A stretch of 64,000 nt of DNA, taken from contig OZ004607.1 of NCBI GenBank assembly GCA_963924565.1, positions 30,132,001 through 30,196,000 of the forward strand, given 5' to 3'. Source of the stretch: Ascidiella aspersa (lineage: Eukaryota). The notes under the pieces were generated by a model that was given only the letters and a program-made list of their open reading frames with translations, had not been told where the DNA came from and did no database searches. Shown piece after piece: positions 1 through 64,000 of the stretch. Every line of letters starts with the position of its first letter. The stretch's first letter is position 1. The position numbers and the translations under genes are program-made.

Positions 1-677
1 TCGCTTGGTTTCTTAGTCGCGCAAAAACACACGTGCTTAATTTTAATGTAGAATGCCCTGCTTTAACGCAGTAAACATCACGCAAATTTTTAGGGCATCG
101 TAATACGAACGGTGAGTCGTAAACAACAAGTTTAACGCCCACAAAAATAAGTTAAATACAACAGTTAAGACACTAAATTGTGACAGGAACGTTGCAGATC
201 AAAAAAAAAATGGAATTGTGTGCAACCATTTATTTCGCGCTAGTGTTAGTGATGCGATAGTGGTGGTGTAATGGCTGTACTTTCTTAAGGTGATATAACG
301 TGCGCGTTAAATCGTTTGGCGAGCCCGGGAAAATCATCTCGCGTGCCACTTTTGGCATGCACTAACATACATTTTTTAACGGTATATGTAGTAAGAAGCC
401 ATATCTCAAACACTAGAGCCAACTCAGCAAAAATAATGGCAGTTTCGGACTCAGCGCCCCTGGTATACCCCTAAATTTATCAAACGCATCATGCCCTTTG
501 AAAAAAATATTTTTTGTTGGCCTGTGAATTATTATTGCATGAACAAATAAATGTTTTTAATTTAAATTGCTTCTTATATTCCTTTTTTGTTTTTGCCTTT
601 GATTTTGTTCATCTTGCCTTTTTGACAAACTGTTTTTTTAGTTTTATCACTGTTCGCTAAGTGTACATAAAAAATGT

Positions 678-1550
678 AGGGTAATGTTGTCCGTAATGGG
701 ATACTTTTCTTTCAAATTATTATAGCTATAAATTATCACAGTGATATTTTAAAAGTTTATTGTCTGTCATAAACGCTTTGGCAATACTAGCTTTTGAGTA
801 TTTAAATCGTCTTAAAAATACTTTGTTGTCTCCAGTCTTTACAAACCAAAGTTTCATATGATCGGACATTATGATTCGCAAGATTGGACAGAAATATCCT
901 TTAATATAAATTGACCAATGTATTTCCCAAGGATTAAAACAACTTAAATTTTGTCCCTACAACAAATACCTTTAAACAAAATACCTCTCTTATACATTAA
1001 AACACACGGCGCAGGGCAAATCGTGTCTGTTTGTCTGTCTGTTTTGTACCGGTAGGGTACTTAATTTTAAAGTTAATTTTGTTTTACCCCGGATTGTTGT
1101 GTTTTCGTTTAATATTGTTTTACTGCTTTTGCATTTTGTCTTATAAACGTCTTTATACAGTGATCTGGGAGTTTTGACTAGACAATTAACTGTATGGCTA
1201 GTGAAAACGCATAGAAGCTTTAAATCATATATCGAATATCATTTCACACCAACTATATAATAAAGTTTTGCCGGTTAAAAACTTGGAACCAGTTGGCTCC
1301 TCGTTATTATTCTCCTTTTAGTATTATTCCAAAAAACTGGAATCCTTCAATCCGAGTATATCCACCATTTCCCCTGTTAAGTAGCCCCTAGTTACAAAAA
1401 AATAAATCATTTTCACTATGTTGACATCAATTCAAGTGGTAGCCTAATATAACCCAACGACATATAGTTTTGGGCTACCTATAATGGCACGTTGTTGTAA
1501 ACGCGATGTCCCGACTCAGGGAACGTCCCATATAGGGCAATATTCCCCTA
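678..1550. mobile_element. Old non-autonomous TIR element
   Basis: Imperfect ~25-bp inverted termini tagggtaatgttgtccgtaatggga / tcccatatagggcaatattccccta; no clear TSD. Confidence 0.45.
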
Positions 1551-3772
1551 CTGAATTTATCTTTTTATATCTATGACGGCTGGTCAGTTAATTGGACACT
1601 GCATGCTGGCGACGTGGCAATGTGTATATCTCACTTTAGCCGGCCAATTATGTATAGTAATATGATATTTAGCCGAATTTGCAGTGAAGTCATGCCAGCC
1701 GCCCATAGCATATTGACTGACAAACAAATTTGTGGCATTTCGCTAGCCGGCCAATTCTTACTTTTAAGCGGTTGTATTTGGCTACCTGTTAAATTTTTAC
1801 AGTCATATTTAAATACAGTGATGGTAATATATAAACAGGGAAGTTTGTTGCATATAGTAAGTTATTCAGAACGTTCTACATTTCTTCATTAATATTATGA
1901 AGGAAAACCTACCAGTGTGCGCCCTTGTTTGTACGGGTTTTATCAGTAAAGTTAAACGAAAAACCTTTTAAAGTGTCCGGAAACCGTGTCATATATGCCA
2001 ATGCTGTCGGTCACAAACTATTAATGGGTTACTTTCCAAAATATTAGTGGGTTACTTAATTCCAGTACACCTTTCAGTAGCTGCAAAAGAAAAAGTCAGG
2101 TGAAACTCGTTTTTGTATTGATTATCTCGGCTTCAACGAGGTAAAAACTAAAAAAAAATCCTATACAACGAGTAGACGAGATGCTTATTAAGGTATCTAA
2201 ATCCATGTATTTTAGTACCTTAGATGAGTGCTCCGCAACAATTTTGCCGCAGCACACTGGTGTACCACAAGACCATGTGTGCAGCGACGAGAGGTATGTT
2301 ACTTGTGTTTTATGAGTACCTTATGATATTCAGTCAAATTAATGCGATTTTTTTTTTATTTAATCATGGCAGTTGCTTTAATCTCATGCAATATGTCAGG
2401 GTTAATTGTATGAGCATACTATTTCAAACTTCTTAAAACCTATGTTATCTTCTATCACCAGAAATCAAATTTAGAAACAAAATTCACTGACTCAACTACC
2501 AAGAGTATACACATACAACGGCTGCAAATACCTTAATGTTGCCTACAATCCGCTATTAGAAGGGGCCCCCTACAAATTTTAGGGCTTTGACCGGCTTAAG
2601 AGTGTTTAGAAAGTCTGCAAAACTGCAAAATCATAATAGGCCCATATAGGAACGTAATACCGGTACGTAAAAGTATTTTTTTTCAATAAAAATATATTAG
2701 TGTTTTTAAAGCTTGATAATAAACAATTTGTTTTCCTTCGCGAGGCTTTGGTGCCCCTTGCGAAGGGAAGCGAACTGCCTAAATTGCCGACTTGTGTTAC
2801 AAAAAATATCAGAATTTATTATACTAAACTATGAAAATGGCCGAATCCATAAAATTGATAAGCCAATGACCTATGCTTTAACTACGTGCAAATCTAATTA
2901 ATAAAACATGTGTGTTAAATTGGTATACACTTATGTTAAGAGCAGTATTTCTTAATCTTCTTTGCCTCACGGAGGACATGTAGACCTCTAAAAACCTGGC
3001 GGCGCACTTAGCGAGCTCTATTTTTTTGGTTTAGCCCGGTATTTTTCCGATCCTAAGGAAAAAATTAAAAAAACGATAAAAAAACGTTTTATTTTTGGAT
3101 TAATTTTCCACTTGCCCGCGTTTCACCTGGTTAAAGTTCCATGGAGCACTAATTAGGAAGTGCTGGTTTAATTTTTATACGTTGACCTAAATGAAAGTTC
3201 TGCGAACACAAAGTATTGTAGTTATTGATTTTCTGTTATGTGGCAACGTCTTTATAATTTTCAATCTTACAAGTTACATTGTCCTATAACAAACTTAATA
3301 TTTTGTAACTTTTACCAGAACTTCTGGTAGTGGAAGGCAATCGTTTTCTACTCCATCTGTATGCTACCGAACAGTATTGTGCCCGAAAAGGTTTATAAGG
3401 GTGCGCCGAATTTATTTTTTTTTTAATTTTGGAAAATACCATATTTTATAGCAAATATAAATGCAGACAAGCAGGCAAGCAAGCATGTGGACTTGAATAC
3501 GCACTATTAGAAATCTGACAAAACATAAAATTGTATTCACTAAATGTAATGCCCTGTATCAAGGTCGACTGTCAACTTTTTTTTTTGTCAACTTTATTTT
3601 TTTTTTACAATATTTTTTCATGGAAAATGTGCCGATTTTTTTTATTTAGTTGTATTAGTGTACCGCAAGCTAAAAACTTTTAAGACGCACTGCTCTACAC
3701 AGACGAAAAATTACTAAACTACTACAAATATAATACGACAAAACGACAAGTTTAGTTCCACAAAATATGTTT

Positions 3773-8412
<4,640 letters not shown>

Positions 8413-9400
8413 TTCGACTGTTTTTTCTGCAAAACTAACGAAATCCTTCTTGATATAAAACAAGTTGCACTGGTGCAGGACTGCAGGTATTAACACAATC
8501 TATAGGTTTGACGCTGCCTTTTAAAAACACATTTTTTAAAAAACTCACAAACATACTTTCGAAACAGGCCAAGAGCAAAACGACAAAAGCTACTGTTAGT
8601 CTCGAATAAAATGCCTAAAAAGAGCTTAGCCTATTTTGTAAAATAAAAGCAGACATAAATGCCTTATTGCTTTAAGCATGTTGCACCCCCGCAAGATTCT
8701 CATCACTGCCTAACGCATTCGCGTCGGTAGCGTGTTTATAGAACCGGCGCTGACCTTTCGAGTCTAACCTTAAGCAAACAAGAGTCATTCAATAAAGGCC
8801 ACTATATCACCTGACTTTTCAGTCACCTGATTTGACGATGTTTGCTCAACCGGCGCTTTCTCCGACTGATCTTAAGTGCGATATCTACGATTTTCTAAAC
8901 AATTACCGGATTAAAAAATGTATATATTAGACGTGCTCGTCGTGCTGTTATTGTGAATTACGGTTATAATAAACCCATTTACTTTATACGTTGGTTTCTA
9001 TTCTATTAGCACTGAATAATTTTAGTACTGTAAGTTTTGTGCAATAAACAATCAAAAAATTGAAAATGGAAATCATATATGCAGGGGGGAGAATTTTCTA
9101 AAAGCTACGTTATTTTTTTACGATGATTAGTTGTACAAATTAAGGTTTTGTTCGTGACCCACGCTATCCAAAGCTTCGCCACCCCTTCCCGGTGTGATGA
9201 ACAGATTTACCCAAAGCCGATAAACGCGAAACTCACCCATTTTAAGAAAGCAAAATGTCAATAAAGTAAGTTGACACATTAAAGAAAGGATGTTAGGCTT
9301 GCTGCCTTCAATATCATGTCAGCTAGGTATAATGCTTCACACTGACCGCTATTGCTCAGTTAGACTTTTCAACAAAAATGTCTGTGGCTTTCGGCGGCGC

Positions 9401-9545
9401 GTACGTGACTATACTGACTATGTTTTCCTGGCAAACACACGTGACAGCAAACCTGGCAATGCACGTGACGATGTATGCCTGACAAATACAAACGACAGCA
9501 AGCCTGTTAATACACGTGACTGTAGCCTAGCTAAGTGCATGTGAT
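9401..9545. repeat. Degenerate ~24-27 bp minisatellite containing CACGTGAC
   Basis: Units of the form cctggcaa(a/t)..cacgtgac: three perfect CACGTGAC plus TACGTGAC and CATGTGAT variants. Confidence 0.65.
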
Positions 9546-9959
9546 TACAGTTTGTTTATTACCTATCCAAATCGCTGATAAAAGTTCAACTCGGTATTTA
9601 AGTTTAATACACCTGTTGCCACAGTTTCTGCTGCTGCTGCCTACAGTTTTCTGTTTGCACATAATTACATATGCTCAAAATGTTAGGGAATGTAGGATGT
9701 CTTCCTTTTTTAAGTTTAAGCACAACATCAAGTTTGCAGACTGTTTTTGTTGATTAAGTTTCGCAATGCCGATGTTGCTGTATTGTAGCGTGTAAAATAG
9801 TAAGGCTTATTTCAACCCCTCTCGTTAGGCTCTGGTAATCAGCGTTCTATTTCACAGCAAACATACCACTTTGTGCTAAATCATCCACTTTACATGTGTG
9901 CCATCGATGTCAATTTTTTTTTCTCCTTTCTCAACACGGAGTAAGACTCCACGTTGTCA

Positions 9960-12390
9960 GTAATATCGTACCAGTGTCTTGTGACTTCTTGTGAAAGACT
10001 TTTCGAAATCGAGACGTCAGGCGTGACGCAATTTTTGCCATTGTGTTCGTTGGCGCGTCATATACACTTGTTCCTATTCGACTGTTTTTCGACAATAATG
10101 TAGAAATGAAACGAAAATAATGTCAGCAGTGCTCTTGAAACCAGAGTGCCGCGGTCAAACTCTAAAAACGGGCTCAACTATAAACATTATTTCAAACTTA
10201 ATTGGCTTAATTAATTTTTGCATTTGTTTAAGTGAGATTTTGCAAAATGCGGCATCATTCAGATATTACCCTCTACCAAACATAAAACAGGTCTTTAAAT
10301 GTTACACTTCGTTTGTCGTTCGTGTGACTTCATTGTAAATGACTTTACGCACTATATATGTGGCGCATGACACATTTTCTGCCAGTGTTCTTAAGGCTTA
10401 AAGCCAATAGTTAAATTTTCAGAAATGACGTCACAAATTTACGTCATTATGTGACGCCACAAAATATCAGAGAAATGCTGCTTTCGGGCTGATGTGGAAC
10501 TAAAACAGGGCCTGAATAATTTTCAATACATATCATAACTTGTACATGGATCTCTTAACAATTTTTTTAGATGATTCAACCAATTTATGCTTTACAGTTG
10601 TAATTGTTTAAAATTTCATTCATTTTTGGAAAAAACGGGTTGATGAGCGTAAATCCTTTAGCTTACAAAGTCAAAAGCCTACTGCCTTCGGCGGTGATGC
10701 GTGCGTTCATTACGCTGCTATTGCGTCATACTGTTATAACTCTTACAACCGCATGTTACGTTATGTTCCGGGTTTCACACTCACTTCCGTGCATTTAAAG
10801 CGGTAATGAATAGTTTCGTTCAGACAGCAATACGAAAACAATATCTAGGGGTGGACAAATATATTTTAAGGGGTAAAAACAGAAAATATTTTGGAGAGCT
10901 TGAACAAAAAGCTGGCATGAAGCAATATAAAGTGTAATTTTATTTAAAAGAAAGCTGTAAATATTATTGTTATGGGCTTGAAGTGGGTCTTTGTCCCGGC
11001 CTCGAACTAGTCTCGCATGTATTGCAGAAGTTGTAACTTCTGTATTAATAGAAATCATGGCAAAGTTCATTGCAAATGAACAATATACATACGGTCAAGG
11101 CACCCGATTCGAATAGTTTTATATTTTAAACAGATTTTGATAGGGCAGTTATTACGCTAAGCGCATTTTTTGCGAAGTTTAGGCATTTTTTATCACGGAA
11201 GTGTGCATCCCAGAAAACTAGCATTTCGACTGTGTTTTCCTGTAAAACCAAAACTGTTCTTAATAAATTCCTGTAAAACTACCAAAACTGTTCCCACAAA
11301 ATGTTATAGATGAACAAAATGCACAGACATAACTTAAAACGTTGTTATTTAAAACCATGGCTTTTAAATCAAAGTTTCGGCATTTCATATGCAGGGCAAA
11401 TAACATCGTTTGAAAACAGTGTTATATTTTATAAAAACCGAAACATCAAAATTACGAAAGTCTTGTGACTTCATTATAATTGACGTAACGAACTCGAGAC
11501 GTAACGCGTGACCCAATATTTGCCAACGTATTGGTTGGCGCAAAGTTTATAGTTGTTAGTTAATGGCGTCCCCCGACAATTAAACTGTTTTTCGACTTTA
11601 CCACAAAATTGAAAGTTAAACTGTTTAAGCAGTTGTTTTGCAACCAAAGTGCCGTGCTTACAAAAAGACGTGTTATAACTAAACTTTTATTTTAAACGTT
11701 GCAAGCTATTTATTTAATTACAGCACAGTAAGTTTTGTTAAACGCTACATCACTCAAAACACACTCTTGACCAAACATCAAAAAGGTGTTGGTTTTAAAT
11801 GCCACACTTCGATATTTCGCGAGCATCTTGTGACTTCAACGTAAATGACTTTACGAATTTGCGACGCAAGGCGTGACGCAGGTTTTCCCGTGTGTTTGTT
11901 GCTCGAAGTTTATAGCTGTTAGCACTCATCGGCGCAGGCAATTAACACTTTTTTTCGCCAATATTTAAAAAAATATAATTCAAACTATCTCGAGCAGAGC
12001 TCTTGCATCCAGAGTGCTGTCTGAAACTAAATGCAAACTTTGTAACCTAAACGTTCCTTTAAAACTTGTTTTTTTGTAAAACGGTACAGCACTCAGATGA
12101 TTTGCTCGAAAAACATCACAAAGGTGTTCGTTTTACATTTTAAACTGAATGTTGTCATTCGAACGTTGTGTGGCTTCATTATAAATGACTTCATCAACTC
12201 GTGACATGATGCGTGACGTAATTTTTATCAATGTGTTTGTTGGCGCTTTGAGTTTTAGTTGCTATAGCTCAAATAATGAAGACTGTTTTCCGACACTATA
12301 AGAAAATTCAAATTCAAACTTATTCCAGCAGAGTTGCCACAGTGTTCCGAATAAATCCCCAACAAATGTTTGTTATACCTAAACGTTTCT
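9960..12390. repeat. Diverged ~345-365 bp tandem repeat array in the CYP-A/CYP-B divergent intergenic region
   Basis: An anchor (tgtgacttc...aaatgactttacg...gcgtgacgcaattttt...gtttgttggcgc...tttatagttgtt) recurs at ~9980, 10323, 11463, 11827 and 12168; paralogous units at ~23120, 23902 and 30780. Confidence 0.75.
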
Positions 12391-12398
12391 TTGTAGAG

Positions 12399-12622
12399 CA
12401 GGGTTTCTTAACCAGGGGTGCGACAATTGTTCCAAGGAGGTGCGGGAATGGTTTATAGACGCAGAAAATATATTACTGTAATTTATTTCTTTGCTCAGTT
12501 AAATGTAAAACTAACTTACATTTTGTTAATGTGTTATCAATTACTTGTTTGAATATAAAATTACAATGGTTTAGTTGGTGGTTTGAAAGGGGTGCAACAA
12601 GAAAAAAGGTTAAGCACCACTG
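12399..12622. mobile_element. hAT-type MITE
   Basis: Ends cagggtttcttaacc / ggttaagcaccactg; 8-bp TSD ttgtagag/ttgtaaag. The paralogous site at 31001-31020 is empty (ttgtagaggatgacacgcac). Confidence 0.85.
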
Positions 12623-13559
12623 TTGTAAAGGATGACACGCACCAAGTTGTTTTAAATGCTTGGCTCTTTTTTATTTTCCTATTTTACCCCACTACATTGT
12701 CCAACTTGAAGCCACTATGCACGTGACCGGTGTCCAGTGAGGTGTGACCCGCGTCCGAACCAAGCGTGATTGGCGTTTCGCAATTCATTCTAGGCCTATT
12801 TGATACGGCTTTTGTACCAGCGGCTTGAATCACCGTGTTACTCGTGTATACTGAGATTTGTGAATATATACTTAACGAGCAATATCAACTGAGTGAAGTG
12901 ACTCTGTCTAGAGTTCAAGAAGTTAAGGACAGGTATTTTAGCGGCCTGCTTCTTGGAATCAGGTAAAGCTACAAGAAACGTGTAAGAGACTCAGCTGCCG
13001 TCTGCTCTTTCGCCTAAGAGCCAGCGCATATTACCCGTAGCAACTATTCAGCTGTGATTCGCTAACCACATACAGTTTTTTGTTTAGTTTTTAGGTTTTT
13101 GATTTGGGTAAAACTTGAAAATGTGACCTCACCAAATTGTCATAACGTCATAACGTCACACAACAAAAAAAAAGCAACCTTAAAAATTCTGCTGTGTGTG
13201 GTCGAATGTGCCACTAAAACTGGATCTGAATATTTTTTATGACATAATATATTCCTTATAAAACAACCAATTTTGCTCTCAATGTTTTGTGTTTGCCATG
13301 TAACTCATTTGGTGTAAAACTAGTCGACGAAGCCTACAACGTCATGTAACAAAGGTCTGCTTCCTTTGCACGGTGACGCGAGTCAAATGACCTTATTCAT
13401 GATTGATGAGTCTGCACCAGCGCAGCCTTGCACCGTAGTGATAGGGCAATTCTTCACCCTTAGCCTTACCCTGTTCAAACGAAGGCTTTTACACCTTTCT
13501 CCTATATGACACAACAGGATTTATTTTGTTTACAGTCACAGACAGCATCTTAAACATGA

Positions 13560-13706
13560 AGCACGGGAAATGCCAATCATTTACGCTGTTTAATTTGCAT
13601 CTGTTGGTCTGTTGAGCATAAAGTAAAGGAAAAGCCTGTGTTGAGTATACAGTAGGTTCGCGACTACATCTAAACTTAAAGGGTTCAAATAAATTATTAT
13701 CATAGG
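13560..13706 (+). promoter_or_regulatory. CYP-B proximal promoter / 5'UTR: conserved CCAAT box and probable short 5'UTR intron (paralog 33180-33326)
   Basis: gcacgggaaatgccaatca is identical in CYP-B and CYP-C. It is followed by a GTAAAG/GTAAGG donor-like site and a catag/tccag acceptor-like site ~80 nt later. Confidence 0.45.
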
Positions 13707-13791
13707 TTATATAGTTGGCTTGGTCCATTCCTCGAGTCAACGAATTTATTTGGCCGTTGCCAATACCCCCCGCCAGTCAACGAAGTACAAT

Positions 13792-16700
13792 ATGCTCGAA
13801 TCAATCCAGGCCCTCCCCTCAATTGTGGTGGCAATGGTGTGCCTGCTGTTGTTCTACTGGTACCAAAGACCAAAAGGAATGCCACCAGGTCCTAGGGGCA
13901 TTCCATTTCTCGGCGTTATACCTTTCCTGGGACGCAATCCGAAGGAAGTCCTTAAAACTTGGTCACAGCGATACAGTCCGGTTTTTACGGCACGCATGGG
14001 GCGCGAAGACTGGGTCATTCTGAATGACTTTGAATCCATAAATCAGGTATGTTATTTTCACCATTAACTTGTAAAATAAAATCGGTAAAAAATTCCTACG
14101 ATATCGAACGGTCTAACTAAATAAAGAAGGCAAATCAATCGTTTTATATGGAATGAAACCAGCGTAGTCTTGCATAAACATTAGGGGTGTCAATCACATA
14201 TGTTGTTTTTAAACTCACTCGCAGGGAGCCTAGGCTATATCCTCTTTAAAAAAATTATAACCTAAATACTTTAATTAATTAGGAAATTAGATAAATACTT
14301 TGTGGTTTTTAGTTTAACATTTAGCCTACTCTTCAACGACATTAAGGAATACATTTTTTTCGTTTACATAGAGGCGGTGATTTTAAAATTCTAACAAAAT
14401 GTCAAGAATGTTCACAAACAGGCTATTTTGAGGGTTGGCTGTTGTGGCCGCTGAACTGTTTAAGCACCTCAAAATAAATTCTCAATATCTAATAATAACC
14501 GCTATATTCTCTGCTGTAATTACAGAATTATAGCCTATATTTGAAAGACCGTTTGAGCAATTTTTGAGATCATTTCGATCGCTCGAAGCACCTTTAAAAA
14601 TATCGAACCATATTAACGCCCTATACAGCAGGCCTCTGTCAGTGATAACGTGTTGTGATACTTACCAGGCTCTGGCCAAAAACGGCCAAGCGTTGTCGGG
14701 CCGACCATCCTACTCGATTTTAAAGGTCCTCTCGCAATTTCACGGACTGGTCAACGTCGACTATGGCAAGTTTTGGAAAGAACAGCGCAAATTCGGCCTT
14801 GTGACCCTTCGTGGGTGAGTAAAGAAAATGGGCGAATGGGATTCCAGCAACGAGACCGGTCTTCGTCAGAATTAAACCAAAGTTGGAAATAAGACAAAAA
14901 CTTTAGGCTAACAATTAAGTCGAAATATGACCTACATCCAAATAAGACCCATATACACACCAAACAAGATTTATACCATCTCTCACTTAAACCCGGATAT
15001 CGCCATTTTCACCAAAAACTCCACAATAATTTCATCGTTCACTCAAATTTAGTTCAAGCCATTATCTACACTTAACCCCAACCAAGGGTAAATAATCCAG
15101 TGTCATAAAAGCGGCACCTAAACGTCGATCTCAGAACGGCCGTTGTGAAAGGGGTAGCGCCCCAGCCCCCCTTTTCCCATTCCGGTTGATTTATGTCATT
15201 CCGGTTGATTTAGAACTTATTCCGATGGTTTTAGGCCATATTTCGTTGTAGATATTATTGCCACTTTGGTTTTATTTTGTCGATTCCGTTGCAAATATTG
15301 TTGCTTTATACGTCTCAGTGTGTCCTGGCAAATTGATATTGCCAATTTATATGAAACGAAATAAAATTCAGTGTTGATAATGCCGTTTGCTTTATGTTAA
15401 ATATCATCTAGCACGGTGGTGTTTTAATGGCGGATCTCGTTCCGGTTCCGGATCTTTTCAACTTTGCGTGTGGTTCTTCCAATGTACAGTCTTAAAAAAA
15501 ATCAGTATTTTCATGGTACCAATCTATGTAACTTGGCTTTTTTGCTGACTGTTTTACCACTCTAAATACTGGTTTACATGTTTACTAATCGTATTTAGTG
15601 GATCATCCTGTTTGTCAGGGTTGGCTGTGGTGGATCATGGCAGAAATCATTTGAACACCCCTTATCTAGCACGAATTATATTCTCAAAGTAGTTTAGGTC
15701 AAATTTTACTATCCACAACATATTGAAATAGGTATTGTTTGAAAATAAAAAAAAATATATATATATGTATTCTCTGACGGCTGTACTCCGTTGAAGCTAA
15801 AAATATTTAAAAAGCGTTTTTTTTGCATTTTTGATCTTAAGATTTGGGCTTGGAAAACGTGTAATGGAAGATAGAATTATAGAAGAGGCCGGTTACTTAA
15901 CTGAAGAAATCCGACGAAAAAACGGAAAACCTTTTTTTATTAAAGTAAGATACAATTAATTTGTATTTTAGATACAGTGTTTTTTTGAAACGTGAAACTC
16001 AAGTAATATGAAAAGCATATGTGTCATAACTGGATGTGCTGATGCCTTACTGGTCGATTATATTGCTGTCGATTGGCATTAATAAAATGTGCTTTCCCAT
16101 TTTCCAGACCTTGATGGCACACACTGTGTCGAACGTCATTTGCGGCGTTGCGCTCGGAAGACGATTCGACTACGGCGACCAGTGGCTTGTCAGCCTTTTG
16201 GAAATTTTGGATAAATGGTAAATTTCGGTCTGTTCAAATTAGGATGTGCAATACAAAGGTAGCCCTGACAGTGTTAGCGCAGTTCTTTTGCACAAAAAAA
16301 AAATCGTTTGTTAAAACCATGTTTGTTGAAAAGTATTATTATAGATAGGCCTATACATCCAGGATGCTGTGTGCAAGCAACAAAACTCGACGTTGGAAAA
16401 ATACAGTGGATTTCATTGTTGACATTTGTTTTAACATATGCTTTCATGCTAAACTTGCTCTAATAGATGTATAATAACCTACGATTTATTTAGTCCTTGT
16501 TTCGCAGGTCTGGTGATTTGAGCCTAACAAGGGCGTTTTTAGCACTTCAGTTCGCACCCTTGCTGGAACACTTTCCCCCGTTTAGCGCCGTAATAAAAGA
16601 GCTGAGCGTCGATGTCAACAAATTGTTGGGTGGGTCCACTTATCTATTCTATTACAACGTTTGTTTTTCCTGGAGCAGTGTCTCAATGCAACATATTTTA

Positions 16701-19031
16701 AAAACCTCTCTGATAAAATATACCTAATAGCCTACCATTATAGTTGAGAAAAGTTTTTTTTTTCGGTCCAATGCGTTACGTCCCAAATATTATTTTTGCC
16801 GGTAGAAAACTTGTCATATACGCTGCAGTAGGAAGATTATTCTACGTTCAACCCTGGACAACAGATACAGTAGTTATTTTTGTACACACGATGTACAGAT
16901 TTCAGAGACGTGCTATAGACACTTTATCTTGCAGTTTTTATAAATGAATAATCAAAATAGTGTCCGTGATGTCTCTTCAACCACGGAAGAGCATATAGGT
17001 GGTATGTGGAACCCGACGTCACATTAACTTCGTTGTTCAGGTCGCTTTGAAGTTCTGGTCAAGGAGCACGAAGATAGTTTGGATGCTGAAAATGTCCGAG
17101 ACTTTATCGACGCCTTTCTTGTGGAAATGGATAAGGGAACAGATACGTTCACAGTGCGTGGTCAAATGATCGCTGGACCGACGCGATTTGTATACAAAAA
17201 CAATTTGTGGCCGGGTCGTGTTGAAGTTGCACAAGACTTAACTTTGTAAAGTTCTACTATAAACTTTTGTAGAACAACTGGCTACGTTAAATAGTTACAC
17301 ACAACATACCACTGTGGTAACGACTTAAGTCATTTACTTGACTTTGAGTCAATGACGATGACTTGACTTACGTGCACTTAAGTCACAGTTTAAAATGACT
17401 AGATTTCACTTGAGTATTTTGGCAAAATGACTTCAAGGCTGCGGCGTCGTTTAAGGCTGTATACACCGAGTCGCGAGTCCGGTGCCGACTCTACAGCATG
17501 TATTACACATATTTGCGTAAGCAAAACAGGGTGGATATACAACAATTAATTTAAAGGGGTGTTATGTAACACATCCATCCGCAATACTTGGATGAAATAT
17601 TCCACCATTCGCTATTCCATCTTTACATTGTTTACGGCGAAATTTGGTTTGCGCATGCGCACGCAGGAGTAGGGACTCGGTTAGTTTTACGCAGTCTTAC
17701 CCGAGTACCGAGTTCGACTTCTACTACGCAGCCCTGGACTCGACTTGATTCGAGGCTTTTAGATAACTGACTTACATTTGGCAGATAAAATAATTTTCTT
17801 GCGATATGTTGGGTTTTGACTTAACCAACTGATTACTTTTTAATTGTAAACAAAACTCATAGCGCCACAGCGTAGTGCGAGATATTTCTGCAGATAATGT
17901 GAAATATTTGTCCTTTGTACAGAAACTTCAGCTCCTTCAATACCTAAGCGACCTGTTCCAAGCCGGGACCGAGACGACTTCAAGCACATTGGGCTGGTCG
18001 CTGCTCTGCCTTCTTCACTATCCACAGATGCAAGAGCGAATGTTTATTAAAGAAATCGTTGATGTCATGGGTACGAAATTCTAACTGCACTGTAATCAGG
18101 CCTAAACCAGAGGTCGCGTATACAGGAATAAAGGTCAAGATAATAACTCCACATGAAGTGGTTTGCGCAAAACTATAGACTTAAACAGCACAAATGCCCC
18201 TTTGACAGTCTCTACTGGTAACAGGTGTTTTTAATACACAAAAAGGTAGTGTAACTTATTTTCGTATGGTAACTTATTACGCTTACTGGTATACTTACAG
18301 TAAAGGATATTATACAGCCGCTGTATATCTTTGCTTTTAAAAACGACTTTTGATTTGGCAGCAAGGTTTTTATGATCTTTTAAGGCGAAGAGGGTCGTCC
18401 GACCTTTTCAATGAAGGAACAGATGCCTTACTGCAGCGCTTTTATTCACGAGATCGGACGATACCGGACTCTCCTTCCATTGGCACTTCCGCATTGCGCC
18501 ACTGAAGACACTAAAATGAACGACTTTTTTATCAACAAAGGAACAACGGTAAAAATAAAGTAAATATTATTCACACACTTCACGCTAATAACATAATTTA
18601 TCACTAGTTACAGAGATCTTAAAAATATATGCTCGGGTATAGCTATATAGCTTAACAATATCTGTATGAAATTTTAATGCGGGATAATAGGCTACTAAAC
18701 ATTGCAGTTAACACAGGTGATCGCCAACCTTTGGGCTGTTCACAACGACCCGAACCTGTTCGACCAACCTGACAAGTTCGACCCGGGCCGACACATCGAC
18801 GAGAAGGGCAACTTTGTCAAGTCCAAATACGTGATTCCCTTCTCGGTGGGTCCCCGCTATTGTCTAGGCGAGCAACTGGCAAAAATGGAGCTCTTTCTCT
18901 TTCTCACTTCCATGGTGCAAAGGTTTAAGTTCGAGCCTAAGCCCGGTCAAATGCCTGATATAGAAAATGCTTCAAAAGGATTGGTCTTCGCGCCGTTGGA
19001 ATTTGATCTGATAGCCACCGAGAGAATATAG
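13792..19031 (+). CDS. Cytochrome P450, clan 2 / CYP2-like (CYP-B), 9 exons, ~491 aa
   Basis: Exons 13792-14046, 14669-14814, 15842-15944, 16108-16217, 16508-16629, 17041-17153, 17923-18070, 18385-18548, 18717-19031; open frame (1476 nt) with the same intron positions as CYP-A. Motifs PPGP, WKEQRKF, DLFQAGTETTS, EIGR, PFSVGPRYCLG. Confidence 0.95.
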
Positions 19032-19622
19032 TCACGCGTATCTGCGTTTCGTACAGCTTTTTGTGTTTCAGAAATCGGATTTGCGTCTCTTTTGGTTATC
19101 TATATCTTCTGGTAATTTTTATAAAGTTTACCAATGCGATCGCTAAAACGTACATATCAAACTGTGCACATCAACTCACGAAATAAAACAAAAGCCCTTT
19201 GGTCCAACTTCCCATTACAGCTATAGAAAAAACACGTTTATCTTTCTAGTTTAGTGTAAGTAAATTAAATTTTTATTAGCAGAATGGGTCGCTTAAGTTT
19301 ATGTTACACAAGAAAAATGTTCTAAAACTATGTGCGTATATATATTTTATAGTGATATCTAGCATTTTGTCTGTGTCAGCTTGAGTTATTGCGATTAAGT
19401 CGTTGGGAATTACCGTTCCTCTTTTTGATCTGCTATTAGTTTTTTCTTCCACGTATATCACTGTTTTTAGTTAGTCGCCTTACGATAAGCCTGCAACAGC
19501 GCACAGGAAACGATGGGAGCACAAATCCGTGACATTGACATTGTTCCGTTGCAGCTGGTGTGTTGCACTGCAGCAATTACATTACTTGCCCACTTGTAAA
19601 GTGTGACTTAAGTGCCTGATAG

Positions 19623-20095
19623 CAGTGTTGTAATGACTTAAGTCATTGACTTGACTTAAGTGCACTTAAGTCACTGTTTTCAAATGACTTGACTTGACTT
19701 AAGTCCTTTGACCAAAATGACTTGACTTGACTTAAGTCTTTTGGCAAATAACTTAGGAGTAAATTAAGTGTTTTTCATTAAAATTTATCTCAAGTTTTGC
19801 ATATTAAACACTTTAATTGCTGTGTATTGCGTATGTGTTTTTTTTAGTTAAATTGTTGCTTATAATCGGACGAGTTTACCAATTTTAATAGTTTAATAAT
19901 TTACTTTTATGTCAATGACATGACTTGAAATTGACTTGCTCTCATAATGACTTGGGGACTTGACTTGGGCAACAGATGACTTGGACTGGGACTTGACTTG
20001 TTATTTTTGCAAAAGACTTGACTTGGAATTAAGTTATTTTTCAAATGACTTGACTTGGACTTGAGTCATTTCAAAATGACTTGTTTACAACACTG
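19623..20095. mobile_element. hAT-type MITE with GACTT subterminal arrays
   Basis: Perfect 11-bp TIR cagtgttgtaa/ttacaacactg; perfect 8-bp TSD cctgatag; empty paralogous site near 38415. Related decayed copies at ~17311-17775, 35050-35260, 36221-36580 and 44157-44507. Confidence 0.9.
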
Positions 20096-20460
20096 CCTGA
20101 TAGTCACAACCGCGACGGTGATTGTCAACATTTTCCTCTTGTTTACTTTCTTGTATGTTTATTTGAATTACCTGAATCGTTAAAGCCACATTGAAGTGAT
20201 AAAACGAGTCGAAAAGTTTTTGATGTTGTTTTCTGACATTCAACTCTGTACATTGAGTTAATTGCAATAAAAAAAAACAATAGCTTCAAGTTGAACTGTC
20301 GACATTTTTAATTGTGTATGAGTTTCACATTTGTTTTAACGTACATCCTTGTATTATATAGAATGATCCGATACTTGAAGCAATATAAATTGTTACCGCT
20401 CTGAAATAAAACCTTGCTCTGGTGTAATTAATTCGTGTCATTAACATAAATATTTTAAAA

Positions 20461-20549
20461 GAACAGATGCCTTTCTGCCGCGCATTCATCCACGAGATGG
20501 GGCTCTTTCCTTATTCGTGTTTGATCTGATCGCCAGCAAAAGAATTTAG
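20461..20549 (+). pseudogene. Collapsed CYP relic (exon 8 start fused to exon 9 pieces)
   Basis: Reads EQMPFCRAFIHEM, then an MELF-like patch (atggggctctttc), then FDLIASKRI-stop; compare CYP-B EQMPYCSAFIHEI ... MELF ... FDLIATERI-stop. Confidence 0.75.
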
Positions 20550-21689
20550 TCAACGTATTTGTCTTTCAGATTTATTTAATACTTCAGGCATACTTACACA
20601 AGAACATTAAACAATTAAACCAAAGCGATTCGGCCTGTATATTTTCCATTATAGAAATCAAATAGCCAATGTATAATATTCTGGATTGGGGATGACCGAA
20701 TATAATAACAGGTATTCATTGTCCCGCTTGATACAAATTGTTTTCGATCGCTAGTTAATTTACACTACGAAAATAGGGCGTATAATATAAACATAACAAT
20801 CCATTTAGTTTATCTTTTGTATTTACGTCTATACAGTTCTTAGGCGGCATTACTTGTTGTCTTGGTTCCGAGCTATTTTTCGGGGTGCTGTCAACCCGTT
20901 TCGATTTGCCATGCCTAGCATTTGACCAGTTGTTAGTTCTTACGCGCGTGTTGCTACTAACTGTTATTAGACGCTAAACTATAAAGCCTGGAACAGGGCA
21001 TGACATGGAAGACGTGCGTAGCCCATAACGATGACGCTTTTGGTTGCAGCTGTGAGCGTTGTACTGCACCAACAGCACGCATACATTTGAAAGCCCAACT
21101 GCTTAGTCTGCAAGTCTCAACCTATACACAGTGAGTCATAATCATATTTTATCCTTTATTGATCATAATTGTCGCACAGAAGATTTTTTACGGGTTTAAG
21201 TATACTAGCACACCATAAAAGCTTCCAGTACAACTTACAGTAGCTGCTAAGGACAAAGTCAGGCCAAATTCAATTTTGAATTGATTACTTGTAAGCGTTA
21301 GACGAACTGCCTAAATTGCCGACTGCATGCTATTATACACAATATCAGAATTTTTTTTTTTTTCATGAAAAATACCTTAAATAGTTCGTGAGAACCAAAT
21401 GGCCGAATACGGAAGAGTAATGAGCCAACGACTTATGCCTAACTACGTGCAAATCTAATAAAAGCGCAGTGTTTTCTAATCTTCTTTACCTCACTGCGCA
21501 CCTGTAGACCTCTAACGAAATCTCATAATATATTAGTGTATTGCATTATAAATTTCATAATATATATTGTAATCGCTTATTGAAATGCAGTGCTATAATG
21601 GTGACTGCAAGCTTAGTTCTATAATATATGATTTTACACTTTTTCTGTTAATAACCGATCAGTTGGTAATCAAATGAAGTAAACAGAGC

Positions 21690-22075
21690 TCCCGCTGCGC
21701 CCGCGTCCAGCTTTGACTTTTCACCCAATTTGGCCTCTAACCTGGACCTCTGCACCATGTAAGTGAGAAAGAGGAAGAGACTCGATTTTTGCCAACTGTT
21801 CGCTGAGACAATTACTGGGACCCACCGAGAAAACTATTCATTTTACGTATATATGAGCATAATTATTTAAAAAAAAGGTTACGTTGAGCCAGTGGGCGCC
21901 TAAAAATGTTTGCAAAAAACGTTTACTTTGAATTTACGGTTTTCTTTAACCCTTGGATGAGTTTCAGCGCTAATCAGTTCCTTGTTCGCTCACTTCGGCG
22001 TCCTCAGGACCTTTGAGACAAGGGTACGAAATCGTCCAATCTCATTGTTTAAACGCGCTGCAGTAAGGCATCTTT
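21690..22075 (-). pseudogene. Decayed partial duplicate of CYP-A (exon 8 pieces, intron 8, part of exon 9)
   Basis: 21690-21832 matches CYP-A exon 9 (3828-3968) with indels. 21832-21960 matches CYP-A intron 8. 21993-22075 matches exon 8 fragments. 21303-21515 also matches the CYP-A downstream flank (2771-2990). Confidence 0.85.
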
Positions 22076-23420
22076 ATAGACAGGCCGGACCAATGAGCCA
22101 TGCCCAATGATTTTAATATTTCAACACTTTACCGCCACCAACTTAGTTAGCTCTTTTAAGCATGTTATGATGGCTTCCTAACAACGAAATCAGCATGAAT
22201 GATTGCATGTTGTAAAATTTAGGTAGAAAAATGCTTTTTTTCAGGTTGAAACTAGATTTTTTGGTGCTTACTATTTTTGTTTTATGTGTTTCAAAAAAAT
22301 ATTATTAGTGTACAAAATAGGGACAAGGGGAGTACTCTGACAGGTTAGCCAGTATTTTACAAAGTTAAAAGTTTTTAGGCTCTCCTTTAGTTGTGTACGT
22401 GAAAAAAATAAATAAAAAGGTACGGTTTACAAATTTTGTTCACCTTAAGATAACGAAAGCTGTTGGTATGTCAGGTGTCAGCATAATATTTTTTACATTT
22501 TCTGTACACCCTAAACGCCCCTCAGATAAAATTGTGCAAAACGTTAATAAATTGAGCAAGCTGCACCTTGACTTGTAAAAGTCACATTCTGTGTAACGGG
22601 ATTTGCCGTTAAACGAGCCTGACTTCGGTTGTGTAGGTAAAGAAGGGTCTCCTTCAAAAAACAATTGTGCCTTTTGTCTTTCTCGCAGATTGCTAAGCTT
22701 TGCTTTGTTAGTAAGAAGAATCCTTCAGTCCGTTTTAGCTAGGAAGTGAATTTCGATAGGTTAAGGTTTGCCAGGTTAAGGTCGATTTGTGATTGGCCGC
22801 ACTTCGTATTGCGTCTTTTGTATAGGTCTCTAAAAAGCGTGATAACTTTGATAATGCTATTTTTTGATAGTCGTGGTCACCATTTTTAAGACGGTTGATT
22901 GATTTTTCAACCGCATGTTATAGAACAACAAAATGCACAGATATAAAGTTGCCCTTTAAAACCATGGCTTTTAAATCAAAGTTTAGGCAATTCATTTGCA
23001 GGGCAACAAACGGTAAATGTAACTTGCAAATGTCAAAAAACATCGTTTGAAAAGAGTACTATATTTTATAAACACCCAAACATCAAAACAAAAAATCCCC
23101 AGTTATGGAGTACGAAAGACAGACGTGACGAACTGAAGATGTAATGCGTGGCGCAATTTTTGCCAATGTATTGGTTGGCGCAAAGTTTATTTGTTAGTTC
23201 ATAGCGTCCTTCGACAATTGGAAATGTTTTACGACATCCATACAAAATTGAGAGACTGTTTCGAGCAGTTGTTTTGCAAAAACCAAAGTGCCGTGCTTGC
23301 AAAAGACGTGGTATAACTAAATGTTAAACCTTTTAAGCTATTTTTTTTTTCAAATTACAGTACTTTGTAAGTTTGGTAAAACGCTACAGCGCTCAAATAG
23401 TACGCTTATCCAATTATCAC

Positions 23421-23847
23421 CATGGGTTGCCAGTTTGGATTTTTTAAAGCCAAATTTGAAAATTTAGGCTTTTTTTGAACCTCTTGGGATTTTTTATTGT
23501 CAAAAAAAAATCCAAATGAAATTTGGCTTTTTAAGGCTTTTTTTGTTTCATTCCAAAATTTCATGAGTTTATGTTAAGAAGAAATCAAACTATCACAAAA
23601 AGAGAAAAATTGCACAAAAAAATGTACAAAAAGAGATAAAATACCAATAAAATTTTATAAAAAGCGACAAAAAATTGAGAAAAATTGCCACAAAAAGAGA
23701 AAATCAATGTAAAAGCATGATCATTTATTGTATTTTTATTAATTTAGGGAAAAACATAGGCTTGTTAGAGTTTGTAGTAGATTTGGCTTTTTTTGGCTTT
23801 TTTTAGGTGAGATTGCCTTTTTTTATTTTTTCCATCTGGCCACCCTG
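23421..23847. mobile_element. hAT-type MITE
   Basis: Ends catgggttgccag / ctggccaccctg; perfect 8-bp TSD attatcac; ttggcttttt subterminal repeats. Confidence 0.85.
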
Positions 23848-24565
23848 ATTATCACAAAGCTGGTGGTTTATACAAGCTACACTTCGTTTTTTTGTCAGCA
23901 TCTTGTGACTTAATTGTAAATGACTTTACGAACCCGAGACGCAAGTTTTTCCAATGTGTTTGTTGGCTTAAAGTTTATAGTTGTTATCACCATAGGCGCC
24001 GAACGTGGGTGTGTAGAGCGTTTTTAGACGCCCTGGATTTTTGGCAGAGGCGTCAAAACGCCCTGGAATTTGACCAAGTTACTTGCGATTTATAGTGTGC
24101 AAATCACCTCTAATATAAATATCTATTTATCTAATATAAATATTTATTTAAGTCTGGAGTCGATCGTTTTGTAAAGCCGCTAGAAACCTTACGAAAACCG
24201 GGGAAAAAAGGTTTCTTACGTGCAATAGCGAGCTCCAAAATAATATGAAGACAGAGGTTTATTCCAGACAAAGAGTAAAAGGCGTGCTCAGCCAAGTGCG
24301 ACATGCTCAGCCAAGTGCAGTGCGCTATCGGCAAGTGTTTGTTCGATCGATTTCAAGCACACTACACAATATTCCATTTGTTTGTATGTTCCCATCATTA
24401 ACCAAAACAAAAGCTTAAAGTTCAAACTTTAAGCTTTTAGTTTAAGGAGTTTTGAACATGGGAAACATAACGCGTTCTAAAGATTATTTGGCCAACGCTT
24501 AATGTTGCCTGATATTGTGTTCACCAGTTAAAATAAGCGTTTAATGCAAAAGTCATTACTTTACA

Positions 24566-25710
24566 CTAGAGGTTCCCAACGTGGGCGGTACCGCCCCCTT
24601 GTGGGCGTTGGCGAGTTACAAGGGGCGTTTTGGGTCTGTTTTTAATTTGCGGGGCGCTGAATGCATATAAGGGGGCGTTACATAAAAGTACTTATAGGCT
24701 AAATTTTATAAAAAGTTCACATAAAAATAGTAACAAACAGGACTGTAGGTAACTTTTAACCTTAAATGGCAACTTTCGTACTGCGAACTTGTAGTAGTTT
24801 TCCGACCATTGTTACGTAATAATTGACTTTCTTATGTAAAGTTGTTGGTTGTGTTTCACAGTTTTATTCGCGGCAAAATGTTTGTATATTTAAAGCAGGG
24901 TCGCCAACTTACGGCCCGCCACCTCTTTGACAACTAGACACGAGTCCATTTTAAATACTTTTTGACTATTTTAACTTAGGACAGGCAAAATTTTTCGCGA
25001 ATGATCTTTCTACGTCAAGTTTGTTTACATTTTGATGCTGTCTTTCGAATAGCAGCGCTTTTTAGCGTTGCGGACAAACGGAAAACGTATTCAAAAATAT
25101 TAGACATACATTTTTTTTATTTTTTCGGCAATGTAATGAATACTAGCACGAAATTAAAAGAAATGTTGGGTATACCCCCAAAAAATCGCACCCGCTTCGC
25201 TCGCCAGGTGCACCAGGACTTAAAGAGCTTAACAAACACTGAATTACACTATCTATAAACAAGGTTATCGCGTTTCCTCAAACTAGTTTTATTTCACTTT
25301 TCATTGGTAGTATGGATGAAAAACGAGGTCCGCCTGATTCACAGTTGTTCTAACATTCCAATAACACAATTCTTAGTTAACATTTTTGTGCGGCCCACAG
25401 AGACCTTTCTGAGTTTGATTGGTGCCCATGACAAGAAAAGGTTGCCGACCCCTGATTTAAAGTCTTGGTGCAGAAAGTTGATTTTTTCCTGGTAATGAAA
25501 TAACCTGGTGAAATAATGTATCTATAAATTCCTACAGTGAAAGACAACCTTAAAAAATAAGACTGACAGCTTATCGAAACGAAAGTGAAGACAATATGAT
25601 GTTAGGCAACGTTTAGTATAATACTTTACTGTAAAACAAGATGAGGGGGGCGATATGAAATAATAGTAAGCCCAAGGGGGCACTAGTGTCAAAAAGGTTG
25701 GGAAACACTG
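24566..25710. mobile_element. hAT-type MITE carrying a nested MITE
   Basis: Ends tagaggttcccaac / gttgggaaacactg; perfect 8-bp TSD ctttacac. Confidence 0.8.
24896..25454. mobile_element. Nested hAT-type MITE
   Basis: Ends cagggtcgccaac / gttgccgacccctg; perfect 8-bp TSD atttaaag. Confidence 0.85.
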
Positions 25711-26540
25711 CTTTACACCGTTGGGACAACGCCGCATTTTCTATCGTTTCACGTTTAAGGCGACGTAGTATTAAACTTAATATATAAACCTGGGCAACGC
25801 CGGGAATTTTGTCTCTATTACTACAATATATGTCGCGCAAAATATGCAGCAAATAGGACAGTTTCAGTTCACCAAAAGTAGTCGAAACTTTTCTAGCTTG
25901 TAATATAGGCGTCCACACTTTTAAAGTATAAGGTCGCATCTGCAAACATATAAAACCCATTCGCCGTTGTTATATAGGCTCACTCTGACGCACCCGGTAT
26001 TCGACTAATATTAAAACACAACTGAGCATAACATTTAGGTTAATTGCAGTAGTTCTAGGGTCAACTTCGTCAACTCTAGGGCCTAGGCAGTATTACTTGA
26101 GCTACATTTGTTTTTTTGTGACGTAAACATTACAACTTGTCAAAAAGAACGTAATTAACACGCGATTCGATTTGCTTTCAACGCTTGTAGCGCTCTTATG
26201 AGGATAATTCAGGCATTCGAAGCGTCTGTGTTAGAACTTGTGTTAAAAATTGTACGCTTCAAGCGGACTGTATTACCACAGGATACAGGCGAACAGCGAA
26301 TGCGCAGTCCAATCATGCATAACGAAACGTTGCCAAGCGATGCAGACTAAAGATTTTTTTCTTTTGTACAGTTTTGGATATTATGAATGCGGAAATGTTT
26401 ATAACTGTACCAAGTTAATGCAATGTTTATAATTTTACCCAGTTAATAGCAGGTTAAATACTTTTATTGTTGCTGAAGCCTACCACAGCGAACATTATTT
26501 GGGTCAGGGTGCAGATTAGCGTTTCCGTTTGGGTATAGGT

Positions 26541-27228
26541 TAGGCGTACCATATGTCCTCTTTTAGGAGGATTTGTCCTCTTTTCTCAAGAAAAGTGAAT
26601 GGTCCTCCGAGGACGCTCAAAAATGCCCAAATGTCCTCTTTTTTCGCATTTCGAGTTAGTTGCTTATACTTTCAACAAAACTTTTAGGCGAGACGTTGTA
26701 TTTATTTCCAAAAATTACTGTAGCCATAAAACATGTTGAATTGCTGGTTTAAAAAAGGTTTTCCAACAAATACCCTACCAGCCCAAACTAGCGCAATTTT
26801 ACTTTAGTAATATGGCCTATAATGCAAATGTTCAACCCATTTTTTCTTTGATGCAGCCACAATGGTGCAAAGAAAGTAACACCCTATTAGTTGGATGAGT
26901 TTCGAGCATCTTTTAGGCCACGGTTTTATATACTTTCAATGATATTTCATGTAAACAATTTCACGATATCGTTAAAAATGATCATTCTTTATTGGCGAAA
27001 GTTAAAGGAACCGCAAAGTATATCATGGGCTGAATCTGAAAAATAAATTTGATTTGTTGTTTTTGTATCTGTTTTTATAACTTTTGCTTTACTTTGTTTT
27101 TGTAACTTTTGTCTGCAACACCAAGCAAATGTAAAACATCATCAAACTCAAACGTAACAATTCTACTTTCGTTTTACTTGCCGGCAAAAAACGTCCTCTT
27201 TTCGTGTGCTGAAAATATGGTAGCCCTA
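26541..27228. mobile_element. hAT-type MITE
   Basis: Ends taggcgtaccatat / atatggtagcccta; perfect 8-bp TSD gtataggt; gtcctctttt subterminal repeats. Confidence 0.85.
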
Positions 27229-27545
27229 GTATAGGTTAAGCAATGTTATTAAATAATAATACTTGAACCACCCTCACCCCAGTCTGGAAAGTATAACAGA
27301 TCACGTGGGTACACAGGCCGAAATCGAATCGGGTGTAATTAAACGCCCTGACAATTGGCTATTGTGGGTAAGAATATAATCACATATGAGTTAGTTTAGT
27401 GCTATTTTAGTCTAAACAGGCATTTCATCGAAGGTCAGCCAATCACATATAACTAGTAGTTACTTTAGTGCGATGGTTACTTAGAATTTGTTTTAAAAAG
27501 GTGCAGATACAGCAAACATTCCTCTAGATGAAACTATCCCGGGAA

Positions 27546-30441
27546 CTAGTTGTCTGTCAGGAAAATTGTCTGCGGCTCGTCGCTATTTACCACGCTGGGA
27601 AACCGAATTCCAGTGGTTGAAATATGAAGCGGCGAAGGTTGTAGCTTATTGCTCAATTTGCAAGTGGGCAACAGATACCAACCGTGTTCAATCAACAACA
27701 AAAGACACCCTTCTTGCATCCAATAGCATCCAATTTGGTTGACTGGCTTCAATGACTGGGCTCAAGGTAAAAATGCTATTGCCAAGAACGATAAAAGTGC
27801 TCTACATCTTGATTGTTGCCGGGCAAAAATGTTACATGGTGAGCGTGACGAGGCAGCGCGATTAATTACTTTAAAAGTTTAAAGAGTACAACATTTCTTG
27901 TGCAAAATAGGAAGGCTTTGGAAAATATTTTTGCCTCCATCACTCTACTTGCCCCCAGGGAATAGCTTTGAGAGGATCCCGATACAAATTCAAATTTACA
28001 TCAACTTTTTGAATTTGTTACAAAGCAAAGCGAAGACCTGCGTTCGTGGCTGAAACGCCCAACAAAATTAAAGTCGATAAGTCATGATATACAAAATGAA
28101 ATGCTTAAAATGATTTATCATCACATTTTACGAGACGTAGTTAAAGATATTTCGAAAGCTAGATTCTACAGTATCATAGCTGATGAAACAACAGATGTGT
28201 CTAAGAAGGAACAAATCTGCATTTGCGTACGTTACCTGAATGAGTTTTAATTGGTGCAGGATTACTTTCTAGATTTGTACGAAACTGGTAAAACATATTC
28301 GGCAACATTGTTTCAAACAAAAAAATCTTGTCTGATTGCTGTCGAGTTAGACTTAACTCTTTGTCGAGGCCAGTCGTACGATGTGGCAGCTAATATGCGA
28401 GGTGGGATAACCGGATTGCATACCGTTTCAAAGAAGCTTACCCATCAATGCTTTACATTTACTGCGCAGGGCACCAGCTTAATTTAGCGGTACAAGACGC
28501 ATTCAAATCTGTTCGCGAAAGTGTGGATGCTCTATCTGTGTTGACTTGACAAATAGTAGTCTACACCTATAGGCTGCACCAGGGCCCGCAGGCCACATGT
28601 GACGTCATTGTTCGTGGCCGCGAAGTAATGTTGAATTATTGCATGCGCATCGTTGAGAGTTGAATCAAAGAACTCTAAGTGACCAACGAACAGTAAGCAT
28701 ACTGCAATTGTTTGAGTATGATTACATTTTACCGGTTATACCATTAAATAAATCAGTTTTTGCGCGATAAAATGTTTGTAATTTGGCGATTGTGTAGTTT
28801 GCAACAACTCATTTTAGTAAGGTACGCATGGTTTCCGCAAATATTCTACGCTTATAAAATGCTGTCATCTGAATTAAAAGTTTCGTCAAATACGCAAATT
28901 TCTCGCTTCGTGCGCACCATTTTCCCGAGTTTTATAACACTCGAATTTATTTGCGCACAAGTTTGACGATAGAAGCAAGTTTCTGAAGCTTATATGTATT
29001 TGACGATGTTTTGTAATGTCATTTTAACTATTTTATGTTCCGACCAAACAAAAATCGTTGATCTACCCCTGACACGCATGCAGCCTACTTTATGTGTCCT
29101 GCAAAATATATGCAAGAAATATTGTGGCACGTGATTCTGTCAAACTTGGACCACGCAGGGCTACACAATGCAGTTATTTAAAAAAATATGGGAAAACTAC
29201 AACTCGCTTTTGGCATGTAAACAAGGTTAATTTGTTTCTCATTTGTATATAGATATATATATGTACCCCTATACTAGCCATTTTGAGATAATGTGATCAC
29301 AGAGCATAACGCGCTATTTATGTTTTAGGGATTTTTCATGCCATCTAGGGATTTTTTGACATAGCTTTAGGGATTTTCTGGTTTTCATTTTTAAGAGCCC
29401 TGGTTCGGTCTCTGCGCTAATATGCGATGTTGGTGTAACATCGACATTTGTTTAAGTGAAGCAGATTCTTAAAAGAAGGCATGGTGACTGTCGTGCGCGT
29501 TTCAAAGTGTCCATTTTTAAGTAATGATAGTTAACGCAACATTATGCTCTTTAAGCATACTCTAAGACCACGTGCTAAGTGTGCAATGGACACAACCTAT
29601 TTCCCCTCAGTCACAGCTTGTAATTTAGCTGACTTGGGACACAGCTCGGCGCAGATGTTGCGTTGATCGTGGCATAATAACACCCGGTAAAAACGATCTT
29701 CATTTAGTATTAAAGGTGGCAAAAGGCGTGCTTGTAATTTAGCGCTAGCCCCGTTTATGAAACTGGAAACTGCGCTTCTGATAGTCGAATTATGTACGAT
29801 TCTACCACAATTAAACACACATATTTTACGGTCTTGGTTTGTTTTTTTGTCTGAAGTTAACGATTGCAAAAACTGTAACTGTAGTTTCGCAGCTGGCGCC
29901 TGACAGGATTGTCGACGACGCACGTGCTCGCCTTTGCTGGACGTATTTGGCTGTTTCTGAGTTTTTTTTATCACGTCTTGCAATCACCATTCTATGACGT
30001 CATACTTTCACTGATGACGTCATTATTCATTAACGTCAGACGAAAAATAGGGGAATTCCCTAAGTTGAAAATTCAAGACCCTCTTTTTGATTTTCTGGTT
30101 ACGCCCTAGTTTGCCCCCCCCCCTGTAAAATTTTCTGCGGGCGCCTTTACATTATATTTGCAAAGGATAACACCTTATCTATTCTACTGCCAAATTTATC
30201 GTGCTTGTTGCGAATTTATTTGACTCTGCCCTGAACAAGCTGCGAGGCGGAACGAATGTTCAGCGTTCTTCGAAGGGTAAAGACTTTTCTTCGCTCAACG
30301 ATGGACCAACAGCGGCTGAATCACGTCTGCATGTTAAACGTTTACAAGGAACGTGTAGACAAAATTAATATGTGTTCATTTATCGACGAGTTGATTAATC
30401 GCCAACCACGTTTGCTAGATGAGAAATGCTGTAACTTTTAA
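27546..30441 (+). mobile_element. Decayed hAT transposase (ZMYM1/DUF4371-like with TTF zinc finger and hATC dimerisation domain), interrupted by ~1.6 kb of other inserts
   Basis: Frameshifted patches: WETEFQWLKY..AYCSICKW; QGIALRG; SHDIQNEMLK; FYSIIADETTDVSKKEQICICVRY (first D); CRGQSYDVAANMRG (second D); YCAGHQLNLAVQD (CxxH); TSCEAERMFSVLRRVKTFLRSTMDQQRLN (catalytic E). Contains in-frame stops. A hAT-like left end (cataggcgcc) lies at 23991; no right TIR was found. Confidence 0.88.
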
Positions 30442-33385
30442 TATCGTGTTTATGGCTTTTGTTGTTCGTTGGCGTTTTTATAGAGTGAAGACGCGATACT
30501 CTCCATCGGAAGAAACACTGTTTACGTGTCTAATCAATTTTACTTTTAAAGAGAAATTTAAATATCCAGCGACAGACAGGACGCAAGCGCAGTGAGCCGT
30601 TTCTTTATGAAGAGCAGAGTAGATCGCCACAGACAGACACCAAACCTATAAACTTTATCAATTTTTGGCATTTATTCAAGTTGTTTTTGTAAAACCCTGC
30701 AGTCATATGATATACACACGACCGAACATCAAATAGGTGTCCTTTTTAAATTTTAAACTTAGTATTGTCATTCGGACATTGTGTGGCTTCAATGTAAATG
30801 CGTTATTAACTCGTGATGTGGTGCGTGCGTAATTTTTATCAATGTGTTTGTTGGCCCTTTGAGTTTTAGTTGTTATTCTTGAAAGAATGAAGACTGTTTT
30901 CCGACAGTGTTATAAAAATGAAGTTCAAACTTATTTGAGTAGTGTTGTCAGCAGTGTTCTAAAGAAGCCTAAAACAGGTTTGTTATACCTAAACGTTTCT
31001 TTGTAGAGGATGACACGCACCGAGTTGTGTTACATACTAGTAGTGGGCCATGACGCTGTTTTCAGTGGGCCACAGAGCTTTGCATACAGAGATATCAGAT
31101 GTCAGGTCATTATGAACACATAAGAGTCTGACACATAAATACCTAATGTTATGTTGGTGAAGTTATTTATTTTTACATTGTGTTAGATTTCTCGCCACCC
31201 AACGTGTGGTACGGATGCCGGGAAGGTTCTCCAAACGTAACAATCGCCTTGCTTACGTATTATTCATTGTTACTGTAATTGTTTTGGTTGCGCGCAGTAA
31301 TTTTGCCTGGCTTAGGACAGTGCTCCCTCTGCCCTCAACCGGTGTGCCCGTAGGTGTGTTACTTATGTTTCCGAATACTTTTAATCAGTCGAATTAACGC
31401 GAAAATGAACATCTTATAAAGGTAAGTATTTTGACCTTATGCAATGTTCCAGGTGTAAATTTATCAACTTCAATAATAATTTAAACTTTTTTAAAACCTA
31501 TGTTACCTTCTATCGTCATAAATCGAATACTGACTTAACCAACAGGAACTGCCAGAAGTATAAAAATACAACAATTGTTTTCAAATTTTACACCAACGTA
31601 GAAAGGGAGATTAACCATGCGTTCGAAAACAATATCATTGTAAATATATTATCGGCATTTTGTGATAGTGCAATTAGTCTTGGGAGTTGTTTCGAAAAAT
31701 ATCTGAAGCTACAAAATACAAAGCACCAATGTCCGGTTTAATTTTCCAAATGCTATTAAAAGCCCTCTGTTTTTCGTCAGCTATTGCAAGGGAGTATAAT
31801 TTTTAGGACTTGACTGGCTTCAGAAATTTTTAGAAAGTCTGTAAAACCGCAATTCAGAAGATAAAGCACTGTAATACATAAAATTTTCGGCGCATTTCAT
31901 TATGAACTGCTCCTTTTTCTATTGGCTGCCCATGATATTTGCTGCCCCTCTTTGTATATTGAGCTACTCGCCTGGGCGGTCCCAAGCCACGCCATCAAGT
32001 ATCGGGCGACGTAACACATTTGAAATAATGTACAAGCTTTATTAATTTATTTTGTTGTTGAATCTTGATGTTTTTCATTAAACGTTAATGGGCCAACGCC
32101 ATATTTTTATTAATTTAGTGGGCCATGAGCAAAAAAAGGTTGAAAACCCCTGTACTAGACTATTGCTTCCTAATATACTACACCGCGCTATTACACATAA
32201 AATATTCACGATAGGCGTATTTGCACTGCGATATTGTCTCCTTCGTACAAGTTTATAAAAGTTTATGCATAACTCTGTTTACGACACCACATAAAGTTTT
32301 TTTTTAATTTTTTTAGGTTTTTGATTTGGGTAAAACTTGAAAAGTGACGTCGCCAAATTGTTATAACATCACACCACAAAACAAGCAAACTTGACAAACC
32401 TGCTGTGAGTGGCCTAATGTAGTGCTCAACCTTTTTAGCTTACGGACCGGTAAAATTTCAAAACAAGTTTTGCGGACCGGTGGACCTTCAAAAATCAAAA
32501 TCAACCCAAAATGTAATTACGACAAAAGTATATGCAACTTAAAAGCAATAGAAACGTCAATTTAACAAGCAATTTGCTGCTGTCTTTTTGATATCATACG
32601 TGTTTTTCGTGGTTCATTGAAGTTTTTCACCTACAACTGGTTTTAAAGCGAAAGACTTAAACGAGTTGTAGCCTACTACAACACTTGCACCATTGTGACG
32701 AACAATAAAGTCAAAACCGACAGGAAAGTTGATGCGGACCGACGGTTGAGAACCACTGGAAACCGGCTCTAAATATTTTTTATAACATAATATATTCCTT
32801 ATAAAACAACCCATTTCCCTCTCAATTTTTTGTGTTTGCTATGTAACTCATTTGGTTTAAAACTGGTCGACGAAGCGAACAACGTCATGCAACAAATGTC
32901 TGGTGGAAATACACGCGATCTGAATGAGATTATTAATGATTGATGGGTCTGCATAAGCGCTTGCACTACACTAGTGATAGTGCAATTAAACCCAATACAC
33001 TTTAAAGTTTTGATGTCTGCTGCACAAAGACTGCAGGAAAGACAATTACACGATGGATCACCGAGCTACGACACCGTATCGACAAAAACATGTTGCAATT
33101 ATACCTTTCTCGTGTATATATAAGGCACAAAAGAATTTGTTTTGTTTCAGTCGCAGGTAACATCCTATAGCCTACATGGAGCACGGGAAATGCCAATCAC
33201 TTGTACGCTGTTTAAATTGCATTGGTGGTTTGTTTAGCATATAGTAAGGGAAAGACCTGGTGTTGAGTCTAGATCGGCAACTATATCTAAACCTAAATGG
33301 TTCAAATTAATTATTATCCTTCCAGGTTATATAATTGTCTTAATCCATTTGTCCAATCAACCTCCGCAAGCCAGCAAAGTACAAT

Positions 33386-36300
33386 ATGCTCGAATCAATT
33401 CAGGTCCTTCCTTCAATTTTGGTGGCAATGGTGTGCCTGATGTTGTTCTACTGGTATCGTAGACCAAAGGGAATGCCACCAGGTCCTAGGGGCATTCCAT
33501 TTCTCGGCGTTATACCTTTCCTGGGACGCAATCCGAAGGAAGTCTTTAAAACTTGGTCACAGCAATACGGCCCAGTTTTTACGGCACGCATGGGGCGCGA
33601 TGACTGGGTGATTCTGAATGACTTTGAATCTATAAACCAGGTATGTTATTTCCACTTGTAATTTGCAAAATAAAGTCGGTAAAATGAAAATAACTACTTT
33701 GTTCGACCGGTAGTCAGTAAAACATCTAAAACGTTGGTTGTCAACGGCAGACACTAAAAATATATTTGTAGAACAAAATTTGTCAAACATTGTATTTTTA
33801 GGTCAAAATTTGTCAAATTTCCAAATTTTGGGTCAAAATTTCTCATTTTTTAGGTAAAAAAATAATCGTCCGACTGACAATATTCTGTTGTTATATTTAA
33901 CAGGCTCTGGTCAAAAACGGCCACGCGTTTTCGGGTCGGCCATCCTACAAGATTTTAAAGGTCCTCTCGAAGTCTCTCGGAGTGGCCAACGTAGACTATG
34001 GCAAATTTTGGAAAGAACAGCGCAAATTCGGCCTAGTGACCCATCGTGGGTAAGTAAGGAAAAGGAGAAAGGGGATAACAAACCATCAATAATACCGGTC
34101 GTCGTCACAAGTACACCAAATTAGAAATAAGACCAAAACTGTAGGCTAACGAGTAAGTCGGAATAAGACCTACATCCGAATAAGACCCATATACACACCA
34201 GACAAGATATAATCAATCTCTTCCTTAACTCCGGACCACATCCCCATTTTCACCACAAATTCAACAATATTTCATAGTCACCCAACTTAAGTCCAGGCAA
34301 TTGTCTAAACTTAAACCAAGCCAAGGGTAAATAATCCAGTGTTATTAAAGCGGCGCCTAAACGTTAATCCCAGAACGGCCGTTGCAAAAGGGTATAGCGC
34401 CCAAACCTCCCTTTACCCACTCTGGTTTATTTAGAACTTATTCCGATGGCTTAAGGCAATATTCCGTTGTAGATATTATTGCCACTTCAGTTCTATTTTG
34501 TCGTTATAATCCTTTGCAAAAAATGTTGCTTTATATGTCTTAAAGGGTGCCCTGGCTAATCATATTGGCAAGATTTATATGAAATTTTTTTTGCATTTTT
34601 TTTAAGATTTGGGCTTGGAAAACGTATAATGGAAGACAGGATTATAGAAGAAGCCGGTTACTTAACTGAAGAAATCAGACGTAAAAACGGAAAACCTTTT
34701 TCTATTAAGGTACGAAAGATTTAATTTATGTTTTACATATCGTGCTAAATGATTGTTCGAAACGCGAAGCTCAAGTAATATAAGAGGAAAGTATATTAAT
34801 CATTACTGTATGTGATGAAGCCCTACTGATCGATTATACTGCTGTCGCGCTGTGAAAGCCTAAACTTGTTCAGCTTTGAAAGGAATGTGTGAAATGTGCT
34901 TCTAATTTGCAGACCTTGATGGCACACACTGTATCTAACGTCATTTGCGGCGTTGCGCTCGGAAGACGATTCGACTACGGCGACCAGTGGCTTGTCAGCC
35001 TTTTGGCACTTGTGGATAAATGGTAAATTTAGTCTGTTCAAATGCCTTAAGTCCCAGTCAAGTCATTGTGAAAGCAAGTCAACTTCAAGTCATGCATTGA
35101 CATAAAAGTAAAAGTCGAACTATTAATAAAATTTGGTGGCTTGAACCCCTCCGATTATAAGCAACAATTCAAGTAAACAATAACATAAAATCAATACACA
35201 GCAAACAAGTTGTTTAACATGTAATACCTGAGATAAATTTTAATGAAAAACACATAAGGATTATACATTCAGGATGCTGTGTGCCAGCAATAAAACTCGA
35301 CATTGGAAACATGTATCCCGCATTACATTGTTGACTTTTGTGTTAAGATATTTTTTCATGTCAAACTTGCAAACTCTAACATATGTATAGAAACATATGA
35401 TGTACTTCTTTGTTTCGCAGGTACGGTGGTTCTCGCGAATCAATGGCGTTTTTAGCACTTCAGTTCGCACCCTGGCTGGAACACTTTCCTCCGTTTAGCA
35501 CAGCAATAAAAGACCTAGGCGTCGATGTCAATGCATTCTTGGGTGGGTTCACTTATCTATTCTATTACTATGTTTGTTTTTCGTGGAGCAGTGTCTCAAT
35601 CCAATATATTTTGCCTGTTTTAATCACGTTCTGGTAAAATACACCTAATACAACTATAAATTGAGAAAAGTGCGAATCTTTTTTCGGTCCAATGCGTTAC
35701 GTTACACTATTTTTTGCCGGTAGAAAACTTGTCATATACGTTGCAGTAGGAAGATTATTCTACTTTCAACCCTGGACAACACTTACAGTAGTTATTTTTG
35801 TACACACGATGTACAGATTTCAGAGACGTGCTATGGACATTTTATCTTGCAGTTTTTATAAATGAATATTAAAAATAGTGTCCGTGATGTCTCTTCAACC
35901 ACGGAAAAGCATATAGGTGGTGTGTGGAACCCGACGTGACATTAACTTCGTTATTCAGGTCGCTTTGAAGTTCTGGTCAAGGAGCACGAAGATAGTTTGG
36001 ATGCTGAAAATGTCCGAGACTTTATCGACGCCTTTCTTGTGGAAATGGACAAGGGAACAGATACGTTCACAGTGCGTGGTCAAATGATCGATGGACCGAC
36101 GCGATTTGTATACAAAAACAATTTGTGGCCGGGTTTTGTCGCACACGAAGCTTAATTTTTTAAAGCTGCATAACCCTTTGCAAAACAACTGGCTACGTGA
36201 AGTAGTTAAACACAACATACCACTGTTGTAATACCTTAAGTCATTTACTTGCCTTTGAGTCAATGACGATGACTTGACTTAAGTGCACTTAGGTTTCAGT

Positions 36301-37853
36301 TTTAAATGACTTGATTTAACTTAAGTATTTTAGGCAAAATGACTTGACCAAAGCAGTGGTGTGGGTTAGAACGGCCTTATACGTTTGGAAATTTGGTTTG
36401 CGCATGCGCACGTCGAACTCGGGAATCGGGTAGTTTTACGCAGTCTTACTTAAGTCCCGAGTCCGACAACAGCGTAGTATACCGGCTCCGCCGAGTCTCG
36501 AATCCCGAATCCTGAGTCCGACTTCTACTCAGCCTGCACTTGCCTTGACGTAAGTCTTTTAGATAACTGACTTAACTTGATCTTCGATTTGCACATAAAA
36601 CCATTTCCTTGCTATATGTTGGGTTTTGACTTGAGCAACTGATTACTTTTTAATAAAGAAAAACTCATAGCGCCACAGCGTATTGCGAGATTTCTACAGA
36701 TAATGCGAAATATTTGTCCTTTGTACAGAAACCTCAGCTCCTTCAATACCTAAGCGACCTGTTCCAAGGCGGGACCGAGACGACTTCAAGCACATTGGGC
36801 TGGTCGCTGCTCTGCCTTCTTCACTATCCACAGATGCAAGAGCGAATGTTTAGAGAAATCGTCGATGTCATGGGTACGAAATTCTAACTGAGCCGTTTTT
36901 AAGCCGGCCCTAACCAGCGTTTCGATAAGCATGAATAAAGGTCATGTTTAACACTTAATCAGCACCAATGCCTATTTGACACTCGCTTACGGTAACAAAT
37001 ATTAACAATAGACAAAAAGATAAAGTGTCTCAACCTTTTTTTTCATTTGATAACAGGCATACTTGCAAGGCATATCTGTGCGGCAGTAAAATACTTTACA
37101 CAGACGCCATACATATAGGCCTGTTTTCTCAAACAAGCTTGCACCTTGCTTTTAAAACGACCCTGACTTAGCATTTTAGACCGGCAACAAGGGTTCTTAT
37201 GAATTTTTAAGGCGAAGAGGGCCGTCCGACCTTCTCAATGAAGGAACAGATGCCTTACTGCAGCGCCTTTATTCACGAGATCGGACGATACCGGACTCTC
37301 CTTCCATTGGGCTTTTCGCATTGCACTACTGAAGACGTTAAACTGAATGGCTTTGTTATCAATAAGGGAACAACGGTAAAACAATAAAGTGAATGTTATT
37401 CAGATACTACAATCCAACAAGATACTTAATCAATATTTATAGTGATTGTAACAAAATATGCTCGGGTTAAACTGTAGCTGAGCAATATCTGTGTAAAGCT
37501 CTAATGCGAGATCATATAAAATATATTAAATAACACAGGTGATCTCCAACCTTTGGGCTGTTCACAACGACCCAAACCTGTTCGATGAACCTAACAAGTT
37601 TGACCCGGGCCGACACATCGACGAGAAAGGCAACTTCGTCAAGTCCAAGTACGTGATTCCCTTCTCAGTGGGTCCCCGCTATTGTCTCGGTGAACAGCTG
37701 GCAAAGATGGAGCTCTTTCTCGTTCTAACGTCCATGGTGCAGAGGTTTAAATTCGAGCCTAAGCCCGGCCAAATGCCTGATATAGAAAATGCTTCGAAAG
37801 GAACGATTTTTACGCCACGGGAATTCGATCTGATCGCCACTGAGAGATTGTAA
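33386..37853 (+). CDS. Cytochrome P450, clan 2 / CYP2-like (CYP-C; duplicate of CYP-B), 9 exons, ~490 aa
   Basis: Exons 33386-33640, 33904-34049, 34607-34709, 34913-35022, 35421-35542, 35959-36071, 36729-36873, 37212-37375, 37539-37853; open frame (1473 nt). DLFQGGTETTS, EIGR, PFSVGPRYCLG. Introns and flanks align with CYP-B. Confidence 0.93.
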
Positions 37854-38749
37854 ACATGTATATCTGCGTGTCGTACAGCTTTTTTTTCAGACATCGAATT
37901 TGCGTTTCTTTTAGTTTTATAAGGATAGCTTTTGTTAATTTTTTATAGACTTTACCGCTAAAGCGTACATATTAAACTGTGCACATGAACTCAAGAAATA
38001 ACACGAAAAAGCCCTTTGGTTCGCATTACAGCTATAGAAAAATTCACGTTTATTTTTCTATTTCAGTGTAAGTAAATTAAAATTTCTATTAGCACAATGA
38101 TTAGCTTAGAAGTTACACAAGACAAATGTTCTAACATTATGTGTGTATATATGTTTTATATTGGTATCTAGAATTTTTTCTGTGTCAGGTTGAGAGGTTG
38201 TAAAGTCTTGTTGAATTGCCGTTCCTCTATTTGACCTGCTACTTGTTTTCACTTCCGCACCTTTCACTGTTAATTGTATTTAGCCGCTTAGCGATAAGCC
38301 TGAAACAGGAAACATGGGGAGCACGAATTCGTGACATTGTTCCATTACAGCTGTGTGTATTGCACTGCAGCAATTGCTGACATGGCTTGTCCACTTGTAA
38401 AGCGCGACTTGGCTGCTTGATACCTACAAACACGACGGTGATTGTACGTATTGTCCTTTTATTGGCTCTACGTTCTTGTATGTTTATTTGAATTACCTGA
38501 ACATCGTAAAATTCAAATTAAAGTGATAAAACGAGTCGAAAAGTTTTTGTTGTTGTTTTTCTGACATCCAACTCTTTACGTTGAACTGTCGACATTTGTA
38601 ATTGTGTGTGAGTTTGACATTTACTTGGGCGTACGTCCTCGTATTATATAGACTAAATCGATACTTGAAGCAATTTGAGTTATTACCGCCCTGGAATAAA
38701 ACCTTGTTCTGGCATATTACTTCGTGACATTTAAATAAACATTTTGAAA

Positions 38750-38852
38750 GAACAAATGCTTTACTGCAAGTGCAGCGCACTAGGTTCGAGGCCAAAACGG
38801 GCGAAATGCTTGCCGAAACGAATTTGATCTGATCGCCACGGAAAGAAATTAG
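38750..38852 (+). pseudogene. Collapsed CYP relic, paralogous to 20461-20549
   Basis: Patches read EQMLYC / VQRTRFEAKTGEM / EFDLIATERN-stop; same position downstream of CYP-C as the first relic is downstream of CYP-B. Confidence 0.75.
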
Positions 38853-40597
38853 TGAACGTTTTTGAATTTCGCTTAGAGTACTTTGTACTTTAGGCTTACT
38901 TTGAAAAAGAAAGTAAAGCAATTAAACAGAAGCGATTTAGCCTGCATATCTTCCATTTTAGAGATGAGAGAAGATGACGGAACGTTATAACAGGTGTTCA
39001 TTGTCCTACTTGATGCTCATTGTTTTCGATCGCTAGTTAATTCACAAGAAAAGGTTGCGTTTAATATAAACATTCCAATCTAATTAGGTGATCTTTTTTA
39101 CGTCTGCCGTCAATACATTTCTTTGTGTTTTTTGGGGTCATTTTTCGGGGTGCTGTCAATCGGTTTCGAATTGTCATGCCTAGCATTTGACCAGTTGTTT
39201 GTTTTATCTTACGCGCGTGTTTCTGCTAATTGTAATTAGATGCTAAACGATAAACCAGGAACAGAGCATATGGGAGACGTGCCTAGCGCATAACGGTGAC
39301 GCTTTGGGTTGCCGCTGTGAGCGTTGCACTGCACCAATAACACACATACCTTTAAAACCAACTGCTAAGCCAGCAAGTCTCAACCTACACACAGTGAGTA
39401 CTAATAATAAAGTCTTTTGTTGGTTATATACTTATTGTACAAAGAATTTCTTCCGGGTTCAATACCTGAACACCGTAAAGGCCAAAGAACAGTGGAATTT
39501 GGTGACATCCAACTCTTTTAGTCAATTGCAATATAAAAAACAATAGCCTTAAGCTATACTGCGGACATTTTCATTTTTTCTTATTACACAGACCATATTA
39601 CACAGACGAGTGTGAGCGCTAACATAAAACCTTGTACTTTGGCGTAATTTAGTCGATATTAACATGAATATTTTATGCAGAATTAAAGGTGTCATGTCAA
39701 ACAGTCCGAAGCGAAATGGCAATGCATTGTGCCTGTGCAAAGCCTTGTTAAGCTTTGTACATGTAACTCCCATAGGCCATTACCCAGCGCAACCAGTTTT
39801 AATTAAACTGCAGAACCCATGCAGTAACAATTGCTTCTCTCAGTGAGATATAATATTGCGTACCAAAACAAAATTCCTGTGACCTGTTGGTTTTTAAGTC
39901 TCGTAGGGACCATAGAAAATCGGGGAAACATTATAAATCCAAAGGGTTTTGCAAATGAAATGCCTATGTTGACTTGTAGATAATTGTAAGCAAAAAATAT
40001 ATTTTTCCTTACTGTATAATTCACACGCTTTTCGATGAAACAACCACTTGCCCACGATTTTACATGATACGAAACCCTGCGGTGTCGGGTTTTAAACGAT
40101 CAAACAACGTTTCGCTTCGAAAGACCTTCATTCGATTTTAGTTTACTAAGAAATTTTTTTTCTTATTTTTTTTTTTTTTTTTAGTTAGTATTTTTTTATT
40201 CGGTAACACTTGGTGCACTTGGTGTGCTGCAATACATTTCAAGTTACATATTTAGTAAAAAAGTTTTGATTCGCCGACGACACGCCACTTTTACAATCAT
40301 CTGTCAAAAGTTTATTTGCAATTGACAAAGCTACAAAATAATAAACTAAGCCTGCGGAAATTTAGAAGTGACCCGTAATTTGCATAACAGATCTCTTTAT
40401 CTTAAACACGTGCCCAAGTTGCACACTGGATATCAATTAACGTTCTTTTGCTAGTCGGTGTCAACATTCCGCATAACATTTCTTCACCCGGACATTCGTT
40501 CGAGCGTTGCGTTTGCCTGAGCCCATGTTGTGTTCGAAGGTGCATCTATAGGCAACATTTTTGCGAGGCCTTTCACTTGGTAAATAAGGGTGGAAAA

Positions 40598-43500
40598 CTA
40601 AAGTGCGGTAACGACCCCGTCTCCAGTCCACAGCGTTTCGTCTTCGCCCAGAAGCAGCGGCGCGTAGGGCGGCAAGATAGTTCTTTGCCTTGGGTCCACT
40701 TCTACCGCGAGTGCCGCGCTGGTGCAATCCCTGATCTGGAATGCAGACGATGAACGCCTTAGGGCGTTGGCCAACGAACAGTTCGAGGACTGAAAGGGTC
40801 GCTTATCGGCTGGCCCCAGGCCTGGTAAGGTCTGCTTGCGGTCAGTCGTCTGGGAACGCGATTCGTCAACACTTTGGTTTGCCAGCGGCAATCTGTGTGC
40901 ATGCTTCTGCCGTCTGGCGGCCGTCAAATCAAACGCACTGCTGGTGAAATTTCGGTCCGCATGAACAGCGAACTGGCCAAGTTCAAGGTCGTTCATTTCG
41001 CCACCTCCTCGTGCGGCAATCCAGCTTTCCCGCCGATGGCGACGTTGCGCAACCAGCGTCTGACTGGCAGCGGTGTTTTTCGCCTGCTGTTCCCGCCGAT
41101 TGCAGCTGAGCGGCTGCTTTCGGATAGACGGCAATGAGAAGGTGCTTAGCGGAGATGCCGAACCCGCGGCGCGGCGTTGCTTGTTTAAATGCCTGTTGGT
41201 GTGTGTCTTTGGTGCCGTGGCCAGGTAGTCGTAGTCCGACTCTGGGCCGAGGCCCGCCGACGACATGTTGGAATCGAACGAGGACGAAACGCTGGGCTTC
41301 GCAAACTTTTGCAGGAATTTGAAGTTGGTCGAGATGTGTTCTGATAGGTAAAGACAAAAAGTGGATTTAGGTCGTGAAGTTAAGCGCTACGAAAATTTTG
41401 TTGCTGTAAGGTAGGCTCGAATTACCCGTGTACAGATTTTGACATCTTTTTCTAAACTATGAAAAAAGGGCTTCATGACATTTAAGTCTAACTTAAAACG
41501 TTTTCGTAAAATAAAATACTTAAAAAAAAAATTAAAAAAATAAAAAGCAAATGCTAGGACAATGTACAAAACTAACATCTGTGCTATTGGCTAAACATTT
41601 AGTTTTAGTATTAAAACCGAAATTGAATAAATGTAAAAACGCTTTAATGTTTTATTAGCAAAAAACGACGTGGTCATCGTTCGCACTGGGCTTATAATCT
41701 TGCGCATAACAGTGAGCGGTGTGAAAAAAACTAACAAACTTTTATTCACGTTGAGCCTACACACAAGTCAACAAGTTAAAGGACCAACAAAAAAACTCAC
41801 TCTTCTTGGTTTGCTCGGCGTGCTTTGTCTTCCAGACCGCCGCTTCCGCTTTCTTCTTCACTCTAGCCTTCTGCTGCTGGTTGTATGGCAAATAACCTCC
41901 GCTACTGTTGGGGCCCGGCGAGGATAGGTCCCCGAAACTATAAGAGTCGGTGGCTGGGGGCCTTGGGTCGGGGTCGAGGGGTGAAAAGAGCCCCACCGGC
42001 GAAGGGGGAAGCCCCGCGAATTCGCTATCGAGGAACTCAACTGGGGGAGGAAAGGATACTGAGGACTCTGAAACATTGGCGATCGAGTCTGTGCACTTGG
42101 TGGCGATTTTTTCGGCAATATGTTGCCGCATTTCTATGCGCGGCGCGGAAGACGATCCTCCAGGTTTATTTCCGTCCACACGCCGTCCCTCCCCTTCCCT
42201 GGAGAAAGGACGATCTTCTTCCTCACCTTGCTCTTCCGAGCAGTAAGAAAACGCGGGCTCGCGGACCCGGGCCGCTTCCCTCAGGTTCATCGACGAAGCG
42301 CCGTTGTAGCCGCTGTCAGAAGTGGGAAGACCCGGAGCTGGAAACTGCGGGTCTCTGTAAAGTAAAAAAACATTGCATCCCGTAAACCAGGGGTCGGCAA
42401 CCTTTTTGGCCCTGCGGACCGGTTTGAAACTAAAATTTTTCCGCGGACCGGCCTTAAAAAACAACTTATGTTCAGTAAAGGTAATGTATTAAAACATTTT
42501 TTTCTATGAACCAATTAAAATGCATACGTTTGTTTCAAAAACTTCCCTGCCTGAACATCAAAATAATGAATGATTTTGCAATGCAACTCATAGGGCCACA
42601 GAACACTGGTTTGTTTTTAACCTCACGAGTGCTTAATACTAATAGAGATTTTTTTATCATATCAATAAATGGAGTATGTTTAATCAAAAGTTAATGTGTT
42701 CTGAATAGAAAACTACATTTAATTATTTTTGACTTATTTCTGTTTTTTTTCCGCATTTTACGTACGGTTTGGGTTTAAATAAAAATTTTAATCTGGCAAC
42801 CCTGCTACGGACCGGTAATGAACTCCTCGCGGACCGGCACCGGTCCGTGGACCGGCGGTTGCCGACCACTGCCGTAAACTCAATATTGGATAAAGTTTTT
42901 TTTTCCTTGTAGGAAATTCAACAGTGTGAAAAACGGCTTAAATAATCGGTAATAGACATCCAAGATAACAGTCTTGATGTTATAAATATTAAAATTCTAT
43001 TAAAGCAAGAAAGAGGTAGGTGTGGATGTAAACGCAGGCGATTTTTATGCAATCGTGCAACTGGACTACTTGTATCCTAGTCTATGTTTTTAGGTAATTT
43101 CTTCAAAAAATTACGTCGTTTCGGCGGCTTGGTCGCTCGATTGAATACAACCCCTTCCGCCGTTCGTTGAACTTTTTAATGCTCTCGCCTCCTCAAACTC
43201 CAGTAGTACTTCCCTCATAGCGTTCACGTCGCACAAGGACAGTCTGGGTCGGTGCCAGTAGCTGCTAAAGAAATCGGATAATAGAAGAGAAGAGTTAGAC
43301 TTGAACGTTCGTGAGGACGAATCTCACCACAGGATAATATTACCAACTCTACCTTGCTTGCAACGAATGCTTTGATAGGGTCACTTATTTCAGAAAACAG
43401 TACAGCAATTTTATACAGGTACTATTTTTTTGGTAGGAAATTCAAAGAACTAACAATAAAAATCCTATGAAAACTAAACGTTTAAAAGGATTTGTTGCTT

Positions 43501-46500
43501 GGGAAACCGATTAACAACTGAAAGTGTTTGAAGAAGCACTTATTCTAAACGATACAGTTGTAATACTGATTCAGCTATTGCAAACTAAAATGTCATTCTT
43601 AAAATAAAATTAAAAAACTAACGAAGAAGTGTTGTGAGAATACTTTAAATAGAAGGTTTTCCACGCAACCTTTTGGAAAACCATATGAAAAAAAGGTGTC
43701 CGATGTATGCGATTTACAAGAACAAAGCAATATTACTTAAACCCGAGTAAAGATTTAATGCGTACGACTACTGTTGGTCAGCATTTTGCAAGATCTCGAG
43801 AGCTCCACTTACCTCCGCCTCCTCTTAATGCTCCTCTGATGGTTGACGTAGGAGTTGGAGCGGGTGACCCCCGACTCTTCCTCCTCTGCATCAACTCCAT
43901 CCCGGTTGCCTTGCTCCACCTGGAAAGATCAACGTTTATGGCTTTCGGGTATACTTCGGGTATATACCAAACTATATAGTAATATTAAAATCAATCCCAG
44001 CGGTTTGAAGTAAATTCGTACAATACAGTGGCAGTTATGCATTTACAAAGTTTAGTTTCAATAGCAACAATATGCAATGTAAAACAACATCTGGATGTTG
44101 GAGCATGTTTGACCCATTCTAAACTAAGTTAATTATCCAATAATTGGCCGATTGAAACTGTGTTGTAAACTTTATAACTCAACTTCTCCAACTCATTCGT
44201 ACACTTGAGTCACTGTTTTAAAAAAGACTTGACTTCACTTACTTATTTTGAACAAATGACTTGGGTTGAAATAAAGTGTTGTCATTAAGCATTTTTTTTT
44301 CTAAATCTGAGTTATTTATTTCAGTTTGTGCACATAAAATAATTATTTAATTGAGTTATGACAGGGACTTAATTTGGAATTGACTTGCTGTTTATCCAAA
44401 AAGACTTGCCTCGTACTTAAGTTATTTAACAATTGATTGGACTTGACTTGTTTTTATAAAATATTGACTGGGACTTATGTCATTTTCAGAGGACTTGTTA
44501 CAACACTGTGAGTAGACTACACCATTGGTAAGACTAGCACTTACATTTTTCACGAGCTCCTGTATCACTGCGACACCGACCGCCTCCATAATTATAAAGG
44601 CCATACCAGCACAGTAGAACGACCAGCCGTACTCAACCCCGGACGTTTTTCCCTTGCTCGGCCTGTCGTTGCTCGAAATAAAGATGATAATTCCTAGAAC
44701 GTCGGTTAGGCCTTAAAAAATATATTTTTTGTAAGTTTTATTGCATTTTTACGAAACCGAGTGCCGTTTGAGGTATTAGTCACTAACACTAATAGCCTAA
44801 CTAATTAGTGTATTGAAAGTTAGCATTCTTACGTAGAATTTTCAAAAGTAGGGTATGTATACTCAACTCTTTTTTATAAAGGATTTACGTTCCAGGATTT
44901 TCATAAACTATATATGCGGATTATTATGTTTCGGGGCAAGGTCGGTAAAAAGTTAACCTAAAGGAAAGAAACTTTATTTTTAATCCTTTTATTTGAAAAA
45001 CATGCTACCAAAGGTACAAAAAGGTAAAAAATGCGCAAAAAATCAATCGCTAGCCGTCGAGCCGTCGTGGACGGAGAATGACTTTAGATATTAATTTTGC
45101 TCCCATGCGCACAATGCAATATAAATAAATCGATTACGCAAGGTTAGCAAAGGCTTTTTTCACTACTCATAACAAGCCCAATGCCGGGGGACCGCCTTTT
45201 TATCTAGCCTTGCGAATCACGTTATGACAACCGATTACCCGTTTTCTGTAGAGGCCTTGTTTGCAGCGCCACGCAAACGTAAACAGATTAAAGATTCGAC
45301 GCGAGTTTTTTTTTTTTGTATCCAAACTTATGTAACAAAATCGTATCTGCTTTTTTGTATGTGAAAAAATGTTCAAAAAAATGTTCGTTCATTTTTGCCT
45401 TTAACACAATTGCTTTGAGCAAAACAAGTCGCTTAAAAGTGGTTTCTCTATTAAAACACAAAAAAAGAGTACCGGCCCCTTTGAAGCATAAGAATTTGAG
45501 GTTGTAGTAAGACATAATAAGAATACCAAAGCCCATGCGAAAGGTTTCATTATGAACGTTTTGAATATTTTTTTTCCAGTACAGGCCTCATTTATTACAA
45601 AGAAATATCTGTAAATATTAGATGTAAATAATGCACAATACGTCAAAAAAATCTGCTAGAGCGCTAAGCGTCACAATAAGCTGGCCGTAAAATTAACGCA
45701 TAGCGTGTAACTCGTGTCAATCGCACCGAAATGTTGCAATAAAGCAACTACCCTGACTTAAAAAAAAATGCACTGACCGGATACCACGAGGTTGACGCCA
45801 GCAGCCAGCTTCAGCACGTGGCTCCTGGCGCTCCAGACTTGTGACGAAACGAGAAAGACGCAGCCGAGGAAGGCGAGGAAGACGCTTCCGATCGGGAAGA
45901 CGTTGATGTTGCGCAGGACGGCTGGAAAATGTCGTGTTGGGGCGTTTTGGTCAATGCAGGATAAGCTTAGCTTCTCGAAGTGCGTTTAAGTGGTATCAAG
46001 AAGCTGTTTGGGCTGATAACTGTTTTAGCGAGGCAATAGTGTCCGAGCTAATCTTCGCGGCACACAAGGCTCAAATATTACTTTTTGAAATAAGATTAGA
46101 ATTCTAGGTTTAGGAATTAGTTAGCATACATGGGCTACAATTTTTTTAACTACCTATGGTAGAAGTGACCGGACAAACTTAGCAGCGGATTATAGGATAC
46201 CATGTTGCAATTGAAATTCTTGTTGGTGGATCTAAAATCTGACGTAAAGTTGTTTAACGCCTATCGGCCACAAAGTATTCTTTCCAGTAATTAAATGGAT
46301 TTGAAGTTATCGCGCCATCAACAACAAACTACCTTATTACCCAATTAACTGCACTCATAAGCGATCGTCGGGTCTAACCAAGGTTCAAATCAAGAATAAA
46401 GGTAACCAAGTCGAAAAACATACCGATGACTAGCAGAGACGAAGTGGTTGCCTGGGCATCCCCAGACTGAGACGACGGCTGCAAGGATCTGCAAACTCCC

Positions 46501-47879
46501 ACACAAGATCCTAAAAGAAATTCAGATACTGGCGGTTTAGTTTTAAAATGCCTTTAAGAAAACTATTTTACACTTGGACGTTTTAATACTTATCCTGCGA
46601 CTATCCTGTCCGTTTAAGTTAAGTAATTTTATTTAGCCCAATAGGCGCTTTGCATATTGTGGCATGTTGCAATTTCTGTTAAGTAAACCTAAATAGCGTT
46701 ATTTTACCTTAATTTAAATCTGTTTTATGCGCGTTTCGCTACGTATCCTTTTAAACTGAAACTTTTGCCAATTTAACCTAAATTAACGCAAACTTATAAA
46801 TTGGTGACACCTAGTTTCAGCTGCCTATTTGCGCATGGGTTCGCAAAAGAACAACGATTGTTTTAAAGATAAACTGTAAGATATCATGTCTGACATCCGC
46901 CCTGTCTTAAAGGCAAAAAAATAGAAGAAAGAAACGGATACTGGGCGAAAAATTGGGGTTTCGATGAAAGCTTGCAGAATAACGGATGCGACAGGGCAGC
47001 AAAGGTTAAGAACCACATGATTTGAATAGAGAAAGCGAGTATAAACAGCCCACAATACCCTGATTGCAGCAAATCCTCCACAGTCCAGAGTGCGACTGGC
47101 GCTGCTTTCGAAGGATCTCGAAACCGTCGTCGCCCTCGGCGCGAGTTTTCACCGGCCAGACGGCTTGCTGTGTGAGCCAGTGATCCGTGAAGAGGGAGAC
47201 TATTAGCATGAGGAAGGCCGCCACCGAAATGCCGGACAGCAGGTGATGCTGGAAAGTTTTAGCAAAATAGTGTTTGGCTTTGGAACGTAACGATTCGAAA
47301 CCTAAAGTGATTTTGTCAGAATGCTAAACAGGCAACTGACCACACAAGGCTCAGGTCCATGCACAAAATTCAGCAATTTGTTAAAGAAAAACACAACAGC
47401 CTTCATTCAGTTTTGGATTGAAATCAACTTATTTTGCAAGGAATATTTCGTAACTTTCTAGTGGCCTAATTCGCTTTGGGACAAAAGAGGGTAACATTTT
47501 AGATATTTTTTATGCAAAGTTTAAGTGTGAAAATAACCGGTACAAAACAACAAACAAATTTATGCCCTACTCTTCGAATGTTATCCCATTTCGCGTATAG
47601 TCATTAAAAAATGGTTAAAAAATGTCTGGCGAAAAAATGTTACCTTGTGCCTTTTTTGTCCCCATAATTTGAAGTTTTTTTGCTCAACAGGAAATTACTA
47701 AAGGCAGCATTTACCTGATTAGTTTAACCTAACACTCAGCCAAACTCCCCAGTTAACTATGTCTATCGGCTATTCGTTTGTAAAGCACATAGACTACAAA
47801 ACAACACAATATAGTAAAATCAACAGACATAAGTCTTCACCCGAGCGCATTGCATCTTCTTCCACGCTTCGCATTCCAT
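40598..47879 (-). CDS. TARP / voltage-dependent calcium channel gamma subunit (CACNG, stargazin)-like claudin-superfamily protein, 9 exons, ~726 aa
   Basis: Exons 47879-47841 (least certain), 47248-47059, 46510-46424, 45921-45778, 44711-44545, 43919-43813, 43264-43115, 42354-41801, 41340-40598; phase-consistent (2181 nt). Motifs TDHWL, HSGLWRICC, VFPIGS, AGVNLVVSGLTDVLGIIIFISSN and YGWSFY match TARP TM1-TM4 signatures. C-terminus -VTAL is a class I PDZ-type ligand. Confidence 0.88.
42388..42871. mobile_element. hAT-type MITE in TARP intron 7
   Basis: TIR caggggtcggcaacc / ggttgccgaccactg; perfect 8-bp TSD ccgtaaac; cggaccgg subterminal repeats. A related element lies at ~32420-32758. Confidence 0.9.
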
Positions 47880-49364
47880 GATGGGCGCTGCGACTTGCAT
47901 GATTTCGCCGCGAATCCGCATTTATCGGGAATATCTCTAACCTTTTCGTTCGTAGCGCTGAGCAAGTTGTCACCATTTCCAGCAAAGAGCGATCAAACAG
48001 CGTCTACAGCAGCAACGTCTTTACAAATTCGACTGGATTTATTTCGACACACATACAGAAGCCTCTGAAAGCCAATGGGTTCCCCTGGGGTGGACAGTAG
48101 CGGTGCGAATCGATGCTCCGGCAGAATTGTCGTAAATTTAATGAGTTCTAGGCCAGAAGTAATGAAAGGAGCCAAGCGAAACGAGGGGCGATCCTTACTC
48201 CCCTCAAGGCCGTGTTATTAAAACACAAGCCGAAGAGGCAACGGGGTGAGACCTGCCGGCAACTTAATTATTACCTGGCCAGTGATTTGAATTTCTTACC
48301 GGGGCCAAATCAACGTTGACTACGGTCTGAGTAACCGGTGTGGACCAAACAAATCAAGAGATACAGACCGGTCACACATTAAAGGTCCGTTAGTGAGTCT
48401 CTCTGTTGTAACTCAAAACTAAATGAATGTTTAAGTTACATGGGAGAAGATTGTTTAAATCTCCGGACCTAAATACATTGCAAAAAGACACACAAAAAAA
48501 ACGCTTCGCACACAAAAAATAAATGGTCTTTGAAGCAAATTGTATAGCCAAACAAAATCATTTTACAGATGAAAAAAGAGAAATATTTGCCTGGCTAGAA
48601 AATAAATTACCTTTTTAGTAGTTCGCCACAGGCAGTGCAACGAACATAACACCAGTAAACGGCAAAAAAACTAATGAACACATTCGTTTTTTTTTCTACT
48701 GCGTTAAACACCAATGCGCCCTTCTTTCTGATAAGCAGCAGAACCTACAACTTTTAATCAAATGTGTCTTCATAGCTTATTCAACTTTGAGTAAAAAAAA
48801 ATCTTGGAAAAATAGCGTTCCTCACAATAATAAAGTAACCGACGGGGTAAATGAGCTATCAATCAAAATACCCACATCACCTGACAGGACAGAAAAAGTG
48901 TGCAAGCCATAGGTATTGGTGGCCTACTTTCCTACTTAAGATTAACTGCTAATTCGAAGTTAGCCTATAGTAGCCTATTAATTCTTTATCATCTAGTGCC
49001 GGTAACATTATTTTTCGCGTCGATATCTATTTTAGTTAATTGGCAACATCCTTATTTCTTAGTAACTTCATTGTTACATCATAACTGATATAATTTGCTA
49101 CTCGTTTTTTTTTTTAAATAGAACCATTTTTTATATTGGGGGTAAATCTGATATTCATATTTGTTAAAAGGGTAAAATATACAAAAAAAGGTTAAGAACC
49201 CCTGCTATAGAGCAAGCTAACGATCGACAATTCAGATATGACCGGCAGCAAATTGAGGTTAGGATAAATTGCAACACAAGTATTGGCCAAGATTGAGCGG
49301 TAAGGGTGCCTTGGTTAGCGTAAGCGGGTTGGGAATTGAGTTTTCTGTGAATCTAGGGTAATAT

Positions 49365-49540
49365 CGTAATAAAAATATCAAAGCCCACACAGAAGTAGGT
49401 ATCATCTTGAACGTTTCGAATAACTCTTTATGTTGAAAATGAATAAGGAGTTATTCGAAACGTTCAAGATGATACCTACTTCTGTATGGGCTTTGATATT
49501 TTTATTACGTTTTACTACAACCTCCAACCACTATGCTCCA
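49365..49540 (+). mobile_element. Palindromic non-coding insertion, copy 2
   Basis: 67-bp inverted arms 49365-49431 / 49443-49509 (2 mismatches), 11-nt loop, same tail ttactacaacctccaaccactatgctcca. Direct repeat tagggtaatatcgt at 49354-49367 and 49541-49554. Confidence 0.8.
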
Positions 49541-49794
49541 TAGGGTAATATCGTTTCGCGGGGAAGTAATGTCGCCGGGGGTAAACGTGACGCACAGAAG
49601 CAACATCTGGCTTTTGAGGATATTTGTATTAGGTAAACAATGAAGCCCATCAATTTGCGATGACGCTGTTTTATTGAATCTCTACGCGACGACAAAAAAT
49701 AGAGTTACTCTTGTCTATAAAAAAGTATGCTTCACATCAAAACGAAACGAGCGCTGGAAAAAGGAAGACGAAACGCAAAGGAAAAATACGCGAT

Positions 49795-52700
49795 TTAACT
49801 CGCAGAGATGGAGGGCAGAGATACTCCTGACTGCTGCTGCGGCTGCTGTTGTGTTATAAAGGTGGTCGACTCCGGTTCTTTCGTGCTCTCTTCCGAAGGT
49901 CCTTCGATGGCCGTCTGGTCGCTAAACGTATAGTTTTTCTTAGAAATCTGAACCTGTGGCTTAAGTCATATAGGTTAGTGCAAAATGCCTCTGGAGATAT
50001 TGTATATTGGGCTATCGCTCAAAAAAGCTTTAAATGAAAAACTTCACCTATTACGTTATAAATCTTGTGGAAAGCTAAACGATAGACACAGAAATTTTGG
50101 TTTTGGGATTATAAAGGGGTGTCATAAGTACTTCAGGTGTAACATTGCAGAATTTTTTTTTCAGCTTTCATGCGGCCCGCTGTCAAAAATAAATGCCCGA
50201 TCCTGATATAGAGAGACCGTTAAAAAATGTTAAGAAACCATTTCCTTCCTTAAAAAAAAACAAAAAAAAAAACATAACGATAATTTTCCCGCACCAAACT
50301 ACTTTTACGACTTTAAACGCCCAACCCACCTCGCTTGCTTGGCCTCCACGCTCAAGTGAGACTGGGGCGCCGACCTCGGGTTCTCGCGCGCCACCCTGTG
50401 GGCGCCCTTGACGCCGTTCATCTTGGCGAAGAGGAGCCGGAGCACCTTCTCCTTCTGCTCCCAGGTAAGATCGCGCACGTCCACCTTGGTGCCCAGGTTC
50501 TTCCTGTGAAAAAAACGAGCTTAGTGCAGTGCTATTCAACCTATGGTATGGTACGCGCTTGTGCGGACGAAAAATATTTTAATGCGAATGACAAACGTTG
50601 TGCGGATAAATGTGAAGATGAAAATGGTGCACATTATTATATTTCATAATGTTTAATACAGTAATTAAATAAGCTGGTGCGCCCACTTATGCTTTACAGG
50701 TACAGTAATAATATAGTCTCTCAGCGGTTCATTGCAGCTTGGGTTATACATTTTATATCGTTCAAGGCTTAGGCTCACGGTTTTAATACACAAACCCTTT
50801 CATTGTTATTTCACAAACAGGGAAAATGAAATGTTGCAAACTTAATGTGCTTGTTTCGTGCACGATTTGGATGAATTTTCTGTATGCCCAGACCTAGAAT
50901 TTTAATTCGAAATATGCAAGCTGCAATTGGGACTAATGTTTGTGGCGTCCTTTACATCGGCCACACAAGCTAATAAGTGCAATATATGGAGGGCCGATTG
51001 AAGCAGCGCGAATTTTTTTTATTTATTTGAGTCACCATGACTCCATTTCAATGTGACAAAACAACCTATTAAAATATAAAGAAATTATTTTTTTGAATTG
51101 TAAGGTGGAGCTAACAAACTAAGAGGCCTGAAATGAGCAACGTTAAATAGTTCAACTAAGTCTTTAGACGTGAAAGCTGATTTTGTTTACCCCAAAACGT
51201 GCAAATTACCTCTTTAAAGCAACTTCTTGTGACAATGACAATACCAGTATACTTATTTCTCAAAACCAACGACAATCGGTATAATTTAAAAAGTAAGCAA
51301 AAAAACAATTTAACAGGATAAGAAAATGCCCGCTCACCAGTTCTCCGCCTCGCTGAGGTCGGCGAACACACTGTTGGTGCTCTTCTCGGCACGCTGGAAC
51401 GTTCTGATCTTGGGAAACTCGGCCTGTCCGGCGTGGGCAGCCATCATCTTGCGGTTGTAGGCGTCCTGTGCCGCCTGAACGTACTGTGCCCTGCGAATAG
51501 CGTATCTTGTAATAGGGATAAACCGACCGAAAGACGCTGTAGGGATTTTGTGAGGCGGAAAAAAGATATTATACAAAATTGACCAGGAGATGATTTCTAC
51601 TGTGTGCCTTGCCGAATGCCTATCTTGTTAGAGTGCAGATCGACCGACAAATTTAATTCTAATGGTTTGCGTTTGTTTGCTGCAAGGTAACAGAATAGTA
51701 TTCTTTTTCGAAAACAGCTCTTTGGCAGATGTAAAACAAAATGGTAGAGGTAGAAACCTATTACTAGCATAAAAATGAGATAAATAATACTTAATCTAAC
51801 TTCATGACAAAATTAACACAAAACGGGTTGACTTGACGAAACAACAAAACACGCCAATTAAAGCACCCAAATCATTTATCAAAAAAATGCCTTTGACTAA
51901 TACAAACTTAAATCTAATTTAAACTAAACTGAATGGTTTGCCGAAAACAACTCATTAATAAGTATGATGTACATAGGTCGTTGCCAGTGTCGGTGTTTCC
52001 CCTACCTGTTTAGTGCGATCTCTGTGCGGACTTTTTCGAGTGCGTCGAGGAAAAATATCTCGAGTGTGGTTCTTTGCTCAACGATGTTCTTGGCGATCCT
52101 CTTTACCTGAACAATGACACATTATTAAGAGTTATATACAATCACACAGAAAGATCTATACACGCAAAGCATAGCCGTCAAACAAAACACAACGCAAAAA
52201 TGGTTTCACCAGACTTGACCTCAATAACCGCTTTGCTTTGAATTTACTTTCTAACAAAGACTTCGTTACGCAGATTTTGGTATACAACGGTTCGTAGCAA
52301 GCATCTATTTTACATAGTAACTTTTATGATATGATTTGTAATTGTTAACGTTTAGTTTTAGATTTACGCTGTACAAAATAGGTTTAAAAATCAGAATTTC
52401 CGGTTAAGGTTGACCCAAACTACCTTTCTTATATAAAAAAAATTGCTTTTTAAACTAGGAATTTACAAATAACGACTAGAAAAGAAGAGTTGAGTCAATA
52501 TTTTAAAAAAATACATGGCAATAAAGGATTTTTTTCCAGAACAGTGTTTGTTCGACTTACCTTGTTGGTTTCCTTATCCTTGAGCTGAAGTATGCGCTGG
52601 AGCCTCTTAATCTCGCCCTCACTCGCGGCCGTCTCAATGCGAGCCTTGTGTTCCACGATTTGCTTCTCTTCGCGAAATTCGCGCACCTGATCACAATACG

Positions 52701-55700
52701 CAACCAACAACAAAGCTGCGTTAGTGTCCACAATGCCACCGTATGACTTAAAACGTGGAAATTCCGCTGGATGATAAATCAGGTCAAAAGGCCCGTTATG
52801 CAAGTTTATCAATATTTTGGGGGGATTCGCTTTTAGACTTTGATTAGGACCAGAGTTGAACTGCGCACCGGCAGAAGTTTAACATGGTAGTGTAATTTTT
52901 GTTAGTGAATAGTAAGAGGCGAAATATTTACTCGTTAAATTTACTGCGCCATGAAAAAATGGCTACGGTACTCTCACCATGCTGCTGAGCGCCTTCTCCA
53001 GTTCCTCGACCTTTTCACGGAGCTCGCGGATGTCCTGTTTGTGGCGCTTCGACTCGGTCACCTTCTGCCGCAAGGTGATGTCGGCGAGCTCCTTCTGCGC
53101 GCGCAGGTCTTCCACCTCAACGGTGAGCTTGTTGCAGCTCGCCTGAAGCGTCTGACTCTCCTGTGGCACACAATTCAATAATTAGGTTTAAAGTGTTGTT
53201 TTTTCAGGTTTTTTAAAAGAACGTTAAGGACTCTTCCGTCCCCTTTTTAAAAGAAAGTGAAAATCGCCTAATTTAAAAAAGGTTTTCGTCTTGAAAGACA
53301 CTTACTGGCTTCGTTTTACTGAACGCTTATGAAATTTACATGTCGTTAAAGTAGGCCTTTGTTTGACAAATCAAACGCATAAAATGGCCAAAAAGATCTT
53401 GTATAGAACAACCCAATTATTTGCTTTTAAGTATGAATAACAACGTTTTACCTTAATACAAAGATGAGTTCAAAGTTTGGAACCGTGATCTTTCTTAAAA
53501 CGGTGCCATATGGCTTGGTGTCGATACCCTAAAAACTTTAGACTCTATTCGGCAATCGAATACCACAATTCACTCTAAGAATCTATTGCCAAAGCCTTTT
53601 ATCTATATCAAAAGTGCTACCTTCACGTGGTAGCTCAGCGCTTCGTTGAGCCTGATATTCTCCTTGTAGACGGACCTGGTTGTCTCGTCCAGGTTGGCGA
53701 TGGCCTCGGTGTGTGCTCTCTCCGCCAACTCGGCGATCTTTTGGCTCGCTTCGCGTTCAAGTCGCAACTTCTCCTCGAAAAACTGAAACCAAGCAATCAG
53801 ATTTCAATAAAAAGCAATGTAAACCAACACTACAAGGTTAGTGAGGTTCTCAAGCCTGTACGAATCCCTCACTTGCGTCATCCCTCACTTGCGGACGTTC
53901 GTAATATAGGGCCGTAAATCTCTTTTTCAACTGATTTGGCTGCGTATCAAATATCATACTACTATAGAAAGAAAAGAACGTAGGGCGGTCAGTAAAACCT
54001 AGCTAACCGTCAGTGTTCGAAGGCCTGAACGTGAAGATCGTAACAAGCGAAGACAATCGTGATATTGATATGCTGGTTGCAATTTTAAAATACGGGCGAA
54101 TTTATCGATTGTGTCTGTTCAGATGGGAAAATGGCGTTTTCAGAGAAACAATATCAGAAGGAATAAAGGAATCGGTATCTTTAAAAGTAAAACACGTATC
54201 CATGGAATAATCATGATAAGTTTTTACAGCCAAGCAATTCATAAAAAGCGCCCATGTTCCTACGGTCACACCGTTTCATAAAAAACCTAATCCGGCGCTT
54301 TTTCGATACCTTGTGCTCCATTTTCTGCAGCGTGTCCTTGTGCTCGTGGTTAGCGGCGTGCAAGCTCTCACGAATCTCATCGAGCTCGGCCTGCATCTGG
54401 GCTCGCTTGCGACGAAACTCTTTGACCAGCTTGAGCTCGGTCTGCATCAGCCGCACTTCGCCTGTTCGGTGCTCCAAACGGCCTTCTAGGTCCGACACCT
54501 GGTTGCTAAATTCCGCTATCTGTCGATTTAAAGGCAAATTTTTCCTATTTGATGTCTATATTTATCACGAATAATAGCAGCCGGGCGTGATCGGTGTACT
54601 ACCGAGTGGAAAACATAGTTTGTTGGACACATTTCTTGAAATGTTAACTTATTAGTTTTAAATGAATATGTTAGTCTATTTTGTATCATATTCCTGGGTA
54701 AAAACATAAACAACAGCCATAAGTTTGTGGTTGCCGTTGCACAATTTTCTCATTTTATTTATTTTTTTACTTTTTACACATAATGTAATAGATGCTCTTG
54801 TAATATCCATTTTAAGGTTAATTTTTGAGGTTTGCTTAACAGATATACATGTTAACATTTCGTGTAAATACTTTTTGTGCGAATAAAGCAATCCATTTCA
54901 AGGGTTGAAATATTTTATTACAGTTCTTTTTCCTGGAACTCAACAAAGTAAGTTAACTCATCCATTTGTAATTGATTTTTAAAAAAGTAGCATTGCTGTA
55001 ATAAAAAAAATCCAACATACAATGCCTTCTTTATCTTTTCGTGATTGCTTCTTTAGATCCAATATATCTTGCTGCAACTGTGAAATCTAAGCGCACAAGT
55101 ATCAGTCAATTAACGCTTTCCAACAAATGTTATTCATTCGGAATTGTTTCACAGATGGTTTTACATGTCAATCAAAATAGACTTAGTGAATCGTTTAAAA
55201 ATGACACAATTTATACCAAAACAATTTATACAGTAAAAAAATGTTTTATATAAAGATTGTAAATATTTTACTTAAAAAGGCAAAAGGTAATGAGAAATTA
55301 TTTTGTTCAGGTTTAAAATCAAACCAATAAAGGGGTAGGTTAGAGAAATCTACATTAAATTGCTGCTGTTATAATATAAAAGCTGATAAAAGTATAAGAA
55401 TAATCATAATGACTACCTGCTCATCTTTGTCCATGTCACCCTTTTTGAGAAATGTCACTACTTCAATTGTGTCTTTCTCTGTCTGATACAAGTTGTCATG
55501 CAGTTTTTCATTCTCAGATGCCATTCGTTTGCATGATTCCCTGTCATTAAATAAAGAACAATGCACATTTGAATAAAATATTTAAACCGAACAAAAATGG
55601 GTTCAAAACAAATTAGGAAATTTTAAAGTATTAAAAAGAGGAACAATATTGATCCTATGTAAATAATTTTTGAAAAAAAAATGTCGTTAAAAAAGCTCTT

Positions 55701-55964
55701 ACCTGTAGTCAGCTCTTGATTTTTCAGTAACTTCAAGTCTGCTGCTCCAGAGTTTAGCGTTAGCCAAAGCCATTGACAGTTCCACATCTCTGTCTAACTT
55801 TGAAGACTTTCCTGCCTTTTTACCCTTTTTCCTTTAAAAATAGAATGACAGATTTAAGTGCTACTGGCAATAATTGTAACATTATATAACTTAGTTTACC
55901 CTTTGCCTCCTTTTCCACCTTTTCCTCCCTTTTTACCCTTCTTTCCTTTGCCTTTTTTAGGCAT
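49795..55964 (-). CDS. BBOF1: Basal body orientation factor 1 (CCDC176), 12 coding exons, ~539 aa
   Basis: Exons 55964-55900, 55831-55703, 55540-55417, 55086-55021, 54519-54310, 53782-53621, 53160-52978, 52686-52561, 52106-52006, 51490-51338, 50503-50330, 49921-49795 (1620 nt). K/G-rich N-terminus MPKKGKGKK, ANAKLWSSRLEVTE, FFEEKLRLEREA, STNSVFADL, VDVRDLTWEQKEKVLRLLFAKMNG, TFITQ. Confidence 0.92.
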
Positions 55965-57448
55965 TTTATTACTTTAGGCTGCTAAAAGTTATTTTAAAGT
56001 AATATGGTCTTACCCTGCAACACAAAATGTAAGTTACATTTTTATAGCTAGAAAAGGTTCAAAGAAATGACTACAAAAAAAAGCAAACCATATTAATAAC
56101 TTTCAACTTTTTAAACATATATCTTTTGAGCAGGAACATATATCTTTTATGCAGACAATCCCACAACAACTGTCAAAGTTTGGGATTAGGTGCATTCTAA
56201 TCCTCAGTTGTGTTCACACATTTAGCAAAATCGCTTTGCCTGTACAACCCTAAATTTGGCGCTGCACACCCAATATCTTAGCATAAGGTGTCAAAAATGC
56301 AGACTGGACTTTATTATAGTCAGTATAGCAAATTGAAGTTATGCATTAAAGCAAAATTAAACAAAATAAAAGCATTCGGGCAAATGAGGGCGCTCGGTTA
56401 GAATCCTGCCAATTTTTGTATGGGGGTTTATATTGAACATTATTTGGGCTAAGGTGCAAGTTAGCCTTAGGGTTTGGATGGGTCATCAAACGTTATTATT
56501 ATATTTATTTTCCCATATTATTTCTTGCTAAAAATTTCAATTTTGACAATTGGTTTCATTACTGTGAAAAAAATGGTAGGATGCTAGACCAGCCCCCAAT
56601 GACTTTTATTTTTTAACTATATACACCAGTCTGGAAAGTATGGCAGATCTTAACGAGATTGAGCGGGTGCAAGGCCGAAAAAACCTTGGTGACCTTAGTA
56701 CACCTCCGGTGCACTTTATGATTTTCCAAAGCACTGTATTGCATACATTGCACTATAAACGTATGCTACACAAGCGTTTTACATATTTGGGGTGCAATTT
56801 ACATTGTTTTCGGGGTGCACTTTTAAAAGGTTGAAAAAAATTCAAGGGTGCACTTGCCATACTTTCAACAGTTGTATGTAAAACAGTTTTTCTACAATAC
56901 GTTATAAGTGTTGATTATCTTTTTGTAAAACATTTCTAAGATTAAATAATAAAAGCTAATTTTTTTCACATATGTCGTGAGTTGTTATGTCAAACTCAGA
57001 CTTAAGTAGTTATTGCCACAGACACAGTATCATATTTTGACATTTTTACGTACAAATAAAAAAAGTGTTAGCCAAAGGCTAATAACTCTCGTACAAAACG
57101 ATGTGGTTACAAAATTATCATTCTGTATACTTTTCGTAAGGTGCATTCTTGTTTTGTCGAAGTAATCTGTATCTGTACATAAATAAGACAACAAATTATA
57201 TTAAGAGCAACCTAAGTGAAATGTTTTGCAAGGTAAACAAACAAAAATATTTCCAATGAGCTAACAGTTTACAATAAAACTAAGGTTAGAATTTGGCATT
57301 TATATGAAAATATATTGAATTTCGGAAGCTAAAAAGGTGTCGCTAGTAAATATATAAACATATCAGGCATATTTGTGTGAAATAAAATATATATTTCAGA
57401 AAAGTTTATACGCATGTATCATTGGATTTAATATGGAAAGTCAAAAAT

Positions 57449-57471
57449 ATTGTCATGGTAACCATAGAAAC
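57449..57471. promoter_or_regulatory. Overlapping RFX X-boxes upstream of BBOF1, with nearby forkhead sites
   Basis: ATTGTCATGGTAAC (57449-57462) overlaps GTAACCATAGAAAC (57458-57471). GTAAACAAACA lies at ~57233, GTAAATA and ATAAACA at ~57346-57360. The site is 1.5 kb upstream of the ATG of a motile-cilia gene. Confidence 0.65.
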
Positions 57472-58251
57472 ACTAGAATTTTGATGTTTATGGAGTAAAA
57501 GTTAACAACGTCTTTATCGTTTAATTATAGGTCGATGGAAATTAAACCTACACGGTAAATTAAGTGCAGCATTATGAACTAAGACTGCCAAATGTCCACT
57601 TTTGAGAGGATTTCATTTGTCCTCCGAGGACACACTATAAAAGCCCATGGTGTAACTATACCAAGTGAATTTGCCTCGTTTTTGGGTATATTTGAGTGAG
57701 TGAAACCGAACCCGCAACAGTTTTATGCCATTTATTTCCCGATTCGAGTATTTTTTTGCTTTTGTTTTTCTAAATATGCTCCGTTGCCCTTGCAAAATAT
57801 GTATCTCGCCGTAAACTAAGGTCGGTATCGCCGTACCCTAACTCAAACTTTCTTCCGGCTACAATTCTATGATGCAATCTTATTTGTTTTGTGGCCAATG
57901 CAGATCACAATCCTTGTTACGCTGCGACGATTATATTTTCACCATAAACACACAATATATATTGGCATGTGTCAATTACACTGCGCTATTAGTAAAAAAG
58001 CTTTGCCTGAAAAAGCAAAAACAGAAGTCCGTTGATCGTCTCCAATTACGCAATAGAAACTCAGGTAAACGAAGAAGGGTTTTTAGGCTTAACATGATTT
58101 GCGCAAAGCAGAAAGAGCATCTGTAAACGCGTGGAACTACGATTCGTTAATAAGACACGTTAAAATATGGAAACAACCAAAACGGGTCGTTTTTCTCGTT
58201 GGTAAAATTGCTTGCTTAAAATAAGCAAAGACTTAGCGAGACGTGTCGGTT

Positions 58252-61200
58252 CTATCGCATCACTGGCATGGAAACGGCGGCCCTGGAATGCTTTACGTCC
58301 TCTTCGCGCCAAAGCTGGGTGACGGTCTTGGTTTGCGTGTAAAACTGGATTCCCTGCGCGACAACAGACCAGTTAGCAAATGGCCAAGAACTTTGATTAA
58401 CAAATATACGAGAGTGGGCTTGAAAGCCTCTTTGTGGCCTAGTCTGGTCAACTCGCAAAAGTATGGAAAGCTTGTTTATCGTTAAGAAACCTAGCCATGA
58501 AATATTCTTCATCAATTAGAATAAACCATTATACTGGAGGTTTTTACAAAAATATGTGGCCCCATACGCGATTATAGCTTACATTTTTATATTTTTTATG
58601 TGGAGGCATAAAGTTAAAAATACTTAAGTAATTATAACCCAGGGATATCGAACAGACCTTTACTTCACTAAGTTAATCTTTGCCTGTTGAATAATTACCA
58701 AAAAGGCACTTTACATAACTCGTGCTTTGTTGAACAAAAAAACACAGGTTAACAAACGCAATCAAACCCTCTCGACATTTTTAACAACTTCTAACGAAAA
58801 TGGGTTTTAATGAAGACGAAGAAACGATTTTACCAAGAAAATTGGTTTTAGTATGACGCAGATACAGAACCATATTGTACATGTAGTTAGACACAGCCTA
58901 GTAGTGTGAATAACCAAGGACAATGCGAAAAACACCTTTTTAAGCGCTCACCTGCTTTCCATAGAAGTGCATGTCGCCGCGGAAGGAACCTCTAGTTCCG
59001 GTGAAAGAGAACATTGGGAGAGGAACGGGGATGGGAACGTTGACGCCGATGTTGCCCACGTCTGTTGCAACAAACAAAAGAGATTTAGCAAAACAGTTGC
59101 GATTTAAAAGGCACGAGCAATAGATTTAAGTGAGGCGCTCGCCACTGACAAATTTGAATACAATTAAAAAATATCTTAGAATTTTGAAAACCATTGTCAC
59201 AGCCTAACAGAGCGCCACAAAGTTTGGCTCGCGCTTCCCAATTGGATATTTAATAGAGATCACGGGTTTCGCATTTTTTTATGATGATGTTATTTTTATG
59301 TTAAACGCCAAAAACTATTGTTTTCAAAATTAAACTGCCCAACCGATCATATATCTTCGACAATATGATAGGGTTCAATTGAAAGGCACGAGCAATATAT
59401 TTAAGTAGAGTGCTCGCTACTGACAAATTTAAATACAATTGAAAAATATCTTCTTAGAATTTTTTTTTTATGGTACTATTTCAAGTTGAAAAACAGTGTC
59501 ACAGCCTAAAAGAGAAACACAAAGTTTGGCTCGCGCTTCCGAATTGGATATTTAACAGAGATCACGGGTTTCGCGATTTTTATGATGGCTTTATTTTGAT
59601 GTAAAACGTAAAAATAAAACTGCACAAACGATCATATATCTTTGACACCCTGATAGGGTTTACTTCATTTGAAGCAGTGTCCCTGAAACTTTAAACTATG
59701 AAAGTCGCCAACAGACTGAGGGAAAGTGAAGTCCGCCTTGTAGCAACTTTTACCGATTTCGTTGACAAACTTCCGCGCGGTGGCGCCACTCTGCGTGAAG
59801 ATGGCGGTTCCGTTGCCATAGGGATTGGCGTTGGCGATTTCGATTGCCTCGTCCAGTGATTCGGCCTCGAGGACAACCAGCACTGGCCCGAAGATCTCCT
59901 CAGTGTAGCATTTCATGTTTGGCTGTGGAATAAAAAGATTATTTTTATGCTGGTACTTTTTAAGCACGTTTTAAATTCAAGGTCGATAGAAAATAAGTAA
60001 AAATCATTACATTTTACTTTAATAATTATAATATTCAAGAAAATCCTTTATTTCTGATGTTTGAACTTTGAGAGATGCTGTACAGTGGCATAGAACAAAA
60101 TATTACCTATAATCCGTCCGAAGCAAAAGTGGTATTTAACAAGTTTAAAATTAAAATAACGCAGAAAGAATTACGTTTAAAAACACCGTAAAGGGATTTC
60201 TGCTAATTTTTTAGCTTGAATTGAAGTTCCTTTGTAACAAAGTATTTCATGTTGAAGGTGAAGAGTTATAAGTTAAGGCCCAAAAGCAAAGCATTAGAGC
60301 AGAAAAACCTAAGAACCAACGAGAAAAAAAGAAAAAAAAGCAGAGCAGAAAACTTATGAACAAACGAAAAAAAAGATAAAAAAGAGCAGAAAAATCTAAG
60401 AACCAGCGAAAAAAACAGAGCAGAAAAACAAACCTAAAAACCAACAAAAAAAACACAGCTGAAAAAACTAAAAACAAACGCAAATAAAAAAAATAAGACA
60501 GGACATAAACTCTTGAGAACCAACGAAAACCAACTGACCTTGACGCCGGTGATGATGGTCGGGCCGACGAAGTTGCCGCTCTCGTAACCTTTGACCTTGA
60601 CGTTCCTGCCGTCCAGCAGCAAGGTGGCGCCCTCGTCCACGCCGCTCTGGATCAAGCTGCAGATGCGTTCCTTGGCCTCAGGGGAAATCACCGGACCCAA
60701 GTCGGCGCCCGGAGTCGTGCCTGGAAGATTTGGGGAGATAGAGTTCAATTTTTAGTTGGTGCTACCATTTCTTGTTGCTTTTTGCATGGACGATTTTGTG
60801 TGTTTAAAGGCTGCGTCGTCGAGCTCGGCACTCAAGTAAGACTACGTAAAACTGCCCGAGCCCAGAGTCCGACCTGCGCATGCACATTACCAATTTTCGA
60901 AACTAATTAGGTAGCAAACTGTAATTTTAAAGTGTAATAGCAAATTGTGGAATATTTTTCCAACACGTATTGTGGGTGGATCAATTATATTTATATGACA
61001 CCCCGTGGATTTACTGAATATCCAGCAAAATTGAGTAAGTGTAAATGGGTGAAATGCTGGCTGTAGAGTCCGGACTAGAGTTAATGACTCTGGATATTTT
61101 AAACCGACTCCGTAGCCCTGGTTTGAAGCTTTAAAGTTTGTAGTCAAGGTCGTTTTTTATAGATTTATAAAGCGTCTGTAACGGCTTTAAGCATCGAAAA

Positions 61201-63943
61201 CCCACGGAACTTTGTTATGCCATATATGACTGTATTTCTGCTAAAATGTTGTTTTTTTTGCATTTTGACCGTTTTACGACGGAAAACTTGCAATTTCACT
61301 TTGGTATATTTTATAAAAAAACACAGTCTTGCAGGTAATGTAGACGCTGTGTAACATACACTGACTAATGAAATATGTCATTAGCCTTTCTCATTTCCTT
61401 AAAATAATGCTAAAGCAAACCTATCAAGACAACTGCACAAAATTATTTACCAGCGATTTGTCTCGAACGTCGAAGTTATACGTTTAGAGTTGTCTTATTT
61501 TCCTTAACTTTTAAGGATTTATCTTACGCCCTAACGATTGTTATTAGTGTAGCGAACGTACCTTCGTTGACGACGAGGTCCTCCGCCCTTTTCTTTATGT
61601 CCTTCAGCCACTCCTTTGATTCGCCGACGAACACTACAGTGGATAGAGCCATGCACCGCTGCCCTGCAGCTCCGAATGCAGCGCCGACCAACGAGTTCAG
61701 GGTGTTCTCCTGCGTAATTGTGCAAAGGGCGTTTATTTTGTCTTGCTTTGAAGCCAAAAATGCGCTTATATCATTTAAAGTGGAAATTCGAATATTTTAT
61801 TGCAACTAATTTTATTAGGTTCTATAACTATGCGTCATACGGACATTTTAATAGGGCGTTTTTAATCATGGCTTGTTAAGCGGAAACTTAAAAAAAAAGA
61901 AGAAAAAATATGAAAAAAAAATCTTAGTTCTACTGCTCTATTACAACGGGCGTTAATTATACTTGCTTGTTTTGCAGCCAAAAATTCACTTCTAACGAGA
62001 GGGGAAAAATGTTTAATAAGTTATTGAAATCGGGATTGTTATGTTCTAACTATGCATCACACGCACATTTCAATATGGATTTTTAATATTTTCTTGTAGA
62101 GCGGCAACTAAAAACAGCTCTAAAAAAATTGTTTTACAGAATTTTTTTTAATAACCATAATCTATATTTTGTTTATACCAAACCCAAAAACACAAAAATA
62201 GAAAGACATGGGAATATTTCAATTGGCAAAAACGTTGAATAAAGAATAATTTAGTTTTATCACTCGGAAAAAGTACTCTCTCGACTAAATCTATGGTATG
62301 GTTGAAAAATGAAGCCATGAAAGCTAAACCTCTGTCTCCAGGTGGCTACATATTACACAACATACATTAACCAAAAAAAAATATTACCTTTGCTGCGTCG
62401 GGCATGATGACGCCGTGGTTCTTGGCGCCCATGTTCGACTGGCAGCGCTTGCCGTTCTTTGTGGAGCGGTCGTAGATGTACTCGCCAGCCTGGTTTGACC
62501 CCACGAAGGACACGGCCTTGATGTGCGGGTTGTCGCATACGAAGTTGACGGCTGTAAGGAAGCAAGCGGGAAAGGTTGGAACAGAGGATTTCTACAGGAG
62601 TTTGGATCGGACTTCATGCGGGCCACCAGGCCGTATTACCGGTACCGATCCGATAATGCATTTTAATTAGGAATCCGTAATCAATTCAATGCATCGTTTC
62701 TTTGCGTGAAAACATAACCGAAGGCAACTAAGTTTTATAGGGCTAAAGGAGATATCTTATTCTTTTTAATGAAGAGTAAAAACGTTTTGATATCACTACG
62801 GTACCTATAATATTTTTTTTATATAAATTTACAGAAATCATAATTTTTTTAGTTGCCCACTCTCGTTTGCCAAGGGATAACCCAAACCCCAACATAATTC
62901 ACCGGTTTTGTCACTTTAATGTTAAAACAAACTTGGAAAAAAACGACCAATTCGATAAGATAAGGTGTCGGTTAAGCATTCGGGTGTAAATGTATAAGTC
63001 AAATCTAATAAAACTCCGCCCGATTCCAAAATTACATCAGGTTCGGTTGAGGTATTTCGGCTTGCTGCTCTTATTGACCAAGGTATATTTGCTGACGGCT
63101 GTTTACGACTGTATCCGCGCCTTCCGCACACGTTTTTGCAGACCGGTGAGGGAGGCGTGCCGGCCAAACGTGCAGTCGCTGCGGCATTTGTGTTACGCAA
63201 TTCAAGGTTTATTATATTGCAAGACTGAATACGAACACCACAATTGATAATTGCGCTTAATAATCCAGTGGTGATACACAACAGAGCAGACGAATACTAA
63301 AGATTTTATCGGGCTTGTGTGGGCAAATCATTATTACAGTTGGGTAATTTCATTGCCTTTTAAAGACCTAAGATGGGGTGTCACTTGACAGTCATGTTTT
63401 TTTGAGTAAATTTTAAAACAAACCAGTAAAATGATATGTCCAAGACACCAAAACAAATAGTTTTAAAAATTTGTTTACTACAGCACTTAAAGAAACCTTT
63501 TGGCTGTACATAAAACAAATTTCAAAAACGATTCAAAGACCTAAAAAAACAGGGATTTTCAAATAATGTTTAATGGGCAAATCAATTTAAAGACTTAAAA
63601 CTTCAACGACGTTGAACGTTGTAACCCTGAAGAAATATTTTGGATCTATTCACCTATCAGAAAAGCACTATATATAAGTAGATTACATTATGTTTAAACC
63701 AGGAAGAGAGAGATCATTTAACAATATTTTGAAACTCTATATGTATATATCAGATTAAATATGTTTCTGTACATACAGATAAACCACATTCATACCATCA
63801 TGGGCTCCGTGAATAATATTCAAACTTCCGTCTGGGATTCCAGCATCTTGTGCAAGCTGAACAAGGAGCATAGTTGCACCTGGGTCACGTTCCGAAGGCT
63901 TCATGACGTAAGTGTTTCCGCAAACCATGGCCATGGGAAACAT
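58252..63943 (-). CDS. ALDH6A1: Methylmalonate-semialdehyde dehydrogenase (acylating), last 7 exons; 5' exons lie beyond the window
   Basis: Exons 63943-63796, 62551-62388, 61709-61562, 60720-60539, 59922-59754, 59061-58952, 58353-58252. Motifs [50 protein letters not shown] (catalytic Cys), [52 protein letters not shown]. Confidence 0.96.
59107..59660. repeat. Tandem duplication, 2 x ~275 bp, in an ALDH6A1 intron
   Basis: Units start aaaggcacgagcaata at ~59107 and ~59382 and share aaagtttggctcgcgcttcc, agagatcacgggtttcgc and cgatcatatatctt. Confidence 0.9.
60295..60500. repeat. A-rich minisatellite
   Basis: agagcagaaaa.c/t.taagaac units repeated about 4-5 times. Confidence 0.7.
60810..61120. 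mobile_element. hAT-type MITE (related to copies at ~17436-17736 and ~36390-36540)
   Basis: Ends gctgcgtcgtcg / cgactccgtagccctg; imperfect TSD gtttaaag/gtttgaag; shares a tgcgcatgc-gtagttttacg-agtcttac core with the CYP intron-6 copies. Confidence 0.65.
61727..62115. repeat. Older tandem duplication (~220 bp period) in an ALDH6A1 intron
   Basis: gggcgtt..att...cttgctt..g.agccaaaaat and taactatgc.tca.acg.acattt..aata recur at ~61727 and ~61947. Confidence 0.6.
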
Positions 63944-64000
63944 CTAAAAGTAATTTTTTTGCGGATTTGTATTATAGCTCATTTCAAAAGTAAAAAAGGG

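Follow-up and report, generated by a model that had tools for sequence, protein, structure and literature searches.

Element insertions and genes in the window

The window, a stretch of 64,000 nucleotides from Ascidiella aspersa, contained a cluster of cytochrome P450 genes at 3773-7364 (minus strand), 13693-21779 and 32760-38712 (Pfam p450, E = 5e-33 and 1e-6), which included a duplicated block of ~19 kb. Two dispersed repeat families were present, D1/D12 (9970-12246 and 23095-23986) and D7/D19 (17389-20074, 35037-36348 and 44218-44485), as was a weak claudin/PMP22-like exon at 47009-47323 (minus strand, E = 7e-5, below cut-off). On the reversed strand of L033, positions 8141-8917 (minus strand) held an intronless frame that we take, by eye, to resemble a proteasome alpha subunit.

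Two fold-back insertions of ~190 bp with 14-bp target-site duplications were found among these features. Their positions are given here in element numbering, where U3 of the hammerhead core is 0 and the predicted cut falls between +31 and +32. The first was bounded on the plus strand by identical duplications at 49354-49367 and 49541-49554, the last 3 nt of the left copy also fitting the element end. It comprised an inverted arm at 49365-49431 (minus strand; +10 to +76, short 3' end), which lacked the first catalytic box, and a main arm at 49430-49540 (plus strand; -3 to +107, long 3' end). The main arm encoded the first 37 codons of a Penelope-like element (PLE) frame, with 95% identity to residues 1-37 of the intact protein P0001 described below (tblastn, E = 6e-16). 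In the second insertion, the arm with the whole motif lay at 5750-5827 (minus strand; -3 to +74, short end; core at 5818-5824), the inverted arm at 5827-5917 (plus strand; +18 to +108, long end) and the target-site duplication at 5739-5752 and 5918-5931 (minus strand). A third, older fragment of the same family (45479-45567, minus strand) was 84% identical and also lacked the first catalytic box. The PLE was represented in the window by stubs only, with no ORF body. The stretch at 49365-49540 is probably a short fold-back PLE insertion, in which the first ~110 element bases carry a minimal hammerhead motif with a U3-A8 pair; more than a thousand such short, hairpin-shaped PLE stubs occur in the genome.

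A minimal type I hammerhead motif

The original prediction had placed a hammerhead-like core on each strand, and its positions and layout proved exact: 49433-49464 (plus strand) and 5793-5824 (minus strand), each within a palindrome (arms 49365-49431/49443-49509 and 5750-5806/5827-5883). The minimal type I motif on the plus strand, delimited from its sequence and from covariation across five families, spanned 49431-49466. Its core, TTGAAAA at 49433-49439, was followed by an extra T at 49440, a helix II of 6 bp at 49441-49456 (GAATAA 49441-49446, loop GGAG, TTATTC 49451-49456), GAAA at 49457-49460, CG, T at 49463 and T at 49464. The palindromic ACGU occupied 49460-49463. Helix I paired UG (49431-49432) with CA (49465-49466), and the predicted cut lay between 49464 and 49465; an ATG at 49469-49471 (plus strand) stood 4 nt past it. 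The minus-strand copy had the loop AGAG.

The 32-nt motif pattern gave two matches in the window against none in 100 shuffles, and 668 exact matches in the 309-Mb genome against none for a reversed control. A search of the window with Rfam returned no hammerhead match; its nine matches, mostly to miRNA hairpin models, were all below the gathering score. The U3-A8 swap, the register and the palindromic ACGU held in the sequence of intact copies and in the five-family alignment. The cleavage triplet is GUU in the window subfamily and GUC in intact copies; position 17 therefore varies as H should. The original prediction had explained helix I as short through truncation at the fold-back. This was rejected, since helix I of intact elements also consists of 2 bp (UG/CA), beyond which lies an A-A mismatch.

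The motif and the palindrome are already known in kind. The U3-A8 variant accounts for ~1,300 hits in PLEs of Schistosoma mansoni (Cervera and de la Pena 2014, PMC4209133), and a natural U3-A8 has been reported, with in vitro activity cited (Perreault et al., PMC3088659); given these publications, the interest initially attached to the swap was overstated. Minimal PLE hammerheads have an extra nucleotide, G10.1-C11.1, a palindrome and, in D. virilis, a 2-bp helix I, and are described as having low activity, only as dimers (PMC4209133). The motif in A. aspersa shares with these ribozymes of metazoan PLE pLTRs the U3-A8 core, the extra nucleotide between 9 and 10.1, G10.1-C11.1, a large helix II, the palindromic 15.2-16.2 without helix III, thousands of solo copies and opposite-strand pairs. 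Its 2-bp helix I resembles the D. virilis variant, the published lower limit, where 4-5 bp is usual. It adds one more PLE family to those with a published core variant and is unremarkable as a ribozyme motif; its value lies in what it suggests about mechanism, through the 5' ends, the extra G and the pairing of short with long ends that are described below.

The host element

In longer copies the motif was preceded by sequence coding for RT and GIY-YIG, and intact family members were pLTR-ORF-pLTR units of ~2.67 kb that encoded RT and GIY-YIG. On this sequence evidence the hammerhead motif in the window is real and is carried by a PLE, as had been predicted. The 5' part of the ORF matched at only 16 places in the genome, among them a head-to-tail array on contig C9 with a period of 2,671 and two open 843-codon frames flanked by direct motif copies. 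An intact ORF of 840 aa (P0001) was located at L080:3133-5655. Its matches were to RVT_1 (E = 1.8e-9) and GIY-YIG (E = 7e-4), the latter under the Pfam cut-off (20.2 vs 22.6 bits). By eye, P0001 displayed a DKG motif and C-S-C...H...H (CCHH), and its RT-EN linker lacked a further zinc finger, in line with the clade definition in PMC8557442. The element is an EN+ PLE, most likely of the Penelope/Poseidon clade.

Other features of EN+ PLEs were also present, these being partial pLTR tandems, an inverted 5' copy and target duplication. Across loci the target duplications peaked at 12 bp, which distinguishes this family from rotifer Pen2/Pen2a and D. virilis Penelope (PMC3846280, PMC8557442, PMC2377424); lengths of 11-13 bp occurred in 20/74 loci, as against 3/74 mismatched controls. 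Inverted 5' copies, a tail and a putative TATATATA have been described in PLEs (PMC8557442, PMC3846280). The window copies do not fit a non-LTR retrozyme, which consists of short tandem repeat units that each bear a hammerhead: they are solo, and the sole tandem seen is the 2.67-kb coding unit.

A close likeness was to Poseidon of Anolis carolinensis (PAc), in which the ORF starts at stem II, reverse transcription starts at two internal sites, both strands are extended, and the hammerhead is protein-assisted and dispensable for insertion (Frangieh et al. 2024, PMC11167929). Like PAc, the present element combines RT with GIY-YIG at the C-terminus and has an ATG that opens stem II, 26 nt ahead of the cut. 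The two also agree in giving no reads at the cut site, and in the extension of both strands and the pair of internal RT starts, within an AC-rich stretch ~100-120 nt into the frame, that are proposed here. PAc, with C3-G8, was assayed in vitro; the present motif has U3-A8.

The C9 array (G000:C9:23486873-23495285; L076, L077) comprised four head-to-tail PLE units that were 99.8-99.9% identical. Their hammerheads had G10.1-U11.1, and all of their frames left the GIY-YIG reading near its end.

Covariation across families

Positions 3 and 8 were C-G in 1,966 genome matches, U-A in 1,467, C-A in 120 and U-G in 57 (reversed controls, 0-3), these counts being copy numbers of few families rather than independent events, with a search gap of 8-26 nt for C-G against 14. 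Hence 95% of the 3,610 matches were C-G or U-A. Among the mismatched forms listed, helix II matched in sequence that of the main families, a pattern expected if single copies had decayed. When 67 C-G copies were compared, 64 were sorted into four families (B-E) and 3 left outside. Family E is a PLE, 45% identical to P0001 (tblastn); families B-D were placed by a similar N-terminal peptide only, the likeness being judged by eye. The intact family described above is termed family A. At least four sister families with C3-G8 hammerheads, amounting to ~2,000 copies with the same spacing, were observed (L082-L111, L222-L261).

A gap-free alignment was made from 26 hand-picked copies of the five families, giving 22 distinct rows. 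The search patterns had fixed the core letters, G10.1 and Y11.1, so that the helices alone provide an unbiased test; helix I was in no pattern. Both inner helix I pairs were paired in 22/22 rows and had changed on both sides (G-C vs A-U; U-A, A-U and C-G). Helix II pairs 1-4 were also paired in 22/22 rows, with covariation at pairs 2-4, and the outer four helix I pairs formed in only 6-16 of the 22. The covariation score was 0.51, compared with 0.21 when shuffled and 0.07-0.15 when slid, although five families represent few independent events. N17 was C, U or A and never G in the 92 copies scored. The covariation expected of core and helices was thus found, both in the C-G or U-A pairs at positions 3 and 8 and in the inner pairs of helix I.

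The motif overlapped the ORF start in family A, where it was in frame with the ORF, and without a stop, in 27/29 copies. An ATG lay 9-13 nt after the predicted cut in the four sister families, opening a peptide similar (by eye) to that of family A, and 4-13 nt past it in all five. The invariant A9-U-G10.1 reading was closed by a stop in three of the five families: a stop preceded the next ATG in 34/38 copies of B, 7/10 of C and 4/6 of D. Protein coding is consequently not the only reason why the motif is kept.

These observations bear on whether the U3-A8 motif of family A is a non-cleaving vestige that came down from an active ancestor and survives only as a protein-coding start and promoter edge. 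Several features of family A would suit such a relic: helix I has just 2 bp, which folding does not predict to pair, the motif is almost always in frame and free of stops, the changes C3U and G8A are both silent in the ORF frame (CTG/TTG Leu, AAG/AAA Lys), and, as shown below, no census copy starts at the cut site and RNA starts or ends do not pile up there. Against this, the members of the 3-8 pair have changed together, both inner helix I pairs differ two-sidedly from the sister families, helix II retains its full 6 bp with a different sequence, the active D. virilis Penelope is also described with a 2-bp helix I (PMC4209133), and sister families retain the motif where a stop closes the frame. 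Loss of cleavage in this family is accordingly judged rather unlikely, although family A had the weakest helix I of the five families (predicted monomer pairing probability 0.0), and on that prediction its motif may be decaying.

Predicted folding

The window insertions were predicted to fold as hairpins of 57-67 bp (-93 and -109 kcal/mol), in which the inverted arm pairs with the 3' strand of helix II, GAAA and the cut site. These hairpins would bury half of the ribozyme and preclude its fold; the window copies are therefore likely to be inert as ribozymes. It is very improbable that the hairpins are functional host RNAs, either a miRNA precursor or a retrozyme. They are long and perfect, they drew weak Rfam miRNA matches, and family fragments do occur in host RNA; yet every Rfam score was under its gathering value (45.8 vs 74; 41.4 vs 98) and each copy stands alone between target-site duplications rather than in a tandem array.

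Another potential pairing was found in the intact element. A perfect 10-nt complement (L080:2976-2985 vs 3133-3142) links the last codons of the ORF with the helix I strand and core. It lies 160 nt upstream of the motif, was reached in 6/500 shuffles and pairs in the predicted read-through fold; in RNA of this kind the motif could be silenced by it. The idea of a conserved helix that masks the ribozyme was rejected, since the complement was confined to family A: it is absent from the ORF end of family E, and families B-D yielded no ORF end.

Ends of genomic copies

The ends of copies were surveyed using a downstream 24-mer only, which had 2,023 matches; the first 99 were taken, leaving 93 after removal of duplicates, all from the first 14.5 Mb of contig C1. 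Their 5' ends were concentrated just ahead of the core: 44 of the 93 fell at -5 to -2 (25 at -3, 10 at -5), with 9 further upstream, 5 at -1/0 and 35 spread over +1 to +42. The sequence TATATATA starts at -35, ~30 nt ahead of both peaks. TATA-like boxes were also seen 35-40 nt upstream of C3 in sister families B, D and E. In the sister families, the 5' pile-up and G were seen only in isolated cases, scored against divergent reference copies, and many copies extended further upstream.

A genomic signature of cleavage was not seen in the gapped, de-duplicated census, where 0/93 ends fell at +32; the 3 at +30 to +34 approximate the background of 35 junctions over 42 positions. An earlier, ungapped count of 6/99 at +32/+33 was discarded, 5 of these being indels in an A-run.

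A non-native G preceded 27/35 junctions at -3/-5, compared with 9/58 elsewhere (Fisher p = 3.5e-9); measured against the G frequency among non-T bases, the excess was also significant (p = 5e-10). The base preceding the extra G varied. Under a slightly different rule (36 cases), the G was present in 9/13 junctions with host DNA upstream and in 18/23 with an inverted arm upstream. Reverse transcriptases, including those of L1 and retroviruses, can copy an RNA cap as an extra G. We infer that the extra G likely marks the capped start of uncut RNA, copied by the RT. A cap-derived G in PLE copies did not come up in a limited search of the literature, and it may already be in print. The two window copies start at -3 without an extra G, and their 5' edge looks non-random, probably being the RNA's own start.

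The G and the 5' pile-up might instead have arisen without a cap, either from an untemplated base added by the RT at a structural stall, or where the 10-nt complement at the ORF end blocks the RT or drives template switching. The perfect match of that complement to the helix I strand and core, its rarity among shuffles and its pairing in the read-through fold lend this some substance. Other junctions, however, showed no such excess of G; the 2-nt distance between the peaks is what TATATATA would produce if used in two registers at about -30; and the ORF end of family E has no such complement. A capped start is preferred, and an origin by stalling or blockage is considered doubtful.

The 3' ends of the 93 copies were bimodal, with 37 at +64 to +90, 54 at +100 to +120 and 2 between. 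Palindromes combined one short and one long 3' end in 14/14 cases (p ~4e-5 if independent), and the window insertions did likewise (+76/+107 and +74/+108). A different origin of the palindromes, put forward for rotifer PLEs, is that self-priming occurs on an antisense template or that a single cDNA snaps back; the rotifer work argues for antisense self-priming and a bidirectional TATATATA promoter (PMC3846280). The 5' junctions of both window copies fit microhomology with the inverted arm, as this would lead one to expect. The strict combination of short and long outer ends is not predicted by it, nor is an extra G whose 5' position on the sense strand is fixed, even where host DNA lies upstream; moreover, the Anolis protein extends both strands in vitro (PMC11167929). 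Self-priming is thus held to be a fairly unlikely origin. In contrast to the antisense template favoured for rotifers, the stub ends suggest that the template was capped, uncut sense RNA, starting 3-5 nt before the core, and that both RT start sites were used in each palindrome.

RNA reads

Host RNA reads, nearly all of which lay only partly on the element, broke off at -3, +77, +89 and +109, of which -3, +77 and +109 coincide with the ends of genomic copies. In run X6, of which ~6% was read, L080 3299-3900 had a depth of 0 and only the stub region was deeply covered. D. virilis Penelope has a TATA-less promoter and a 5' intron; splicing that would supply a longer helix I in that manner was not apparent here, no same-strand joint being present among the 15 of 23 listed, although with nil coverage of the ORF this is a weak negative. 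A sigma-70 promoter scan found nothing, the model being irrelevant for a eukaryote. At +32, where the cut is predicted, 97 reads had loose ends. The unaligned letters were similar to sequence lying upstream in the element itself, and at +31 the reference departs from the majority of reads (C/T); we take these ends as probable clipping at the C/T difference.

A probable route to the stubs and a possible role for the hammerhead

These patterns are most likely explained as follows. A TATA-type promoter in the pLTR would set the start of a capped RNA 3 or 5 nt ahead of U3, so that the hammerhead forms the very 5' end of the element RNA. The element protein would nick both target strands ~12 bp apart, and cDNA would be primed on uncleaved RNA at two internal sites (~+75-84 and ~+105-113), one per strand. 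Such cDNA would often run off at the cap, copying it as an extra G, and two short cDNAs joined head to head would produce a palindrome of ~190 bp. Full copies would come only from read-through RNA of tandems. The hammerhead would be a weak cutter that needs a second copy, through ACGU pairing, and probably the element protein, as in Anolis Poseidon; cutting would strip the cap and first AUG from spare RNA and be dispensable for insertion.

The function of PLE hammerheads has been called unknown (PMC8557442). One speculative proposal, which as a whole is improbable, is that the PLE hammerhead, lying at the extreme 5' end of the RNA, acts as a decapping switch. A9-U-G10.1 would provide an upstream AUG, and the shared ATG past the cut the start codon. 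Uncut, capped RNA would serve as the template for insertion, while cut RNA would be translated, or destroyed once element protein binds; the stubs would then record both the switch and twin priming from two RT starts. A translation switch is conceivable because self-cleavage can drive cap-independent translation, as reported for viral UTRs and plant reporters (PMC13725137). The stub ends make both the role of the PLE hammerhead and the origin of the inverted ends accessible to simple assays; natural, intact ORFs of this PLE family are available in the genome.

Position of the stubs relative to host genes

The second stub (5739-5931) lay between exon-like pieces at 7209-7364 and 5512-5647 of a minus-strand P450 gene, and is likely to be intronic, in the sense of that gene. 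Exon-like frames at 49798-51627 (minus strand), with no Pfam match, ended ~250 nt from the insertion at 49354-49554. If that insertion falls within the 3' UTR of the gene, the hairpin would be part of the transcript, with the catalytic core present only as its complement.
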